In this document: piece after piece, positions 1 through 64,000 of the stretch | Position numbering within the stretch: position 1 is the stretch's first letter | How the letters are laid out: each line of letters begins with the position of its first letter | Assembly (NCBI GenBank): GCA_002380425.1 | Contig: DFUR01000048.1 | Span: forward strand, 2,890-66,889 | Direction of reading: 5' to 3' | Length of the DNA: 64,000 nt | Source of the DNA: Bacteroidales bacterium UBA4181 | GTDB taxonomy: Bacteria; Bacteroidota; Bacteroidia; Bacteroidales; UBA4181 | The notes under the pieces: generated by a model | Databases searched by the model: none | What the model was told of the DNA's origin: nothing | The model's input: only the letters and a program-made list of their open reading frames with translations | Translations under genes and position numbers: made by a program

Positions 1-1
1 G

Positions 2-3000
2 AACCGCTCATATCTTACTGAAGCAATACAGTTGATGGGCAATGTCCGTTCCCGGTTGACCTTGTTGTCCCGGTTGGACAGTGTGCTGCGCCCTGGGTCT
101 ATGGACCTGATGCTTTTCCGTAGTTTTCTGGAAACCAGAGGGCTCGAAACCGGTTATGGGGTGCGGGATGTTCAGGTGGGTCAGTGGATCAAACTGGCCG
201 ATATGCAGCCCGAGGAGATGTCTGCAGTGCAGAATTTGTCCAGGCAGGCTCATAGTAAAGCGTCCCTGTTGATGGCCCAGTGGCAGGCAGTATCCAATGG
301 AACGTCAGTGGATGATCTGAAAGCTCTGGATAAAGATTTAGAAGAGTTTGTGGCTCTTGCAGCTTCGTTTGGCCGACAGGTGATGGATATGAGTGACTGG
401 ATTCACAGGAAACTCCTGGTGGTATTTTCGGTTTTTGTGGTCATGCTGGTGCTGGGTCTCACCGTGATGCTTTTGTATTTGGTCCGCTCAGTGAGTTTGA
501 AGCGACAGGAGCAGAGGGAGCAATGGATCTTTCAGGGGCTTAGCGAACTGGACAACCATATCCGGGGCAATCATTCCCCTCAGGAGATTTCTGACCGCAT
601 CATTCGCACCCTTAACCGTGTTTTGGGTGTTTCTATGAGTTCATTGTATGTCTGTGATCAGGAGCTACGCAAACTGAAGCTTTCTTCTGCCAGTGGCCTG
701 AAGATGGATGAGTTGCAAAAAGAGCTGAGTTTGGGAGAAGGTTTTTCCGGTCAGGCGGCCTTGCAGGAGGGCCTGCAAATCATGGAAACTGGGGGGGCTT
801 ATCATAAGTTCTACGGTGCCACCGGGGAGATTATCCCGGAATTTGTTTACCTGCTGCCACTCCGGTATAACGAGGAGCTTCAGGGAGTGGTGGAACTCGC
901 CTGCGGAAGGGAACTGGACGCCAAGAGCCGGCGTTTCCTGGAGCAGAGTGCCGACCGTCTGGCTGTAGCTTTGAGCTCTGCTCTGATGGTGGCTCGCAAT
1001 AGCGAATTGTTGTTGAAAAACAAGGAACAGGCCGAGGCCATACAGCAGCAGCAGGAGTTGAATCAAAGTATGCATGCGACACTGATTCGACAGAAAGCGC
1101 TGCTTGACTCTATGCTCCGGACTCTGCCGGACAATATCTACTTCAAGGATCTGGAAAGCCGTTTCTTGCGCATCAGCGATTCCATGGTTCGTTTCTTTGG
1201 AGTCAAGAGTGCTGAGGATGTGATCGGGAAATCGGACTTTGACTTCAAATCGCCCGAGAAAGCCCGTAAGTACTTCGAAGAGGAACAGACCATTATTCGT
1301 ACCGGAAAGGGTTTCTATGATGAAATTGTCCAGCAGACCGACAGCGAAGGCAATGAGGTGTGGTCCTCTATCTCCAAACTTCCTTTGTACGATGAAACCG
1401 GCCAGTGTATCGGGACATTCGGGATTTCCAAGAATATAACCAACTTTAAGAAGCTCGAGCAGTCTGTGAGGGAACAGAATGAGCAGCTTCTGGCACAGCA
1501 GAAGGAACTGCAGACAACCATATCCGGGATGGTTCAGGCTCAGGAGGCTCTGAAGTCCCAGATGGCTGAAAATGCTGAGATGCATCAGCTTCTGGAATGG
1601 GAGAAATCATTGATGGACGCCCTGCTGGGAAATGTGCCTGACCTGATTTACTTCAAGGACTCTCAGAGCCGTTTTGTGAAGGTCAGCGCTTCTATGGCCA
1701 GACGTTTCGGGTTGGAAGACCCTGCTGAGTTGGTCGGGAAGACAGACTTCGATATTCAGGATGCCGAGCATGCCCGGCAGGCATTCGAGGATGAACAGAC
1801 CATCATGAGGACCAGGACTCCTGTGGTGGGACTCGTTGAAAAGGAAAAGTCCGGTGATGAGGATCACTATGTATTGACCACCAAGATGCCCTTGCTCGAT
1901 CACGAGGGCAAGGTGTTGGGTACATTTGGTATCTCCAAGGACATCACGGAGTTGAAGAACCTGGAGATGGAGGTTACCCGTCAGAATGAGGAATTGATGG
2001 TGCAACAGGAAGAACTCCGGGTTACCAATGATGAACTCAATGCTCAGCAGGAAGAACTCAAGGCTGCCAATGAGGAGTTGCAATCTCAGGAGGAGGAATT
2101 GCGTGTCACCAACGAAGAACTTGAGGAGCGGGGCAAGGAATTGGAGATGGAGCGGAAGGAGGTGGAGCACAAGAATAAGGAACTTGTGAGGGCTCAGAAT
2201 GAATTGTTGCAAAAGGCCCGCGATTTGGAGCAGGCCAGCCGCTACAAGTCCGATTTCCTTGCCAATATGTCCCATGAGCTTCGTACACCCCTGAATAGTT
2301 TGCTCATTCTCTCCAAGATCCTCGCTTCCAACAAAGCGGGGAATCTAACCCCTGACCAGGTCAAGTCGGCTTCCATTATTTACAACAGCGGCAAGGATTT
2401 GCTTGAGCTTATCAACGAGGTTTTGGATCTGTCCAAGATCGAAGCCGGAAAGATGACCATTGAACTTGCTGAGACAGAGATAAGCGGAATCGCCGGTGAA
2501 TTGCTACAGTTGTTCCGCCCGGTTGCTGAGGAGAAGAAGCTTCAGTACCTTGTGGAACAGGAGAAGGACTGTCCGGAACAGATTGTTACCGACCGTCAGC
2601 GTTTGATGCAGATTGTCCGTAATCTGCTCTCCAATGCCTTCAAGTTCACTGCCAGCGGTAGTGTGGTTGTCCGTTTGGGGCTGGCTCCGCAAGGGTTCCG
2701 GTGGAGGAACTCTGACGTTGATCCCGGGCCGTTGCTGAGAATCTCTGTGCAAGACTCCGGTGTGGGTATTCCTCAGGCAAAACTGTCTGCGATTTTTGAG
2801 GCCTTTCAGCAGGCAGATGGGAGCATCTCCCGTCGCTTTGGCGGAACCGGTCTGGGACTGTCAATTTCCCGCCAGCTGGTGCGTATGCTTGGGGGAGAGA
2901 TTCATGTGGAGAGTGCGGAGGGGACCGGTTCTTTGTTCACTATTTATCTTCCGCTGACACAGACGGGTTCGGCTCCGGAAGTGGCTGCTCCCGTCCTCAC

Positions 3001-4261
3001 GGCTCCTGCCCAGAAAACACCTGAGATGGCCGTTCGGGTTGTGCAAGAGGTGCCTGAACATCCGGAAACCTCCAAACTTCCCTTCCTGATTGAGGATGAC
3101 CGGGATATGGACACAGCAGCCCCCATGATATTAATTATCCACGCAGACAAAGTTAAAGCCCGGAAAATACTCAAATTGTCCCGCAAGAGGGGATTTCATG
3201 GGGTAGTCTCCGGGGATATTGCCGGAGGTGTCCGTTTGGCAGAGGCTTTCCGGCCCAAGGCTATTATTCTTGCGGCCGAACTGAATTCTTTGTCTGAGGC
3301 GGCGCAATTGCGCCAGAGCAAATGGACCGCAAAACTCCCGGTGCACATCGTTTCTGTTGTTGAAGAGGGAATGTTCGACCAATTGGGTGAATCGGTCCCT
3401 CAGGAATCGAAGGAGTCGCATCACCCTGTCTCCATTACCAGCCGGGTGACTGATGGAAACAATATTCTGCTGGTTGAAGATGATTCAGCTACCCGTCAGA
3501 CGGTCAGGATGCTGCTTGAAGAAAAAGAGGTGCAGATTACGGAGGCGGTTACCGCCAATCAGGCATACGGGTTGTTGAAAACCCAGACTTTTGACTGTGT
3601 TATTTTGGATCTGGGGCTGCCCGATTATTCAGGCAAGGAATTGCTGGAGAAACTCAAGGCTGAAAAGATCGTGGTGCCGAATGTGATTATCCATACGGCT
3701 CGTGAACTCTCTGAGAAGGAATTCCGGGAGCTTCAGAAATTGTCCAGTTCCATCGTTGTCAAGGGGCTCAAGTCGGATGAGCGTCTGATGGATGAAGTTA
3801 CCCTGTTCTTGCATCATCTCTCGAGGGAAATTCCCGGTGTTCAGGAACCCAGGGAGGTTGTCCCCGCTGACTCAGGGGGTTTTAAAGGCAAGAAGGTGCT
3901 GATTGTGGATGACGACATCCGCAATATCTTTGCTTTGGCACAGGTGCTTGAAGAAAACGGAGTGGAGATCATGGAAGCCGAGAATGGACAGGTTGCGATT
4001 GACCTTTTGGAACAGAACCCGGACATAGACTTGATCCTGATGGATCTGATGATGCCCGAGATGGACGGATTCCAGGCAATGAAGGTGATCCGTGCTATGG
4101 ATGCGTTCAAGGATATCCCGATTATAACGGTTTCGGCCAAGGCCATGAAGGAAGACCACCTGAAAGCACTTGAGGTCGGGGCCAACGATTATATCTCCAA
4201 GCCTGTGGATGATGGAAAGCTTTTGTCCCTGTTGAAAATCTGGCTTAACAAGAAACGCTGA
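2..4261 (+). CDS. Multi-domain hybrid sensor histidine kinase (TM, GAF-like, 2x PAS, EEL coiled coil, HisKA, HATPase, pseudo-REC, 2x REC); probably 5'-truncated by the window edge
   Basis: The frame is open from nt 2 with no stop before the first ATG at 32. The first ~136 aa contain no TM1, so the N-terminus likely lies upstream. Visible elements: TM helix LLVVFSVFVVMLVLGLTVMLLYLV; tandem PAS units (PDNIYFKDLESRF... and PDLIYFKDSQSRF...); H-box MSHELRTPLNS (His codon 2273-2275); ATPase boxes DSGVGI and GGTGLGLSI; receivers with VILDLGLPD and ILMDLMMPEMDG. Confidence 0.9.
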   Translation, partial: NRSYLTEAIQLMGNVRSRLTLLSRLDSVLRPGSMDLMLFRSFLETRGLETGYGVRDVQVGQWIKLADMQPEEMSAVQNLSRQAHSKASLLMAQWQAVSNGTSVDDLKALDKDLEEFVALAASFGRQVMDMSDWIHRKLLVVFSVFVVMLVLGLTVMLLYLVRSVSLKRQEQREQWIFQGLSELDNHIRGNHSPQEISDRIIRTLNRVLGVSMSSLYVCDQELRKLKLSSASGLKMDELQKELSLGEGFSGQAALQEGLQIMETGGAYHKFYGATGEIIPEFVYLLPLRYNEELQGVVELACGRELDAKSRRFLEQSADRLAVALSSALMVARNSELLLKNKEQAEAIQQQQELNQSMHATLIRQKALLDSMLRTLPDNIYFKDLESRFLRISDSMVRFFGVKSAEDVIGKSDFDFKSPEKARKYFEEEQTIIRTGKGFYDEIVQQTDSEGNEVWSSISKLPLYDETGQCIGTFGISKNITNFKKLEQSVREQNEQLLAQQKELQTTISGMVQAQEALKSQMAENAEMHQLLEWEKSLMDALLGNVPDLIYFKDSQSRFVKVSASMARRFGLEDPAELVGKTDFDIQDAEHARQAFEDEQTIMRTRTPVVGLVEKEKSGDEDHYVLTTKMPLLDHEGKVLGTFGISKDITELKNLEMEVTRQNEELMVQQEELRVTNDELNAQQEELKAANEELQSQEEELRVTNEELEERGKELEMERKEVEHKNKELVRAQNELLQKARDLEQASRYKSDFLANMSHELRTPLNSLLILSKILASNKAGNLTPDQVKSASIIYNSGKDLLELINEVLDLSKIEAGKMTIELAETEISGIAGELLQLFRPVAEEKKLQYLVEQEKDCPEQIVTDRQRLMQIVRNLLSNAFKFTASGSVVVRLGLAPQGFRWRNSDVDPGPLLRISVQDSGVGIPQAKLSAIFEAFQQADGSISRRFGGTGLGLSISRQLVRMLGGEIHVESAEGTGSLFTIYLPLTQTGSAPEVAAPVLTAPAQKTPEMAVRVVQEVPEHPETSKLPFLIEDDRDMDTAAPMILIIHADKVKARKILKLSRKRGFHGVVSGDIAGGVRLAEAFRPKAIILAAELNSLSEAAQLRQSKWTAKLPVHIVSVVEEGMFDQLGESVPQESKESHHPVSITSRVTDGNNILLVEDDSATRQTVRMLLEEKEVQITEAVTANQAYGLLKTQTFDCVILDLGLPDYSGKELLEKLKAEKIVVPNVIIHTARELSEKEFRELQKLSSSIVVKGLKSDERLMDEVTLFLHHLSREIPGVQEPREVVPADSGGFKGKKVLIVDDDIRNIFALAQVLEENGVEIMEAENGQVAIDLLEQNPDIDLILMDLMMPEMDGFQAMKVIRAMDAFKDIPIITVSAKAMKEDHLKALEVGANDYISKPVDDGKLLSLLKIWLNKKR
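1975..2235 (+). repeat. In-frame heptad repeat coding for an EEL-type coiled coil (xxxQ/N-E-E-L x ~8) just upstream of the kinase H-box
   Basis: Translation reads NEELMVQ QEELRVT NDELNAQ QEELKAA NEELQSQ EEELRVT NEELEER GKELEME RKEV, with Leu at every 7th residue. Confidence 0.85.
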
Positions 4262-5853
4262 TGGAGCGTCCCAAAATATTGATTGTGGATGACCTGGTCC
4301 AGAACCTGGTTAGTCTTGAGTTATTGCTGGCCGATTTTGACGTGCAATTTGACCGGGCGACCAGCGGAGCCGAAGCCTTGCGAAAGACCCTCAAAGAGGA
4401 ATATGCTATGGCCATTATGGATGTGCAAATGCCGGGCATGGATGGCTATGAGACCCTGACTCTGATGCGTCAGCGCCACAAAACGCGCTTTTTGCCGGTT
4501 ATCTTTGTGTCAGCGATCTACCAGAGTGATGTGTATATCATCAAGGGGATTGAGACCGGGGCGGTGGATTTTATCCCCAAGCCAATTATTCCTGAGATAC
4601 TTATTGGCAAGGTCCGGGTTTTTCTGGACTTGCATCGTCAAAAGCAGGAATTGAAGGACCTGCTCGAGAAACTCGAACACAATAACGAAGAGCTGGAGGT
4701 TCAGAGAAAGAAGGCTGAGGAGGCTACCCGGGCCAAAGCTATGTTCCTGGCCAATATGTCGCATGAGATTCGTACTCCGCTCAATGGAATTATTGGCATT
4801 TCCAAAATTCTGGAAAAGTCGGAACTGCCCTCGGATCAAAAGGACCTCATCCAGATCATTACCAACTCCGGGATGAATCTGCTCAACATTATCAACGACC
4901 TGCTGGATTTCACCAAGATTGAGGCTGGTCAGATAGAGTTGGAAAGTATTGAATTTGATATGGTTGAGGTTGTACACAATGTGGTTGGTTTGTTCCGTAA
5001 TCTGGCAGAAGAAAAGGGGTTGCGACTGGGCTCTTTGCTGGATTCCAAGATTCCCAGGGTACTTCGGGGCGATCCCCTCCGTTTAAGCCAGATTCTCAAC
5101 AACCTTACCAATAATGCCATTAAGTTCACCGAAAAGGGAGAAGTGTGCATATCTGCCGAGCTGGTCTCCAGAACAGAGCATGAGGCTGCTGTTTTGATCA
5201 AGGTCACCGATACCGGCATCGGAATTCCTCCTGAGAGCATTGGAAAATTGTTCCGGGATTTTTCTCAGGCCGATGCATCTACTACCCGAAGGTACGGAGG
5301 AACGGGCTTGGGGCTGGCCATATGCAAAAACCTGGCAACCCTTATGGGTGGACAGATTGGAGTGGACAGCCAGCCTGGAGCAGGGTCCAGTTTCTGGGTG
5401 CGCCTGAACCTCCAGGTGCATCAGGGGAATGCCGATGCCGGCTCGGTCGGGGAGCGTTCGGTTCCTGATTCGTTCCGGATCCTCTTTGCAGAAGACAATC
5501 TGATCAACCAAAAGATTACCCTGATGTTGCTCAAGCAAATGGGCTTGCGCTGTGATGTGGTGTTGAATGGTGAGCTGGCAGTCGAGGCTCACTTAAAAAA
5601 ACCTTATGATTTGATCCTGATGGATATGCAAATGCCCGTTATGGATGGAATGGATGCTGCACGAAGGATCCGGGAGGACGAGAACGCCCGAAACGAAAAG
5701 GCGCCGGTGTATATTGCCGCCGTTACCGCGAATGCTTTTGTTGAGGACAAACAATCATGCTTGGATGCCGGGATGGACGAGTTTTTGGTCAAACCGTTTA
5801 AAGAGTCGGATTTAAGAACTGTAATTCAGAATGCCCTCAGAAGAAAAAAATAA
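4261..5853 (+). CDS. Hybrid histidine kinase / response regulator (REC, coiled coil, HisKA, HATPase, REC)
   Basis: N-terminal receiver (ILIVDD...[11 protein letters not shown]), H-box [11 protein letters not shown], ATPase boxes DTGIGI and [10 protein letters not shown]-terminal receiver ([12 protein letters not shown]). The start overlaps the upstream stop by 1 nt (TGATG). Confidence 0.9.
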
Positions 5854-6712
5854 GAAAAATCAGGAGGATTCCGGTGGATCCAGCGCCGATATCCAGTCCA
5901 TCGAGATGAGACTGCTGCTCGAAGCGGTCTTTCTGAGGTATGGCTATGACTTCAGGAACTATTCCAAGTCGCACCTTCGTCGCAGAATTGTGCATCATCT
6001 GGGAATGAATTCCCTCTCTTCGGTGTCTGAACTGCAGGCAAAGATTATGTGGGACCGTTCGGCTTTTAACCGGCTGATGACTGACTTGTCTATCAATGTG
6101 ACCGAGATGTTTCGCGACCCGGAATTCTATCAGGCTTTCAGGACACAGGTCATTCCCATGCTGTCCACCTATGCCCATATCAAAATCTGGCATGCCGGTT
6201 GTTCTACTGGTGAGGAGGTGTATTCTCTGGCCATTTTACTCAAAGAGGCAGGCCTCCTTGGACGTGCTCAGATCTATGCCACTGACTTTAACAAATACGT
6301 TCTGGAGGTCGCCAGAGAAGGCATTTACAGACAGCAGGAGATAGAACTTTATGAACAGAACTATCTAAAGGCCGGAGGCCAGGGGAAGCTTTCGGATTAC
6401 TATACCTCCCGATACGGATCCGTAATCTTCGATAAATCGCTGACAAAAAAAGTGGTGTTTGTGGATCATAATCTGGCTACTGATGGCGTTTTTGCTGAAG
6501 TCAATGTCATTGTCTGCCGGAATGTGCTAATCTATTTTGACCGGATACTCCAGAGCCGGGTGATTGACTTGTTTTACCACAGCCTGCCGGGTATGGGGGT
6601 TTTGTGTCTCGGGACCCGTGAAAGTCTTCGTTTCTCCGAGTGGGAGAGCAGTTTTGCCGTGATGGACCCTGTGAATAAAATTTTCAAGAAAGACCCAACC
6701 CTTGCTCCATGA
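5831..6712 (+). CDS. cheR: CheR-type protein-glutamate O-methyltransferase
   Basis: SAM-binding motif IWHAGCSTGEEVYSLAILL, CheR N-terminal helical segment, CRNVLIYF motif. It overlaps the upstream ORF by 23 nt. Confidence 0.88.
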   Translation: MPSEEKNKKNQEDSGGSSADIQSIEMRLLLEAVFLRYGYDFRNYSKSHLRRRIVHHLGMNSLSSVSELQAKIMWDRSAFNRLMTDLSINVTEMFRDPEFYQAFRTQVIPMLSTYAHIKIWHAGCSTGEEVYSLAILLKEAGLLGRAQIYATDFNKYVLEVAREGIYRQQEIELYEQNYLKAGGQGKLSDYYTSRYGSVIFDKSLTKKVVFVDHNLATDGVFAEVNVIVCRNVLIYFDRILQSRVIDLFYHSLPGMGVLCLGTRESLRFSEWESSFAVMDPVNKIFKKDPTLAP

Positions 6713-7272
6713 TTCGCGCTATCGTCATCGGCGCATCCTTCGGGGGTATTGAGGCCATCCGCGAGATTTTATTGCATCTTACCCCGGAGGTACGGGTACC
6801 TGTGTTTGTTGTTTTGCACATCGGGAACAACCGGATTGACGGGTTTGTGAACTTTCTCAACAACCATACCCACTTCTTGGTTTCGGATGCCTGTGATAAA
6901 GACGAGGTCCTCCCGGGTCATGTATATTTTGCTCCGCCCAACTATCATCTTATGATAGAAGACGATCAAACGCTGACCCTCTCGGTAGATGCCAAGATTA
7001 ATTTTTCCAGGCCCTCTATAGATGTGCTTTTCGAATCGGCCGCCTGGGTGTATGGTCGTGATCTGCTGGGAATTCTGCTTACGGGTTCCAATGCTGACGG
7101 TGCGCACGGGATGACGGTCATCAAGCAATGCGGGGGAACGACCATTGTCGAAGACCCCCGAACGGCCACTTCGGGGGTGATGCCCATGGCTGCCATTGAA
7201 AGGACTATTCCCGACCTGATTTTGCCATTGCGGGAGATTGCCCCCAGGGTGTGCTCTATTCTGGGTTGCTGA
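6709..7272 (+). CDS. cheB: CheB-type protein-glutamate methylesterase, catalytic domain only (no receiver domain)
   Basis: Catalytic-triad contexts are present: GASFGG (Ser), VLHIG (His), LTGSNADGAHG (Asp). It is only 187 aa. ATGA overlap with cheR. Confidence 0.85.
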   Translation: MIRAIVIGASFGGIEAIREILLHLTPEVRVPVFVVLHIGNNRIDGFVNFLNNHTHFLVSDACDKDEVLPGHVYFAPPNYHLMIEDDQTLTLSVDAKINFSRPSIDVLFESAAWVYGRDLLGILLTGSNADGAHGMTVIKQCGGTTIVEDPRTATSGVMPMAAIERTIPDLILPLREIAPRVCSILGC

Positions 7273-7648
7273 TGCGTTCCGCAATCCGCAGGAACTGCTC
7301 CCGGCTCAGACTTAGTTTTGGCCTGTGGAAGTTGACATCGGCTTCGGAATTGATGGGGATCAGGTGAATGTGGGCGTGGGGTACTTCAAGCCCCAGCACT
7401 ACAACGGCAACCTTTCGGCAAGGGAAGGCTTTCCTGATGTTGCCGGCTACCTTCTGCGCAAAGAGTATCATCCCGGCTAGGTCTTGCTCCTCCATGTCGA
7501 AGAGGTAGTCCACTTCTTTGCGGGGTATGACCAGAGTGTGTCCTTCCACCAGGGGATTGATGTCCAGAAAGGCTACATACTTATCATCTTCGGCGACCTT
7601 ATAGGAAGGAATCTCTCCCGAAGCGATGCGTGAGAATATGGATGCCAT
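7256..7648 (-). CDS. HIT (histidine triad) family nucleotide hydrolase
   Basis: Histidine triad HAHIHLIP and typical N-terminus IFSRIASGEIPSYKV. The 3' end overlaps convergent cheB by 17 nt. Confidence 0.9.
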   Translation of the reverse strand: MASIFSRIASGEIPSYKVAEDDKYVAFLDINPLVEGHTLVIPRKEVDYLFDMEEQDLAGMILFAQKVAGNIRKAFPCRKVAVVVLGLEVPHAHIHLIPINSEADVNFHRPKLSLSREQFLRIAERISNPE

Positions 7649-7660
7649 GGCTGACAGGTA

Positions 7661-8134
7661 TTAGAGGGATATGGACAGAATCTCAAACCGTAGTTGCCCG
7701 GCTGGAACGGAGATCTCGACCACATCTCCGGTCTTCTTTCCAAGCAGACCTTTGCCGATAGGTGTGTTGATGGCAATCTTTCCTTCCTTGAGGTTGGCTT
7801 CACTCTCAGAGACCAGAGTGTATTCAAGAACGGCATTGGTCCGTGTATTCTTGATCCTGACCTTGTTCATGATCTGAACAGTGTCCACCCCGATGCGGGA
7901 CTCGTCAATCACTCGGCAGTTGGTGATGAGCTGTTCCAGTTTGTGAATGCGGGCTTCCAGCATGCCCTGGGCATCCTTGGCGGCATCATACTCTGCGTTT
8001 TCGGACAAATCGCCCTTGTCGCGGGCTTCGGCAATCTGTCTCGAAATGGCGGGGCGTTCCACGGAGGTGAGGTGTTCCAGTTCTTTTTTAAGCTTTTCGA
8101 GTCCCTCTTCTGTAATGTAAGAAACCTTTGTCAT
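7661..8134 (-). CDS. greA: Transcription elongation factor GreA
   Basis: 157 aa with a coiled-coil N-domain (EEGLEKLKKELEHL..., DLSENAEYDAAKD) and a C-terminal FKBP-like domain. Confidence 0.95.
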   Translation of the reverse strand: MTKVSYITEEGLEKLKKELEHLTSVERPAISRQIAEARDKGDLSENAEYDAAKDAQGMLEARIHKLEQLITNCRVIDESRIGVDTVQIMNKVRIKNTRTNAVLEYTLVSESEANLKEGKIAINTPIGKGLLGKKTGDVVEISVPAGQLRFEILSISL

Positions 8135-8432
8135 GGTATATTTTTAAGTATTGCTGTAAGGTATCCCGGTGTCACCGGAATCCTTTTCCCGTGACAACCC
8201 GAGGTTTATGCGATGCGATTGTTGTTAACGTAAATCATCAATACAAACAAAAAAACTCACTTCACACCTTTCGATGTGAAATGGGGAGAAAAACAACAGA
8301 ACAAACAACGACCTGTTGCGGGTAGCCCGGATGATCCGGGCCGATGTAAAGATAGAAAATCTTTGCGAATTGAACAAGGGGGTGAATTTTGTCAAAAGAG
8401 AAAGAAAAAATTTTTTCTTATCAAAAAACCAT

Positions 8433-8440
8433 TACCTTTG
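8433..8440 (+). promoter_or_regulatory. Candidate Bacteroidota -7 promoter box (TACCTTTG = TAnnTTTG) for rpsT
   Basis: Motif match 32 nt upstream of the rpsT ATG. Confidence 0.4.
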
Positions 8441-8472
8441 CATGCTGAAATTTTTTTAACAGACAATCTGAT

Positions 8473-8727
8473 ATGGCAAACCATAAATCTTCAGAGAAAC
8501 GCATCAGGCAGACGGAGACCCGTCGTGTTGAAAATAAATACTATGCCCGCACTGCACGCAACGCCGTGAAGAAGTTGAGGCTTATGACCGATAAAGAGGC
8601 TGCAGCAGCCGAACTCCCAAAGGTTTCGGGGGTTTTGGACCGTCTGGCCGGGAAAGGCGTTATTCACAAAAATAAAGCATCAAATCTCAAGGGGAAGCTT
8701 GCCAGGTTTGTCTTCCGGATGGCTTAA
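8473..8727 (+). CDS. rpsT: 30S ribosomal protein S20
   Basis: MANHKSSEKRIRQTETRRVENKYYARTARNAVKKLR is a typical S20 N-terminus; 84 aa. Confidence 0.95.
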   Translation: MANHKSSEKRIRQTETRRVENKYYARTARNAVKKLRLMTDKEAAAAELPKVSGVLDRLAGKGVIHKNKASNLKGKLARFVFRMA

Positions 8728-8733
8728 AATCTG

Positions 8734-8757
8734 AACCCTGGCGACAGGGTTTTTTTA
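8734..8757 (+). terminator. Rho-independent terminator of rpsT
   Basis: AACCCTG-gcga-CAGGGTT hairpin followed by a T7 run, immediately after the stop codon. Confidence 0.7.
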
Positions 8758-8792
8758 TTGCCCGGATATACTATAAAACAAATACTAAGCCA

Positions 8793-9470
8793 ATGAAGAT
8801 TAAAGATTGGTGTCCGGCGGACCGACCCCGGGAAAAGATGTTGCAACGGGGGTGTGAGGCACTCACGGATACCGAATTGCTGGCGATACTGCTGGGATCA
8901 GGGAGCCGGAATGAGACAGTTGTTGAAATGGCCGGGAGGCTTCTTCGTTCGGCTCGTGAGGACCTGAATGTGCTGGGACGTTATGGGGTGGCTGACTTCA
9001 TGCGCCACAAAGGTGTTGGAAAGGCTCGCGCTGTGGTTCTGATGGCTGCTTTTGAGTTGGGACGGAGACGACAGGCAACGGCAGCGGTACGTGACGAACC
9101 TGTTTCATCAAGCCATGATGTTGCGGCCTATTTTCAAACACGTATGGCAGACTTGCCTTACGAAGAGTTCTGGGTGCTGTTCCTCAACCGGGCGAACCGT
9201 CCTCTTGAAACATTCAAAGTCAGCCAGGGTGGTATTTCTGCTACGGTGATTGACTGTCGTTTGATCATGAGAAAGGCTCTGGAACTCCTTGCCAGCGGGA
9301 TTATACTCTGTCACAATCATCCCTCTGGAAATGTCTCTCCCAGTCCTTCGGACATGACTATCACCCGTAAGATTAAAGAGGCCGCCGCATTTTTTGATAT
9401 TTCAGTTGTTGATCATGTCATCATTGCCTCAGGAGCAAGGTACAGTTTTGCTGACGATGGGGTATTGTAA
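8793..9470 (+). CDS. radC: RadC-family JAB/MPN domain protein
   Basis: JAMM motif HNHPSGNVSPSPSD and N-terminal HhH-like LTDTELLAILLGSG. Confidence 0.9.
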   Translation: MKIKDWCPADRPREKMLQRGCEALTDTELLAILLGSGSRNETVVEMAGRLLRSAREDLNVLGRYGVADFMRHKGVGKARAVVLMAAFELGRRRQATAAVRDEPVSSSHDVAAYFQTRMADLPYEEFWVLFLNRANRPLETFKVSQGGISATVIDCRLIMRKALELLASGIILCHNHPSGNVSPSPSDMTITRKIKEAAAFFDISVVDHVIIASGARYSFADDGVL

Positions 9471-9514
9471 GGGCCGGAAATTGTTTTTTTTTGTATGTTT
9501 ATCAGAAAAAATAT

Positions 9515-10222
9515 ATGGCAGAATATAAGAGAGTGTTGCTCAAACTGAGCGGTGAGGCTCTGATGGGTGGTAAGTCTTATGGTATTGATGAACAGCGTCT
9601 TATGGAATATGCCCGGGAGATTGGGGCAGCGACCAGGCTGGGCGTGTCGATAGGGATTGTATTTGGAGGCGGAAATATTTTTCGTGGTTTGAACGGAGTG
9701 GATAAGGGTTTCGACCGGGTGCGCGGAGACTACATGGGCATGCTTGCCACGGTGATCAACGGGCTGGCGATTCAGTCGGCCTTACAAAGTATCGGTGTGC
9801 CATCACGCTTGTTCACCGCGTTTTGCATGCAGCCCGTAGGTGAGGTTTTTTCCCGTGACCGGGTGCTGGAGTCGCTTCACCATGGAGAGGTGGCCATATT
9901 CAGCGGAGGTACCGGGAATCCCTACTTCACCACCGATACTGCCTCAGCATTGAGGGCCGTTGAAATGGATGCTGATGTTCTGCTAAAGGGAACGCGGGTG
10001 GATGGGGTGTATTCGGCCGATCCCGAAAAGGATCCTTCGGCGGTCAAGTATGCTTCACTCTCATTTGACCGGGCTTACGAGGAGAACCTCAAAATTATGG
10101 ACCTCACTGCATTCACACTTTGTAGGGAAAATCAAATGCCGATTATTGTCTTCGATATGAACAAGCCTGGAGAGCTGGTTCGGGTCCTTTCAGGAGAACC
10201 TGTCGGAACCATCATCAGATGA
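9515..10222 (+). CDS. pyrH: UMP kinase
   Basis: YKRVLLKLSGEAL...GGGNIFRG...TTDTAAALRA-like motifs. The track's TTG start at 9491 is replaced by the in-frame ATG at 9515. Confidence 0.93.
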   Translation: MAEYKRVLLKLSGEALMGGKSYGIDEQRLMEYAREIGAATRLGVSIGIVFGGGNIFRGLNGVDKGFDRVRGDYMGMLATVINGLAIQSALQSIGVPSRLFTAFCMQPVGEVFSRDRVLESLHHGEVAIFSGGTGNPYFTTDTASALRAVEMDADVLLKGTRVDGVYSADPEKDPSAVKYASLSFDRAYEENLKIMDLTAFTLCRENQMPIIVFDMNKPGELVRVLSGEPVGTIIR

Positions 10223-13092
10223 CCCGCCTGTTGCCTATACTCTGGTTTTTCGGGTTCCTCTGGTTCCTGCCCGGACTCTTCCTGTTCCCTTTGGTCGCGG
10301 CAGATGCCCCGCAAGTTACCCGGTTGTCCGACGGGGTTCAGATCCGTTTTTCCGGCAAAGACAAGCCGATGACATGGCTGCGGTTCCGGTTGATTTCCGA
10401 CCGGGTCGTACGGGTGAGTGCAACCATGAATGATGCTCTGGATCTTCAGGAACGTCTTATTGCACAGCCTCATTCTGACCCTCCACCCCGATTCCGGGTC
10501 AGGACGGTTCCCGGAGTGTTTGTTTCTCTCTCGACATCCCAAATGCAAGTGCAGGCTTCTCTGATAACCGGCGAGGTAAGATTTCTTGATGATAAGGGGG
10601 TGCCGATCCTTTCAGAGCGCGATGGGGGTGGTAAGACTTTTCAGCCGGTCACGGTGGACGGAGTGCATGCTTTCACCCTGCGGCAGGAGTTTGATTCTCC
10701 GGGCCGGGAGGCTATTTATGGTCTTGGCCAGCATCAGGCCCACCGCATGAACTACAAGGGAGCGCGTGAGGACCTGTTTCAATACAATACCAAGGTGTCT
10801 GTCCCATTCGTGGTTTCTACCCTCAATTACGGTTTGCTATGGGACAATTATTCGCTCTCGCGTTTTGGCGATCCCCGTCCCTTTGAACCATTATCCAGGC
10901 TTAAGTTGTTCGACGATCAGGGCAATCCGGGGGCTCTGACGGCTTCCTATTATGGTGGAGACGGAACTCTGATTACGCAACGCCGGGAATCCGGGATAGA
11001 GTACACTGATTTGGAATCGGTGAAAACCTTGCCCGACCGTGTGCCTCTTGCCAGGGCGCGGGTTACCTGGACGGGATGGGTGGAGGCTCCTGAGGAGGGC
11101 TTGCATCGCTTTCAGCTATATTATGCCGGGTATGCCCGGGTTCAGTTGGGTGGGGAATGGATGATGGAAGAGCGTTGGAGAACGGCCTGGAATCCTTCGG
11201 TGTGCACTTTTGAGAAAACGCTGTGTCCTGGGGAACGAGTTCCCGTTCGCATCGAATGGCGGCCTGACGGGGGGGGCTCCTACCTGGGGCTCAGCGTGTT
11301 AACCCCTATCCCGGAGGAGGACCGCCAACGGCTTTCGTTTTGGTCTGAGATGGGCGACCAGATTGACTACTATTTTATCCGGGGCAACTCAATGGATGAG
11401 GTTATTGCAGGTTACCGTCAGGTGACGGGCCAGGCGGTGCAGCTCCCGGCTTGGGCCTTTGGATACTGGCAGAGCCGGGAACGCTACAAGAGTGCCGACG
11501 AGTTGCTCCAGGTGGTCCGGACTTTCAGAGAACGGAGCATTCCTTTGGACAACATTGTTCTGGACTGGTTCTATTGGAAAGAGGACCAATGGGGAAGTCA
11601 TGAGTTTGACCCGGAACGCTTTCCCGATCCTGAAGGAATGGTGCGCAGCCTTCATGACGATTACCACACCCGCATCATGATTTCGGTGTGGCCCAAGTAT
11701 TACGTTGGTACAGAGCATTTTGAGGAATTTGACAGTAAGGGTTGGATGTATCGGCAGGCCATCCGCGATCAGGTCCGGGACTGGGTGGGCCGTGGTTATG
11801 TGGGCTCCTTTTACGATGCGTACCGTCCCGAAGCCCGGAAATTGTTCTGGTCCCAGCTCAGTGAACACCTTTATCCCAAGGGTTTCGATGCGTGGTGGCT
11901 GGATGCAACCGAGCCGGACATTCTCTCCAACGCATCTGTTGCGTATCGCAAGGTCTTAATGAATCCCACGGCACTTGGGCCTTCCACACAGTATTTCAAT
12001 GCCTACGCCCTGATGAATGCACGGGGAATATACGAGGGGCAGCGAACCCTGAATCCGGATAAGCGGGTGTTTATCCTCACCCGGTCGGGTTTTGCCGGCC
12101 TGCAAAACGCTGCAGCAGCCACCTGGAGCGGCGATATCGCCACCCGCTGGGAAGATATGAGGGCTCAGATTACAGCTGGGCTGAACTTCTCGATGTCTGG
12201 ATTACCTTACTGGACGATGGACATTGGCGGTTTCTCCGTGGAAAAGCGGTTTGAACAGGCCTTGGAGGGCTCTTCGGACATGGAGGAGTGGCGAGAGTTG
12301 AACGTGCGGTGGTTTCAGTTCGGGGCTTTCTGTCCCTTGTTCAGGGCGCACGGGCAGACTCCGTTCCGGGAGCCCTTTAATCTGTTTCCGGAGGGCCATC
12401 CCGGATACAGCGCAGTTACTGATGTCATCCGGATGCGTTATGCTTTGATGCCCTATATCTATTCGCTTTCCGGGGCGGTGTGGAAGAACGGTTACACGCT
12501 GATGCGTGGGTTGGCCATGGATTATCCCGATGACCCGCGGGTGTACGACCTTCCGGACCAATTCATGTTTGGGCCCTTTCTGATGGTGTGTCCGGTGACT
12601 GAATATAAGGCGCGTAACCGGGCCGTGTATTTTCCAGGAAGTGTGGGCTGGTACGATGTGTATAGCGGGCAATTTGTGCCGGGGGGTGACTCTGTACAAG
12701 TGCCTGCGCCTCTCGACAAAATGCCGTTGTTTGCCCGCTCTGGTGCTATTTTGCCCATGGGCCCGGAGATACAATACACTCAGGAAAAATCTGCAGACAC
12801 GCTTACTCTGTTTGTGTACACGGGTAAGGACGGAGATTTCGTTCTTTATGAGGACGATGGCCTGACTTATCAGTATGAGCAGGGAGCTTACTCGACCATA
12901 CCGATTCATTGGAATGACCGCCGGGCTATGCTAACCTTGGGCAAACGTCAGGGGAGTTTCCCCGGAATGCCGGAACGCAGGGTCTTTCGTGTGGTTCGGG
13001 TATCCCCCGCAGTTCCTGCCGCCTTTTCCAGACATACTCCCGTTGTCCGCCAGGTAGTGTACGAAGGGAGACGAATCACCTTGCATCTTTGA
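10219..13092 (+). CDS. Secreted GH31 glycoside hydrolase with a PA14-like insert (alpha-xylosidase/alpha-glucosidase type)
   Basis: Signal peptide. PA14-like block (TASYYGGDG...GLHRFQLYYAGYARVQLGG). GH31-type core (DAWWLDATEP, WSGDI, FRAHG). ATGA overlap with pyrH. Confidence 0.8.
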   Translation: MTRLLPILWFFGFLWFLPGLFLFPLVAADAPQVTRLSDGVQIRFSGKDKPMTWLRFRLISDRVVRVSATMNDALDLQERLIAQPHSDPPPRFRVRTVPGVFVSLSTSQMQVQASLITGEVRFLDDKGVPILSERDGGGKTFQPVTVDGVHAFTLRQEFDSPGREAIYGLGQHQAHRMNYKGAREDLFQYNTKVSVPFVVSTLNYGLLWDNYSLSRFGDPRPFEPLSRLKLFDDQGNPGALTASYYGGDGTLITQRRESGIEYTDLESVKTLPDRVPLARARVTWTGWVEAPEEGLHRFQLYYAGYARVQLGGEWMMEERWRTAWNPSVCTFEKTLCPGERVPVRIEWRPDGGGSYLGLSVLTPIPEEDRQRLSFWSEMGDQIDYYFIRGNSMDEVIAGYRQVTGQAVQLPAWAFGYWQSRERYKSADELLQVVRTFRERSIPLDNIVLDWFYWKEDQWGSHEFDPERFPDPEGMVRSLHDDYHTRIMISVWPKYYVGTEHFEEFDSKGWMYRQAIRDQVRDWVGRGYVGSFYDAYRPEARKLFWSQLSEHLYPKGFDAWWLDATEPDILSNASVAYRKVLMNPTALGPSTQYFNAYALMNARGIYEGQRTLNPDKRVFILTRSGFAGLQNAAAATWSGDIATRWEDMRAQITAGLNFSMSGLPYWTMDIGGFSVEKRFEQALEGSSDMEEWRELNVRWFQFGAFCPLFRAHGQTPFREPFNLFPEGHPGYSAVTDVIRMRYALMPYIYSLSGAVWKNGYTLMRGLAMDYPDDPRVYDLPDQFMFGPFLMVCPVTEYKARNRAVYFPGSVGWYDVYSGQFVPGGDSVQVPAPLDKMPLFARSGAILPMGPEIQYTQEKSADTLTLFVYTGKDGDFVLYEDDGLTYQYEQGAYSTIPIHWNDRRAMLTLGKRQGSFPGMPERRVFRVVRVSPAVPAAFSRHTPVVRQVVYEGRRITLHL

Positions 13093-13124
13093 AGACTTAA
13101 TGATACATTACACCAACAACGCTC

Positions 13125-15317
13125 ATGATTATGACTTCTGTTCTGAAACACCTGCTTTGTACCGGGTTGCTCCTGGTGCTGCTCCTGCTCCCTTCTCTCG
13201 CTCAGCCTCTTTCGTCGGGCGAGGAAGAGAAACTCATTAAAAGCTACTTGTCTCAAATGACTCTTGCCGAGAAGGTGGGTATGTTGCATGGAAACTCAAA
13301 GTTTACATCCACCGGGGTACCCAGACTGAACATCCCGGAGTGGCATCTTTCGGATGGTCCTCATGGAATTCGTGAAGAAATTCAACGGGATTCCTGGAAC
13401 CCCGCCGGATGGACGGATGATGCTTCTACCTGTTTTCCTACGGCAACGGCCCTGGCAGCAACCTGGAATCCTGCTCTTGCGCAACTCGAAGGAGAGGCTC
13501 TTGGGGAGGAAGCCCGGCACCGCAAGAAAGATGTGCTTCTTGGACCCGGAGTGAATATTCTGCGTACCCCTCTCGGTGGCCGTGGGTTTGAGTATCTCAG
13601 TGAAGATCCTTATTTGACATCTGTGATGGCTGTTGCATGGATTAAGGCTGTTCAAAGCCGGGATGTGGCCGTGAGCGTGAAGCATTTTCTCGCCAATAAT
13701 CAGGAGCATGAGCGTAACAGGGTGGATGTGACCATGAGTGAGCGTGCTTTGCGTGAGATTTACCTGCCAGCCTTCCGAGCCGCAGTGATGGAGGGCGGAG
13801 CCCTGACCGTGATGGGCGCCTACAACAAGTTCCGTGGGGTATGGTGTTGCGAGAATCCTTTTCTGGGACGTACACTACTGCGGAATGAGTTCGGATTCCA
13901 GGGCGTTTATTTGTCGGACTGGGGCGGGGTACACACCACGGTTGAGTCAGCCTTGGCGGGTCTGGACCTGGAAATGGGGACCAATGGCGCCTACAATAGC
14001 TATTTCTTTGCCGATCCATTGTTGCTGGCGGTCACCCAGGGCAAGGTTCCTGAGTCGGTGGTGAATGAGAAAGTTTCGAACATTCTCAGGGTGATGCTTC
14101 GCACGAAGGTGATAGGCCCGGAAGTTGATAAGCGGTTCCCGGGATCATTCAATACTCCGGAGCATCAGGCGGCAGCCTACAAGGTGGCCTCCGAATCGGT
14201 GGTGTTGCTGCGCAATGCAGGAGGTTTGCTCCCGCTAAATTTTTCCAAACTACGTTCCGTTGCAGTGATTGGCAGGAACGCCACCCACAAGCAGGCAGCC
14301 GGCGGCCAGAGCTCGGGTATTAAGGCCCTTTATGAGGTTACCCCGCTGGAAGCAATGCAAAAGAAGTGGGGAAGCCGGGTTCGTATTGATTATGTGCTGG
14401 GCTATGACAAACCTGAGCCGGTGGTCGAGAACGGACGCCGTCGGCCCGCAAATGATCTGGTGGCCAACCAAAAATTGCTCCAGGAAGCCGTTGAAACTGC
14501 CCGGAAGGCTGATGCCGTCATCTTTGTCGGGGGGCTTGATCATGACTATGATACCGAAGGCTCGGACAAACCTCATATGGAGCTTCCCTACGGTCAGGTT
14601 GAGGTCATTCAGGAGATCAGTAAGGTGAATCCAAATGTTGTGGTGGTCATCGTTGGCGGCTCTCCTGTAGATATGAACGGTATCGTGCACCGGGTCCCGG
14701 CTTTGGTGTGGGCGTGGTTCAACGGAATGGAAGCCGGGAATGCCCTTGCCGATGTTCTGGATGGCAAAGTGAATCCATCAGGTAAACTGCCCTTTACCCT
14801 GCCTTCATCGCTTAGCCAGTCGCCTGCCCATGCTCTGGGTAATTATCCCGGGAAGAATCTCAAGGTACATTACGAAGAAGATATCTTTGTGGGCTACCGC
14901 TGGTTTGACACCAAACAGATCCAGCCGCTGTTTCCATTTGGATTTGGGCTCTCCTACACAGATTTTGTGATTGATCAGCCCTCATTGAATAAGAAAGTCT
15001 ATGGTATGGCTGATCGGGTACAGGTGCAACTTACCGTACGCAATACAGGGAAGATTGCCGGTGCGGAGACTGTTCAGTTGTATGTGGGTGACCCCCAGGC
15101 TTCGGTGCCCCGGCCTCTGAAGGAGTTGAAGGCTTTTGCCAAAGTCTTCCTGCAGCCGGGAGAATCCCGCAAAATTACCCTCACGGTTCCGGTGGAACAT
15201 TGTGCCTTCTTTGAGGAAAAATCTGCAAAATGGGTGGTGGAACCCGGAGAATTTATGCTCTACGTGGGGAACTCTTCGCGGAACATTGTCCACGCCAAGT
15301 CATTCAATGTAAAATAA
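13125..15317 (+). CDS. Secreted GH3 beta-glucosidase (BglX-like) with a C-terminal Fn3-like domain
   Basis: Signal peptide plus GH3 motifs KHFLANNQE and GVYLSDWGG (nucleophile Asp context), and a C-terminal [10 protein letters not shown]...L.PGES beta-sandwich. Confidence 0.88.
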
Positions 15318-15324
15318 CTCAGTC

Positions 15325-16275
15325 ATGAAAAAGATTGCCCATGGAATTTCCGATCTTATCGGAGACACACCGTTGCTGAGGCTCGCACACTTTATGTCCC
15401 TCAGAGAGGCGCAGGCCGATATCCTTGCTAAACTGGAGTATTTCAATCCCGGGGGAAGCATCAAGGACCGGATTGCCCTGGCCATGATTGAGGATGCTGA
15501 GAATAAAGGTTTCTTGAAAAAGGGAGCCCTGATAGTGGAGCCTACCAGCGGAAATACGGGGGTAGGCCTGGCCATGGTAGCTGCGGCTAAGGGTTATCCC
15601 TTGGTGCTGACCATGCCCGAAACCATGAGTATTGAGCGCAGAAATTTGCTTAAGGCACTTGGAGCCTGCATCGAACTCACTCCTGGTGCCGAAGGGATGA
15701 AAGGCGCCATTCGCCGGGCTGAGGAGATATCTGCAGCGCATCCCGGCTCGTTCATACCGCAGCAATTTCAGAACCCCGCGAACCCCCGGATACACCGGCT
15801 GACGACCGGGGAGGAAATCTGGCGGGATACGGACGGATCGGTGGATATTCTGGTGTGCGGTGTCGGCACCGGCGGGACTATTTCCGGAGCAGGCGAGGCC
15901 CTGAAGATGCGGAATGCCCGGATACAGGTGGTTGCCGTGGAGCCTGACGAATCCCCGGTGTTGTCCGGCGGAGCGCCTGGCCCGCACAAGATTCAGGGCA
16001 TCGGAGCCGGTTTTGTTCCCGACGTGCTCCGTATGGAAGTGATTGACGAGATTATACGGGTGCCTGGCGATGAGGCAATACGTGCCGGCCGTCAGGTGGC
16101 ACGATGTGAGGGCCTGCTGGTAGGGATCTCTTCGGGAGCAGCGTTGTATGCAGCCGCGCAGCTGGCTTGTCGCCCTGAGAACAAAGGGAAACAGATTGTT
16201 GTGATTCTCCCTGATACCGGGGAGCGTTATTTGTCCACCTTGCTTTATGCTTTTGAAGATTATCCTTTAGACTGA
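15325..16275 (+). CDS. cysK: Cysteine synthase A / O-acetylserine sulfhydrylase family PLP enzyme
   Basis: [15 protein letters not shown] (PLP Lys), TSGNTG and GTGGT loops; 316 aa. Confidence 0.85.
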
Positions 16276-17417
16276 TGAATATGCAATTTTCTACACTTGC
16301 CGTATGGGGGGGGCAGGACCCCGATCCCCAGACAGGGGCCGTAATTTCCCCGATTTATCCAACCAGTACTTATGCCCGGGCCGATCTGGACGAGCACAGG
16401 ACGTTTGAGTATTCCCGAACGGGTAATCCCAATCGTGCTGCGTTAGAGAAATGTTTGGCGATGCTGGAGCATGGCTCTCAGGCTTTTCTCTTTGCTTCGG
16501 GCGTTGCTGCCACCCATGCTGCACTTTCGTTGCTGAAACCGGGCGATCACATTATTTCGCCAGATGATATCTATGGAGGTACTTTTCGTTTGCTCGATCA
16601 GGTGCTGGCCACCGCGGGTATCGGAATTTCGTACGTTGATGCCTCTGACCTGCAGGAAGTGGCTGCTGCGTTCCGGCCCACAACCCGTATGGTCTGGCTG
16701 GAAACACCCACCAACCCGCTCCTGAAAATTTTCGATATCGCAGCCCTTGCAGAGCTTTCACACCGCAAAGGCGCTCTTTTGGCAGTGGACAATACTTTTG
16801 CCACGCCCTATTTTCAAAATCCGCTGGACCTGGGTGCAGATATTGTGGTGCACAGCACCACCAAGTACATCAACGGACACTCGGATGTAATCGGGGGCTG
16901 CGTGATTATCGCCAAAGAAGAACATGCCGGAGCCATGCGCTTTCAACAGAATGCTTTGGGCGCTGTGCCCAGCCCGTTTGATGTGTGGCTTACCCAGAGA
17001 GGTCTCAAAACCCTTCCCCTGAGGATGCAGCAGCACGAGAAGAACGCTGTGGCAGTTGCCGATTTTCTCAATAGCCACCCGCGTTGTGAGTCCGTCTTTT
17101 TTCCGGGGCTCAAAACCCACAAGAACCATGAAGTTGCATGCAGGCAGATGTCGGGCTTTGGGGGTATGGTTTCCTTCCGTATAGCGGGGGGCAGGGAGGA
17201 GGTGAATCAGTTTGTGCGAAAGCTCAGTTTGTTCTCTCTGGCTGACAGTTTGGGGGGGGTGGAATCCCTGGTGAATTATTCTACTCTGATGACGCATGGC
17301 AGTTTCCCCCAGGCTCTGAAGGATAAAATTGGGATTACCTCCAACCTGGTTCGGCTTTCTGTAGGTATTGAGGATATTGAGGATTTGCTTTACGACCTTC
17401 GACAGGCTCTAGCCTGA
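16275..17417 (+). CDS. Cys/Met-metabolism PLP enzyme (cystathionine gamma-lyase / gamma-synthase family)
   Basis: HSTTKYINGHSDVIGG (PLP Lys) and ESLGGVESL motifs; 380 aa. The start overlaps the cysK stop. Confidence 0.85.
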   Translation: MNMQFSTLAVWGGQDPDPQTGAVISPIYPTSTYARADLDEHRTFEYSRTGNPNRAALEKCLAMLEHGSQAFLFASGVAATHAALSLLKPGDHIISPDDIYGGTFRLLDQVLATAGIGISYVDASDLQEVAAAFRPTTRMVWLETPTNPLLKIFDIAALAELSHRKGALLAVDNTFATPYFQNPLDLGADIVVHSTTKYINGHSDVIGGCVIIAKEEHAGAMRFQQNALGAVPSPFDVWLTQRGLKTLPLRMQQHEKNAVAVADFLNSHPRCESVFFPGLKTHKNHEVACRQMSGFGGMVSFRIAGGREEVNQFVRKLSLFSLADSLGGVESLVNYSTLMTHGSFPQALKDKIGITSNLVRLSVGIEDIEDLLYDLRQALA

Positions 17418-17528
17418 TCAGAAAAATTCATTCTTAGGATCTGTTTCGGAGGGTGTGGTGAGGTTTTTTTTATACCTTTACACAGATGGATTTTGTGTTC
17501 GTATTGTTCGTACTAATTAGATCATACA

Positions 17529-17975
17529 ATGCTTCAGGTTGGGGATAAGGCTCCTGATTTCGAGGGGGTGGATCAAGACGGGGCAAGGGTGTCTCTTGCG
17601 CAGTATGCGGGGAAAAAATTGGTGCTGTATTTTTATCCCAGGGACAATACCCCCGGTTGTACTGCCGAGGCGTGTAGCCTGAGGGATGCTTATGAACAGT
17701 TGCTTTTGCATCGCTACGATGTGGTGGGTGTTAGTGCAGACAGTGTGGCCTCGCACCGGAAGTTTGCCGGGAAATACCAGCTTCCCTTCCGTCTGATTGC
17801 CGATCCAGAGAAACGGATTCTTTTGGCATACGATGCCTGGGGAGAAAAAAAACTTTACGGAAAGCCCTATATGGGGGTGTTGCGTAAGACCTTCCTTATT
17901 TCCGGGGAGGGCATTGTGGAACAGATTATTGACAAAGTGGATACCGCCCGACACGCGGACCAGATACTTAAATAA
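17529..17975 (+). CDS. bcp: Thioredoxin-dependent peroxiredoxin Bcp
   Basis: YFYPRDNTPGCTAEAC peroxidatic Cys motif; 148 aa. Confidence 0.9.
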   Translation: MLQVGDKAPDFEGVDQDGARVSLAQYAGKKLVLYFYPRDNTPGCTAEACSLRDAYEQLLLHRYDVVGVSADSVASHRKFAGKYQLPFRLIADPEKRILLAYDAWGEKKLYGKPYMGVLRKTFLISGEGIVEQIIDKVDTARHADQILK

Positions 17976-17984
17976 ACATAGACT

Positions 17985-19013
17985 ATGGAAGAAAAGGATG
18001 TTCGCAGGGAAATGAATAAGGATAAGCTCAAGGCATTGCAGCTAACCCTTGACAAAATTGATAAGGATTTCGGCAAGGGGGCCATCATGAGAATGAGCGA
18101 CAAGGCCATTCAGGAGGTTCCCTCCATTTCAACCGGCTCCATCGGTCTGGATGCAGCCCTGGGTATCGGAGGCTTTCCCAGAGGACGGGTGGTAGAGATA
18201 TATGGTCCGGAATCGTCCGGAAAGACCACTCTGGCTATTCATGCCATAGCTGAGGCGCAGAAAGCCGGTGGTATCGCTGCGTTCATTGATGCCGAGCATG
18301 CCTTCGACCGCACTTATGCTCAGAAACTGGGCGTGGATATGGATAATCTTTATGTTTCCCAGCCGGACAACGGGGAACAGGCCCTTGAGATTGCTGACTC
18401 GCTGATTCGTTCCGGGGCCATTGACATCATTGTGATTGACTCAGTTGCTGCATTAACCCCAAAAGCTGAGATCGAGGGGGATATGGGAGATTCCAAGGTG
18501 GGCCTTCAGGCCCGGCTGATGTCGCAGGCATTGCGGAAGCTTACAGCCAATATCAGCAAGACAAATACCTGCTGTATCTTTATCAACCAGTTGCGGGAAA
18601 AAATCGGGGTGATGTTTGGCAACCCTGAAACTACTACCGGGGGAAATGCACTGAAATTTTATGCTTCCGTGCGTATTGATATCCGCAGGACCACCCAGAT
18701 TAAGGAGGGGGAAGAAGTCAGTGGCAACCGGGTGAAAGTTAAGATTGTCAAGAACAAAGTGGCTCCTCCCTTCCGGAAGGCAGAGTTCGATATTATTTAC
18801 GGGGAGGGCATTTCCCGAATTGGCGAGATTGTCGATCTGGGAACCGAGTTGGGCATCATTAAAAAGAGCGGTTCATGGTTCAGCTATGGAGATGTGAAGC
18901 TGGGTCAGGGTCGGGATGCTGTAAAACAATTGATGAGGGATAACCCTGAGTTGGCTGAGGAACTTGAGAAGGGTATTCGTGAAGGGCTGGATAAGACTCC
19001 TTTGACAGACTGA
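17985..19013 (+). CDS. recA: Recombinase RecA
   Basis: Walker [25 protein letters not shown] and [30 protein letters not shown]. Confidence 0.97.
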
Positions 19014-19023
19014 CGCTCTGAGT

Positions 19024-19860
19024 TTATACAAATACCGGTTCCATGGGGAGGTCATGCAGAAGTCCTGCGTGATGTCCCCTGCTGAATAACTCCCTCATGG
19101 CCAGTGTGCCCTTCTCTCCCGTATGCACGGAGAATTCGTTGACGTAGAGATGTATATGTGCCTGGCACACGTCTGGGTCCATACTTTGAGCGTATTCCCG
19201 GACAAAGTTGGCGGATGCTTCGGGGTGTGCCAGGGCGTAGGCCACGCTGGCGCTGAGGCTCCGGTTGAGTGCTTGTTTGGTGGCTTCCGGCAGGTCCCTC
19301 CGAACCGCAACGGCCCCCAGAGGGATGGGCAATCCGGTGGTTTCTTCCCACCATGTGCCGAGGTCTTCCAAAGAAACGAGTCCACGCTTCTGAAAAGTGA
19401 ATCGGGTTTCGTGGATCAGCAGGCCGGCATCGGCCCTGTGGTCTGTGAGGGCTTGCTCAATGTCAGAAAAAAGCATCACTTCCTTGTGGGTGGCGTCAGG
19501 ATGTGCGATGGAAAGTAGCAGATGGGCGGTGGTGTGCCACCCGGGGATGGCAATCCTCATGCGTGGAAGCTCCGAAAGCGGGAACGGATTGCGGGCGATC
19601 AGCAGAGGACCGTTTCCGTATCCCATCGCGGCTCCGGAAGTGAGTAACTGGTAGTGCTGTGAAATCTCTGGGTAATGGGCGCAACTGATCTTGATCACGT
19701 CCGCTGCATTGGCCCGGGCAAGTTGGTTCAGCGTTTCAATATCATGGAAACCAGTGTGAAACGACAGACCTTCAGTTTCCGACAGATGATGTAGCAGAGC
19801 GTGAAACATAAAGGTGTCGTTAGGACAGGGGGAGATGTTCAGTCTCAGCGAAGGTTTCAT
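19024..19860 (-). CDS. mqnD: 1,4-dihydroxy-6-naphthoate synthase MqnD (futalosine pathway)
   Basis: MKPSLRLNISPCPNDTFMFHALLHH is a MqnD-type N-terminus. The track ORF (to 20244) is trimmed to the ATG at 19860 because its extension runs out of frame through mqnB. Confidence 0.78.
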   Translation of the reverse strand: MKPSLRLNISPCPNDTFMFHALLHHLSETEGLSFHTGFHDIETLNQLARANAADVIKISCAHYPEISQHYQLLTSGAAMGYGNGPLLIARNPFPLSELPRMRIAIPGWHTTAHLLLSIAHPDATHKEVMLFSDIEQALTDHRADAGLLIHETRFTFQKRGLVSLEDLGTWWEETTGLPIPLGAVAVRRDLPEATKQALNRSLSASVAYALAHPEASANFVREYAQSMDPDVCQAHIHLYVNEFSVHTGEKGTLAMRELFSRGHHAGLLHDLPMEPVFV

Positions 19861-19861
19861 G

Positions 19862-20494
19862 TCACAGGGAGGTGAGCAACTTGGGGATGGACGCTTCAAG
19901 GGCCCTGATGGCCCGTGGAATTTCCCACTGTACCCGATTGTCCGGTGCGACCGGGTTGGAGATGGCTCTGATCTCATGGAAGGGCTGGCTAAGGGACAGA
20001 CATACATAAAACAAGGCGGCACTCTCCATGGTTTCGATGTCGGGGTTAAACTCCCGGCAGATTCTGCTGATGGTTGGCTCGCTCCCGCTGACTGTGTCAA
20101 CCGTAACGCCGGTGACGCACCCCAGTCCGGGGAGAGGAGTTGTGGTCTGTTCCAGCCAGGGTCCGGTGAAGGGGTGTGCGTTGCAGAATCCCAACCGAAA
20201 GCCTGGAATAAAAGCTCCGGAACGCTCTGCGCCCAAGGCAGCAAAAGTATCTCTGCGAACCTGAAGCACGGTCCCGGGGGGATAAGAGGGCTGGAAACTG
20301 CCGGCCACTCCGATATGGAGTACCAGATCGCAGGCCTGTGTCTGTAATCTTTGGGTCAGGTGAAACACAGTGGCGGCAACCCCGATCCCTGTGATCAGTA
20401 CCTCAGGACAGACGCCGGTCTGATTCCGGATCATGGCAGGAAGAGAGGCGATTTCTTGATTGGTGGCGGCCACCAGCAGGATGCGGGTTTTCAT
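19862..20494 (-). CDS. mqnB: Futalosine hydrolase MqnB (PNP/UDP nucleosidase fold)
   Basis: ITGIGVAAT, GVAGS, ETMESAA and IRAISNPVAPDNRVQW motifs; 210 aa. ATGA overlap with recF. Confidence 0.72.
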   Translation of the reverse strand: MKTRILLVAATNQEIASLPAMIRNQTGVCPEVLITGIGVAATVFHLTQRLQTQACDLVLHIGVAGSFQPSYPPGTVLQVRRDTFAALGAERSGAFIPGFRLGFCNAHPFTGPWLEQTTTPLPGLGCVTGVTVDTVSGSEPTISRICREFNPDIETMESAALFYVCLSLSQPFHEIRAISNPVAPDNRVQWEIPRAIRALEASIPKLLTSL

Positions 20495-21612
20495 GACTGT
20501 GCGTTACTGGTGGCCAGGATTTGTCCGTCGCTTGATATGTCGAAGATCCGGTGTTCGCACGGAATCTGATGCAAGATTTGCATCATTTGCTGTGGCTCTG
20601 TATGGGTAATGAATATTTGCCCGAAGTTCTGGTCGGAGACCAGGGCGATAATCCGCTGAACCCTGAAGGAGTCAAACTTGTCAAAGATATCGTCCAAAAG
20701 CAGAATCGGCCGTAGCTGACTGTGGTGGCAGATGAATTCAAAGTTAGCAAGTTTCAGCGCCAGAAGATAGGTTTTTTGCTGGCCCTGAGAGCCGCAACGG
20801 CGTATGGGATTTCCGTTCATGATGAGTTGCAGATCATCACGGTGAATCCCCGATGTAGTGTATTGAACGGCTCTGTCCTTATCTGCCGAGGTGCGCAGGA
20901 GGTCGGCAAAATCCTGCTCGTTGAGTTGGGACTGGTATGCCAGGTCCACCTTCTCGGAGCCTTCGGAGATGAGATCGTAATATTTTTGAAAGATAGGTAT
21001 CAGTTCGGTGCAGAAACGGGTGCGGACTTGATGGATACCGTTGCCCAGATGGACAAGTTGCTGGTTCCAGGCCTCCATTGAATCGGCATCATAAGTATTT
21101 CGCTCGGAACAAATCTTCAGTAGGGCATTTCTTTGCTGCAGAACCCGGTTGTATTGAACCAGGTGGTTGAGGTAGGTGTGGTCATACTGGGAGATCACTT
21201 CGTTGATGAACCGTCTTCGTTCTTCGCTTCCGTCCTGAATCAGGGTGGTGTCTGAAGGCGAGATCATGATGACGGGTAGGAATCCGATGTGTTCCGAGAA
21301 TCGTTCGTATTCCTTTCGGTTGCGTTTGAGGATTTTTTTTTGTCCCCTTTTCACTCCGCAATAGATATTCTCGGGCATCTCCTTGCGGAGATAATCGCCC
21401 TGAATCATGAAGAAGTCCTCACCGTACCTGATGTTCTGGGTATCAGCAGTGTTGAAATAACTCTTGCAGAGCGACAGATAATGAATGGCATCCAGAATGT
21501 TGGTTTTACCCACTCCGTTTCTCCCGACCAGACAGTTGATCTTGGGGCTGAATTCCATCCCGGCTTGCTCGTAATTCTTAAAATTAACCAGAGAGAGGCG
21601 TTCCAGATACAT
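20491..21612 (-). CDS. recF: DNA replication and repair protein RecF
   Basis: MYLERLSLVNFKNY...GRNGVGKTNILDAIHYL, signature-like SQGQQKT and LLLDDIFDKFD. Confidence 0.95.
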   Translation of the reverse strand: MYLERLSLVNFKNYEQAGMEFSPKINCLVGRNGVGKTNILDAIHYLSLCKSYFNTADTQNIRYGEDFFMIQGDYLRKEMPENIYCGVKRGQKKILKRNRKEYERFSEHIGFLPVIMISPSDTTLIQDGSEERRRFINEVISQYDHTYLNHLVQYNRVLQQRNALLKICSERNTYDADSMEAWNQQLVHLGNGIHQVRTRFCTELIPIFQKYYDLISEGSEKVDLAYQSQLNEQDFADLLRTSADKDRAVQYTTSGIHRDDLQLIMNGNPIRRCGSQGQQKTYLLALKLANFEFICHHSQLRPILLLDDIFDKFDSFRVQRIIALVSDQNFGQIFITHTEPQQMMQILHQIPCEHRIFDISSDGQILATSNAQS

Positions 21613-21643
21613 GGGGGTATTTCCAGGTTTGACGTAAAGTTAA

Positions 21644-21667
21644 TAAAAAACCCCGACAGCGCCGGGG
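21644..21667 (-). terminator. Rho-independent terminator after ilvC
   Basis: The minus strand reads CCCCG-gcgctgt-CGGGG followed by TTTTTTATT, 39 nt after the ilvC stop. Confidence 0.7.
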
Positions 21668-21705
21668 TTTTCTGATATTCCGTTCCCTGACCAGCAGGGT
21701 AGGGG

Positions 21706-22755
21706 CTATTTGAGTTTGGGACGAAGCTGCCGCACCGTTGCTCCGGCGCTCCACAACTCGCTTTCGCGCAGTTCCTTGAGCTCTTTGCCCAGAAGTTCCT
21801 TGTAGTTGGCTCCTCCGGTTGACTCCAGAACCCTCTGGCATTCCCGTCCATCTTTTACCCGGGCATACAGATCCTCGAACACCGGCATGACGGCATCGCG
21901 GAATCTGGGCCTCCAGTCAAGCGCACCTCGCTGAGCAGTGGCGGAGCAGTTGGAATACATCCAGTCCATCCCGTTTTCGTCCACAAGACGAATCAGACTC
22001 TGGGTGAGTTCTTCAACCGTTTCATTGAAGGCTTCGCTGGGAGTGTGTCCATTGTCACGCAGCACTTTGTATTGTGCATCCATGATTCCGGCCAAAGCAC
22101 CCATAAGCACGCCCCGTTCTCCGGTGAGGTCGCTGTACACTTCCTGTTCGAAGGAGGTGGGGAAGAGATATCCCGAGCCAATAGCAATCCCCAAAGCCAA
22201 AGTCCGTTCGGTAGCCCGTCCGGTGAAGTCCTGGAAAACAGCGTAGCTGGAGTTGATCCCTGCGCCTGCCAGGAAGTTTCTGCGAACGCTGGTTCCTGAG
22301 CCCTTGGGCGCTACCAGAATCACATCCACATCAGCGGGAGGAATAACCCCTGTGTGGTCCTTGTAGGTGATGGAGAAACCATGGGAGAAATAGAGGGCAT
22401 CGCCCGGTTTGAGGCAGGGTTTGAGAACCGGCCAGATGGCGCGCTGGGCGGCATCAGAAACCAGATACTGGATGATGGTGGCTTTTTGAGCTGCTTCCTC
22501 AATAGAGAAAAGCGTTTTTCCGGGAATCCAGCCGTCAGCTACAGCACGGTCCCAGTCGGCCTTGAATTCCGGGGCCTGACCAATAATTACCTGAACGCCG
22601 TTGTCACGCATATTCAAAGACTGGGCAGGGCCCTGTACTCCGTAGCCGATAACTGCGATGGTTTCGTTCTTGAGGATTTCCCTGGCCTTGCTGAGGGGAA
22701 ATTCTTCGCGGGTTACCACATCTTCCAGAACTCCGCCAAAATTGATTTTTGCCAT
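21706..22755 (-). CDS. ilvC: Ketol-acid reductoisomerase
   Basis: MAKINFGG...IGYGVQGPAQSLNMRDNG Rossmann motif. The start is trimmed to the ATG at 22755. Confidence 0.95.
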   Translation of the reverse strand: MAKINFGGVLEDVVTREEFPLSKAREILKNETIAVIGYGVQGPAQSLNMRDNGVQVIIGQAPEFKADWDRAVADGWIPGKTLFSIEEAAQKATIIQYLVSDAAQRAIWPVLKPCLKPGDALYFSHGFSITYKDHTGVIPPADVDVILVAPKGSGTSVRRNFLAGAGINSSYAVFQDFTGRATERTLALGIAIGSGYLFPTSFEQEVYSDLTGERGVLMGALAGIMDAQYKVLRDNGHTPSEAFNETVEELTQSLIRLVDENGMDWMYSNCSATAQRGALDWRPRFRDAVMPVFEDLYARVKDGRECQRVLESTGGANYKELLGKELKELRESELWSAGATVRQLRPKLK

Positions 22756-22858
22756 TTTCTTGATTTTAGGTTGATTGAACTTAGGCTGAAGCAAAACTTC
22801 GGCCCAAAATTAGAGAAAATTATTTATATGTATGCAGCCTGCTGATATTGAAATTGGT

Positions 22859-23407
22859 TTACCGGCATTCCTGCTTGTTCCGGGTCATACGGTCGATCTC
22901 ATCCAGATAGTCGTTGAGGCGTTCCCGAATCTCCTTCGTGACGGCAATCCGGCCCGAACGGGTGAACTGGCTAACCTTGAAAGGCTCCAGCACTTCGAAC
23001 AGTTCCGTGGTGTCAGCCTTGTGTCCGGTTTTTTCAATGATGGCGAAATCCGGGGTGATTTCCAGTACCCGGGCACCGTACTTCCGCATGATGGGTTCCA
23101 CGTCGTGCAGCATGAATTCCTTGGTGGAAACCTTGTATAAGGCGATTTCCTGACTGACAATCTCATCGTTGACGTGATAGAAGCATTTGAGGACCTCAAC
23201 CTGTTTCTCGATTTGTTTGACCACTTTCTGCACCTGTTCCCGGGTAGAATTCACCACAATGGTGAATTTATGAATTCCCCGGATGGCTGAAGCCGAAACG
23301 GTAAGACTCTCAATATTGAGCCTGCGACGGGTGAAGATAATGGTGATGCGGTTGAGCAGCCCGATGCTGTTCTCTGAAAAGGCGGTGATGGTATATTCCT
23401 GTTCCAT
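22859..23407 (-). CDS. ilvN: Acetolactate synthase small (regulatory, ACT-domain) subunit
   Basis: ITAFSENSIGLLNRITIIFTRRRLNIESLTVS is an ACT domain. Confidence 0.9.
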   Translation of the reverse strand: MEQEYTITAFSENSIGLLNRITIIFTRRRLNIESLTVSASAIRGIHKFTIVVNSTREQVQKVVKQIEKQVEVLKCFYHVNDEIVSQEIALYKVSTKEFMLHDVEPIMRKYGARVLEITPDFAIIEKTGHKADTTELFEVLEPFKVSQFTRSGRIAVTKEIRERLNDYLDEIDRMTRNKQECR

Positions 23408-23419
23408 AACTGTAAGGTG

Positions 23420-25129
23420 CTAATCGGTAAAAAGAATGTCATTCACTTTGGTGCCGGCGGGAATCATGGGAAACACATTCCCTTCCTGCTCTACATTCAC
23501 TTCCAGCAGATAGGCTCCCGGGTGGGCAAACATCCGGTCGATGGCCTGGTGGAGTTCCCCGCGTTCCGAAACCCGTTCCCCGGTGATGTCATAACCTTTG
23601 GCGATGGTGATGAAGTCGGGATTGGTCATAGGGGTGCTGGAATACCTCTTGTCGAAGAATAGTTGTTGCCACTGACGCACCATTCCGAGGTAACCATTGT
23701 TGAGCAGCACAATCTTGACGCCCACGCCCCACTGCATGACAGTGCCCAGTTCCTGAATGGTCATCTGGATGCCACCGTCACCAACGTACAAGATCACTTC
23801 GCGGTCAGGGCAGGCGATTTTGGCTCCGATGGCCGAAGGTAGCCCGAAGCCCATAGTTCCCAGACCACCAGAGGTGACAACAGAGCGGGACTGCTCGACT
23901 CTTGCATACCGGGCCGCCACCATCTGGTGCTGGCCCACATCGGTGGCAACAATGGCCTTTCCACCGGTTTTTTCATTGATTATATTCACCACCTCGGCCA
24001 TTGTTATGGCCTTGCCGTCACCGGGATTCATCTCCCGCTCAATCACGCGGGCGAATTCTTCCTCATGCAGAGGCTTAAACTGACTGATCCACTGGTGATG
24101 CAGGTTGGTGCGGATTTTCTCGGTAATCAGGGGTAGGGTCTGCTTGACGTCGCCGGCAACGGGCACATGGGCTTTGATGTTTTTGTCGATTTCAGCCGGG
24201 TCGATCTCCAGATGAATCACTTTAGCCTGACGGGCAAAATGGTTCACATCACTGGTAACCCTATCGTCAAAACGCATTCCGATGGCAATCAATACGTCGG
24301 CTTCGTTGGTCATTTTGTTGGGGGCCAGGTTGCCGTGCATTCCCAGCATTCCCATGTTCAGAGGGTGTCCGGTAGGTAGCGCGGACATGCCTAGGAGGGT
24401 CCATGCCGCAGGAATGCCCGATTTTTCCAGAAAAGCTTTGAGTTCCTGTTCCGCATTGCCCAGAATCACACCCTGTCCAACCAGAGCCAGAGGGCGTTCA
24501 GCCTTGTTGATCAGGTCGGCAGCTTCCTCAATCCGGGATTTCTGGATGTGTGGTGCCGGGATGTAGCTGCGAATAAAATGACAGGGCTTGTACTGAAACT
24601 CCAGTTGGCCGATTTGAGCATTCTTGGCGAAGTCAATCAGCACCGGACCGGGACGGCCGGACCGGGCGATGTAGAATGCCTTGGCCAGCGTGCAGGGGAT
24701 ATCTTCGGCACGGGTAATCTGGATGTTCCATTTTGTGATGGGCATTGAGATGCCTATCACGTCGGTCTCCTGAAAGGCATCGGTGCCCAGGAGGCTTGCA
24801 CCCACCTGTCCGGTAATGCACACCAGGGGGGTTGAATCGATCATGGCATCAGCAATGCCAGTGAGCAGGTTGGTGGCGCCAGGTCCGGAGGTGGCGATGG
24901 CCACGCCCACTCTTCCTGATGCCCGGGCATAGCCCTGGGCCGCGTGCACAGCACCCTGTTCATGACGGGTAAGGATATGCCTGATGCGGTCGCGGTACTT
25001 GTAGAGACTGTCGTACACCGGCATGATGGCGCCCCCGGGATAGCCGAACAGGGTGTCCACTCCTTCGGCGAGCAAACACTCAATAAGGGCGTCGCCTCCG
25101 GAGATACGGGCTTTGGTTGAGTCGGTCAT
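23420..25129 (-). CDS. ilvB: Acetolactate synthase large subunit (ThDP-dependent)
   Basis: [26 protein letters not shown] and the ThDP motif [14 protein letters not shown]...NNG. Confidence 0.95.
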
Positions 25130-25146
25130 AGGATAATCATTAAAGG

Positions 25147-26985
25147 TTAAAGAATTCTGATGGCTCCCGTGTCGGCGGAGCTAACCATTTTGGCATAAGT
25201 CTGGAGTGCTTTGGACACTATCCGGTCGCGGTTGCGTGGGGTGAAGGCAAGCTCACCGCGCGCCAGTTCTTCGGCCCGGCGTGACTCCATCTCCTGTTCG
25301 GAAATGCCAGCCTGAATGCTGCGGCCGGGAATATCAATCTCGATCATGTCTCCGGTGCGGATCAGCCCGATCTCTCCTCCGGCGGCTGCTTCGGGAGAAA
25401 CATGGCCAATGGACAATCCTGAGGTTCCTCCTGAGAACCGCCCGTCGGTGAGCAGGGCACAAGCTTCTCCCAGTTTCCGTGATTTGATGTAGGAGGTGGG
25501 ATAGAGCATTTCCTGCATCCCGGGCCCGCCCCGGGGGCCTTCGTAACGAATCACCACAACGTCACCGGCCTGAATGTCCTTCAGGATGCCCTCGCAGGCG
25601 TCTTCCTGAGACTCAAATACAACAGCTTTTCCTTTGAAATGGAAGATTTTCTCGCTCACTCCGGCGGTCTTGACGATGCAGCCGTTACGGGCAATATTTC
25701 CGTACAGCACAGCCAGTCCGCCGTCCGTACTGTAAGCGTGAGCGATATCACGGATACACCCGTTGGCCCGGTCGGTGTCAGGTTGGTCGTAACGGGTGTC
25801 CTGAGAGCCCATCACCAGGTTGAACTTGCCCCCCGGAGCAGCCGTGGCACGTTCCAGCGCTTCTGAGGTAGCAGAGGGACGGACAATGTCGTTCTGCGCA
25901 ATGGCTTCACCTAATGTGAGACCGTCAGCACGGTACACAGAAGTGTCCAGCAACCCACCCCGCTCCAGTGCCCCCAGAATCGAAAGAATGCCTCCGGCGC
26001 GGTTGACATCTTCGATATGGTACTTGAGGGAGTTGGGAGCCACCTTACAGACAACGGGAATCTTTCGGGAGAGCATGTCAATATCCTTCATGGAAAAGTC
26101 CACGCCGGCTTCCTGGGCAATCGCCAGCAGGTGCAGCACGGTGTTGGTGGAACCGCCCATAGCAATATCCAGTGACATGGCGTTCAAAAAGGCTGACTTG
26201 GTCGCAATAGAGCGGGGCAGGACCTTGTTGTTGCCTTCGAAGTAATACTCTCTGGCCATCTCGACAATCCTTCGGGCTGCTTTGCGGAACAGAGAAAGTC
26301 TTTGGGCATGCGTGGCCAGAATCGTTCCGTTTCCGGGGAGTGCCATTCCGAGAGCCTCGTTGAGGCAGTTCATGGAATTGGCGGTGAACATTCCGGAGCA
26401 GGAGCCGCAGGTGGGGCAGGCATTCTGTTCAACCTGATTCAGGGTGCGCTCTTCCACAGAGTCGTCGGCGCCCATCACCATCACATCTACCAGATCGTAC
26501 TTTTTTCCATCGACCTCTCCGGCCTCCATGGGCCCGCCGGAAACAAAGATGGCCGGAATATTCAGGCGCATGGCAGCCATGAGCATGCCCGGGGTGATCT
26601 TGTCGCAGTTGCTGATGCAAATAATCGCATCCACGGTGTGGGCATTGCACATATACTCTACACTGTCGGCAATCAAATCCCTGGAGGGAAGGGAATAGAG
26701 CATCCCTCCGTGTCCCATGGCGATACCATCGTCGATGGCAATGGTATTGAACTCGGCGGCGAAGCAGCCCTCGGCCTCAATAAGTTTTTTGAGCTCCTGT
26801 CCGATATGGTGCAGGTGTACATGCCCGGGGACAAACTGTGTGAATGAGTTCACAATGCCGATGACAGGTTTGCCAAAATGTTCTTCTCTCATGCCGTTGG
26901 CCCTCCAGAGGCTTCTGGCTCCGGCCATTCTTCGGCCTGAGGTGCTGGTGTTGCTTCGAAGTTCAGTTCTCATGGTGTGTTTCAT
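25147..26985 (-). CDS. ilvD: Dihydroxy-acid dehydratase
   Basis: [32 protein letters not shown] and [17 protein letters not shown] Fe-S motifs. The start is placed at the ATG at 26985; the track used TTG at 27000, and an ATG at 26973 is also possible. Confidence 0.93.
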
Positions 26986-27002
26986 TATGGATATATTCAA
27001 AC

Positions 27003-27030
27003 AAAAAACCCTCCCCGGAAGTGGGAAGGG
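27003..27030 (-). terminator. Attenuator/terminator hairpin between the ilv leader peptide and ilvD
   Basis: Minus-strand RNA is CCCUUCCC-ACUUCC-GGGGAGGG (8 bp including one G.U) followed by UUUUUUGUUUG. On the plus strand the same stem would carry a C.A mismatch, which supports minus-strand function. Confidence 0.7.
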
Positions 27031-27061
27031 TTTTTAGATTATACTATACAACGCTCCCACA

Positions 27062-27127
27062 TCAGTTTTTGCCGACGACGACGACTACGAGAGCGACGAG
27101 CAGACTTATGTTTTGCGTAAGGTTCAT
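27062..27127 (-). CDS. ilv operon leader peptide (21 aa, MNLTQNISLLVALVVVVVGKN)
   Basis: Hand translation of the minus strand gives ATG at 27127-27125 and TGA at 27064-27062. Eleven of 21 codons are Ile/Leu/Val, including five consecutive Val codons (27088-27074). It lies between a TAnnTTTG box and the terminator hairpin, directly upstream of ilvD. Confidence 0.6.
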   Translation of the reverse strand: MNLTQNISLLVALVVVVVGKN

Positions 27128-27143
27128 AATCATTTATATGCCG

Positions 27144-27151
27144 CAAATATA
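27144..27151 (-). promoter_or_regulatory. Candidate -7 promoter box (TATATTTG) for the ilv leader transcript
   Basis: TAnnTTTG match on the minus strand, 16 nt upstream of the leader ATG. Confidence 0.3.
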
Positions 27152-27172
27152 ACAAAAAAATATTTCACCGGT

Positions 27173-27799
27173 TTATTCCGGGAAAAAATTTGTTTTTGAG
27201 GCAATAAATTCGCATTCCTGAAGTTTGTGGCTTCTGGTCAGATCAATAATCTCCATCTGGACCCGGTAGATGGTGTGTGGGTCTCCCGGGTCGTTTCCGC
27301 CGGACCGTGAAATACTGCCTGTAATGAGGACATCAGCAGAGGCTCCCGTTGCCCAGTGGTGAAGGACCTCTGTCCGGGTGAACTGCTCCTGGCCGGGATA
27401 TCCCCTGCGCAGGGCAGCCCTTGCATCTGCCCCCGGGATCAGGCTTGCCTGCGTCCATCCGGAAAGCAATGATTCCATATCCCGGCAAAAAACTTCCGCG
27501 CTTATTGTTCCGTGGGCCAGGTTGTGCAACGGGGCAATCAGGATGGCAGGCTCCCGGTGGTAGGTTCTGCGAAACTCCCGCACCCATTGGCCCGAAGAAA
27601 TCTGCCGGGCGAGAAAGAGTGCAGCTTGTCGGGAATCAGCATCGTTCCATGGACCCCGAGCCAGAGGAGCCGTATCGGAAATTACGACAGGTCCGGCAGG
27701 CAAATCCGGAATGGATTGTGTTGCAGGCGAAGTCATGCGGCATCCGGGCATGAGAAGCCAGAGCAGCGACAGAAGGGAACAAAGAAAAGCAGTCTTCAT
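27173..27799 (-). CDS. Lipoprotein, possibly LpoB/COG3417-like
   Basis: Lipobox LLMPGC after a signal peptide. The C-terminal layout loosely resembles LpoB. Family assignment is weak. Confidence 0.55.
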   Translation of the reverse strand: MKTAFLCSLLSLLWLLMPGCRMTSPATQSIPDLPAGPVVISDTAPLARGPWNDADSRQAALFLARQISSGQWVREFRRTYHREPAILIAPLHNLAHGTISAEVFCRDMESLLSGWTQASLIPGADARAALRRGYPGQEQFTRTEVLHHWATGASADVLITGSISRSGGNDPGDPHTIYRVQMEIIDLTRSHKLQECEFIASKTNFFPE

Positions 27800-27804
27800 T
27801 GTGA

Positions 27805-29520
27805 TTACCAGTAAAAGCTCGTGGTAAAGGTACTGAGATTATCTTTTGCATCTCTGACCGATAGGTCAATCTGGTGGTTCTGACCGGGCTGAGTCCGTTC
27901 CGGGCGTAGAGTATGTACAAACAGATTGTTTTTGGCATCATAGTCGAACAGCGCCCACTGGCCGTCAATGAGGGCCACGAACGAAGCAATGCCCGACAGG
28001 TCATCGGTGACTGTAATCCGGATGACACCGTCTTCGGGGGAGGTCTCCGCAGAAGGCATAAACAGAGGAGTGATGCTTGGTGGAACGGTGTCGGTGGCAA
28101 TGGCATAGGTGCCGAAGGAAAAGGTGGATCCGGTCACCATGCCGCCCTCCCACGCACCTCCGAGCGCACTCAGGGAGCTCTTGTTTACCATTACCAGCAG
28201 AGCTTTTGTTCTGAGGTGTTCCGGAAGGCTGTCGTCCCGGATGGACAACTGAATCCGCTTGTGTAGCGGAGTGAATTCCGGACCCAGCGTGTGCAGGGCT
28301 GAGCAGGTATTGCCCAGCCCAGGCTGTGTACTGTATTCCGGGGTAAGTGGGGTGTACAGGGCACCGGCAGGAATGGTGGCTTCGAAACCGGAACCGGAGA
28401 TGTTTTTCTCAGCGTCCCAGTCTTCGGGAAGGTTGCTTTTCTGTGAGGATTCTGAAGGACGGTAACGGAGCGTCAGGGATAGCTCGGAAATATTGCCAGA
28501 TGCATCCCCCACCATGATTCGAATAAGGTGCAGACCGGGCTGCACGAATGTCAGGACGCCCCTGTCCTGCTGCTTCAGGATGGTCTCGCTTTTGTTGCCC
28601 GGCTGGACGTAGAGCAGGTGGATAAGGCGGTTCTGGCTGCGGAATGTTGGATAATCAATCATGCTGTTGACATACCGGGTGTTGTCAAAGGAGAACCGAC
28701 TCATTTCCCGAGCATAGATTTCCCGGCCATCAACCAGGAGTTTGAGTGAATAGGGCCCGCAGTAGGCGGTGGAGCCGTCCGATGGGTCATAGGTCTGAAT
28801 TCCCAGCCCGATTTGGCCGGAGATTTCGGGAATGGCCTTTCCGGAAAGCTGGTAGGCTTGTCCTGTCAGCCTTGTAGAAAAGGTGGCCGCCTGAGCTTTG
28901 CCGTCAACTGTGGAGAAGGAATCCAGTGGATACAATGCCAGCAGTCGAATCAGGGGTGGTTCGGAGTCGCCGACACGGAATCCGTGGAGCAAGGGGTTCA
29001 GGATGTGCTGGGTGGCATCATCGCGCACCTCGAAATGCAGATGCGGGCCGGATGAACTGCCCGAATTCCCGGACCAGGCGATGGTGTCTCCAGCTCTGAC
29101 GGGCAGTTCTCCGGCTTTAGGGAATATATCCACCTGGAACTGTTCCTGGGCATATTGGATGGCCTCCACATAGGCGGAGATGGTTGGGTGGAACCGTTCG
29201 AGGTGGGCGCTGACCGTCATCAGTCCGTTTGGGTGGCTGATGTACAGGGCCTTTCCGAATCCTCCGGGCTCTACCTTAATGCGCGCAACGTACCCGTCAG
29301 CAACGGCCCTCACCGGCCAACCTGTTTTTTCCATGGTTCTGAAGTCCAGCCCCGAGTGCAGGTGGTTGGTTCTGGGTTCTCCAAAGGTGCCCGAAAGGGC
29401 GGGGGAAAGCTCCAGAGGAGGGATGAATCCTGGCTGGTCCTGAGCTTTCAGACCTTCTGTTTGCAGCAGCAGGAACAGCAAGAGGATGAGAGAGTGGAAA
29501 CGCATGGGCTTTTGCTGCAA
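27805..29520 (-). CDS. M23 family metallopeptidase (LytM-type) with a long C-terminal extension
   Basis: Signal peptide plus zinc ligand motifs HLHSGLDF and [15 protein letters not shown]. Confidence 0.85.
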   Translation of the reverse strand: MQQKPMRFHSLILLLFLLLQTEGLKAQDQPGFIPPLELSPALSGTFGEPRTNHLHSGLDFRTMEKTGWPVRAVADGYVARIKVEPGGFGKALYISHPNGLMTVSAHLERFHPTISAYVEAIQYAQEQFQVDIFPKAGELPVRAGDTIAWSGNSGSSSGPHLHFEVRDDATQHILNPLLHGFRVGDSEPPLIRLLALYPLDSFSTVDGKAQAATFSTRLTGQAYQLSGKAIPEISGQIGLGIQTYDPSDGSTAYCGPYSLKLLVDGREIYAREMSRFSFDNTRYVNSMIDYPTFRSQNRLIHLLYVQPGNKSETILKQQDRGVLTFVQPGLHLIRIMVGDASGNISELSLTLRYRPSESSQKSNLPEDWDAEKNISGSGFEATIPAGALYTPLTPEYSTQPGLGNTCSALHTLGPEFTPLHKRIQLSIRDDSLPEHLRTKALLVMVNKSSLSALGGAWEGGMVTGSTFSFGTYAIATDTVPPSITPLFMPSAETSPEDGVIRITVTDDLSGIASFVALIDGQWALFDYDAKNNLFVHTLRPERTQPGQNHQIDLSVRDAKDNLSTFTTSFYW

Positions 29521-29548
29521 AAATCGCCAATTTTTTTCGTTTTTCTGC

Positions 29549-29556
29549 TACATTTG
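29549..29556 (+). promoter_or_regulatory. Candidate -7 promoter box (TACATTTG) for glmS
   Basis: TAnnTTTG match 24 nt upstream of the glmS ATG. Confidence 0.4.
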
Positions 29557-29580
29557 CAAACAATCTGTAACTAACCATCT

Positions 29581-31422
29581 ATGTGTGGAATTGTAGCCTA
29601 TTTGGGGAATAAGGAAGCTTATCCGGTATTGATTCAGGGTCTGAGACGTTTGGAATACAGGGGATATGACAGTGCCGGAGTGGCTTTATGCCAGCAAGGG
29701 GGCTTTCATGTGATCAAAACCAAGGGCAAGGTGGATGATCTGGAGGCTCAGGCCAAGGGTAAGGATGTTTCCGGTACCGTTGGTATTGGCCATACCCGTT
29801 GGGCTACCCACGGGGAACCCAATGATGTCAACGCTCATCCTCATTGTTCTCAGAGTGAGGATATTGTTTTGATACACAATGGCATTATTGAGAACTACTC
29901 GGTTCTGAAGGAGCAGCTACTTCAGGAGGGTTATACTTTTTGCAGTGCTACGGACACCGAAGTGCTGGTACAGTTTATCGATTTCATAAAAAAGTCTCAT
30001 CAGGTCTCCCTGCTTTCTGCGGTGCAGATTGCTTTGCAGCAGGTGGTTGGGGCTTATGCTCTGGCCATACTGTCGCGCGAAGATCCCGATATGATTATTG
30101 CGGTGCGTAAGGGGAGCCCTCTGGTGATAGGTATCGGGGAGGAGGAGTTCCTGCTCGCCTCAGATGCCACCCCCATTGTGGAGCATACTCAGAAGGTGGT
30201 CTATCTGAATGATGAGGAAATTGCCGTACTCAAGCGTGGGCAGCCTATGCAGGTGACTACCATTCATAATGTGCCGCATACATTCAAGGTTACCGAGCTG
30301 GAAATGAGTCTGAGTGCTCTGGAAAAGGAGGGTTTCGATCATTTTATGCTCAAGGAGATCTATGAGCAACCCCGTACCATTCGGGATAGCTGCAGGGGAC
30401 GTGTGAATGTTGCGATGAATCAGCTGAGCATCGCCGGGGTGATTGATCACAGGGAACGTTTTATGGCAGCCAAGCGCATCATCATTATGGCCTGCGGAAC
30501 TTCCTATCATGCTGGGTTGATCGGAGAGTATATGTTTGAGGAGTTTGCCCGGATTCCTGTCGAGGTGGAGTATTCCTCGGAGTTCAGGTACCGGAATCCG
30601 TTGATTTATCCCGACGATATTGTTATTGCTATTTCCCAGTCGGGAGAAACCGCTGATACCCTTGCCGCCCTGGAGATTGCCAAGGAGAAGGATGCCTTTT
30701 TGTTTGGTATCTGCAATGTGGTCGGATCTTCCATTCCCCGGAATACGCATTCGGGATGTTACACCCACGCTGGTCCTGAGATTGGAGTCGCCTCCACGAA
30801 GGCGTTCACAGCGCAGGTAACAGTCCTTGCCTTGCTGTCTCTGGCTGTTGGCCGTCTCAGGGGCACCCTGCCAGATGCCACCTTCCACGAGGTGATTCAT
30901 GAGTTGGATCAGTTGCCCTCTAAGGTGGAATCCATTCTGGAAATGAACGAGGAGCTCAAGGATATGGCCCGGATTTTTACTTATGCACGCAACTTCCTGT
31001 ATCTGGGCCGCGGCTACAATTTCCCGGTGGCTCTTGAGGGAGCCCTGAAGCTTAAAGAGATTTCGTACATTCATGCCGAAGGGTATCCTGCTGCCGAAAT
31101 GAAGCATGGCCCCATTGCGCTCATTGATGCTGAAATGCCGGTAGTGGTGATCGCTACCCACCACAACAATTACGAAAAGATTATTAGCAATATTCAGGAG
31201 GTCAAGGCCCGCAAGGGCCGCATCATTGCGGTCGTGACCGAGGGGGATGTGACCGTGCGGAATCTGGCAGACTTTGTCATCGAAGTGCCTCATACCGTGG
31301 CCTGTCTGGGGCCTATTCTGTCGATCATTCCGCTTCAGATGCTGGCTTACCATATTGCTGTGGTCCGGGGTTGTAATGTGGATCAGCCCAGGAATCTGGC
31401 CAAGTCTGTGACGGTTGAATAG
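29581..31422 (+). CDS. glmS: Glutamine--fructose-6-phosphate aminotransferase
   Basis: MCGIVAYLG N-terminal nucleophile Cys, two SIS domains, C-terminal NLAKSVTVE. Confidence 0.97.
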   Translation: MCGIVAYLGNKEAYPVLIQGLRRLEYRGYDSAGVALCQQGGFHVIKTKGKVDDLEAQAKGKDVSGTVGIGHTRWATHGEPNDVNAHPHCSQSEDIVLIHNGIIENYSVLKEQLLQEGYTFCSATDTEVLVQFIDFIKKSHQVSLLSAVQIALQQVVGAYALAILSREDPDMIIAVRKGSPLVIGIGEEEFLLASDATPIVEHTQKVVYLNDEEIAVLKRGQPMQVTTIHNVPHTFKVTELEMSLSALEKEGFDHFMLKEIYEQPRTIRDSCRGRVNVAMNQLSIAGVIDHRERFMAAKRIIIMACGTSYHAGLIGEYMFEEFARIPVEVEYSSEFRYRNPLIYPDDIVIAISQSGETADTLAALEIAKEKDAFLFGICNVVGSSIPRNTHSGCYTHAGPEIGVASTKAFTAQVTVLALLSLAVGRLRGTLPDATFHEVIHELDQLPSKVESILEMNEELKDMARIFTYARNFLYLGRGYNFPVALEGALKLKEISYIHAEGYPAAEMKHGPIALIDAEMPVVVIATHHNNYEKIISNIQEVKARKGRIIAVVTEGDVTVRNLADFVIEVPHTVACLGPILSIIPLQMLAYHIAVVRGCNVDQPRNLAKSVTVE

Positions 31423-31633
31423 CCCGGGATGGTTTGCCGGACTGCTCATTTGAGGAGTCCGAATGCAGACACTTTTTTTGGCTTGTTTTAATGTGTAAGT
31501 TTTCTGAGCCAGTTTGTGGCAAGTTGGTGATGATTTGAGATTTTTTTGAACGAAAAAGTTTCAATTAGAAATCATAAATCATTTTATTGTAAAAATGTAT
31601 AAGTTTTTCGCACCGAAATATTTAGATTTTTTC

Positions 31634-31641
31634 TATTTTTG
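31634..31641 (+). promoter_or_regulatory. Candidate -7 promoter box (TATTTTTG) for the dapF operon
   Basis: TAnnTTTG match 29 nt upstream of the dapF ATG, in an AT-rich spacer. Confidence 0.4.
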
Positions 31642-31670
31642 CAGAAAATAGTTAAAGATTGTAATTTGTA

Positions 31671-32561
31671 ATGAGTTTTGGCGCTTACCATACTATTCCT
31701 TTTACCAAAATGCATGGAACAGGCAATGATTACATATATATTGATGCCTCCCGTGTGTCCGTGGACAACCCTTCTGCCTTGGCAAGACGTATGAGCGACA
31801 GGCACTTTGGGGTCGGCTCAGACGGTTTGGTGCTGATTCTGCCCTCACAGACCTGCGATGTGGCCATGCGTATGTTCAATGCCGACGGGACTGAGTCGGA
31901 GATGTGCGGCAATGCTTCCCGGTGTGTGGGAAAATATGTGTATGAGCATGGATGGGTTTCGGATACTCACCTGACGCTTGAAACACTTGGAGGCAGGAAG
32001 CATCTGGAACTGACGGTTCGCGATGGAAAAGTCACCGATGTTTGTGTAGATATGGGCGCACCTGTTTTGGAGCCCTCCCGCATTCCTGCCCTGTTCCATG
32101 GTGATCGGGTGATTTCGGCTCCCCTGAGGATTCATGGTGTGGAATATGCCGTTACCTGTGTCTCTATGGGGAACCCGCACGCAGTTGTTTTCGTGGAGGA
32201 TGTGCCGGGGGTGGATGTGTCCTGGATTGGCCCGGAGTTTGAACATCACATCGCTTTCCCGCAAAGAGTGAATGCCGAGTTTGCCACAGTAATTCATCCC
32301 GGGCTGATTCAGATGCGGGTGTGGGAACGGGGAGCAGGTGAAACCCTTGCTTGCGGTACGGGTGCCTGTGCAACTCTGGTTGCGGGTGTACTGAACGGAG
32401 TGTGTGGCCGGCAAGCAACGATTCGCCTCTCAGGAGGAGACTTGCTCGTGGAGTGGCGGGAATCGGACAATCATGTGTATATGACCGGGAATGCGGTGAC
32501 GGTTTTTGAAGGAACCTATTGGACAGAATCTTTAATCAACGGCGATGGCTCTGGTGAATGA
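31671..32561 (+). CDS. dapF: Diaminopimelate epimerase
   Basis: [15 protein letters not shown], catalytic Cys contexts EMCGNASRC and LACGTGACA. Confidence 0.9.
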
Positions 32562-33801
32562 ACATTTTCTGCAGCTCCCGGGAAGCTATCTCTTCTCGGA
32601 TATTGCCCGCCGCGTCAGGATGTTTGAGGAGCAGCATCCGGATATCCCCCTGATTCGCATGGGTATCGGGGATGTTACCCTGCCCTTGCCCAAAGCTGTT
32701 GTGGGGGCCATGCACCTGGCGGTGGATGAAATGTCCCGCAAGGCATCATTCAGGGGTTATGGTCCCGAACAAGGGTACAGTTTCCTGGTAGAAACCATCA
32801 TTGAGAATGATTACCGGCCTCTGGGCGTTTCTCTCGATCCTGATGAGGTGTTTGTGAGTGACGGGTCCAAGAGTGATACGGGAAATATCGGAGATATTCT
32901 GGGTAAGGACAATATCGTTGCTGTTACGGACCCGGTATATCCGGTGTATATTGACACCAATGTAATGGCTGGTCGTGCCGGTGTGCTCACAGAATCGGGA
33001 ATCTGGAGCAATATCAGGTATCTGCCCTGTACGGCAGAGAATGGTTTCATTCCTGAGTTGCCTTCGGAACCGGTGGATATCATTTATTTGTGTTTTCCCA
33101 ATAATCCCACGGGAACGACCCTTACCCGTGCAGAGCTTCGCAAATGGGTAAATTTTGCTATAGATACCAAGGCCCTGATTTTGTTCGATGCTGCTTATGA
33201 GGCGTATATTACCGAAAGAGATGTGCCGCACAGCATCTATGAAATCCGGGGAGCGAAGCAGGTGGCCATTGAGTTTCGAAGCTTTTCGAAAACGGCTGGC
33301 TTTACCGGGACCAGGTGTGCTTATACTGTGGTTCCCAAGGCGGTGTGTGCCTATACCAATGCCGGGGACAAAGTGATGCTCAACGCCCTGTGGAACCGGC
33401 GCCAGACAACGAAATTCAATGGGGTGTCCTATGTGGTGCAACGTGCAGCTCAGGCAGTCTATTCTGAGGAGGGCATCCGACAGGTGCAAAAAATGATTGC
33501 CTACTATATGCAGAACGCCCTGTTGATTCGCAAGAGTCTGCTGGAAGCCGGTTTTGAAGTTTTTGGCGGAGTCAATGCTCCCTATATCTGGGTGCGTGCG
33601 CCCAAGGGCCTCACTTCATGGAAATTTTTCGATATGCTGCTCAATGAGGCACATGTGGTGGGAACTCCCGGGGTGGGTTTTGGCCCCAGTGGAGAAGGAT
33701 ACCTCCGGCTGACCGCTTTCGGGGACAAGAAACTCACCCAGGAGGCCATGAGCAGGATTACTGCCTGGAAATTATCATCTTTGAAATCGAATAATCCCTA
33801 A
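32545..33801 (+). CDS. dapL: LL-diaminopimelate aminotransferase
   Basis: [22 protein letters not shown]-terminus and [15 protein letters not shown] (PLP Lys). It overlaps dapF by 17 nt. Confidence 0.88.
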
Positions 33802-34538
33802 TGAATCCGAGTATGAAAACGATTTATTCTTTTGCTCTGGCAACAACTCACTGTTTCTTAATGCTCTCAGTCAATGCGATGGCTGCAGATAAACCTGAGT
33901 TTTCTCTGGGTGGCGATGTGGTCAGTTCCTATGTGTGGCGCGGTTCCCAGGTTGCGGGTTTTGAGGGCATCAATGTACAACCCTATGCTTCCATGGATTA
34001 TGCCGGTTTCACTTTGGGTGCCTGGGCATCAACCAATTTTGAGGGGGATGGCAAGGAGGTGGATTTCTCACTGGGATATACCCTGGGGGGGCTTTCTGCA
34101 ACCCTCACCGATTATTGGTTTGGAGGTAATTATTTCCGTTACGGGAAAGAAACGGGCACGCATACTTACGAGGCCACCCTGTCTTATGACTTTGGCGAGA
34201 AGTTGCCTTTGTCTGTCTCCTGGAGCACCCTCCTCTATGGGGATGACTACAAGGAAGACGGCAGTAAGCGGTATTCCAGTTATCTGGAGTTGAATTACAG
34301 CACCAGCCTGAGTGACGTGGACCTCACGTTCACCGTGGGAGCTTCACCGTGGTCCAGTAACTGGTACCATCTGGATGCTGAGGGGGACCTGAAATCGGGC
34401 TTCCAGGTCAACAACATTGCTCTGACAGCTGCCAAGGAAATCAAGCTCACCGAGTCATTCTCCCTGCCCTTGTTTGGACAGGTTGTATTCAATCCCTGCC
34501 AGGAAGATGTTCACTTTGTAATTGGTTTGTCGTTATGA
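33801..34538 (+). CDS. Putative small outer-membrane beta-barrel protein of unknown function
   Basis: Signal peptide (MKTIYSFALATTHCFLMLSVNAMA). Alternating amphipathic strands (FSLGGDVVSSYVWRG, YASMDYAGFTLGAWAST, DFSLGYTLGGLSATLTDYWF, YEATLSYDF, YLELNYSTS, HFVIGLSL). TAATG and ATGA overlaps with its neighbours. Confidence 0.6.
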   Translation: MNPSMKTIYSFALATTHCFLMLSVNAMAADKPEFSLGGDVVSSYVWRGSQVAGFEGINVQPYASMDYAGFTLGAWASTNFEGDGKEVDFSLGYTLGGLSATLTDYWFGGNYFRYGKETGTHTYEATLSYDFGEKLPLSVSWSTLLYGDDYKEDGSKRYSSYLELNYSTSLSDVDLTFTVGASPWSSNWYHLDAEGDLKSGFQVNNIALTAAKEIKLTESFSLPLFGQVVFNPCQEDVHFVIGLSL

Positions 34539-35569
34539 GCCTCGTTATCCCCCCAAGATACAAGCCTATGCTTGCACCAGAGCAGACCGAAATGGCTATC
34601 AAGCTACTCAAGGATACCTTTGAGCACGGGCTTTCGTTTGCCCTTAAATTGCGGCGGGTTACTGCACCCTTGTTTGTATTCAGCGGTACTGGGGTCAACG
34701 ATGACCTGAACGGTGTGGAACGGGCTGTGCGTTTCCCGGTCAAGTGTATGGATGACCGGCAGGTTGAAGTGGTTCATTCTCTGGCCAAATGGAAGCGTAT
34801 GAAACTTGCTTCCTACAGTATTCCTCCCGGTTACGGACTGTACACTGATATGAATGCCATCAGACCCGATGAAGAACTCAGCAATATTCACTCCCTGTAT
34901 GTGGATCAGTGGGATTGGGAGCGGACCATTCAGACCAGTGACCGGAATCTGGATTTTCTCAAGAAGATTGTCCGCGAGATCTATGGAGTCCTGCTCAAGA
35001 CGGAAGCCTATATCTTTGGCCAGTATCCTCAGCTGGAGCCATTTCTGCCTGAGCAAATAACCTTTCTTCATTCTGAGGAATTGCTGGAGATGTATCCCGG
35101 TGTGTCTCCCAAGGAGCGGGAGCGCAGAGCGGTCAAGAAATTCGGGGCGGTGTTCGTTATCGGTATCGGAGCCGACCTGGCCGATGGCAAGCCTCATGAT
35201 GGGAGGGCACCCGACTATGATGACTGGAGTACCCCTACAATGAATGGTTTTAAAGGGCTCAACGGAGATATTCTGGTTTGGAATCCTGTACTGGATGCAC
35301 CGCTGGAGTTGTCATCCATGGGTATTCGGGTGGACAGGGATGCATTGGTGAAACAACTGGATTTGGCGGGTTGCCCTGAGCGAAAGACGCTGTTGTTCCA
35401 CAAAATGCTTCTCAGTAATCAGTTGCCTCTGTCTGTGGGAGGGGGCATCGGGCAATCCCGGTTGTGTATGTTCTTCCTGCGTAAGGCTCATATCGGAGAA
35501 GTTCAGGCGAGTATATGGCCCGAACAAATGGAGGCGGAGTGCCGCCGGAACGAAATATTTTTAATGTAA
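34535..35569 (+). CDS. asnA: Aspartate--ammonia ligase (asparagine synthetase A)
   Basis: TEMAIKLLKDTFEHGLS...LRRVTAPLFV, class II aaRS-like core, GGGIGQSRLCMFFL. Confidence 0.9.
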   Translation: MSLVIPPRYKPMLAPEQTEMAIKLLKDTFEHGLSFALKLRRVTAPLFVFSGTGVNDDLNGVERAVRFPVKCMDDRQVEVVHSLAKWKRMKLASYSIPPGYGLYTDMNAIRPDEELSNIHSLYVDQWDWERTIQTSDRNLDFLKKIVREIYGVLLKTEAYIFGQYPQLEPFLPEQITFLHSEELLEMYPGVSPKERERRAVKKFGAVFVIGIGADLADGKPHDGRAPDYDDWSTPTMNGFKGLNGDILVWNPVLDAPLELSSMGIRVDRDALVKQLDLAGCPERKTLLFHKMLLSNQLPLSVGGGIGQSRLCMFFLRKAHIGEVQASIWPEQMEAECRRNEIFLM

Positions 35570-35597
35570 CTTAATCGCAATTTTCAATATCAGAGTT

Positions 35598-37790
35598 ATG
35601 GCAACCTTAAGATTCAAAGTAGTTGAAGAAGCTTTCAGACGGAAAGCTGTCGTGGTGGATGCGCCTGCGTCCAAAGTGTCCGATTATTACGGATGTTGTG
35701 TGTTCAATCGGGAGACGATGAAGAAATATCTGTCGCGGGAAACCTGTTCAATCGTGCTGAATGCCATTGATACCGGAGTTCCCCTGGACCGGGAAATTGC
35801 CAACCATGTTGCCGCTGGTATGAAGATGTGGGCTATGGAGTTGGGCGCGACACATTACACCCACTGGTTTCACCCACTGACAGATGGTACTGCCGAAAAG
35901 CACGATGCCTTTATTGAGCACGGAGCGGTACTTGGCACAGTTGAAGAAGAGTTTGCCGGAAAATTGCTGGCACAGCAAGAGCCTGATGCTTCCAGTTTCC
36001 CCAGCGGAGGCATTCGCAATACCTTTGAGGCCCGCGGATACACTGCCTGGGATCCTTCATCCCCTGCTTTTATCATGGACAAAACCCTCTGTATTCCTAC
36101 AGTCTTTATTTCTTACACTGGGGAAGCTCTGGACTACAAGGCTCCCTTGCTCAAGTCCATTACAGCTGTGGATGAGGCTGCCGTTGAGGTGTGTAAGTGG
36201 TTTGACCCCTCGGTGAAGAAAGTTTTTTCCTATCTGGGCTGGGAACAGGAGTATTTCTTGGTGGATGAGGCCCTTTTTTCTGCCCGTCCTGACCTGATGC
36301 TCACTGGAAGAACCCTCATTGGTCACGAGTCGGCCAAGAATCAGCAGCTGGAAGATCACTATTTCGGAGCCATTCCTACCCGCGTTGCTTCCTTTATGAC
36401 CGATCTGGAGTATGAATGCTACAAACTGGGCATTCCGGCCAAGACCTGTCATAATGAAGTGGCACCGAACCAGTTTGAGATTGCCCCGATTTACGAGGAA
36501 ACCAATCTGGCCGTTGATCACAACCTCTTGCTGATGTCCGTAATGAAGAAGGTTGCCCGTCGGCATAACTTCCGCGTATTGTTGCACGAAAAGCCTTTCA
36601 AGGGCATCAATGGTTCCGGAAAGCACAACAACTGGTCTTTGGGAACAGACACCGGAGTGGGCCTGCTTTCTCCGGGTAAGACCCCGGCAGAGAACCTGCA
36701 GTTCATCACGTTCATGGTGAACATCATGATGGCCGTTTACAAGCATAACGGTTTGCTCAAGGCCAGTATTATGTCTGCACAGAATGCGCATCGGCTTGGT
36801 GCCAATGAGGCACCTCCGGCCATTATTTCCATCTTTTTGGGAACACAAATTGCCGAAGTTCTTGACAAGCTGGAGCAGAGTTCCACTGAGGAGGCCATTC
36901 ATGTGGATGACAAGAAAAGGATGAAGCTTGGGATTGCGCACATTCCCGAGGTATTGCTCGACAACACAGACAGAAACCGGACCTCACCCTTTGCCTTTAC
37001 CGGGAACCGGTTCGAGTTCCGTGCTGTGGGTTCCTCGGCCAACTGTGCTTCAGCCATGACGGCCCTGAATGCTGCTGTTGCCAGTCAGCTCAGGGAATTC
37101 AAGAAATCAGTGGATGCCCGGATCGCCTCCGGGGATTCGCACGAGCAGGCCATCTTCTCCATTCTGAAAGAGTATATCCGGATCTCCAAACCCATCCGCT
37201 TCAACGGAAACGGATACAGTGATGAGTGGAAGGCTGAGGCCGTCCGCAGGGGCCTGGATTGTGAGACCAGTGTCCCGGTGGTGTTTGACTCCTACCTGAA
37301 ACCCGAGAGTGTGCGGATGTTTGAGGAAACCTTAGTATTCAGCGAGAAGGAGTTACATGCCCGGAATGAGGTGAAGTGGGAAACCTACACCAAGAAGATT
37401 CAGATCGAAGCCAGGGTTCTTGGGGATTTGGCCCAGAACCATATTATTCCTCTTGGTCTTCGGTATCAGTCTTTGCTGCTCGAGAATGTATCCCGCCTGA
37501 AGGACCTGTATCCTGAGGATACCTTCAGGAAACTGGCCGCTGAGGAACTGAGCATGATCCAGAAGATAGGAGAACATGTTAATGTGATCAAGACCAATGT
37601 CACTGCGATGATTGAGGCCAGGAAGGTGGCGAACAAGATTGAGGAAGGCCGTGCCAAAGCACTGGCTTACCACGACCAGATTCTGCCCTATTTCGACGTT
37701 ATCCGCTATCATGTGGACAAACTGGAGCTGATTGTGGACGATGAACTGTGGACACTTCCCAAGTACAGGGAATTATTATTTATCCGGTAA
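35598..37790 (+). CDS. glnN: Type III glutamine synthetase
   Basis: 730 aa. N-terminal SDYYGCCVFNRETMKKYL and core NEVAPNQFEIAPIYE...LHEKPFKGINGSGKHNNWS are typical of GSIII. Confidence 0.9.
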   Translation: MATLRFKVVEEAFRRKAVVVDAPASKVSDYYGCCVFNRETMKKYLSRETCSIVLNAIDTGVPLDREIANHVAAGMKMWAMELGATHYTHWFHPLTDGTAEKHDAFIEHGAVLGTVEEEFAGKLLAQQEPDASSFPSGGIRNTFEARGYTAWDPSSPAFIMDKTLCIPTVFISYTGEALDYKAPLLKSITAVDEAAVEVCKWFDPSVKKVFSYLGWEQEYFLVDEALFSARPDLMLTGRTLIGHESAKNQQLEDHYFGAIPTRVASFMTDLEYECYKLGIPAKTCHNEVAPNQFEIAPIYEETNLAVDHNLLLMSVMKKVARRHNFRVLLHEKPFKGINGSGKHNNWSLGTDTGVGLLSPGKTPAENLQFITFMVNIMMAVYKHNGLLKASIMSAQNAHRLGANEAPPAIISIFLGTQIAEVLDKLEQSSTEEAIHVDDKKRMKLGIAHIPEVLLDNTDRNRTSPFAFTGNRFEFRAVGSSANCASAMTALNAAVASQLREFKKSVDARIASGDSHEQAIFSILKEYIRISKPIRFNGNGYSDEWKAEAVRRGLDCETSVPVVFDSYLKPESVRMFEETLVFSEKELHARNEVKWETYTKKIQIEARVLGDLAQNHIIPLGLRYQSLLLENVSRLKDLYPEDTFRKLAAEELSMIQKIGEHVNVIKTNVTAMIEARKVANKIEEGRAKALAYHDQILPYFDVIRYHVDKLELIVDDELWTLPKYRELLFIR

Positions 37791-37817
37791 ACGCACAGGT
37801 TTTTTAGCATTCATACC

Positions 37818-40800
37818 ATGAACAATTTTATTCCTGAAGCACAGGGATTGTATCGTCCTGACTATGAGCGAGACGGATGCGGTGTGGGTCTGGTAGTACA
37901 GATCAAGGGCGACCGTTCACACGATGTGGTGGAGAAAGGTCTTCAGGTCCTGGAGCACATGGTCCACCGGGGCGCTGAGAGTGCCGATAACAAGACGGGG
38001 GACGGTGCCGGTATCCTGTTGCAGATACCCCATGAGTTTATTCTGCTGCAGGGAATTCCTGTCCCTGAAAGAGGACACTATGGTACCGGGCTGGTGTTTC
38101 TGCCCCGGTTGGAACAGGAGGCGGAACTCTGCATGAGCATCATCCGGGAGACCATCCAGAAGGAAGGTCTTTCCCTGCTGGCAGTGCGGGATGTGCCAGT
38201 GGCCAGTGAGACCCTTGGGGAGATTTCCCGGTCCCATGAGCCGCTGATCAAGCAAATCTTTGTGGTCGGCCCTTGTAAGCATGAGGCTCTTGAGCGGAAA
38301 CTCTATGTGGTCAGGAAAAAGATTGAGCGGGCAGTTTCCCGTTCCGGAATGTCCGGGAAAAAGAGCTTTTACGTTGTCAGTCTTTCCGGGACGCGGATTG
38401 TGTATAAGGGGATGCTGACTTCCGATCAGCTGAGGTCCTACTTTCCCGATTTGTCTCATCCCAATCTGACCAGTGCCATCGCTCTGGTACACTCACGGTT
38501 CAGTACCAATACATTCCCTACCTGGGATCTGGCCCAGCCCTTCAGGCTGTTGGGCCATAATGGGGAAATCAACACCATCCGGGGAAACCGTTACTGGATG
38601 GAGGCAAGGGAGAGTGTGCTGAAAAGCGAAGCCCTCGGGGATATGTCCGAATTGTGGCCCGTGATTCAGCCTGGTATGAGCGACAGCGCATCCCTGGACA
38701 ATGTGCTGGAATTTCTGGTGATGTCCGGGAAGTCCCTTCCGCATGCTCTGTCCATGCTTGTGCCTGAGTCCTGGAACGACAAGAACCCAATCTCCGATGA
38801 CCTCAAGGCCTTTTATGAATACCACAGTATCTTCATGGAACCCTGGGACGGCCCTGCCACCCTGTTGTTTTCTGACGGTCGTTTTGCCGGCGGGATGCTG
38901 GACCGTAATGGATTGCGTCCGGCAAGATATCTGATTACACGCGATGACCTGATGGTGGTAGCTTCAGAAACGGGCGTACTGTCTTTTGAGCCGTCACAGA
39001 TCCGCGAGAAGGGTCGTCTCAAACCCGGCAAGATGTTGATGGTGGACACCCTCAAGGGCGAAGTGCTCTATGATGCGGAACTTAAGGAAACTCTGGCCAG
39101 GGAATATCCCTACCGTGAGTGGCTGAACCGCAACCGGATCCATCTGGAGGATCTTTCTTCCGGCCGGGAGGTGAGGGCAGAACTGGGCAACCTGAGTACA
39201 CTCATGCAAGTGTTTGGTTACTACAAGGAGGATCTGGAACGACTTATTGTGCCCATGGCTCTGGATGGAAAGGAGCCCGTATCCTCCATGGGGAATGATA
39301 CCCCGCTGGCGGTACTGTCCCAAAAGCCGCAGAGGCTGTTTCAGTATTTTCGTCAGTTATTTGCCCAGGTAACCAATCCGCCCATTGACCCCATCCGGGA
39401 GGAGTTGGTGATGTCCCTGACCGGATATATCGGTTCTCTTCAGAAGAATATGCTGGACCCTGTTCCGGAACACTGTAAGGTGGTCAAGCTGAAGTCCCCC
39501 GTGCTGAACAACGTGCAGTTCGATTTGATTGAACACTTGCGCTACAAGGGGTTTGCGACAGAGGTGCTGCCTATGCTGTTCCCTGCTTCAGGGGGCGCCC
39601 GTGCCCTGGAGAAGTCCCTGCATGAATTGTGTCTGCGTGCTGAGCAAGCAGTGGATTCGGGGATTCGGTATATCGTTCTCAGCGACCGGGGCGTGAATGC
39701 TTCTATGGCTCCGATTCCGTCCCTGCTGGCGGTTTCGGCGGTTCATCACCATCTGATTGAGCAGCGTAAGCGTGTTCAGATTGACTTGGTTGTGGAGTCG
39801 GCCGAGCCACGCGAGGTGATGCACTTCGCTCTGTTGTTTGGCTTTGGGGCGAATGCGGTCAATCCTTATCTGGTTTTTGCTGTTTTGCATGACCTTGTGA
39901 AAAAGTCAGAACTCGGGATGGATTATCAAACGGCAGAGGCGCACTATATCAAGGCCGTTCAGAAGGGATTGCTGAAGGTGATGTCCAAAATGGGTATTTC
40001 TACCCTGCGCAGTTACCGTGGAGCCCAGATTTTTGAGGCTGTCGGAATCAGTTCAGGGGTGCTTGACAAGTATTTCAGAGGTGTGGTCTCTCGTATCGGA
40101 GGTATTGACCTGCAAGATATGGCGCGGGAAACTCTTGAGGCTCATGCCCGAGGTTTCTCAGGCGAGCCCGGTAGTGTGCTGGAGAATATGGGTCACTACG
40201 CCTATCGGCGGCGGGGTGAGTTTCATGCCTGGAACCCCGAAACTATTGCACGTCTTCAACTGGCTACCCGGTCAGGAGATTACGCCCGGTTCAAGGAGTA
40301 CACCCAACTGGTTGACCAAAAGGAGCAGCGGACATTCCTGCGTGATTTTCTGCAATTTCGCAAAAATCCCATCCCTCTTGACGAGGTGGAGCCCGTCTCG
40401 GAGATAACCCGCCGTTTTGTTACTGGTGCTATGTCCTACGGGTCCATCAGTAAGGAGGCTCACGAGGCTCTGGCCTTGGCGATGAATGCCCTTGGGGGCA
40501 GAAGCAACACCGGTGAAGGAGGTGAGGACACGCTGCGGTTCAAGCCTCGCCCGGATGGGACCAGCGCCCGGAGTGCTATCAAACAGGTGGCTTCAGGAAG
40601 GTTCGGAGTGACCACGGAGTATCTTGTGAATGCCGATGAGCTACAGATTAAGATCGCCCAGGGAGCCAAGCCCGGGGAGGGAGGTCAGTTGCCCGGATTT
40701 AAGGTTGATCAGATTATTGCCAAAACCCGGCATTCGATTCCTGGAATCTCCCTGATTTCCCCTCCGCCCCATCATGACATCTATTCTATAGAGGATCTGG

Positions 40801-42323
40801 CCCAGTTGATTTTCGATCTGAAAAATGTCAATCCCGAGGCCTGTGTGAGTGTTAAGCTGGTTTCTGAGAGCGGGGTGGGTACCGTGGCTGCCGGTGTGGC
40901 CAAGGCCAAGGCTGACCTGATTCTGATCAGTGGTTGTGAGGGAGGTACGGGTGCCAGTCCCTCGAGTTCCATCAAACATGCTGGTCTCCCCGTTGAGTTA
41001 GGACTGGCAGAAACGCAACAGACTCTGGTGCTCAACAATCTGCGCGGGAAAGTTCGGTTGCAGGCCGACGGTCAGTTTAAGACAGGACGGGATGTGATTG
41101 TAGCCGCCTTGCTGGGGGCTGAAGAATTTGGCTTTGCCACCAGCGCGCTGATTGTACTGGGTTGTGTCATGATGCGGAAGTGTCACCTCAATACTTGTCC
41201 GGTGGGCGTGGCCACCCAGAACGAAGAGCTTAGGCGCCGGTTTGTGGGCCGTTCCGAATACCTGATACATTTCTTCACGTTCCTCGCTCAGGAAGTGCGG
41301 GAATACCTTGCGGAAATGGGTTTTACCCGGTTAGATCAAATCGTGGGACGTACTGATTTGCTGGAGTTTGTGCCCGAGAAGGGACATCCCAAATCGTCCA
41401 GGGTGGATCTTACAGGTCTGCTCTACCTGCCTGCTCAGGCCGATCACCATCCCATCCGCCAGGTTACAGTCCAGCATCATAAGGTGGAGCAGATTCAGGA
41501 CCGGGAACTCATAGCTTTGGCTCGTCCCTCCATTGAGTCCCAGAGTCCGATGGAATGTCACCGGCAGATCAGGAATACCGACCGCTCTGCTGGAGCCATG
41601 CTCTCGGGGGTGATTGCCCGGAAATATGGTCAGGAAGGTTTGCCCGAAGACACGATTCGTTGTTGTTTTAAGGGGTCTGCCGGGCAGAGTTTTGGTGCAT
41701 TTCTGGTGCGGGGGGTAACCTTCCGCCTGGAGGGAGATGCCAATGATTATCTGGGAAAGGGCCTTTCCGGAGGAAAAATTATCGTGGTTCCCCCTACTGG
41801 AGCTGCCTTTGCCCCGGAGGCGAACATTATTGCCGGTAATACCCTGCTTTACGGAGCGACCTCCGGGGAGGTTTACATCAACGGTATCGTTGGGGAGCGC
41901 TTCTGTGTCCGCAACAGCGGTGCCATTGCCGTGGTGGAGGGCGCTGGAGACCATTGCTGTGAGTACATGACCGGGGGGCGTGCTGTGATTCTGGGTGCCA
42001 CCGGGAGAAACTTTGCCGCCGGGATGAGCGGGGGCATTGCTTATGTGTGGAATGTGAATGGTGACTTTGATTTCTTTTGCAACATGGAAATGGTGGAGCT
42101 ATCCCTGATTGAGAACAGTGCAGACGAGCGGGAGTTGAAAGGCTTGATTGAAACGCATCTGGCTCATACGTCCAGCCCTCTGGCGGGCAGGATTCTTGCC
42201 GACTGGCCCCGCTATTTGCAGCAGTTTATCAAGGTGATGCCCATTGAGTATAAAAAAGTGCTGCATGATGAGAAGATTGAGGCCATTCGTAAGAAGATCG
42301 CACATGTGGAGTACGATTATTAG
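37818..42323 (+). CDS. gltB: Glutamate synthase large subunit
   Basis: N-terminal CGVG amidotransferase Cys, FMN/Fe-S central domains, C-terminal GXGG repeats; 1501 aa. Confidence 0.96.
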   Translation: MNNFIPEAQGLYRPDYERDGCGVGLVVQIKGDRSHDVVEKGLQVLEHMVHRGAESADNKTGDGAGILLQIPHEFILLQGIPVPERGHYGTGLVFLPRLEQEAELCMSIIRETIQKEGLSLLAVRDVPVASETLGEISRSHEPLIKQIFVVGPCKHEALERKLYVVRKKIERAVSRSGMSGKKSFYVVSLSGTRIVYKGMLTSDQLRSYFPDLSHPNLTSAIALVHSRFSTNTFPTWDLAQPFRLLGHNGEINTIRGNRYWMEARESVLKSEALGDMSELWPVIQPGMSDSASLDNVLEFLVMSGKSLPHALSMLVPESWNDKNPISDDLKAFYEYHSIFMEPWDGPATLLFSDGRFAGGMLDRNGLRPARYLITRDDLMVVASETGVLSFEPSQIREKGRLKPGKMLMVDTLKGEVLYDAELKETLAREYPYREWLNRNRIHLEDLSSGREVRAELGNLSTLMQVFGYYKEDLERLIVPMALDGKEPVSSMGNDTPLAVLSQKPQRLFQYFRQLFAQVTNPPIDPIREELVMSLTGYIGSLQKNMLDPVPEHCKVVKLKSPVLNNVQFDLIEHLRYKGFATEVLPMLFPASGGARALEKSLHELCLRAEQAVDSGIRYIVLSDRGVNASMAPIPSLLAVSAVHHHLIEQRKRVQIDLVVESAEPREVMHFALLFGFGANAVNPYLVFAVLHDLVKKSELGMDYQTAEAHYIKAVQKGLLKVMSKMGISTLRSYRGAQIFEAVGISSGVLDKYFRGVVSRIGGIDLQDMARETLEAHARGFSGEPGSVLENMGHYAYRRRGEFHAWNPETIARLQLATRSGDYARFKEYTQLVDQKEQRTFLRDFLQFRKNPIPLDEVEPVSEITRRFVTGAMSYGSISKEAHEALALAMNALGGRSNTGEGGEDTLRFKPRPDGTSARSAIKQVASGRFGVTTEYLVNADELQIKIAQGAKPGEGGQLPGFKVDQIIAKTRHSIPGISLISPPPHHDIYSIEDLAQLIFDLKNVNPEACVSVKLVSESGVGTVAAGVAKAKADLILISGCEGGTGASPSSSIKHAGLPVELGLAETQQTLVLNNLRGKVRLQADGQFKTGRDVIVAALLGAEEFGFATSALIVLGCVMMRKCHLNTCPVGVATQNEELRRRFVGRSEYLIHFFTFLAQEVREYLAEMGFTRLDQIVGRTDLLEFVPEKGHPKSSRVDLTGLLYLPAQADHHPIRQVTVQHHKVEQIQDRELIALARPSIESQSPMECHRQIRNTDRSAGAMLSGVIARKYGQEGLPEDTIRCCFKGSAGQSFGAFLVRGVTFRLEGDANDYLGKGLSGGKIIVVPPTGAAFAPEANIIAGNTLLYGATSGEVYINGIVGERFCVRNSGAIAVVEGAGDHCCEYMTGGRAVILGATGRNFAAGMSGGIAYVWNVNGDFDFFCNMEMVELSLIENSADERELKGLIETHLAHTSSPLAGRILADWPRYLQQFIKVMPIEYKKVLHDEKIEAIRKKIAHVEYDY

Positions 42324-42346
42324 AAGCAACCTTTAGTAGTAGTGTC

Positions 42347-43762
42347 ATGGGAAATCCGAAAGCGTTTCTGAATATTGAGAGAAAGGAGGCTGGCTATCGC
42401 CCGCTGCATGAAAGAAAGTATGATTTCGGGGAGGTGGAGCAGACCCTCAACACGGAGGATCGTAAACTCCAGGCGTCCCGATGTATGGATTGCGGCATTC
42501 CTTTTTGTCACTGGGCCTGTCCTCTTGGAAATCTTATCCCGGAGTGGCAGGACGCCTTGTACAAAGGTCACTGGCGTGAGGCCAGTGCTCTGTTGCACAG
42601 CACCGACAACTTCCCTGAATTCACCGGAAGGGTGTGTCCTGCACCTTGTGAAAAGGGTTGTGTGCTGAACCTGCAACACACTCCGGTTACCATTCGGGAG
42701 AATGAGGCGGCGATTGTGGAGCACGCATTTGCCGAGGGATACATTCAGCCGAGTCCACCCAGAGAGCGGACAGGTAAGAAGGTGGCGGTAGTCGGTTCCG
42801 GTCCTGCCGGTCTGGCCGCAGCACACGAGCTCAACAAAAGGGGACATCTGGTTACTGTGTACGAAAAAGACTCAGCACCAGGGGGATTGTTGCGTTTTGG
42901 AATCCCCGATTTCAAACTCAGCAAGCACGTCATTGACCGCAGGCTGGACATTCTGAAAGCCGAAGGGGTGACCTTTGTGTGTCATGCCGCTGTGGGGACT
43001 TCGGTGTCTCTCAAGGACCTTACGGCCCAGTATGACGCGGTTTGTATTGCTATCGGTGCCGGACAACCCCGGGATCTTCCTGTACCCGGAAGAGAGCTTG
43101 CGGGAGTACATTTTGCCATGGACTTTTTGTCTCGTCAAAACAAACTTTTGCGAGGTGAAGAGGTGCCCGATCCTATCTCGGCCAAATCCCGCCATGTGCT
43201 GGTGATTGGTGGCGGGGATACCGGTTCGGATTGTGTGGGGACCTCCATCCGGCAGGGTGCTCTGAGCGTGACCCAGATTGAGATTCTGCCCAAGCCCCCC
43301 GAGGGAGAGAATCCGGCTACCCCATGGCCATATTATCCCACTATCCTCAAGGTGTCCTCCTCGCACATGGAAGGCTGTACCCGCAGGTGGGGCCTTAGTA
43401 CCCTGCGTTTCAACGGCTCGGAGGGTCGGGTAACCTCTGTGGATGTGGTGCCCGTGGAATGGCTGCGGGATGATTCGGGAAAAATGACGATGCGCCCTTC
43501 CGGAGAGCCCGAAACGCTTCAGGCTGACTTGGTCTTGCTCTCAATGGGCTTTTTGCATCCGGTACATCAGGGCCTGTTGCAGGATGGCGGGGTGCCTCTG
43601 AACGAACGGGGCAATGTCCGCGTGGATGATACCTGCAAGACTGGATTGCCAAAGGTTTTTGCTGCCGGGGATTCAGTGTCCGGCGCCAGTCTGGTGGTAT
43701 CCTCTATTGCCTCTGGACGAAAAGCCGGAGAGGCTATTCACCAGTTTTTGAGCCGATCCTGA
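42347..43762 (+). CDS. gltD: Glutamate synthase small subunit (NAD(P)H)
   Basis: Cys clusters CMDCGIPFC and CPAPCE, plus dinucleotide folds VAVVGSGPAGLAAA and VIGGGDTGSDC. Confidence 0.95.
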   Translation: MGNPKAFLNIERKEAGYRPLHERKYDFGEVEQTLNTEDRKLQASRCMDCGIPFCHWACPLGNLIPEWQDALYKGHWREASALLHSTDNFPEFTGRVCPAPCEKGCVLNLQHTPVTIRENEAAIVEHAFAEGYIQPSPPRERTGKKVAVVGSGPAGLAAAHELNKRGHLVTVYEKDSAPGGLLRFGIPDFKLSKHVIDRRLDILKAEGVTFVCHAAVGTSVSLKDLTAQYDAVCIAIGAGQPRDLPVPGRELAGVHFAMDFLSRQNKLLRGEEVPDPISAKSRHVLVIGGGDTGSDCVGTSIRQGALSVTQIEILPKPPEGENPATPWPYYPTILKVSSSHMEGCTRRWGLSTLRFNGSEGRVTSVDVVPVEWLRDDSGKMTMRPSGEPETLQADLVLLSMGFLHPVHQGLLQDGGVPLNERGNVRVDDTCKTGLPKVFAAGDSVSGASLVVSSIASGRKAGEAIHQFLSRS

Positions 43763-43797
43763 AAGGTTCGGTTCTGTCAGGATTTTATTCTTATACG

Positions 43798-43835
43798 CGG
43801 CCGGATTCCTGAATATCCGGCCGTAACTTTTTTTT
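43798..43835 (+). terminator. Rho-independent terminator after gltD
   Basis: Perfect 9-bp stem CGGCCGGAT/ATCCGGCCG with an 8-nt loop, then a T9 run. A second 7-bp hairpin (43756-43783) overlaps the stop codon. Confidence 0.75.
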
Positions 43836-43890
43836 GATGTATATCCAGGAGGATTAACTTTTTTTAGCAATCTGGTATCATTATTCTATG

Positions 43891-43898
43891 TAAGTTTG
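43891..43898 (+). promoter_or_regulatory. Candidate -7 promoter box (TAAGTTTG) for the ABC/RND operon
   Basis: TAnnTTTG match in the AT-rich spacer, about 130 nt upstream of the proposed GTG start. Confidence 0.3.
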
Positions 43899-44028
43899 CA
43901 TCACCTGCGAAAATGTTTAAGGTGTTGGCGTTTTTGTAGTACCTTGTATTGCATAGTAATTTATTTTTCTAACTTTGAGGCTGGCTCTGCTGGTGTCAGA
44001 AGTGGAGAAATCAGTAACAATTATTGCG

Positions 44029-44919
44029 GTGAGTATTATTATTGAGGGTTTGACCAAAACCTATCCGAACGGAAATCATGCCCTTAAAGGGATTAACCTC
44101 CAAATTCCCCCCGGAATGTTTGGCTTGCTTGGCCCCAACGGGGCTGGAAAGTCGACGCTGATCCGGATTCTTGTAGCACTTATGGAACCTACAGAGGGAA
44201 AGGTTACCATGTTTGGGCATGACCTGCGCACTCAGAAACAGGAAATCAGGAAGATTCTGGGCTATCTGCCACAGGACTTCCGGTTTTTTGCCCGGTACAA
44301 AACTTATGAATTTCTCGACTATGCTGCCCGCCTTTCGGGGATGAACGACAGCAGGAAGCGCAAATCAGCCGTGGACGCGATGCTGGAGCAGGTGGGGCTG
44401 TACGAGGCCAGGGACCGGTATGCTGCTCGCCTGTCGGGTGGTATGAAGCGTCGCCTCGGTATTGCCCAGGCTTTGATTCATGAACCCAAGATCATTATTG
44501 TGGATGAGCCCACAACGGGTCTGGACCCTGAGGAGCGGATTCGTTTCCGCAACCTGCTTTCGCAGGTGAGTGCCCGGGACGTGTCGATTATTTTGTCAAC
44601 CCACATTGTGGGGGATATCTCCAGCTCTTGTACTTCAATGGCCTTGCTCAACAAAGGCGAAATATCTTTCTTTGGTTCTCCTGAGGAGATGTTGCGCCGT
44701 GCCGAAGGCAAGGTTTGGCTGGTTCGGGTGAGCAACAAAGATTTCAAGGAACTGACCAACAAGTATCCGGTTATTTCTACCATCCCGATTGATGATGGCT
44801 GGGAGGTACAGGTTGTGGCCGAAAAGTTGGATGGTTTCCGTGGAGAGAACATCGTGCCCAATCTGGAGCATGCCTATGTGTATTTTATGGATGCACAGCT
44901 TAACCAGTGGGCTGTATAG
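44029..44919 (+). CDS. ABC transporter ATP-binding protein (NBD1, ABC-2/NatA-like with a C-terminal extension)
   Basis: Walker A GPNGAGKST, Q-loop LGYLPQ, signature LSGGMKRR, Walker B IIIVDEPTTGLD, H-loop STHI. The start is moved from the track's TTG (43975) to the in-frame GTG at 44029, giving (M)SIIIEGLTKTY. Confidence 0.85.
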   Translation: MSIIIEGLTKTYPNGNHALKGINLQIPPGMFGLLGPNGAGKSTLIRILVALMEPTEGKVTMFGHDLRTQKQEIRKILGYLPQDFRFFARYKTYEFLDYAARLSGMNDSRKRKSAVDAMLEQVGLYEARDRYAARLSGGMKRRLGIAQALIHEPKIIIVDEPTTGLDPEERIRFRNLLSQVSARDVSIILSTHIVGDISSSCTSMALLNKGEISFFGSPEEMLRRAEGKVWLVRVSNKDFKELTNKYPVISTIPIDDGWEVQVVAEKLDGFRGENIVPNLEHAYVYFMDAQLNQWAV

Positions 44920-44937
44920 CCGGAACAGATAATTCAG

Positions 44938-47900
44938 ATGTCTATGCTTGTTCTTCACAATATTCTCTCAGTCGCCAAATACGAAAGTAAACTGCTGGTT
45001 CGCAGCTGGTTCTTTAAAGTGTTTTCGACCATTGCGGTGCTGGTTGCATTTGGCTACAGCCTGGGTACACTCAGTGATGCCGGGTCCCCAACCTGGCTGC
45101 TCCGCGCCATCCCTTCGACGATTCCTTACGGGACGCTTATTCTGCTGAATGCCGCGCAGGCGGTGATTGCCATCTTTCTGTCCTCGGAGTTTATCAAGAG
45201 GGACAAGCAGTTGGATACCTCAGAGGTGTTTTATGTGCGTCCGCTCAGCAATGCCGAGTATGTCATCGGGAAAACGTGGGGCAATCTGAGGGTATTTCTG
45301 GGTCTGAATCTGGTGATCCTGCTTATTGCGCTGCTGTTTAATCTAACAGCCAGCAATACATACGTTGACTGGTCGTCCTATCTTGTCTATTTTCTGTTGA
45401 TTAGTGTCCCCACCCTGCTGTTCATCATGGGAATGTCTTTTTGCGCCATGCTGTTGCTGAACAATCAGGCACTCACCTTTGTGGTGATGCTGGGATATGT
45501 GGGCCTGACATTGTTTGTGATTGGCGAGTTGGTGTATCACCTGTTTGACTACATGGCTTTTAGTCTGCCTATGTTCCGTTCCACCATTGTGGGTTTCAGT
45601 GGAATGGAAGAGATTCTGGTGCACCGCGGTATGTATCTGGCTGCTGGAATCGGGTTTATCTGTCTGACGATTTATCTGTTCAAACGATTGCCCCATGCCC
45701 CTCAGAGAAGATTCTGGTGGCTTCTGGTTTCACTGGTGTTCCTGATGGGCAGCGTTTTCCTTGGGTTCCGCTATGTACAGCGTTATGCCTCTGATCTGGA
45801 ACACAGACAGGCCCTGATAGAGCTCAATGATCAGTACGGTGGACTTCCGGTGATGTCGGTTCTGGAGTACAAGATGGATGTGGAGCAGTTGTCGGATGGT
45901 ATTCACGTGCGTTCCCGGATGCTCGCCCGTGCTCTGGACAGTGCCCGGGTATTTGTGTTCACCCTGAACCCGTATCTGGATATTATCTCTGTGAACGCCC
46001 CTCAGGAGCAGGTGCAGATGAAACGGGAACAACAGATTGTTTTGCTCGAGTTCGGACGTGAGATTCCGCGGGGGGACACTCTTATGCTGGAAATGGAGTA
46101 TCGGGGGGGGATTGATCAGTTGCTGTGTTTCCTGGACATTCCTGAGAAGAATCTTTTGGATAAGAATCGGGACAATAACATCAATTTTGCCAAGAGATAC
46201 GCCTTTCACAAGCCGAACTATCTTTTGCTGACTCCTGAATCCTTTTGGTATCCCAGACCAGGGACTGCTTTCAGTACCCGATACACAGGATGGCAGCAGT
46301 CTTTCTTCAGCCATTTTGATGTTTCTGTAAAACCATTGCCCGGCCTGGTACCAGTATCTCAGGGGAAGGTGGATACGCTGTCCGACGGGCGGATTCATTT
46401 CCTTCCTGAGGCTCCGCTCACGGGCCTCTCACTGTCCATTGGTCAATACGACAAGTTGTCTTTCCGGATAGACAGTGTGGATATGGAGTATGCCGTTTAT
46501 TATTTCAAGGGGCATGACTTTTTCACCCGGGGGCTGGATAGTATCAAGAAGGAGATTCCGGGCATCATCCATGAGCGCCGTTTGTCTCTGGAGCGGGACC
46601 TGAAACTTACTTATCCATTCAGGCGCTTTACCCTGGTGGAGGTCCCCGGCCAGTTTGCTGCCTATGCCAGGTCCTGGACTCAGGCACAGGAATGGACCCA
46701 GCCCGAGATGGTTTTTATTCCCGAGATGGCCTATGCCATGAGAGATGCAGAATTTGAACAGCAGGTGAAAATGCGCAGCAGGTTTATGCGGGAGCAGCGT
46801 TCCCTGCAGGATCGTCAGCGGGATGTGCTGAACAACTTTCTATTCAATTTTCAACGAATCAACGGGCGGCCCAACTTCCAGAGGAGCCGGGGTCAGACAT
46901 CCATTCAGCAGACGCCCAATCCATGGTATCAGTTTCCTCAGTTCTACGATTTTACATTCAACCTGTATTCCATTCGCTGGCCTGTGGCCAACCGTCTGGT
47001 GGCATCCTATCTGCAGAACACCAATTCCGGTGTGAACCAATATCAGCGTTCCTTATCCGGGATGTCCCCTGACGAAGAAGCCAGTGTGCTCCTCCAGGAA
47101 CACCCCCTGAGCCGTCTTTTGGCGGATACTGCCTATCGGGACCGGGTGAGCGGTGTGGTTTCGCTCAAGGCCCGCCAACTCTTTGCTTATGGAGAATTGC
47201 TCAAGGGCGAGGAGGATTTCCGCACCGTGGTGTCGAATATTGTCAAGGGAAAACCCTTCCAGAATGTGCGTTTTGAGAGTTTTCTCGGTGAATTGCGTGA
47301 CTCCACAGGGGTGGATATTCTGGACCGGATGGATGCCTGGTTCAACGTGATACAGGTGCCTCGCTATATCATCGGAATCCCCAGAGCCACCCGGGTTCGG
47401 AATGCACAGGAAACCAGGTTTGAAGTAGTGGAACAGATCACCAACAGTTCCGATGTGGAGGGCATTGTTAAGATTTCCCTCCAGTATAGTGGTGGCTGGA
47501 GTGACTCCGAGACCTCCCTGATGTACCTGGCTCCCGGACAGACCAAGGAGATTGTCATGGTGTCCGAAACCGATCCCCGATCCATGGTGATTCAAACCTT
47601 GGTTTCCTTGAACCTGCCTGGCTATGTGGAGCACACATTCTCGCAAGTGGAGCGTCAGCAGCGCAGGGTTCGTGACACCGGACAGTTTGTGGTGCAGAAT
47701 TCGGCTTTGTATGTTCCCGAAGGAGAAATTGTGGTGGATAATGAGGATGAGGACCTGTTCACGGTTACCACGCCCGATGTTACGGGTTTGCTTCAGACCT
47801 GGATGCAAAAAGCAGATGACAAAAAATCCAAGTATTCCGGTTATTCTTATTGGCGGGCTCCGATTCGCTGGACCCTGGTCACCAATTCGGGTTATTACGG

Positions 47901-48291
47901 GCAGTACGTTCGCTCTGCTCATATCATCCGTCCCGGAAATGGTTCCCAGGTGGCTACCTGGAGGGTTCCGCTGAAGGAGAGAGGACGCTATGACGTGTAC
48001 TATTATGCCTATAGAGAGCAGGAAGGCCGGCGCTTTGGCGGTGGTCCCGGTGGTCAGGGAGGACGAGGCGGATTTGGCGGCAGAGGACAACGAGGGGAAT
48101 ATAACCTGAGAATCCGTCAGGGCGCTACCCTGAACGAGCCTGCCTCCATTGAGTTTTGGGGCAGTGCCGGCTGGGTGCTTGTGGGAACCTATATTCTGGA
48201 GGCAGACACAGCGTACGTGGATCTTACCAATAAAGCAGAGATGAATATGAATATTGTCGCCGCCGATGCGGTCAAATTTGTGAAACGATAA
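44938..48291 (+). CDS. Giant ABC-2-type permease: ~7 TM helices (first ~280 aa) fused to an ~830-aa predicted periplasmic region
   Basis: Seven hydrophobic helices fall within aa 25-280. The rest is soluble with no HExxH motif. The C-terminal ~170 aa looks like a beta-sandwich ending ...IVAADAVKFVKR. An internal Gly/Arg tract is present. Confidence 0.7.
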   Translation: MSMLVLHNILSVAKYESKLLVRSWFFKVFSTIAVLVAFGYSLGTLSDAGSPTWLLRAIPSTIPYGTLILLNAAQAVIAIFLSSEFIKRDKQLDTSEVFYVRPLSNAEYVIGKTWGNLRVFLGLNLVILLIALLFNLTASNTYVDWSSYLVYFLLISVPTLLFIMGMSFCAMLLLNNQALTFVVMLGYVGLTLFVIGELVYHLFDYMAFSLPMFRSTIVGFSGMEEILVHRGMYLAAGIGFICLTIYLFKRLPHAPQRRFWWLLVSLVFLMGSVFLGFRYVQRYASDLEHRQALIELNDQYGGLPVMSVLEYKMDVEQLSDGIHVRSRMLARALDSARVFVFTLNPYLDIISVNAPQEQVQMKREQQIVLLEFGREIPRGDTLMLEMEYRGGIDQLLCFLDIPEKNLLDKNRDNNINFAKRYAFHKPNYLLLTPESFWYPRPGTAFSTRYTGWQQSFFSHFDVSVKPLPGLVPVSQGKVDTLSDGRIHFLPEAPLTGLSLSIGQYDKLSFRIDSVDMEYAVYYFKGHDFFTRGLDSIKKEIPGIIHERRLSLERDLKLTYPFRRFTLVEVPGQFAAYARSWTQAQEWTQPEMVFIPEMAYAMRDAEFEQQVKMRSRFMREQRSLQDRQRDVLNNFLFNFQRINGRPNFQRSRGQTSIQQTPNPWYQFPQFYDFTFNLYSIRWPVANRLVASYLQNTNSGVNQYQRSLSGMSPDEEASVLLQEHPLSRLLADTAYRDRVSGVVSLKARQLFAYGELLKGEEDFRTVVSNIVKGKPFQNVRFESFLGELRDSTGVDILDRMDAWFNVIQVPRYIIGIPRATRVRNAQETRFEVVEQITNSSDVEGIVKISLQYSGGWSDSETSLMYLAPGQTKEIVMVSETDPRSMVIQTLVSLNLPGYVEHTFSQVERQQRRVRDTGQFVVQNSALYVPEGEIVVDNEDEDLFTVTTPDVTGLLQTWMQKADDKKSKYSGYSYWRAPIRWTLVTNSGYYGQYVRSAHIIRPGNGSQVATWRVPLKERGRYDVYYYAYREQEGRRFGGGPGGQGGRGGFGGRGQRGEYNLRIRQGATLNEPASIEFWGSAGWVLVGTYILEADTAYVDLTNKAEMNMNIVAADAVKFVKR
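48025..48096 (+). repeat. Gly/Arg-rich low-complexity tract (GRRFGGGPGGQGGRGGFGGRGQRG) within the giant permease
   Basis: Direct translation of 48025-48096 in the ORF frame. Confidence 0.9.
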
Positions 48292-48305
48292 AGACACCTA
48301 CCTTT

Positions 48306-49793
48306 ATGAAGAAAATCTGGTTAATTATGATGTGTTTTCTGGGCTGCACCGGTTTTGCTCAGGGCCAAACGGTGATCACCCTGGAAAAAGCTATGGAGAT
48401 TGCGGCTGAACACAGCCCCTCTATCCGGAGGGTCCGGCTCAACCTTGACAGGACGCGTTACAACCTGCAGGCTCAGAATGCTGCTTTGAAGTCAAGCTTC
48501 TCTATGTCTGTGAACCCGCTTTCCTATTCCCAGTCAAGGCGTTTCGATGAGCGGATTTCTACATGGTACACCAATAAGTCTATGTCTTCCAGCGGTACTT
48601 TCCAGATATCCCAGCCTATTCTCTTGACAGATGGAACGATATCTCTGGTGAACCGTTTTAGCTGGCAGGATAATGAGTCGGACCAGGGTGGAATCACCTC
48701 CAACAACAAAGCATTCACGAACAATCTGAACCTGCAGCTCACCCAGCCCCTGTTCACGTACAACACCCGTAAAATGGAACTCAAGGAGCTGGAGTTTGAC
48801 TATGAGAATGCACACCTGAATTTTGCAGTCCAGATGTTGAATCTGGAGCGTCAGGTTTCTCAGTTGTTTTACAATGTGTACATGGCGCAGATGAATCTCG
48901 ATATTGCCCGTGAGGAGTTGAACAATGCCGAACAAAATTTCGAGATTATCAAGAACAAGGTGGAAGCCGACTTGTCGGCCCGTGAGGAATTGTATCAGGC
49001 GGAGGTCAATATTGCTACCTCCCGGTCCTCGTTCCAGAACAGGGTGGTGTCCTTCGAGGAGGCAAAGGATATTTTTAAACTCAACCTGGGAATGGATCTG
49101 GATGAAGATATTGTCATTTCTGCCAACGTAGAGGCCAGCCCTGTTCCGGTGGATGAGAAACTGGCCCTGGAAAATGCACTTCGTTCCCGGATTGAGTTGC
49201 GCCAGCGGGAAATCACCTACGAGAATTCGGTGTTCCAGATGATTCGGGTGAAGGCTCAGAATGAGTTTCGGGGCAATCTGAATCTTTCGGTGGGGATTAT
49301 CGGGGACAACCGTACGATTGGGGATATCTATCAGAATCCTACGCAAAACCCTTCGGTGGCTCTGACCTTTAATGTGCCCATTTTCGACTGGGGTGCCAAG
49401 AAAGCCCGGATCAAGGCTCAGGAGGCTACCATGGCCAGCAATGAGATTGATGCCGAACAGGAGCGTAAAGAAATCATCCTGAATGTGCGTCAGGTATTCC
49501 GGAATTTGCAGAATCAGCTGACGCAGATTGATATTGCCAGTCAGAACGTACGCAATGCACAGCTCACCTATGACCTCAATCAGGAGCGGTATCGCAACGG
49601 TGATCTCCGGGGTTTGGATATGAATCAATATCAGACCCAGCTTTCCAGTCGCAAAATCGCTCATGCACAGGCTTTGATCAACTACAAACTGGAGTTGCTC
49701 AATATGAAGATTCAGTCGATGTACGACTTCGAAACCAATACCCCTCTGGTTCCCTCCGAGTTGGTCCAGAAGGGAGAAATCAACCGCAATTAA
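48306..49793 (+). CDS. TolC-family outer membrane efflux protein
   Basis: Signal peptide, two OEP repeats with long coiled helices, typical LEKAMEIAAEHSPSIR start; 495 aa. Confidence 0.9.
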   Translation: MKKIWLIMMCFLGCTGFAQGQTVITLEKAMEIAAEHSPSIRRVRLNLDRTRYNLQAQNAALKSSFSMSVNPLSYSQSRRFDERISTWYTNKSMSSSGTFQISQPILLTDGTISLVNRFSWQDNESDQGGITSNNKAFTNNLNLQLTQPLFTYNTRKMELKELEFDYENAHLNFAVQMLNLERQVSQLFYNVYMAQMNLDIAREELNNAEQNFEIIKNKVEADLSAREELYQAEVNIATSRSSFQNRVVSFEEAKDIFKLNLGMDLDEDIVISANVEASPVPVDEKLALENALRSRIELRQREITYENSVFQMIRVKAQNEFRGNLNLSVGIIGDNRTIGDIYQNPTQNPSVALTFNVPIFDWGAKKARIKAQEATMASNEIDAEQERKEIILNVRQVFRNLQNQLTQIDIASQNVRNAQLTYDLNQERYRNGDLRGLDMNQYQTQLSSRKIAHAQALINYKLELLNMKIQSMYDFETNTPLVPSELVQKGEINRN

Positions 49794-49801
49794 TTATCAT
49801 T

Positions 49802-50878
49802 ATGAAGCTCTTAAGTAATATTCCCATGAAATCATTCATCCCGGCACTCCTCATCCTGGCAGGCGCCCTGGTTTCCTGCAACAACAATTTTCAGCAGGTT
49901 CAGACAGACATTGCAGCCCCGGTTTCGGTTTCTGAAATCAAGAAGGGTACGATACATCAGCTGGTCAATACCACAGGAACTGTGTTTGCCCGCGCCGAAG
50001 TCCAGTTGTCTTCGGAGATGGCTGGCCGGTATTCTCTGCAGGTGAACCCGTCCACCGGTAAGCTATACAAAATGGGCGACCGGGTGAAGAAAGGTCAGGT
50101 GATTGCTCGTTTCGAGGATCAGGAGTTTGTCAACGGACTCGGTCTGGATGCCAAGAAGCTTAACCTCGAGATTGTTAAGCAGACACAGGAGAAGCAGGCA
50201 TCCCTGTACGAGAAAGGTGGCGTGACCCTGAGTGAACTGCGCAATGCCGAGGTGTCCCTCACCAACGCCCAGCTCAGTTATGACAATGCATTGCTTCAGG
50301 CGCAACGTATGGAAGTTAAGGCTACCATTGACGGGGTGATTACCGATCTGCCCTATTATACGCAGGGAGCACGTGTGAATCAGAACAGTCTGGTTGTGGC
50401 TATCATGGACTATTCCAAAATGTACATGGAAATCAACCTCCCTGAAAGTGTCATTTCTACCATCAAGGTAGGTCAGGATGCCCGGGTGACACACTACACC
50501 CTCCCAGAAGACACTCTGAGTGGGGTGATTGATGAACTTTCCCCGGCAATCAGTGCGGAGACCCGGACATTCAAGGGCCGTCTGGTCATAGCTAATCCCG
50601 ACCTGCTGCTTCGTCCCGGTATGTTTGTCAAATCGGATATAGTGGTGGCTACCGCAAGTGAGGTGGTCCTGATTCCCAAGGAAGTCATCAGTACTACCCG
50701 GAACCGGAAATCGGTGTACGTTGTGGAGAACAACACTGCTATTCAAAAGAGGATCACCACAGGTTTGGAAGATGAGTTGAATGTTGAGGTACTCACTGGG
50801 TTGAATGCAGGGGAAAGCCTTGTTACCAGGGGCTTTGAGTCTTTGCGCGAGGGCGCCAAGGTTAAAGTGATTAACTAA
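49802..50878 (+). CDS. Efflux RND periplasmic adaptor (MFP/HlyD family) lipoprotein
   Basis: Lipobox LAGALVSC plus barrel-sandwich/hairpin motifs (TGTVFARAEVQLSSEMAGR, ATIDGVITD, RPGMFV). Confidence 0.9.
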   Translation: MKLLSNIPMKSFIPALLILAGALVSCNNNFQQVQTDIAAPVSVSEIKKGTIHQLVNTTGTVFARAEVQLSSEMAGRYSLQVNPSTGKLYKMGDRVKKGQVIARFEDQEFVNGLGLDAKKLNLEIVKQTQEKQASLYEKGGVTLSELRNAEVSLTNAQLSYDNALLQAQRMEVKATIDGVITDLPYYTQGARVNQNSLVVAIMDYSKMYMEINLPESVISTIKVGQDARVTHYTLPEDTLSGVIDELSPAISAETRTFKGRLVIANPDLLLRPGMFVKSDIVVATASEVVLIPKEVISTTRNRKSVYVVENNTAIQKRITTGLEDELNVEVLTGLNAGESLVTRGFESLREGAKVKVIN

Positions 50879-50885
50879 CCGGGAT

Positions 50886-53800
50886 ATGAGAAAGGTTGTA
50901 CAATTTGCCGTGAACAATCCCGTCACGATCACTATGATCGTGCTGGCGGTATTGCTCCTGGGCTTTATCTCCTATGATAAGTTGGGTATAGATTTGCTAC
51001 CCAACCTAAATAACCCCAGACTGTTCGTGGAGATCAAGGCCGGTGAAAGCCCTCCCGAGGAGATTGAATCACAGTATGTCCAGAACATTGAGGCGTTGGC
51101 CATCCGTCAGCGCGATGTGGTGAAGGTGTCTTCCATTGTTCGCGCCGGTGCTGCTCAGATCATGGTTGAGTTTGCCTGGAACAAGGATATGGACGAGGCT
51201 TTCCTGGATTTACAGAAGGCTTTGAATAATGCCTCGGCTGGACTGGATGAGTTGAATATTACCCAGCATGATCCCAATATGTCCCCCGTTGTGCTGGTTT
51301 CCATGAGTCATGCCGAAATCAGGGATATGGCAGAGCTGCGTAAAGTGGCTGAGAGCTATGTCCGCAATGAGTTGATTCGTATTGAGGGAATTGCTGATGT
51401 GCAACTCTCCGGTGAAGAGGTTACCGACCTGGTGATTGAAACAGATCCCTACCGTCTGAAGGCGTTCAACCTGACAATGGATGAACTGGCTTCGCGTATT
51501 GAAAGCGCCAACCGGAATCTCACGGGAGGGCGTGTGAGTGAGTACGGAGTGCAGTATATTGTCAAGGGGGTGGGTTTGTTAACCGACACGAAGGATTTTG
51601 ATAACCTTATTGTGGGTTACCGTGCCGTGCAGGCTGGAACTACAACCGCTCAGGCTGCCGGAGGGCAGAATATGGCGCCCGTTTTTCTGCGTGAGGTGGC
51701 CAATGTGCGTTTTGAGAACAAGCGCCCGGAAAGCATTGTCCGGATGAACGGTCAGCGGTGCATTGGTTTGTCTGTTTACAAGGAAACCCGCTACAACACG
51801 GTGCAGGCGGTCAACGAAGTGGTTGCTGAACTCGCCAATATCTCCAAGGCCTTACCCGGTTATTCGTTCAATGTGGTCACCAACCAGGGAGCGTTTATCA
51901 ACAATGCCATCGGTGAAGTGAAGGATACCGCGGTGCTGGGGATTGTTCTGGCGGTACTGGTACTCTTTGTATTCCTCCGGAGGGTGGGCACTACCCTGAT
52001 TATCAGTGTTGCTATTCCCGTTTCGATTGTGGCTACATTCAACCTGATGTATTTTAATGACCTCACTCTGAATATTATGACCCTGGGTGGTCTGGCGTTG
52101 GGGGCTGGTATGCTGGTGGATAATGCCATTGTGGTCATCGAGAATATTGTCCGGAATCACGAACGGGGGTTACCTCCGCAGGAGGCCGCTGTCACCGGTG
52201 GTCACGAGGTATCCGGAGCGGTGATTTCGTCCACGTTGACCACCATTGTGGTCTTTCTGCCCATTGTTTACCTCCACGGGGCTTCCGGGGAGTTGTTCAA
52301 GGATCAGGCCTGGACGGTTGCTTTTTCCCTGTTGTCTTCCCTGGTTGTGGCACTGTTGGTGATACCCACCCTGTATTATCGGGTGTACAAGTCCAAACAC
52401 CACAATAGTACGGAGCAAAAAACAGTTCATCTCAAGGGCTACGGTCAGTTTGTGAAACGGATTCTGCCTTATCGATGGCCGGTAATCTTTATCGCTTTGG
52501 CCTTGATGGCTGTGACAGCGTTGATTGTGCCTTCTATCGGTACGGAATTTATGCCTAAGGCTGAATCCGAGTCCCTGAATATCTCCATCAAGTTGCCCGA
52601 GGGAAGCCGCCTGGAGCGCACCCAGGGCGTTGTGGAAACCATGGAGCAGTTGTTGAAATCAACGGTGGGGGACAGTATGGATATATACTCCCACATTGGT
52701 CCCAACAGCGGAACGGTTAACTCAGTATTTGAAGGGGAGCATACAGCTCTGATCCGGGTGCATTTTTTTGGGAGCAGCGGAGCTGCTCAGCGGGTGATTG
52801 CCGCTTTCTCTGAGTATGCGAACAATGTGGAAGGCTTGCAGATTTCTTTCAAACAGGATGATTCTGCCCTCAGTTCCTTACTTGGGACCGAATCAGCCCC
52901 TGTGGTTGTGGAAATCAAGGGAGAGGATCTGGATAAACTTGAGGAAATTGCCGGAGTCGTCCGGCAGCGTATGGACAGCATTCAGGGCCTGTACAATGTC
53001 ACCTCTTCGATTGAGGACGGAGCTCCCGAAGTTGAGATTTTGTTAGACAGGACCCGGACCGGTATGGAGAACCTCAGCCTTTCTGCTGTGGTGGGGCAGG
53101 TGCAGCAGCAACTTACCGGTCGTGAGAGCGGACAGTTGGATTATTCCGGTGAGATGCGGGATATCATCATTCGTGTTCCCGAGAAAGATCTGGCTTCGCT
53201 CCCCGGGATGATCATCAGGGTGGGACAGCGGGAATATCGTCTGGAAGAGTTGGCACAGATACGCACATCTGTGGCTCCGGGAGAGATCTTCAGGAGGAAC
53301 CAGAGCCGTATTGCCCAGATTTCTGCAGACCTTGCTTCTTCGGTGAGTTTGGGACAGATGGCTTCGAGGATAGAGCAGACCATGGAGGATATCGAGTTGC
53401 CTCCAAATTATCAGATTTCGGTAACCGGGCAGGAAGAGCAAAGGCGTGATGCCATGAGCAATCTGCTTTTTGCCCTGATGTTGTCCGTGGTGCTGGTGTA
53501 CATGGTGATGGCGTCCCAGTTTGAGTCCCTGTTGCATCCGTTCACCATTCTGTTGACGATTCCGCTGGCAGTGGTCGGAGCCATCCTTATGTTCTGGTTT
53601 ACCGGAACGACCATCAATATTATGGGTGTGATTGGTATGGTGATGCTGGTGGGGATTGCGGTCAATAATGCTATTATTCTGGTGGACCGAATCAATCAGA
53701 TCAAACGTACCGGAGTGGAACTTCCTGAAGCCATTGCGCAGGCGGCTCAGCAGCGTATTCGTCCCATTCTGATGACCAGTCTTACCACTATTCTGGCTCT

Positions 53801-53975
53801 TTTGCCACTGGCCCTTGGGGCAGGTGAGAGTGCGGAGTTGCGTTCTCCTATGGCCTTAGCTGTGATCGGAGGATTGTTCACATCTACGGCCCTTACTCTG
53901 GTTGTCATTCCCTGTGCCTATTCCCTGATGGAAGGCCTGAAGCGCTTATTTGTCAGAACACCCGCAGAGAATTAA
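50886..53975 (+). CDS. Efflux RND transporter permease (RND1, AcrB/SwrC-like)
   Basis: 1029 aa with 12-TM/2-loop architecture. TM4 motif GMLVDNAIVVIEN and TM10-11 motif GIAVNNAIILVD. Confidence 0.95.
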   Translation: MRKVVQFAVNNPVTITMIVLAVLLLGFISYDKLGIDLLPNLNNPRLFVEIKAGESPPEEIESQYVQNIEALAIRQRDVVKVSSIVRAGAAQIMVEFAWNKDMDEAFLDLQKALNNASAGLDELNITQHDPNMSPVVLVSMSHAEIRDMAELRKVAESYVRNELIRIEGIADVQLSGEEVTDLVIETDPYRLKAFNLTMDELASRIESANRNLTGGRVSEYGVQYIVKGVGLLTDTKDFDNLIVGYRAVQAGTTTAQAAGGQNMAPVFLREVANVRFENKRPESIVRMNGQRCIGLSVYKETRYNTVQAVNEVVAELANISKALPGYSFNVVTNQGAFINNAIGEVKDTAVLGIVLAVLVLFVFLRRVGTTLIISVAIPVSIVATFNLMYFNDLTLNIMTLGGLALGAGMLVDNAIVVIENIVRNHERGLPPQEAAVTGGHEVSGAVISSTLTTIVVFLPIVYLHGASGELFKDQAWTVAFSLLSSLVVALLVIPTLYYRVYKSKHHNSTEQKTVHLKGYGQFVKRILPYRWPVIFIALALMAVTALIVPSIGTEFMPKAESESLNISIKLPEGSRLERTQGVVETMEQLLKSTVGDSMDIYSHIGPNSGTVNSVFEGEHTALIRVHFFGSSGAAQRVIAAFSEYANNVEGLQISFKQDDSALSSLLGTESAPVVVEIKGEDLDKLEEIAGVVRQRMDSIQGLYNVTSSIEDGAPEVEILLDRTRTGMENLSLSAVVGQVQQQLTGRESGQLDYSGEMRDIIIRVPEKDLASLPGMIIRVGQREYRLEELAQIRTSVAPGEIFRRNQSRIAQISADLASSVSLGQMASRIEQTMEDIELPPNYQISVTGQEEQRRDAMSNLLFALMLSVVLVYMVMASQFESLLHPFTILLTIPLAVVGAILMFWFTGTTINIMGVIGMVMLVGIAVNNAIILVDRINQIKRTGVELPEAIAQAAQQRIRPILMTSLTTILALLPLALGAGESAELRSPMALAVIGGLFTSTALTLVVIPCAYSLMEGLKRLFVRTPAEN

Positions 53976-53985
53976 CACCGGACCC

Positions 53986-56900
53986 ATGAATGTTTTGATC
54001 AACAGAAAGGTAACCATTTTCATGCTGTTTCTGAGCATTACCCTGCTCGGGTATGTCTCATACAAACAGTTGAAAGTCGAGCTTCTCCCAAATGCGGAGC
54101 TGCCCATGCTGTACGTTCAGGTTAATGCCCGGACCGAGATGGATCCGGCCTACCTGGAATCGCAGGCGGTGATGTATCTTGAAGGCGTCATAACCACCAT
54201 GAGTGGTGTGGAAGAGGTGGAGTCGCTTATCAACACCCGGAACGCGACCATCACGGTTAGTTTCAAACAGAACGTCAATTTCAACTATATCTATCTGCAA
54301 CTGCAGGAGCGCATCAAGGAGGCTTCTGTGCAGCTTCCGGAGGAATTCACTGTGAACCTTTCCCGCGGGAATTCGGTGTCTATGACCAGCAATTTCATGT
54401 CCTTGCAGGTTCTGGGTTCCGGAGGAGTGGACCGGGTTCGTAGCTTGTTTGACGAGGAGGTGCTCGAGGATCTGGAAAATATCGAGGGGATTGCCGCTGT
54501 ATCTGTGTTTGGCGGCCGTCAGAAAACCATTGAGGTTCAGATGAACCGGGAAATGTGTGAGGCCCTGAACCTGACCCCTTCGCGTCTTCAGAGCATCATT
54601 ACTCAGAATAGTCAGGGACGTACCTATGTGGGCAATGCAGAGGAGAGTTTCCGTCAGTATTTTGTGTATGTTCAGTCGGAATACAAGCATGTGACCGATA
54701 TTGAAAATATCGTGGTTGCTCCCGGTCCTATTCTTCTCAAGGATGTGGCCAATGTGTTTTTTGATGTCAAGGATGAGACCAATATCAGCCGGGTCAACGG
54801 TAAAGAAGAAATCTCCGTTTCTCTGATCAATGATTCCCAGGCCAATATGATTGACCTCTCTGACAGGGTACTGGCAGCCATTGAACGGATCAACCAAAAG
54901 ATGAAACCCCTGGATGTGGAGTTGGTTGTGCAGAGCAACGCTGCTGAGGAGATTGAGGAAAACATCGGAAATATTGTTCAGACGGCTCTGTTAGGAGGGT
55001 TGCTCGCCATCTTTGTGCTCTGGGTGTTTCTCAGGAATCTCCGGCTGGTAGTGTTGATTGCTGTTTCGGTGCCCATCTCAATCTTTTCGGCCTATAATTT
55101 CTTTTACGCCTTTGGCGTTACCATCAACAGCCTCACCCTGATCGGGATGGCTCTGGCCGTGGGGATGCTGCTCGATTGCAGTATTGTTGTTCTGGAGAAT
55201 ATATACAGGCTGGCTTCCCAGGGAAATCCGCCGGATAAGGCGGTAACCCAGGGTACCCGGGAGGTATGGCGGTCTATCGTAGCTTCAACGCTCACTACTG
55301 TGGTGGTGTTTGCACCGTTCATTTTCTCGGACAACTATCTGATTGAACTTTTGGGCCTTCAGATAGGGGTGTCTATCATCTCCACTCTGGTTCTTGCCAT
55401 GTGTGTGTCGTTGTTGTTCACACCCATGCTTGCTCATTTGATTTTGTTGGGGCGCAGTCGCAGGAATGCCTTGTTTCAGACGGTATCCATTCGGCAGAAG
55501 GTTGTGCAGCGTTATTTGGTGATTCTCAAGGCCTGTATGAGGCGCCCTGTACCTACCATTCTGGGAGGAGTGATTTTGTTGGTTGTTTCCGTACTTCTGG
55601 CCCTTTCGGTGAGTATTACAAGTATGCGCCAGGTAGATACGGACCGCTTCAATATTTCCGTGCAACTGCGTCAGGGAACGACCCTTGAGGCTACCGATCA
55701 GGTGGTGCTTTCGTTGGAACAGTCCATTGACTCCATTGCCGAGATCAAGGATGTTGTATCCCGTATTCAGGAGGCTGAGGCGGTGATTACCGTGATTCTC
55801 AAAGAAGATTACGAAAAGATTGCCAAGCGCAGTATGTCGGTCATCCGTCAGGATGTGGAGGACCGTGTACGGACTGTGTCCTCTGCCGAAATCAATGTTT
55901 CTCAGGCTACCGGGGGCGGAGGCGGAGCTTCTGCAGGTGCTGTTTCCGGAATGATGAACCTCATGCGTCTGCTGGGTATCGGGGAAAACAGTGAGCGGAT
56001 TATCCTCAAAGGCAGAGATTTTGAACTCATGCAGTCCGTTGCTACCGATATCCGGTATTATCTGGATGAACTGGAGTCGGTACAGTATTCCCGGATTTCT
56101 TCCACTGGAAACCGGCCCGAAGTGCATCTTACCTTTGATCAGGAGTTGCTGAATCAGTATGGAATCACGCAAGCCAACCTGTCTTCAGAACTGGCCTCAG
56201 TGAGCAATGTGTCCTCTTCGGGTGCTCGTATGACATTGGGGGATGAAGAATACGATATTCTGATTCGTCAGTATTTGGAGGATGAGGAGGAGGAACAATC
56301 ACAGGCACAGACAAAAAACCTGACCGACTTAAAAAACACCATGATTCGCAGTCAATCGGGGGGGATTCATCAGCTCCAGAGTATTGCGGGGGTGAATATG
56401 GCCACGGGTAAATCCTCCATCAGGAGGTTGAATCAGGAAAAACTTATAGAGATTTTTTATTCGTTCCCTCAGGAAACACAGGAGTCTAAGGAATTGCTGG
56501 AGTCGTACCGTCTGGAGATCGACCAGCTCATTGCTGGCTATCCGTTGCCAGCGGGGATTGCCATTGAAGTGGTGCATGAAGAGGATCTCTTCGCTGATTT
56601 CAAGTTCCTGATTCTTGTTGCTTTTGTGTTGATCTACATGATCATGGCGGTGGTGTTCGAGTCCTTCTTTACCCCCTTCGTGCTGATGTTCTCTATCCCG
56701 CTGGCGGCCATCGGTTCGCTGCTGGCCCTGGTTGTTACCGGGAACAGCCTGCTGAGTGCCAATACGCTCATAGGGTTTATTATTCTGTTGGGTGTGGTGG
56801 TGAATAACGGGATTATTCTGATAGATTATTCCAATATTCTCCGTAGCAGGGGCTATCGCCGTACCCGTGCTCTGCTGACCTCGGGACTTGCCCGGTTGCG

Positions 56901-58686
56901 TCCTATTCTGATTACGTCCATCACTACCATTGTGGCCCTGCTGCCCATGGCCTTGGGTGAGAGCGGATATGCCGGGATGATAGGTGGTCCTTTTGCCGTA
57001 ACGGTGATTGGGGGGCTTGCCTGTTCATCGTTGCTCACCCTGATATTTGTGCCCACGGTGTATATCTCCCTGGAGAATGCGCTGGATTGGTACAAAACCC
57101 TGAGTGTGAAGATGAAGTTGTTCCATCTTTTGCTGTTCCTGTTCGGGGTGTATCTGATTGTCACACGGATTGAAGGTATTCTTTCCCAGGCTGGTTATCT
57201 GGTATTGCTTGCGGTGGTCATCCCTGCGGTTACGTTCTTTGTTCGTACCAGTCTGCGCAGAGCTGATACCAAATTGATCCCCGAGGAGGAGCCCATTCGT
57301 ATCACTATCAGTAATTTGGTGAAGATTTACGACCGTTCCGGAAGTTTCCTCCGTGAGTGGAAGGCCGGAGATGCACTTCGCGCCCGGCTGGGCCTGAAGG
57401 AAGAATACCACTCGCTGCGGGATTTTGGCAGTCTGGTGTGGCAGTTGCCTCTGCTGGGTTTCCTGATCTATTTTGCCTATTTCTATCTGGACCACAAGTT
57501 CTGGACCTATGTCCTTTCTTTTGTGGTGTTCGTGTTCGTCCGCACTCTTTGGGGAATGATGCGTTCGTGGCTGGAGTACCATCGTGGAACTCCAAAATGG
57601 CTGAATCGCCTGGATCGGATGGTCTTCTGGGGTGTGCCCCTGATTCTTACTGTGGTGATTTTCTCCAAATGGGACAATCCGGGTATGTCCACTCTGGCAG
57701 CCTTCTCATGGTTCCTGATGTTGGGTATCTACGCCACTTCCGATTATCTCTACTCCCGGGAAATCAATATTGACCGTATCGAAGGCCGTATGGCCGGTCT
57801 GCGCAGAGCTCTTGCGCGGTTGGTGAAGACCATTCCTGTTCTGGGCAAACGTCGTCAGCCCTTCAAAGCTCTCAAAGGGGTATCCTTTGAAATCAATACC
57901 GGTATGATTGGCTTGCTGGGCCCCAATGGTGCGGGCAAATCGACTTTTATGCGCATCATTTGCGGCATTCTGGACCAGAGTTACGGTAAAATATGGATCA
58001 ACGGATACGATACAGAACGCTACCGCGAGGAGTTGCAGTCACTAATCGGCTTCCTGCCTCAGGAGTTTGGTATGTATGAGCATATGAGCGCTGAGAGTTT
58101 TCTGGATTTTATGGCCATTCTCAAGGGGATCACCAATCCTGAAACCCGTGCACAACGCATTGAGTATGTCCTCAAATCGGTGCATATGTACGAGAAGAAG
58201 GATCATAAAATTTCTTCCTTCTCCGGTGGTATGAAACAACGAATTGGTATTGCACTGATTCTGCTTCATCTCCCCAGAATTCTTGTGGTGGATGAGCCCA
58301 CTGCCGGCCTGGACCCCAGAGAGCGTATCCGTTTCAGGAATCTGCTGGTCGAACTCAGCCGCGACAGGATTGTGATCTTTTCTACCCATATCATTGAGGA
58401 CATTGCCAGTTCGTGTAATCAGGTCGTGGTCATCAATAAGGGAGACCGGAAGTATTTCGGCAATCCTCGAGAGATGGTGCATCTGGCTTCGGGCAAGGTT
58501 TGGGTGTTTACGATGGACTTAGAGACCTTTGAAGCACTGCCCGATATGTCGCTGGTGGTTCATCATGTACAGGAAGGCAATCAGGTCAGGGTGCGTTATA
58601 TTTCGCGCACACAGCCTGCTCCGGGAGCGGTTCTGGTGGAACCAAACCTCGAAGATGCCTATTTGTGTTTACTGAAGAATATCTGA
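53986..58686 (+). CDS. Fusion protein: complete RND permease (RND2), 2 TM, then an ABC ATPase (NBD2) carrying a 4-TM insertion
   Basis: One uninterrupted frame of 1566 codons. RND motifs are GMLLDCSIVVLEN and GVVVNNGIILID. The C-terminal part has Walker A GPNGAGKST, Q-loop IGFLPQ, signature FSGGMKQR, Walker B ILVVDEPTAGLD and H-loop STHI. The start is set at the ATG at 53986, 10 nt after the RND1 stop. Confidence 0.85.
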   Translation: MNVLINRKVTIFMLFLSITLLGYVSYKQLKVELLPNAELPMLYVQVNARTEMDPAYLESQAVMYLEGVITTMSGVEEVESLINTRNATITVSFKQNVNFNYIYLQLQERIKEASVQLPEEFTVNLSRGNSVSMTSNFMSLQVLGSGGVDRVRSLFDEEVLEDLENIEGIAAVSVFGGRQKTIEVQMNREMCEALNLTPSRLQSIITQNSQGRTYVGNAEESFRQYFVYVQSEYKHVTDIENIVVAPGPILLKDVANVFFDVKDETNISRVNGKEEISVSLINDSQANMIDLSDRVLAAIERINQKMKPLDVELVVQSNAAEEIEENIGNIVQTALLGGLLAIFVLWVFLRNLRLVVLIAVSVPISIFSAYNFFYAFGVTINSLTLIGMALAVGMLLDCSIVVLENIYRLASQGNPPDKAVTQGTREVWRSIVASTLTTVVVFAPFIFSDNYLIELLGLQIGVSIISTLVLAMCVSLLFTPMLAHLILLGRSRRNALFQTVSIRQKVVQRYLVILKACMRRPVPTILGGVILLVVSVLLALSVSITSMRQVDTDRFNISVQLRQGTTLEATDQVVLSLEQSIDSIAEIKDVVSRIQEAEAVITVILKEDYEKIAKRSMSVIRQDVEDRVRTVSSAEINVSQATGGGGGASAGAVSGMMNLMRLLGIGENSERIILKGRDFELMQSVATDIRYYLDELESVQYSRISSTGNRPEVHLTFDQELLNQYGITQANLSSELASVSNVSSSGARMTLGDEEYDILIRQYLEDEEEEQSQAQTKNLTDLKNTMIRSQSGGIHQLQSIAGVNMATGKSSIRRLNQEKLIEIFYSFPQETQESKELLESYRLEIDQLIAGYPLPAGIAIEVVHEEDLFADFKFLILVAFVLIYMIMAVVFESFFTPFVLMFSIPLAAIGSLLALVVTGNSLLSANTLIGFIILLGVVVNNGIILIDYSNILRSRGYRRTRALLTSGLARLRPILITSITTIVALLPMALGESGYAGMIGGPFAVTVIGGLACSSLLTLIFVPTVYISLENALDWYKTLSVKMKLFHLLLFLFGVYLIVTRIEGILSQAGYLVLLAVVIPAVTFFVRTSLRRADTKLIPEEEPIRITISNLVKIYDRSGSFLREWKAGDALRARLGLKEEYHSLRDFGSLVWQLPLLGFLIYFAYFYLDHKFWTYVLSFVVFVFVRTLWGMMRSWLEYHRGTPKWLNRLDRMVFWGVPLILTVVIFSKWDNPGMSTLAAFSWFLMLGIYATSDYLYSREINIDRIEGRMAGLRRALARLVKTIPVLGKRRQPFKALKGVSFEINTGMIGLLGPNGAGKSTFMRIICGILDQSYGKIWINGYDTERYREELQSLIGFLPQEFGMYEHMSAESFLDFMAILKGITNPETRAQRIEYVLKSVHMYEKKDHKISSFSGGMKQRIGIALILLHLPRILVVDEPTAGLDPRERIRFRNLLVELSRDRIVIFSTHIIEDIASSCNQVVVINKGDRKYFGNPREMVHLASGKVWVFTMDLETFEALPDMSLVVHHVQEGNQVRVRYISRTQPAPGAVLVEPNLEDAYLCLLKNI
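57334..57864 (+). other. ~177-aa membrane insertion (4 predicted TM helices) between NBD2 strand beta-1 and the Walker A strand
   Basis: ITISNLVKIYD (matches NBD1 IIIEGLTKTYP) is separated from KALKGVSFEINTGMIGLLGPNGAGKST (matches NBD1 HALKGINLQIPPGMFGLLGPNGAGKST). The intervening segment contains LVWQLPLLGFLIYFAYFYL, FWTYVLSFVVFVFVRTLWGMM, MVFWGVPLILTVVIFS and LAAFSWFLMLGIYATSDYL. Confidence 0.75.
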
Positions 58687-58688
58687 GT

Positions 58689-59396
58689 ATGAAGAAGAAT
58701 CAATTATTTCAAATCCTGTTGCCCCTGATGAGGTACAATCTGAAGGTGATTTTTGCCGGGAAGTTTGTCTGGTTCTTTCTGGCTGCCCTTGGATTTTTTG
58801 TGTTCTTCATGATCAACAATGTCTGGCAGGGAAATCTGATCAATGAGGCACTGATGTACGAGATTCTGTTCTTCCCGGGGGTACTTCTTATTTTCTATCC
58901 CTCCGTTTATGGGATACAGAACGATGAAGATGCCCGTATTCTGGAAATCCTTTTCGGAATTCCCAATTATCGTTACAAGGTGTGGCTGTTTCGTCTCTTG
59001 ATGGTGTATCTGATCTTTTTTTGCTTTCTGGTGCTGTTTGCCTGGATCGGGACTTTCCTGCTGTTCCCAGTTCCCCAGTTTGAAATGGCCGGTCAGTTGA
59101 TGTTTCCCTTGTTGTTTCTGGGAAATATGGCCTTTATGATGTCCACCTGGGTGCGCAGCGGTAATGCGACGGCTGTCATCATGATTATCGTCGGGATCCT
59201 GATGGTCGTACTGACCAGTGCCTTTGGGCTGAAATGGTGGAACATTACCCTCAATCCGTTTGAGGTCCCCGAGAACTTGCATGTGGTTATCTGGGCCGGA
59301 TACCTGACTAAGAGCCGGATCTTTCTGGCTGTGGGCAGTGTGGTGTTCTTACTCATTGGTCTGCTCAATCTACAGAAACGGGAACGTTTTGTGTGA
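58689..59396 (+). CDS. Six-TM membrane protein, probable ABC-2-type permease partner
   Basis: 235 aa and very hydrophobic, with ~6 helices. The ATG lies 2 nt after the fusion gene's stop. Family assignment rests on context only. Confidence 0.6.
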   Translation: MKKNQLFQILLPLMRYNLKVIFAGKFVWFFLAALGFFVFFMINNVWQGNLINEALMYEILFFPGVLLIFYPSVYGIQNDEDARILEILFGIPNYRYKVWLFRLLMVYLIFFCFLVLFAWIGTFLLFPVPQFEMAGQLMFPLLFLGNMAFMMSTWVRSGNATAVIMIIVGILMVVLTSAFGLKWWNITLNPFEVPENLHVVIWAGYLTKSRIFLAVGSVVFLLIGLLNLQKRERFV

Positions 59397-59442
59397 TCCT
59401 TGACGGGGCATCCCTTTTTTGGTCCCGAGGTTATGCAATTTC

Positions 59443-59477
59443 GCACGAATTGTTTATATTTGTAAAACAATTCGTGC
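59443..59477. promoter_or_regulatory. Perfect 13-bp inverted repeat (GCACGAATTGTTT-N9-AAACAATTCGTGC) enclosing a TATATTTG -7 box; candidate operator
   Basis: The arms are at 59443-59455 and 59465-59477. The -7 box is at 59455-59462, 22 nt upstream of the ATG at 59485. Confidence 0.5.
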
Positions 59478-59484
59478 GTGTGCT

Positions 59485-59775
59485 ATGGGAGTTCAACCCG
59501 AAGTGATCGGAGGTTTGCGTGACAGGATTCACAAGTTGATGGAGGTTGCGCAACAGGTTCGCAAGGAGAACGAAGAGTTGAAAGCCCTGGTGGGCCGGCT
59601 TCAGTCGGACCTGCGTACGAAGGTGGCGGAGCAGAGTGAGTTGCGCGAGCGGTATCAACGGTTGAAGATGTCAAAAACCTTTGGCCCTGATGAAAACTCA
59701 GCAAGGGAAACGAAGCTCCAGGTAACCAGAATTGTGCGGGAAATTGACAAATGTATCGCGCTTCTGAATCGTTAA
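59485..59775 (+). CDS. Small coiled-coil protein upstream of zapA (function unknown)
   Basis: 96 aa, heptad-rich (KENEELKALVGRLQSDLRTKVAEQSELRERYQRLK). The start is moved from the track's TTG (59419) to the ATG at 59485. Confidence 0.6.
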   Translation: MGVQPEVIGGLRDRIHKLMEVAQQVRKENEELKALVGRLQSDLRTKVAEQSELRERYQRLKMSKTFGPDENSARETKLQVTRIVREIDKCIALLNR

Positions 59776-59787
59776 CAGAGGGATGGT

Positions 59788-60081
59788 ATGGACGAGAGGC
59801 ATTCAATAAGAATCAATATCGCTGAACGCTACTATCCGCTCAAAATAGATAAAGAAGAAGATGAGGAGCGCCTTCGGAAGGCAGCTGTGCTGATCAATGA
59901 TCGGTTAGGTAGTTACCGGCAGCGCTACTCTGATAAAGATGTTCAGGATTTGCTGGCCATGGTGGCACTGCAGTTTGTGGTCCGGCTGCTTGAACTGGAA
60001 AGAAAAAGCGATTCTTCCATGGTGGAAGGGCAACTCAGGGAGTTGACGCAAACTGTGGATGAGTTTTTAAACCAGATATAA
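59788..60081 (+). CDS. zapA: Cell division protein ZapA
   Basis: IRINIAERYYPLKIDKEEDEERLRKAAVLINDRL...AMVALQFV is the typical ZapA pattern; 97 aa. Confidence 0.85.
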   Translation: MDERHSIRINIAERYYPLKIDKEEDEERLRKAAVLINDRLGSYRQRYSDKDVQDLLAMVALQFVVRLLELERKSDSSMVEGQLRELTQTVDEFLNQI

Positions 60082-60104
60082 TCGTTCTTTTACATAAGAA
60101 GAGT

Positions 60105-60306
60105 TCGCCCGCATAGCTTCTTCAATCCTTCTGAAACTCAACACTAATCTAATTGGAGTTGAACTTTGGTTACGTAGGACAGGCCTAGTACCGGTCACCC
60201 CGGGATTCCGATTCGTCGGAACGTTGGAAGTTCAAAATAACTGGTCACTCCACCCATGTTACATCGGGTTTTCATTAAAGTTTGTCGGTAGCTATGCGGG
60301 TTTTTT
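60105..60306 (+). ncRNA. Structured ~200-nt RNA between zapA and rny (6S RNA candidate, or an rny leader element)
   Basis: Nested helices: an 11-bp closing stem CCCGCATAGCT/AGCTATGCGGG (60108-60118 / 60290-60300) followed by T6; an 8-bp helix TTGAACTT/AAGTTCAA (60159-60166 / 60228-60235); and an apical 6-bp hairpin with a UUCG loop (60206-60221). There is no ORF. Confidence 0.5.
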
Positions 60307-60328
60307 ATAACCATTATATATCCCCTTT

Positions 60329-61861
60329 ATGTCACTAATTATCTATATAACCATTGCTTTTATTGCCGGGGCCGGGCTTGCCTACCTGTTGTACGGGTAC
60401 GTGCTTACCTCCCGGAAGGAGCAGATGCTCAGGGAGGCGCAGGCTGAGGCCGAAGCCCTGAAGAAGAGCCGGATGCTCGAAGCCAAGGAACACTTCCTTC
60501 AGCTGAAGGCCGAACACGAGAATGTATCCAACGAAAGAAATGCCCGGATCTCCCAGTCAGAAAACCGTATCAAGCAAAAAGAAGTAGCGATTGCACAAAG
60601 GATCGAGGACTTGCAACGCCAAAAACGGGATTTGGAGGTTGCGCGTGAAAACCTAGCCAATCAGGTTAAACTGGTAGAGAAAAAACAGGAAGAAACTGAA
60701 GCTCTTCATCGACAGCAAATTGAGCATCTGGAACGTATCTCCGGACTCTCTGCAGCTGAAGCCAGAGCCCAGATGGCTGATTCGCTTAAAGCCGAAGCTA
60801 AATCGGAGGCTATGTCTTACATCAATGAGGTGATGGATGAGGCCAAGATGACTGCATCCAAGGAAGCCAAGAGCATCGTCATCAAGACCATCCAGAGGGT
60901 GGCAACTGAGACAGCCGTGGAGAACTCGGTTACGGTGTTCCCCATCGAAAGTGACGAGATCAAGGGCAGGATTATCGGGCGGGAAGGACGTAATATTCGT
61001 GCGCTCGAGGCTGCTACCGGAGTTGAGCTTATTGTGGATGATACCCCCGAGGCCATTATTCTCTCTGGTTTTGACCCTGTTCGCAGGGAGGTGGCCCGCT
61101 TGTCACTCCATCAGCTTGTTACGGATGGACGCATCCATCCTGCCCGAATAGAGGAGGTGGTAGCCAGAATTCAGAAACAGGTTGAAGAGGAAGTCGTAGA
61201 GGTCGGGAAGAGGACTACCATTGACCTGGGAATCCATGGTCTGCACCCCGAACTGGTACGTCTCATCGGTAAAATGAAATACCGCTCTTCGTACGGACAG
61301 AACTTATTGCAGCACTCCCGGGAGGTGGCCAATCTTTGTGCCATTATGGCCGCTGAGGTTGGCCTGAACGCCAAGATTGCCAAACGTGCCGGTCTGCTTC
61401 ATGATATTGGAAAGGTTCCCGATGACGAACCCGAATTGCCGCACGCTGTACTGGGAATGAAACTTGCGGAGCGATATAAGGAAAAACTGGAAATCTGTAA
61501 TGCCATTGGGTCGCATCATGAGGAAACAGAGATGACCAGTCTCTACGCTCCTATTGTGCAGGTTTGCGATGCTATCTCCGGAGCCCGTCCCGGAGCCCGT
61601 CGGGAAGTAGTAGAAGCCTATATCAAGAGGTTAAAAGAGCTTGAATCGCTGGCTTTGTCCTATCCCGGTGTGACCAAAACTTACGCTATTCAGGCTGGGA
61701 GAGAGCTCAGAGTTATTGTGGGGAGCGAAAAAGTGACCGACCGTGATGCTGAGAGCCTCTCGTATGATATTGCCAAGAAGATTCAGGATGAAATGACCTA
61801 CCCGGGCCAGGTTAAGATTACGGTGATCCGGGAAACCCGTGCGATTAGTTACGCAAAATAA
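60329..61861 (+). CDS. rny: Ribonuclease Y
   Basis: N-terminal TM, long coiled coil, KH domain ([15 protein letters not shown]), HD domain (LLHDIGK...GSHH). Confidence 0.95.
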
Positions 61862-61864
61862 CAC

Positions 61865-63799
61865 GTGTCACGCAAAACCATTTATTTGACGGCAGGAATA
61901 CTCTCTGTATTCCTGCTGCTTTGTCTGCTGGCCAGAACAGTAGTGCCATCTGTCGTACTCAAACAGGTTCAATCCTCTGTTTATCAACGGACAGGGTGCA
62001 CTCTTTCCTTCGATGATTTCCGAATTCAGGGGCTGGCGACTGCTTCTTTCTCCGGCCTCAGAATGGTTTCTGCCGGGGGGGATACCATTGTGTATGCAGC
62101 AGAACTTCAGGCTCGCCCTGCAATCTGGTCCCTGCTCGGTGGACACCTGTCCCTCAAGCGGGTTCACGTGTCCACGCTCCGGGCCCGGTTCACCCGCTCC
62201 TTTCTCCGGGATATGTCCGGAGATGATTCCAGCGCAGATTCCTTACTGGTGGCAAGCCCTGATGCTTATTCGCTGCAGAACTTGTCTTCATCCATGTACA
62301 AGACCTTTGAACGGTTTTTCCCGGAAGAACTATTACTCGAACAGTGTGCTATTGCCTATACATCCGATAGCCTGTTGCCCTTTGTTGCCTGTGATACATT
62401 TGCACTCCGTGAAGGTGTCTTCCGGGGTAGTGTGACTTTTGGGGATGTGCACACCAGCTCGCATTTGGTGCTTGAGGGTTCGGCTCACGATGGCGAACCG
62501 GTACATTGCTCTGTCCATGGAGTGGAGGGGCCGTTTCGTCTGCCCTATGTAACATCGCGCTGGAATATCGACTCTGGTTTTGATACCTTGAACTTTTCGG
62601 TGCGTGTTCGCAATACAAGGGCTGCGACTGAAGTGTCCGGATCTTTCTCCGGCCGCAATGTCTATCTCTTTCATACAGACGTGTCTCCTGATACCATCAG
62701 AGTTGGCAGCGGTGGGTTGGATTTTCTATGTCATATTCGGGGTAGCGAGATGGAGCTGGATAGTCTGTCGGTGGTGCACCTCAATGGGTTTCGCTTCTCT
62801 CCTCATTTGCGTTACCAGCATGGTCCGGATCGGTCTGTTGAGCTGAATATCCCATCTTTTGACTTTGACGCCTCCACTTTGCTCAAAGCGCTCCCTCGGG
62901 GGCTATTTCAGAGTTTTTCCGGTCTTCAGACCGAAGGGCGACTGGCATATCGTTTGCATTGTTTTGTCCCCTTTAACCGTCTGGATTCGCTGGAGTTCAG
63001 TTCCAATCTGGATGCGCGGGGTTTTCGCATCGTTCGTTTCGGAGAGGTGAATCCCTATATGTTGCGCGATTCATTCTATCATCAGGTGTACGAAAGGGGA
63101 CGACTTGTGGCTGCTTTCCCGGTATACAGAGGCAGCCCCCGGTATGTTCCTTTGGAACTTATTTCAGATTATCTCACCGATGCCGTTCTAACCTCAGAGG
63201 ACGGGAGTTTTTTTTACCACCGGGGATTCAATGAGGAAGCATTCCGGGACGCTTTGGCCCTGAATCTTAAAAAGCGCCGTTTTGTCCGCGGTGCCAGTAC
63301 CATCACCATGCAGCTGGTGAAGAACGTATTTCTGACCCGACAGAAGACGCTTTCCCGAAAACTTGAAGAAGTGGCCTGGGTTTGGATGATAGAGAATCTG
63401 GGGATACTGGACAAACATCGTATGCTGGAGGTGTACTTCAATATCGTTGAGTGGGGGCCAGGTATCTACGGCATTCGGGATGCAGCCCAGTTCTATTTCA
63501 ACAAGGCGCCCTCGGCGTTGACGCTCTCGGAGTGTATCTATCTGTCCATGCTGCTGCCACGTCCCAAACAATACGTGTATTTCTTTGATGATCAGGGAAA
63601 CCTGAGGCCCTCTCTGGCAGCCTACATCCCTGTAGCCGTTCGCATCATGCTTCACAGGGAGTGGATTGCCGCCACTGACACGCTCAATCTGGTGCGGGAC
63701 ATCCGTTTGTCCGGTCCGGCAGCGGCACAGCTACGTGTGGTCCAGGATACAATTATTCCTGATAGTACACTCTTTTTACCCGTGGTGAGATTCCCGTAA
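61865..63799 (+). CDS. GT51 peptidoglycan glycosyltransferase domain protein with a ~430-aa N-terminal extension
   Basis: GTG start and an N-terminal TM. The C-terminal GT51 motifs are EDGSFFYHRGF, GASTITMQLVKN, RKLEE and LEVYFNIVEWG. Confidence 0.8.
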   Translation: MSRKTIYLTAGILSVFLLLCLLARTVVPSVVLKQVQSSVYQRTGCTLSFDDFRIQGLATASFSGLRMVSAGGDTIVYAAELQARPAIWSLLGGHLSLKRVHVSTLRARFTRSFLRDMSGDDSSADSLLVASPDAYSLQNLSSSMYKTFERFFPEELLLEQCAIAYTSDSLLPFVACDTFALREGVFRGSVTFGDVHTSSHLVLEGSAHDGEPVHCSVHGVEGPFRLPYVTSRWNIDSGFDTLNFSVRVRNTRAATEVSGSFSGRNVYLFHTDVSPDTIRVGSGGLDFLCHIRGSEMELDSLSVVHLNGFRFSPHLRYQHGPDRSVELNIPSFDFDASTLLKALPRGLFQSFSGLQTEGRLAYRLHCFVPFNRLDSLEFSSNLDARGFRIVRFGEVNPYMLRDSFYHQVYERGRLVAAFPVYRGSPRYVPLELISDYLTDAVLTSEDGSFFYHRGFNEEAFRDALALNLKKRRFVRGASTITMQLVKNVFLTRQKTLSRKLEEVAWVWMIENLGILDKHRMLEVYFNIVEWGPGIYGIRDAAQFYFNKAPSALTLSECIYLSMLLPRPKQYVYFFDDQGNLRPSLAAYIPVAVRIMLHREWIAATDTLNLVRDIRLSGPAAAQLRVVQDTIIPDSTLFLPVVRFP

Positions 63800-64000
63800 G
63801 AATCTCGTAGGGAATGGTTCCCAGCATGCCGGCAACCTCGGTGACGGAAGGATCTTCTCCAAAAACAATCACCTCATCACCTTCCCGTGCTTCTACATCG
63901 GTGAGGTCAATCATGCAACTGTCCATACATACATTCCCGATAATTGGAACGCGTTGACCGGACAGCGATACGGAACCCTTTCCGTTTCCAAGGGCTCGCC
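63753..64000 (-). CDS. alr: Alanine racemase, C-terminal fragment (5' part lies beyond the window end)
   Basis: Hand translation of the minus strand gives ...LSGQRVPIIGNVCMDSCMIDLTDVEAREGDEVIVFGEDPSVTEVAGMLGTIPYEILTGISPRVKRVYYQE*, with TAA at 63755-63753. This ORF is not in the supplied track. Confidence 0.8.
   Translation of the reverse strand, partial: RALGNGKGSVSLSGQRVPIIGNVCMDSCMIDLTDVEAREGDEVIVFGEDPSVTEVAGMLGTIPYEILTGISPRVKRVYYQE

Follow-up and report, generated by a model that had tools for sequence, protein, structure and literature searches.

An RND permease-ABC ATPase fusion of Bacteroidota and neighboring phyla with a probable membrane-helix insert between ATPase strands beta1 and beta2

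One gene of Bacteroidales bacterium UBA4181 probably encodes an 18-helix protein in which an RND permease is joined through a membrane hairpin to an ABC ATPase (NBD2) that is split between strands beta1 and beta2, with beta1 folding back onto the ATPase and the extra helices acting as anchors; that this protein works within a composite exporter is less certain. The gene is a single open reading frame (ORF) of 1578 aa at 53950-58686 on the plus strand of the window, the whole 64,000-nucleotide stretch of DNA that was analyzed, and it spans all the positions cited for a divided ATPase fold in an earlier note on this DNA. Residues are counted from 53950, and the ATG at 53986 is the likely start. 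Pfam found RND and ABC domains in this one protein, which consists, in order, of a full RND permease, two extra transmembrane (TM) helices, a beta1-like strand, a 174-residue insert, and an otherwise complete ABC ATPase, as follows.

53986-57081, plus strand: RND2, an AcrB-family permease domain with 12 TM helices, residues 13 to 1044 (Pfam ACR_tran, residues 14 to 1041, E = 4.1e-158)
57112-57249, plus strand: TM13 (about 1055 to 1073) and TM14 (about 1083 to 1100), a hairpin between the RND C terminus and beta1 (hydropathy and AF2)
57295-57333, plus strand: beta1 with the A-loop aromatic residue Tyr1127, IRITISNLVKIYD, residues 1116 to 1128 (AF2 strand, invariant residues, and splice scan)
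57343-57864, plus strand: insert, residues 1132 to 1305 (174 residues), whose excision restores collinearity with ordinary ABC ATPases
57442-57486, plus strand: H1, predicted TM helix of the insert (AF2 and hydropathy, as for H2 to H4)
57496-57585, plus strand: H2, predicted TM helix of the insert
57595-57672, plus strand: H3, predicted TM helix of the insert
57679-57756, plus strand: H4, predicted TM helix of the insert
57865-58686, plus strand: remainder of NBD2, from beta2 to the C-terminal domain and stop codon (Pfam ABC_tran, residues 1308 to 1452, 101 bits)

An uninterrupted fusion ORF of 1565 to 1616 codons, measured from stop to stop, occurs in 31 further genomes belonging to the Bacteroidota, Calditrichota, and Latescibacterota, among them Marivirga tractuosa, whose genome is complete, and the isolate Parabacteroides massiliensis. 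Among the matches listed, at least 14 representatives of 50%-identity clusters are 1550 to 1585 aa long. The idea that an assembly or frameshift artifact fused separate RND, membrane protein, and ATPase genes is almost certainly wrong given that the same unbroken ORF recurs in these independent genomes, isolates and a complete chromosome included, and in the cluster representatives. An artifact would fit the many database homologues shorter than 931 aa that start in the middle of the RND domain, as well as one long-read contig on which the gene is split; however, the neighboring RND gene is equally broken on that contig, which points to errors in that assembly. We rejected a naturally split RND protein, which the short homologues could suggest, on the strength of the intact ORF in 31 genomes and the broken neighbor on the split contig. 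The fusion family is limited to the Bacteroidota and neighboring phyla and carries only generic annotation, and one of its partner proteins has no family at all.

The catalytic motifs of NBD2 are all intact and are conserved in 35 aligned sequences: Walker A (GPNGAGKST, residues 1324 to 1332, 57919-57945), the Q-loop (LPQE, 58054-58068), the signature (FSGGMKQR, 58219-58242), Walker B with its catalytic Glu together with the D-loop (ILVVDEPTAGLD, 58279-58314), and the H-loop (STHII, 58381-58395). Its 101-bit score against PF00005 compares with a cutoff of 25. In NCBIfam and Foldseek its best matches are GldA, DrrA, TM_1403, and NosF, and NBD2 has in common with the DrrA/GldA/NosF-type ATPases of ABC-2 (type V) transporters, NBD1 of this operon included, the SGGM signature variant and a C-terminal domain. 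However, ordinary members of this group are soluble, about 300 aa long, and have 3 to 5 residues between beta1 and beta2, whereas NBD2 lies behind an RND permease, is split by the insert, and scores below the equivalog cutoffs, with 177.5 bits against 402.6 for GldA (TIGR03522, from profile position 15) and 167.1 bits against 312.45 for DrrA (TIGR01188, from profile position 5). The NCBIfam DrrA and GldA models match NBD1 from profile position 2 to 5; with full-length ATPase models, the match starts at position 2 for NBD1 but only at about position 15 for NBD2. NBD1 is a paralogue of NBD2 and served as an internal control.

43975-44919, plus strand: NBD1, an ordinary soluble ABC ATPase with a contiguous beta1-beta2 hairpin (Pfam ABC_tran, 116 bits)

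From ALKG onward, NBD2 and NBD1 are 41% identical. KALKGVSFEI begins at residue 1306 of the fusion (nucleotide 57865), and exactly 177 residues separate D1128 from K1306 in NBD2, compared with only 3 (NGN) at the same place in NBD1. NBD2 thus has no contiguous beta1-beta2 hairpin, with 174 residues and four helices between the two strands. Tyr1127 sits 178 residues upstream of beta2 but, with the insert taken out, aligns to the canonical K.Y position, and removal of residues 1132 to 1305 gives an alignment to the canonical ABC ATPase profile that is gapless from position 9. Four residues of beta1, L, V, K, and Y, do not vary in the 35 aligned sequences; the Y is Tyr1127, which provides NBD2 with an A-loop aromatic residue.

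BLASTP of NBD1 against NBD2 omits the 13-residue beta1 match, and we therefore built a splice scan, in which every 15-residue upstream window was joined to the ATPase core and compared with an HMM of 42 ordinary ABC ATPases. The beta1-like segment was the top-scoring window in 32 of 32 family members, with a gain of 8.9 to 15.7 bits and a z-score against the other windows of 5.6 to 12.2 (median, 9.7), while the segment that natively adjoins the ATPase core gained just 1.3 to 3.6 bits. Second-best windows reached 5.7 to 11.9 bits, and in a few members the second-best partner was INIDRIEGR, a weaker beta1-like motif located after H4. An origin by internal duplication, pairing TM14 plus beta1 with H4 plus INIDRIEGR, was rejected (probability, 0.8%).

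In the AF2 model of 534 aa of the fusion, DSSP assigned an eight-residue strand at 1118 to 1125 (model residues 74 to 81), and the remaining strands all fall within the ATPase, C-terminal domain included; the stretch next to beta2 is modeled as helix and coil. Confidence around beta1 is moderate (pLDDT of 75, then 58). The model as a whole has a pLDDT of 80 and a pTM of 0.55, a value that makes the relative placement of its domains uncertain. Foldseek matched it to TM_1403, NosF, LptB, and ABCA nucleotide-binding domains, with local alignments of about 270 columns on 285-aa targets that evidently run from beta2 onward and are therefore silent on beta1. We infer from the modeled strand that beta1 may dock on the ATPase sheet.

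These results bear out the central claims of the earlier note, that NBD2 aligns with NBD1 from ITISNLVKIYD onward, that about 177 residues replace a spacer of a few residues, and that the break in the ATPase falls between beta1 and the Walker A strand; the homology of ITISNLVKIYD to strand beta1, on which the note depended, is upheld by its rank as the top N-terminal completion in all 32 members and by the invariant LVK.Y. Structure prediction went part of the way, giving the strand and leaving its docking on the ATPase sheet to be inferred.

Upstream of beta1, TM13 and TM14 have family-averaged hydropathy peaks of 2.3, correspond to AF2 helices at model residues 9 to 29 and 33 to 62, and both score as hydrophobic in 31 of the 32 members of the family. 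The insert is made up of a basic amphipathic helix, four predicted TM helices, and a basic helix and linker. Hydropathy places the four hydrophobic segments after beta1 at about 1162 to 1180, 1186 to 1204, 1224 to 1240, and 1248 to 1268, with family-averaged peaks of 1.9 to 2.6 over 15-residue windows, and AF2 gives H1 to H4 as helices at model residues 121 to 135, 139 to 168, 172 to 197, and 200 to 225 (pLDDT of about 85 to 90); the connecting loops have 1 to 3 residues. When a simple hydropathy threshold is applied sequence by sequence, the complete set H1 to H4 is detected in only 18 of 32 members; the less hydrophobic helices are H1 and H3. About 36 residues, basic, partly helical, and predicted to be cytoplasmic, link beta1 to H1, and a second stretch of about 36 leads from H4 to beta2; across the family, the beta1 tyrosine and the K of KALKG lie 168 to 206 residues apart. 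Lysine plus arginine amounts to 14.2, 3.5, and 11.0 residues per sequence in the three predicted cytoplasmic stretches and to no more than 0.6 in the short loops. This charge distribution has a clear positive-inside pattern and would place both junctions of the insert in the cytoplasm, and since the number of insert helices is even, beta1 with Tyr1127 and the rest of the ATPase would both be cytoplasmic. The count of four hydrophobic segments after beta1 and two before it, six in all, was therefore correct in the earlier note, and the K+R pattern agrees with its premise of an even insert. Conservation among orthologues was borne out for the insertion, which is kept across three phyla, and less fully for the helix count, given the 18 of 32 members with all four helices above the threshold.

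Two readings would undo this picture. ITISNLVKIYD might lie outside the ATPase fold as a relic or chance likeness, with the ATPase either lacking a canonical beta1 or using the segment adjoining beta2 or INIDRIEGR instead. That the short match goes unreported by BLASTP, that runner-up windows score up to 5.7 to 11.9 bits, and that the native adjoining LVKTIP superficially resembles LTKTYP of NBD1 would all suit this reading. We nevertheless find it quite unlikely, since the distal segment is the best partner in every member and at a homologous position, its LVK.Y pattern is kept without change in three phyla, AF2 makes it a strand and the low-gaining adjoining segment a helix, and a domain without the distal segment would have no A-loop aromatic residue. 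It is very unlikely, too, that the four hydrophobic segments do not span the membrane but form a soluble or peripheral helical domain, like an enlarged CFTR-type regulatory insertion. H1 and H3 do fall under a simple hydropathy threshold in some members; however, the family-averaged peaks, the high-confidence helices of 15 to 30 residues, and the very short loops, nearly without K or R between flanks holding 11 to 14 such residues per sequence, speak for membrane helices, and the segments come straight after two clear TM helices of an integral membrane protein.

A search with the insert alone among 1.84 billion representatives found it in only 72 clusters and found no other context or donor protein, and Pfam gave no match to the insert or to the 2+4 helix region at E values up to 10. 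By hhalign, TM13-14 and H1-H2 are similar hairpins (probability, 89%), a likeness more readily explained by duplication of a hairpin than by an origin from an ABC-2 domain.

The fusion lies in an operon of conserved order: ATPase, large ABC-2 permease, outer-membrane factor, adaptor, RND1, RND2::ATPase, and small permease. The order of outer-membrane factor, adaptor, and RND1 upstream of the fusion is kept in about 30 loci. In the window, the fusion and NBD1 are accompanied by the following genes.

44938-48291, plus strand: BIGPERM, 1117 aa (weak ABC2_membrane_2 match and Golvesin_C match)
48306-49793, plus strand: outer-membrane factor (Pfam OEP)
49802-50878, plus strand: periplasmic adaptor (Pfam HlyD_D23)
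50886-53975, plus strand: RND1, a second RND permease (Pfam ACR_tran)
58689-59396, plus strand: SMALL, a 235-aa six-helix membrane protein (hhalign, AF2, and Foldseek)

RND2 matches PF00873 at 528 bits over profile positions 3 to 1020 of 1021, has the 12-TM hydropathy pattern, and aligns to the MdtB, MdtF, and AcrB structures. AcrB/MdtBC-type RND tripartite pumps likewise have a full-length ACR_tran domain and a neighboring adaptor and outer-membrane factor, and MdtB and MdtC are tandem RND paralogues, as are RND1 and RND2 here (31% identity, conserved). However, AcrB has D407-D408 and K940, while both paralogues here have D-C or D-N and an Asn. TM4 of RND2 carries D-C at the D407-D408 position (D-N or D-S in relatives) and TM10 an N at the K940 position, and the R.RP...T motif is retained; the AcrB-type proton relay (D407, D408, K940, R971, and T978) is thus incomplete, and the relay pattern of RND1 is the same. 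We considered the loss of the relay as a sign that RND2 is ATP driven and rejected it as specific evidence, because RND1, which has no ATPase, shows the same D-N/N pattern. No described case of an RND permease carrying an ATPase was found in the literature searched.

Of the 29 loci with sequence beyond the fusion, 28 have SMALL directly downstream of it. Over its full length SMALL matches residues 1 to 262 of the large-permease family (hhalign probability, 70%; E = 4.9e-6), and Pfam gave no match at E values up to 10. Its AF2 model (pLDDT of 79.5; pTM of 0.77) has as top Foldseek matches the membrane domains of ABCG2, PmtCD, NosY, CcmB, and ABCA1 (TMq of 0.5 to 0.62), and the first 36 matches are all type V ABC membrane domains, with E values of only 0.04 to 0.7 and TMq of 0.4 to 0.62. 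These matches, of moderate strength, make SMALL a likely ABC-2-type membrane domain and the likely membrane partner of NBD2. BIGPERM has one six-helix ABC-2-like membrane domain in its first 280 aa, with six hydropathy peaks confined to residues 19 to 277, and an extracytoplasmic part of about 840 aa, so that BIGPERM and SMALL have a single six-helix domain each. Elsewhere, the closest ordinary ATPases are followed by proteins of 1100 to 1240 aa.

The earlier note had read the six extra helices as an ABC-2-type membrane domain. TM13-14 and H1 to H4 would then be the six-helix domain of NBD2 itself, making the C-terminal half of the fusion a half-transporter with beta1 in the first cytoplasmic loop. 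Besides the count of six, the proposal has in its favor that helix 2 is followed, before helix 3, by beta1 and a conserved amphipathic helix, the place at which ABC-2/type V membrane domains have their coupling helix, and that Foldseek aligned the 534-aa model with ABCA4 and ABCA7 over about 500 columns. However, those alignments have a root mean square deviation of about 20 Å and so hold no information on the helices, hhalign gave the 2+4 region a probability of 0.1% against the BIGPERM and SMALL families, and Pfam is silent even at an E value of 10. The dedicated ABC-2-like SMALL conserved immediately downstream and the likeness of TM13-14 to H1-H2 also argue against the proposal, which we consider unlikely.

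We therefore favor the reading in which the six extra helices would be family-specific anchor or adaptor helices rather than the transport domain of the ATPase, a role most likely filled by SMALL. The fusion would be one inner-membrane protein of 18 helices, comprising an AcrB-type RND permease (12 TM helices), a two-helix hairpin, and an ABC ATPase that, judged by its motifs, is catalytically intact. The ATPase chain would be broken at the beta1/beta2 hairpin by the 174-residue module of two TM hairpins and basic cytoplasmic linkers, and beta1, with the ATP-stacking Tyr1127, would fold back onto the ATPase sheet. Such folding back would anchor the ATPase to the membrane at two points. A rigid tether beneath the RND domain, as had been proposed, is not supported, as the linkers of about 36 residues on both sides speak against it.

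In all, the operon encodes just two ATPases, NBD1 being free and NBD2 tethered, and just two putative ABC-2 membrane domains, one in BIGPERM and one in SMALL; the outer-membrane factor, the adaptor, and the paralogues RND1 and RND2 accompany them. With less certainty, these proteins could form a composite exporter in which the fusion and its inserted helices hold an ABC-2 transporter against an RND heteromer; the ABC-2 transporter would use ATP to move substrate from the cytoplasm or inner leaflet, and the substrate would then be handed to the RND/adaptor/outer-membrane duct. RND pumps are normally proton driven and trimeric, while ABC transporters are ATP driven and dimeric, and how the two would assemble is accordingly not obvious. 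More tentatively still, the operon may specify a new class of envelope-spanning exporter, in which a heterodimeric ABC-2 transporter (NBD1 plus BIGPERM and NBD2 plus SMALL) is tied to an RND heterotrimer through the 18-helix subunit and ATP-dependent extraction is mechanically linked to RND expulsion. If true, two kinds of energy coupling would meet in one machine, with an ATPase fold threaded through the membrane. ABC ATPases are among the most studied of folds and are regarded as compact soluble cassettes; the split proposed here would mean that the fold tolerates a membrane excursion and that a segment some 180 residues distant can furnish beta1 and the ATP-stacking residue. It is also unusual for an RND permease and an ABC ATPase to be covalently joined, and their union raises direct, testable questions about energizing, assembly, and the handover of substrate to the outer-membrane duct.

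The literature searched yielded neither an RND-ABC fusion nor a membrane insertion within an ABC ATPase, in agreement with the suggestion of the earlier note that a membrane insertion at this position was undescribed, but the site itself has a precedent. In CFTR NBD1, strands 1 and 2 are separated by a regulatory insertion of about 30 residues (residues 404 to 435), and CFTR cut at this site and coexpressed as 1-414 plus 433-1480 remains a working channel (PMC2217481), which indicates that a distant beta1 can serve. This is the closest known parallel, at the same beta1/beta2 site; however, the CFTR insertion is soluble and largely disordered and has a PKA site, whereas the insert described here has 174 residues, is conserved, and has four membrane-type helices with a pLDDT of 85 to 90. 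The operon also resembles MacAB-TolC, in which an ATP-driven inner-membrane component, an ATPase fused to membrane helices, works with an adaptor and an outer-membrane factor (PMC8277102). In MacB, however, an intact ATPase with an uninterrupted fold lies N terminal to a four-helix FtsX-type domain, and there is no RND domain.

The whole feature lies in one open reading frame (ORF) of 1578 codons (53950-58686, + strand), in which all segments quoted in the earlier note were found, so its observation was accurate. We take the ATG at 53986 as the probable start codon, because the preceding gene stops at 53975; residue numbers count from nucleotide 53950. Residues 14 to 1041 form a full-length AcrB-family RND domain, RND2 (Pfam, E 4.1e-158), and residues 1308 to 1452 match ABC_tran (Pfam, 101 bits; cut-off 25). 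Hydropathy gave two hydrophobic segments (TM13 and TM14) between the RND domain and the ATPase strand beta1 and four (H1 to H4) between beta1 and beta2. In this ATPase, NBD2, 177 residues lie between D1128 and K1306, against three at the equivalent place in NBD1, the ordinary ABC ATPase at 43975-44919.

Elements of NBD2 in the fusion ORF
57295-57333, + strand: beta1 segment IRITISNLVKIYD, residues 1116-1128
from 57865, + strand: KALKGVSFEI, from residue 1306
residues 1324-1332, + strand: Walker A

Since the Pfam ABC model lacks beta1 and BLASTP passes over so short a match, we tested the displaced strand directly by splicing. Each 15-residue window in the 330 upstream residues was joined to the ATPase core and scored in 32 family members, with a reference HMM of 42 ordinary ABC ATPases (the closest nonfused relatives from a genome scan, and NBD1). 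The beta1-like segment, 179 to 217 residues upstream, was the top window in 32/32 proteins, with a gain of 8.9 to 15.7 bits, compared with 5.7 to 11.9 bits for the best unrelated window and only 1.3 to 3.6 bits for the segment adjoining the core; its z-score versus the same protein's other windows was 5.6 to 12.2 (median, 9.7). When residues 1132 to 1305 were deleted from the window protein, it aligned to the canonical profile without gaps, with ITISNLVKIYDRSGKALKGVSFEINTGMIGLLGPNGAGKST opposite lkienlsktykngvkalkevsleiksGvlGLlGpnGaGkst. Full-length NCBIfam ATPase models matched NBD2 only from profile position ~15 and NBD1 from position 2. Four residues of the beta1 segment (L, V, K, and Y) are invariant in an alignment of 35 sequences. 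In ABC ATPases, the A-loop aromatic residue stacks on adenine; the beta1 tyrosine is its counterpart, and NBD2 would have no such residue without the displaced segment. A weaker beta1-like motif, INIDRIEGR (57763-57789; family consensus NI.RI.GRF), follows H4; in some family members it ranks second among the splice partners, and the AlphaFold2 model has no strand there.

We ran AlphaFold2 on residues 1045 to 1578 with 35 aligned sequences (mean pLDDT, 80; pTM, 0.55).

Elements of the AlphaFold2 model (model residue number + 1044 = protein residue)
9-29 and 33-62: helices TM13 and TM14
74-81: beta-strand ITISNLVK
88-102 and 112-118: helices
121-135, 139-168, 172-197, and 200-225: four long insert helices
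238-250: helix LRRALARLVKTIP
269 onward: ATPase strands and helices

The segment adjoining beta2 is modeled as helix and coil, with no strand. On the question of whether beta1 still docks onto the ATPase, raised in the earlier note, the model predicts beta1 itself as a strand, and we infer the docking: a DSSP strand assignment requires a partner strand, and all other strands lie in the ATPase or its C-terminal domain. By Foldseek, the ATPase part resembles the nucleotide-binding domains of TM_1403, NosF, LptB, and ABCA. The original proposal that four membrane helices interrupt the ATPase fold thus has good support from the sequence evidence and moderate support from prediction.

When genomes, one for each species, were scanned with the 534-residue C-terminal part, ~35 loci matched over its whole length. 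They occur in Bacteroidales (Proteiniphilum, Parabacteroides massiliensis, Bacteroides sp. 224, and Rikenellaceae), Marinilabiliales (Draconibacterium, Prolixibacter, Mariniphaga, and Maribellus), Cytophagales (Marivirga), one Calditrichaceae MAG, and two Latescibacterota MAGs. The insertion is conserved among orthologues, with a single ORF of 1565 to 1616 codons at 31 of the ~35 loci and 2+4 hydropathy peaks (1.9 to 2.6) averaged over 32 orthologues. Many shorter database homologues are contig fragments or broken gene calls, and in one long-read contig both the fusion gene and a neighboring gene are split. The periplasmic part of RND2 carries a glycine-rich loop, ATGGGGGASAGAVSG (55906-55950), that its paralogue RND1 lacks; many metagenomic homologue gene calls start just past it, which suggests that this G-rich stretch leads to assembly or gene-calling breaks. 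Searching 1.84 billion representative proteins with the insert alone gave only 72 matching clusters; full-length matches are 1550 to 1585 amino acids (aa) long with the insert at ~1114 to 1300, and the others are fragments of the same architecture, so among these matches the insert has no detectable relative in another context.

Averaged over the 32 orthologues, lysines plus arginines per sequence numbered 14.2 in the beta1-bearing loop, 3.5 between H2 and H3, 11.0 from H4 to beta2, and ≤0.6 in the three short hairpin loops. The RND C terminus of AcrB is cytoplasmic; with the positive-inside rule, this puts both strands, beta1 and beta2, on the cytoplasmic side, with two periplasm-facing hairpins between them. 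All four insert helices passed a crude per-sequence hydropathy threshold in only 18/32 members; the lower hydrophobicity of H1 and H3 accounts for the shortfall. The TM13-TM14 hairpin (57112-57249) resembles the H1-H2 hairpin (57442-57585) (hhalign probability, 89%; E 2.3e-6; 36 columns), a kind of hydrophobic-helix similarity that is prone to false positives, and this hints that the insert may have been enlarged through hairpin duplication.

The further proposal that these 2+4 helices make up an ABC-2 membrane domain is not supported. The region had no Pfam match even at E 10, and profile-profile comparison with the operon's two ABC-2-like families gave a probability of 0.1%. A separate candidate is SMALL, a conserved six-helix, 235-aa protein (58689-59396); of the 29 loci that extend far enough, 28 encode it directly after the fusion. 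Its family aligns over its full length with residues 1 to 262 of BIGPERM, the operon's 1117-aa ABC-2-like permease (hhalign probability, 70%; E 4.9e-6). In Foldseek, nearly all matches to the AlphaFold2 model of SMALL (pLDDT, 79.5; pTM, 0.77) were membrane domains of type V ABC transporters (ABCG2, PmtCD, NosY, ABCG25, CcmB, and ABCA1) at TMq 0.5 to 0.62, with weak E-values of 0.04 to 0.7. Given this predicted fold, its adjacency, and extra helices without ABC-2 similarity, SMALL is the likely membrane partner of NBD2. The SMALL family is large (5281 database matches at E ≤0.001, nearly all annotated hypothetical) and has no Pfam or NCBIfam model.

The operon is a run of seven genes (43975-59396) whose order is conserved across about 30 genomes from three phyla: NBD1, BIGPERM, outer-membrane factor, periplasmic adaptor, RND1, the RND2::NBD2 fusion, and SMALL. 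The inventory is exactly two ATPases (41% identical), two RND paralogues (31% identical), one adaptor, one outer-membrane factor, and two ABC-2-like membrane domains, one six-helix domain each in BIGPERM (first 280 residues) and SMALL. Elsewhere, the closest ordinary ATPases have only a BIGPERM-like protein (1100 to 1240 aa) after them. All six helices of BIGPERM (44938-48291) lie within its first 280 residues; beyond them is a nonmembrane region of ~840 residues with a Golvesin_C-like domain at its end (Pfam E 3.8e-9).

The split ATPase is a real, conserved, and unusual feature. Coexpressed pieces of CFTR cut at the insertion site between strands 1 and 2 still gate normally (PMC2217481). The CFTR insert at this site is soluble and disordered, whereas that of the fusion is predicted to be membrane embedded and is six times longer; MacB has an intact ATPase fused to membrane helices (PMC8277102). 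A literature search found no description of an RND-ABC fusion or of transmembrane helices inserted into an ABC ATPase, and in databases the fusion proteins carry no more specific name than "efflux RND transporter permease subunit" or "ATP-binding cassette domain-containing protein." Our preferred reading is that the operon would encode a composite exporter: an ABC-2 transporter would be held against an RND heteromer by the fusion together with its inserted helices, possibly with a single tethered NBD2 paired with free NBD1. The rigid tether envisaged in the earlier note is not suggested by the basic, partly helical stretches of ~36 residues on each side of the insert (beta1 to H1 and H4 to beta2).

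In both RND1 (50886-53975) and RND2, the proton-relay pair of AcrB is missing: D-C or D-N replaces D407-D408 in TM4, and in TM10 the residue equivalent to K940 is Asn, with the R971/T978 motif retained (relay sites in RND2, 55168-55191 and 56794-56817). The altered pattern does not vary across the RND2 family, so coupling to protons may not be the same as in AcrB. The upstream flank of the operon (37818-43762) comprises a 1501-aa ORF and the gene for a 471-aa protein that carries Fer4_20 and Pyr_redox_2 domains and resembles a glutamate synthase small subunit; the downstream flank (59788-63799) comprises small coiled-coil ORFs and the genes for an RNase Y-like protein of 510 aa and a further protein of 644 aa. 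These flanking genes look like housekeeping genes, which suggests that the operon is chromosomal and not on a mobile element.
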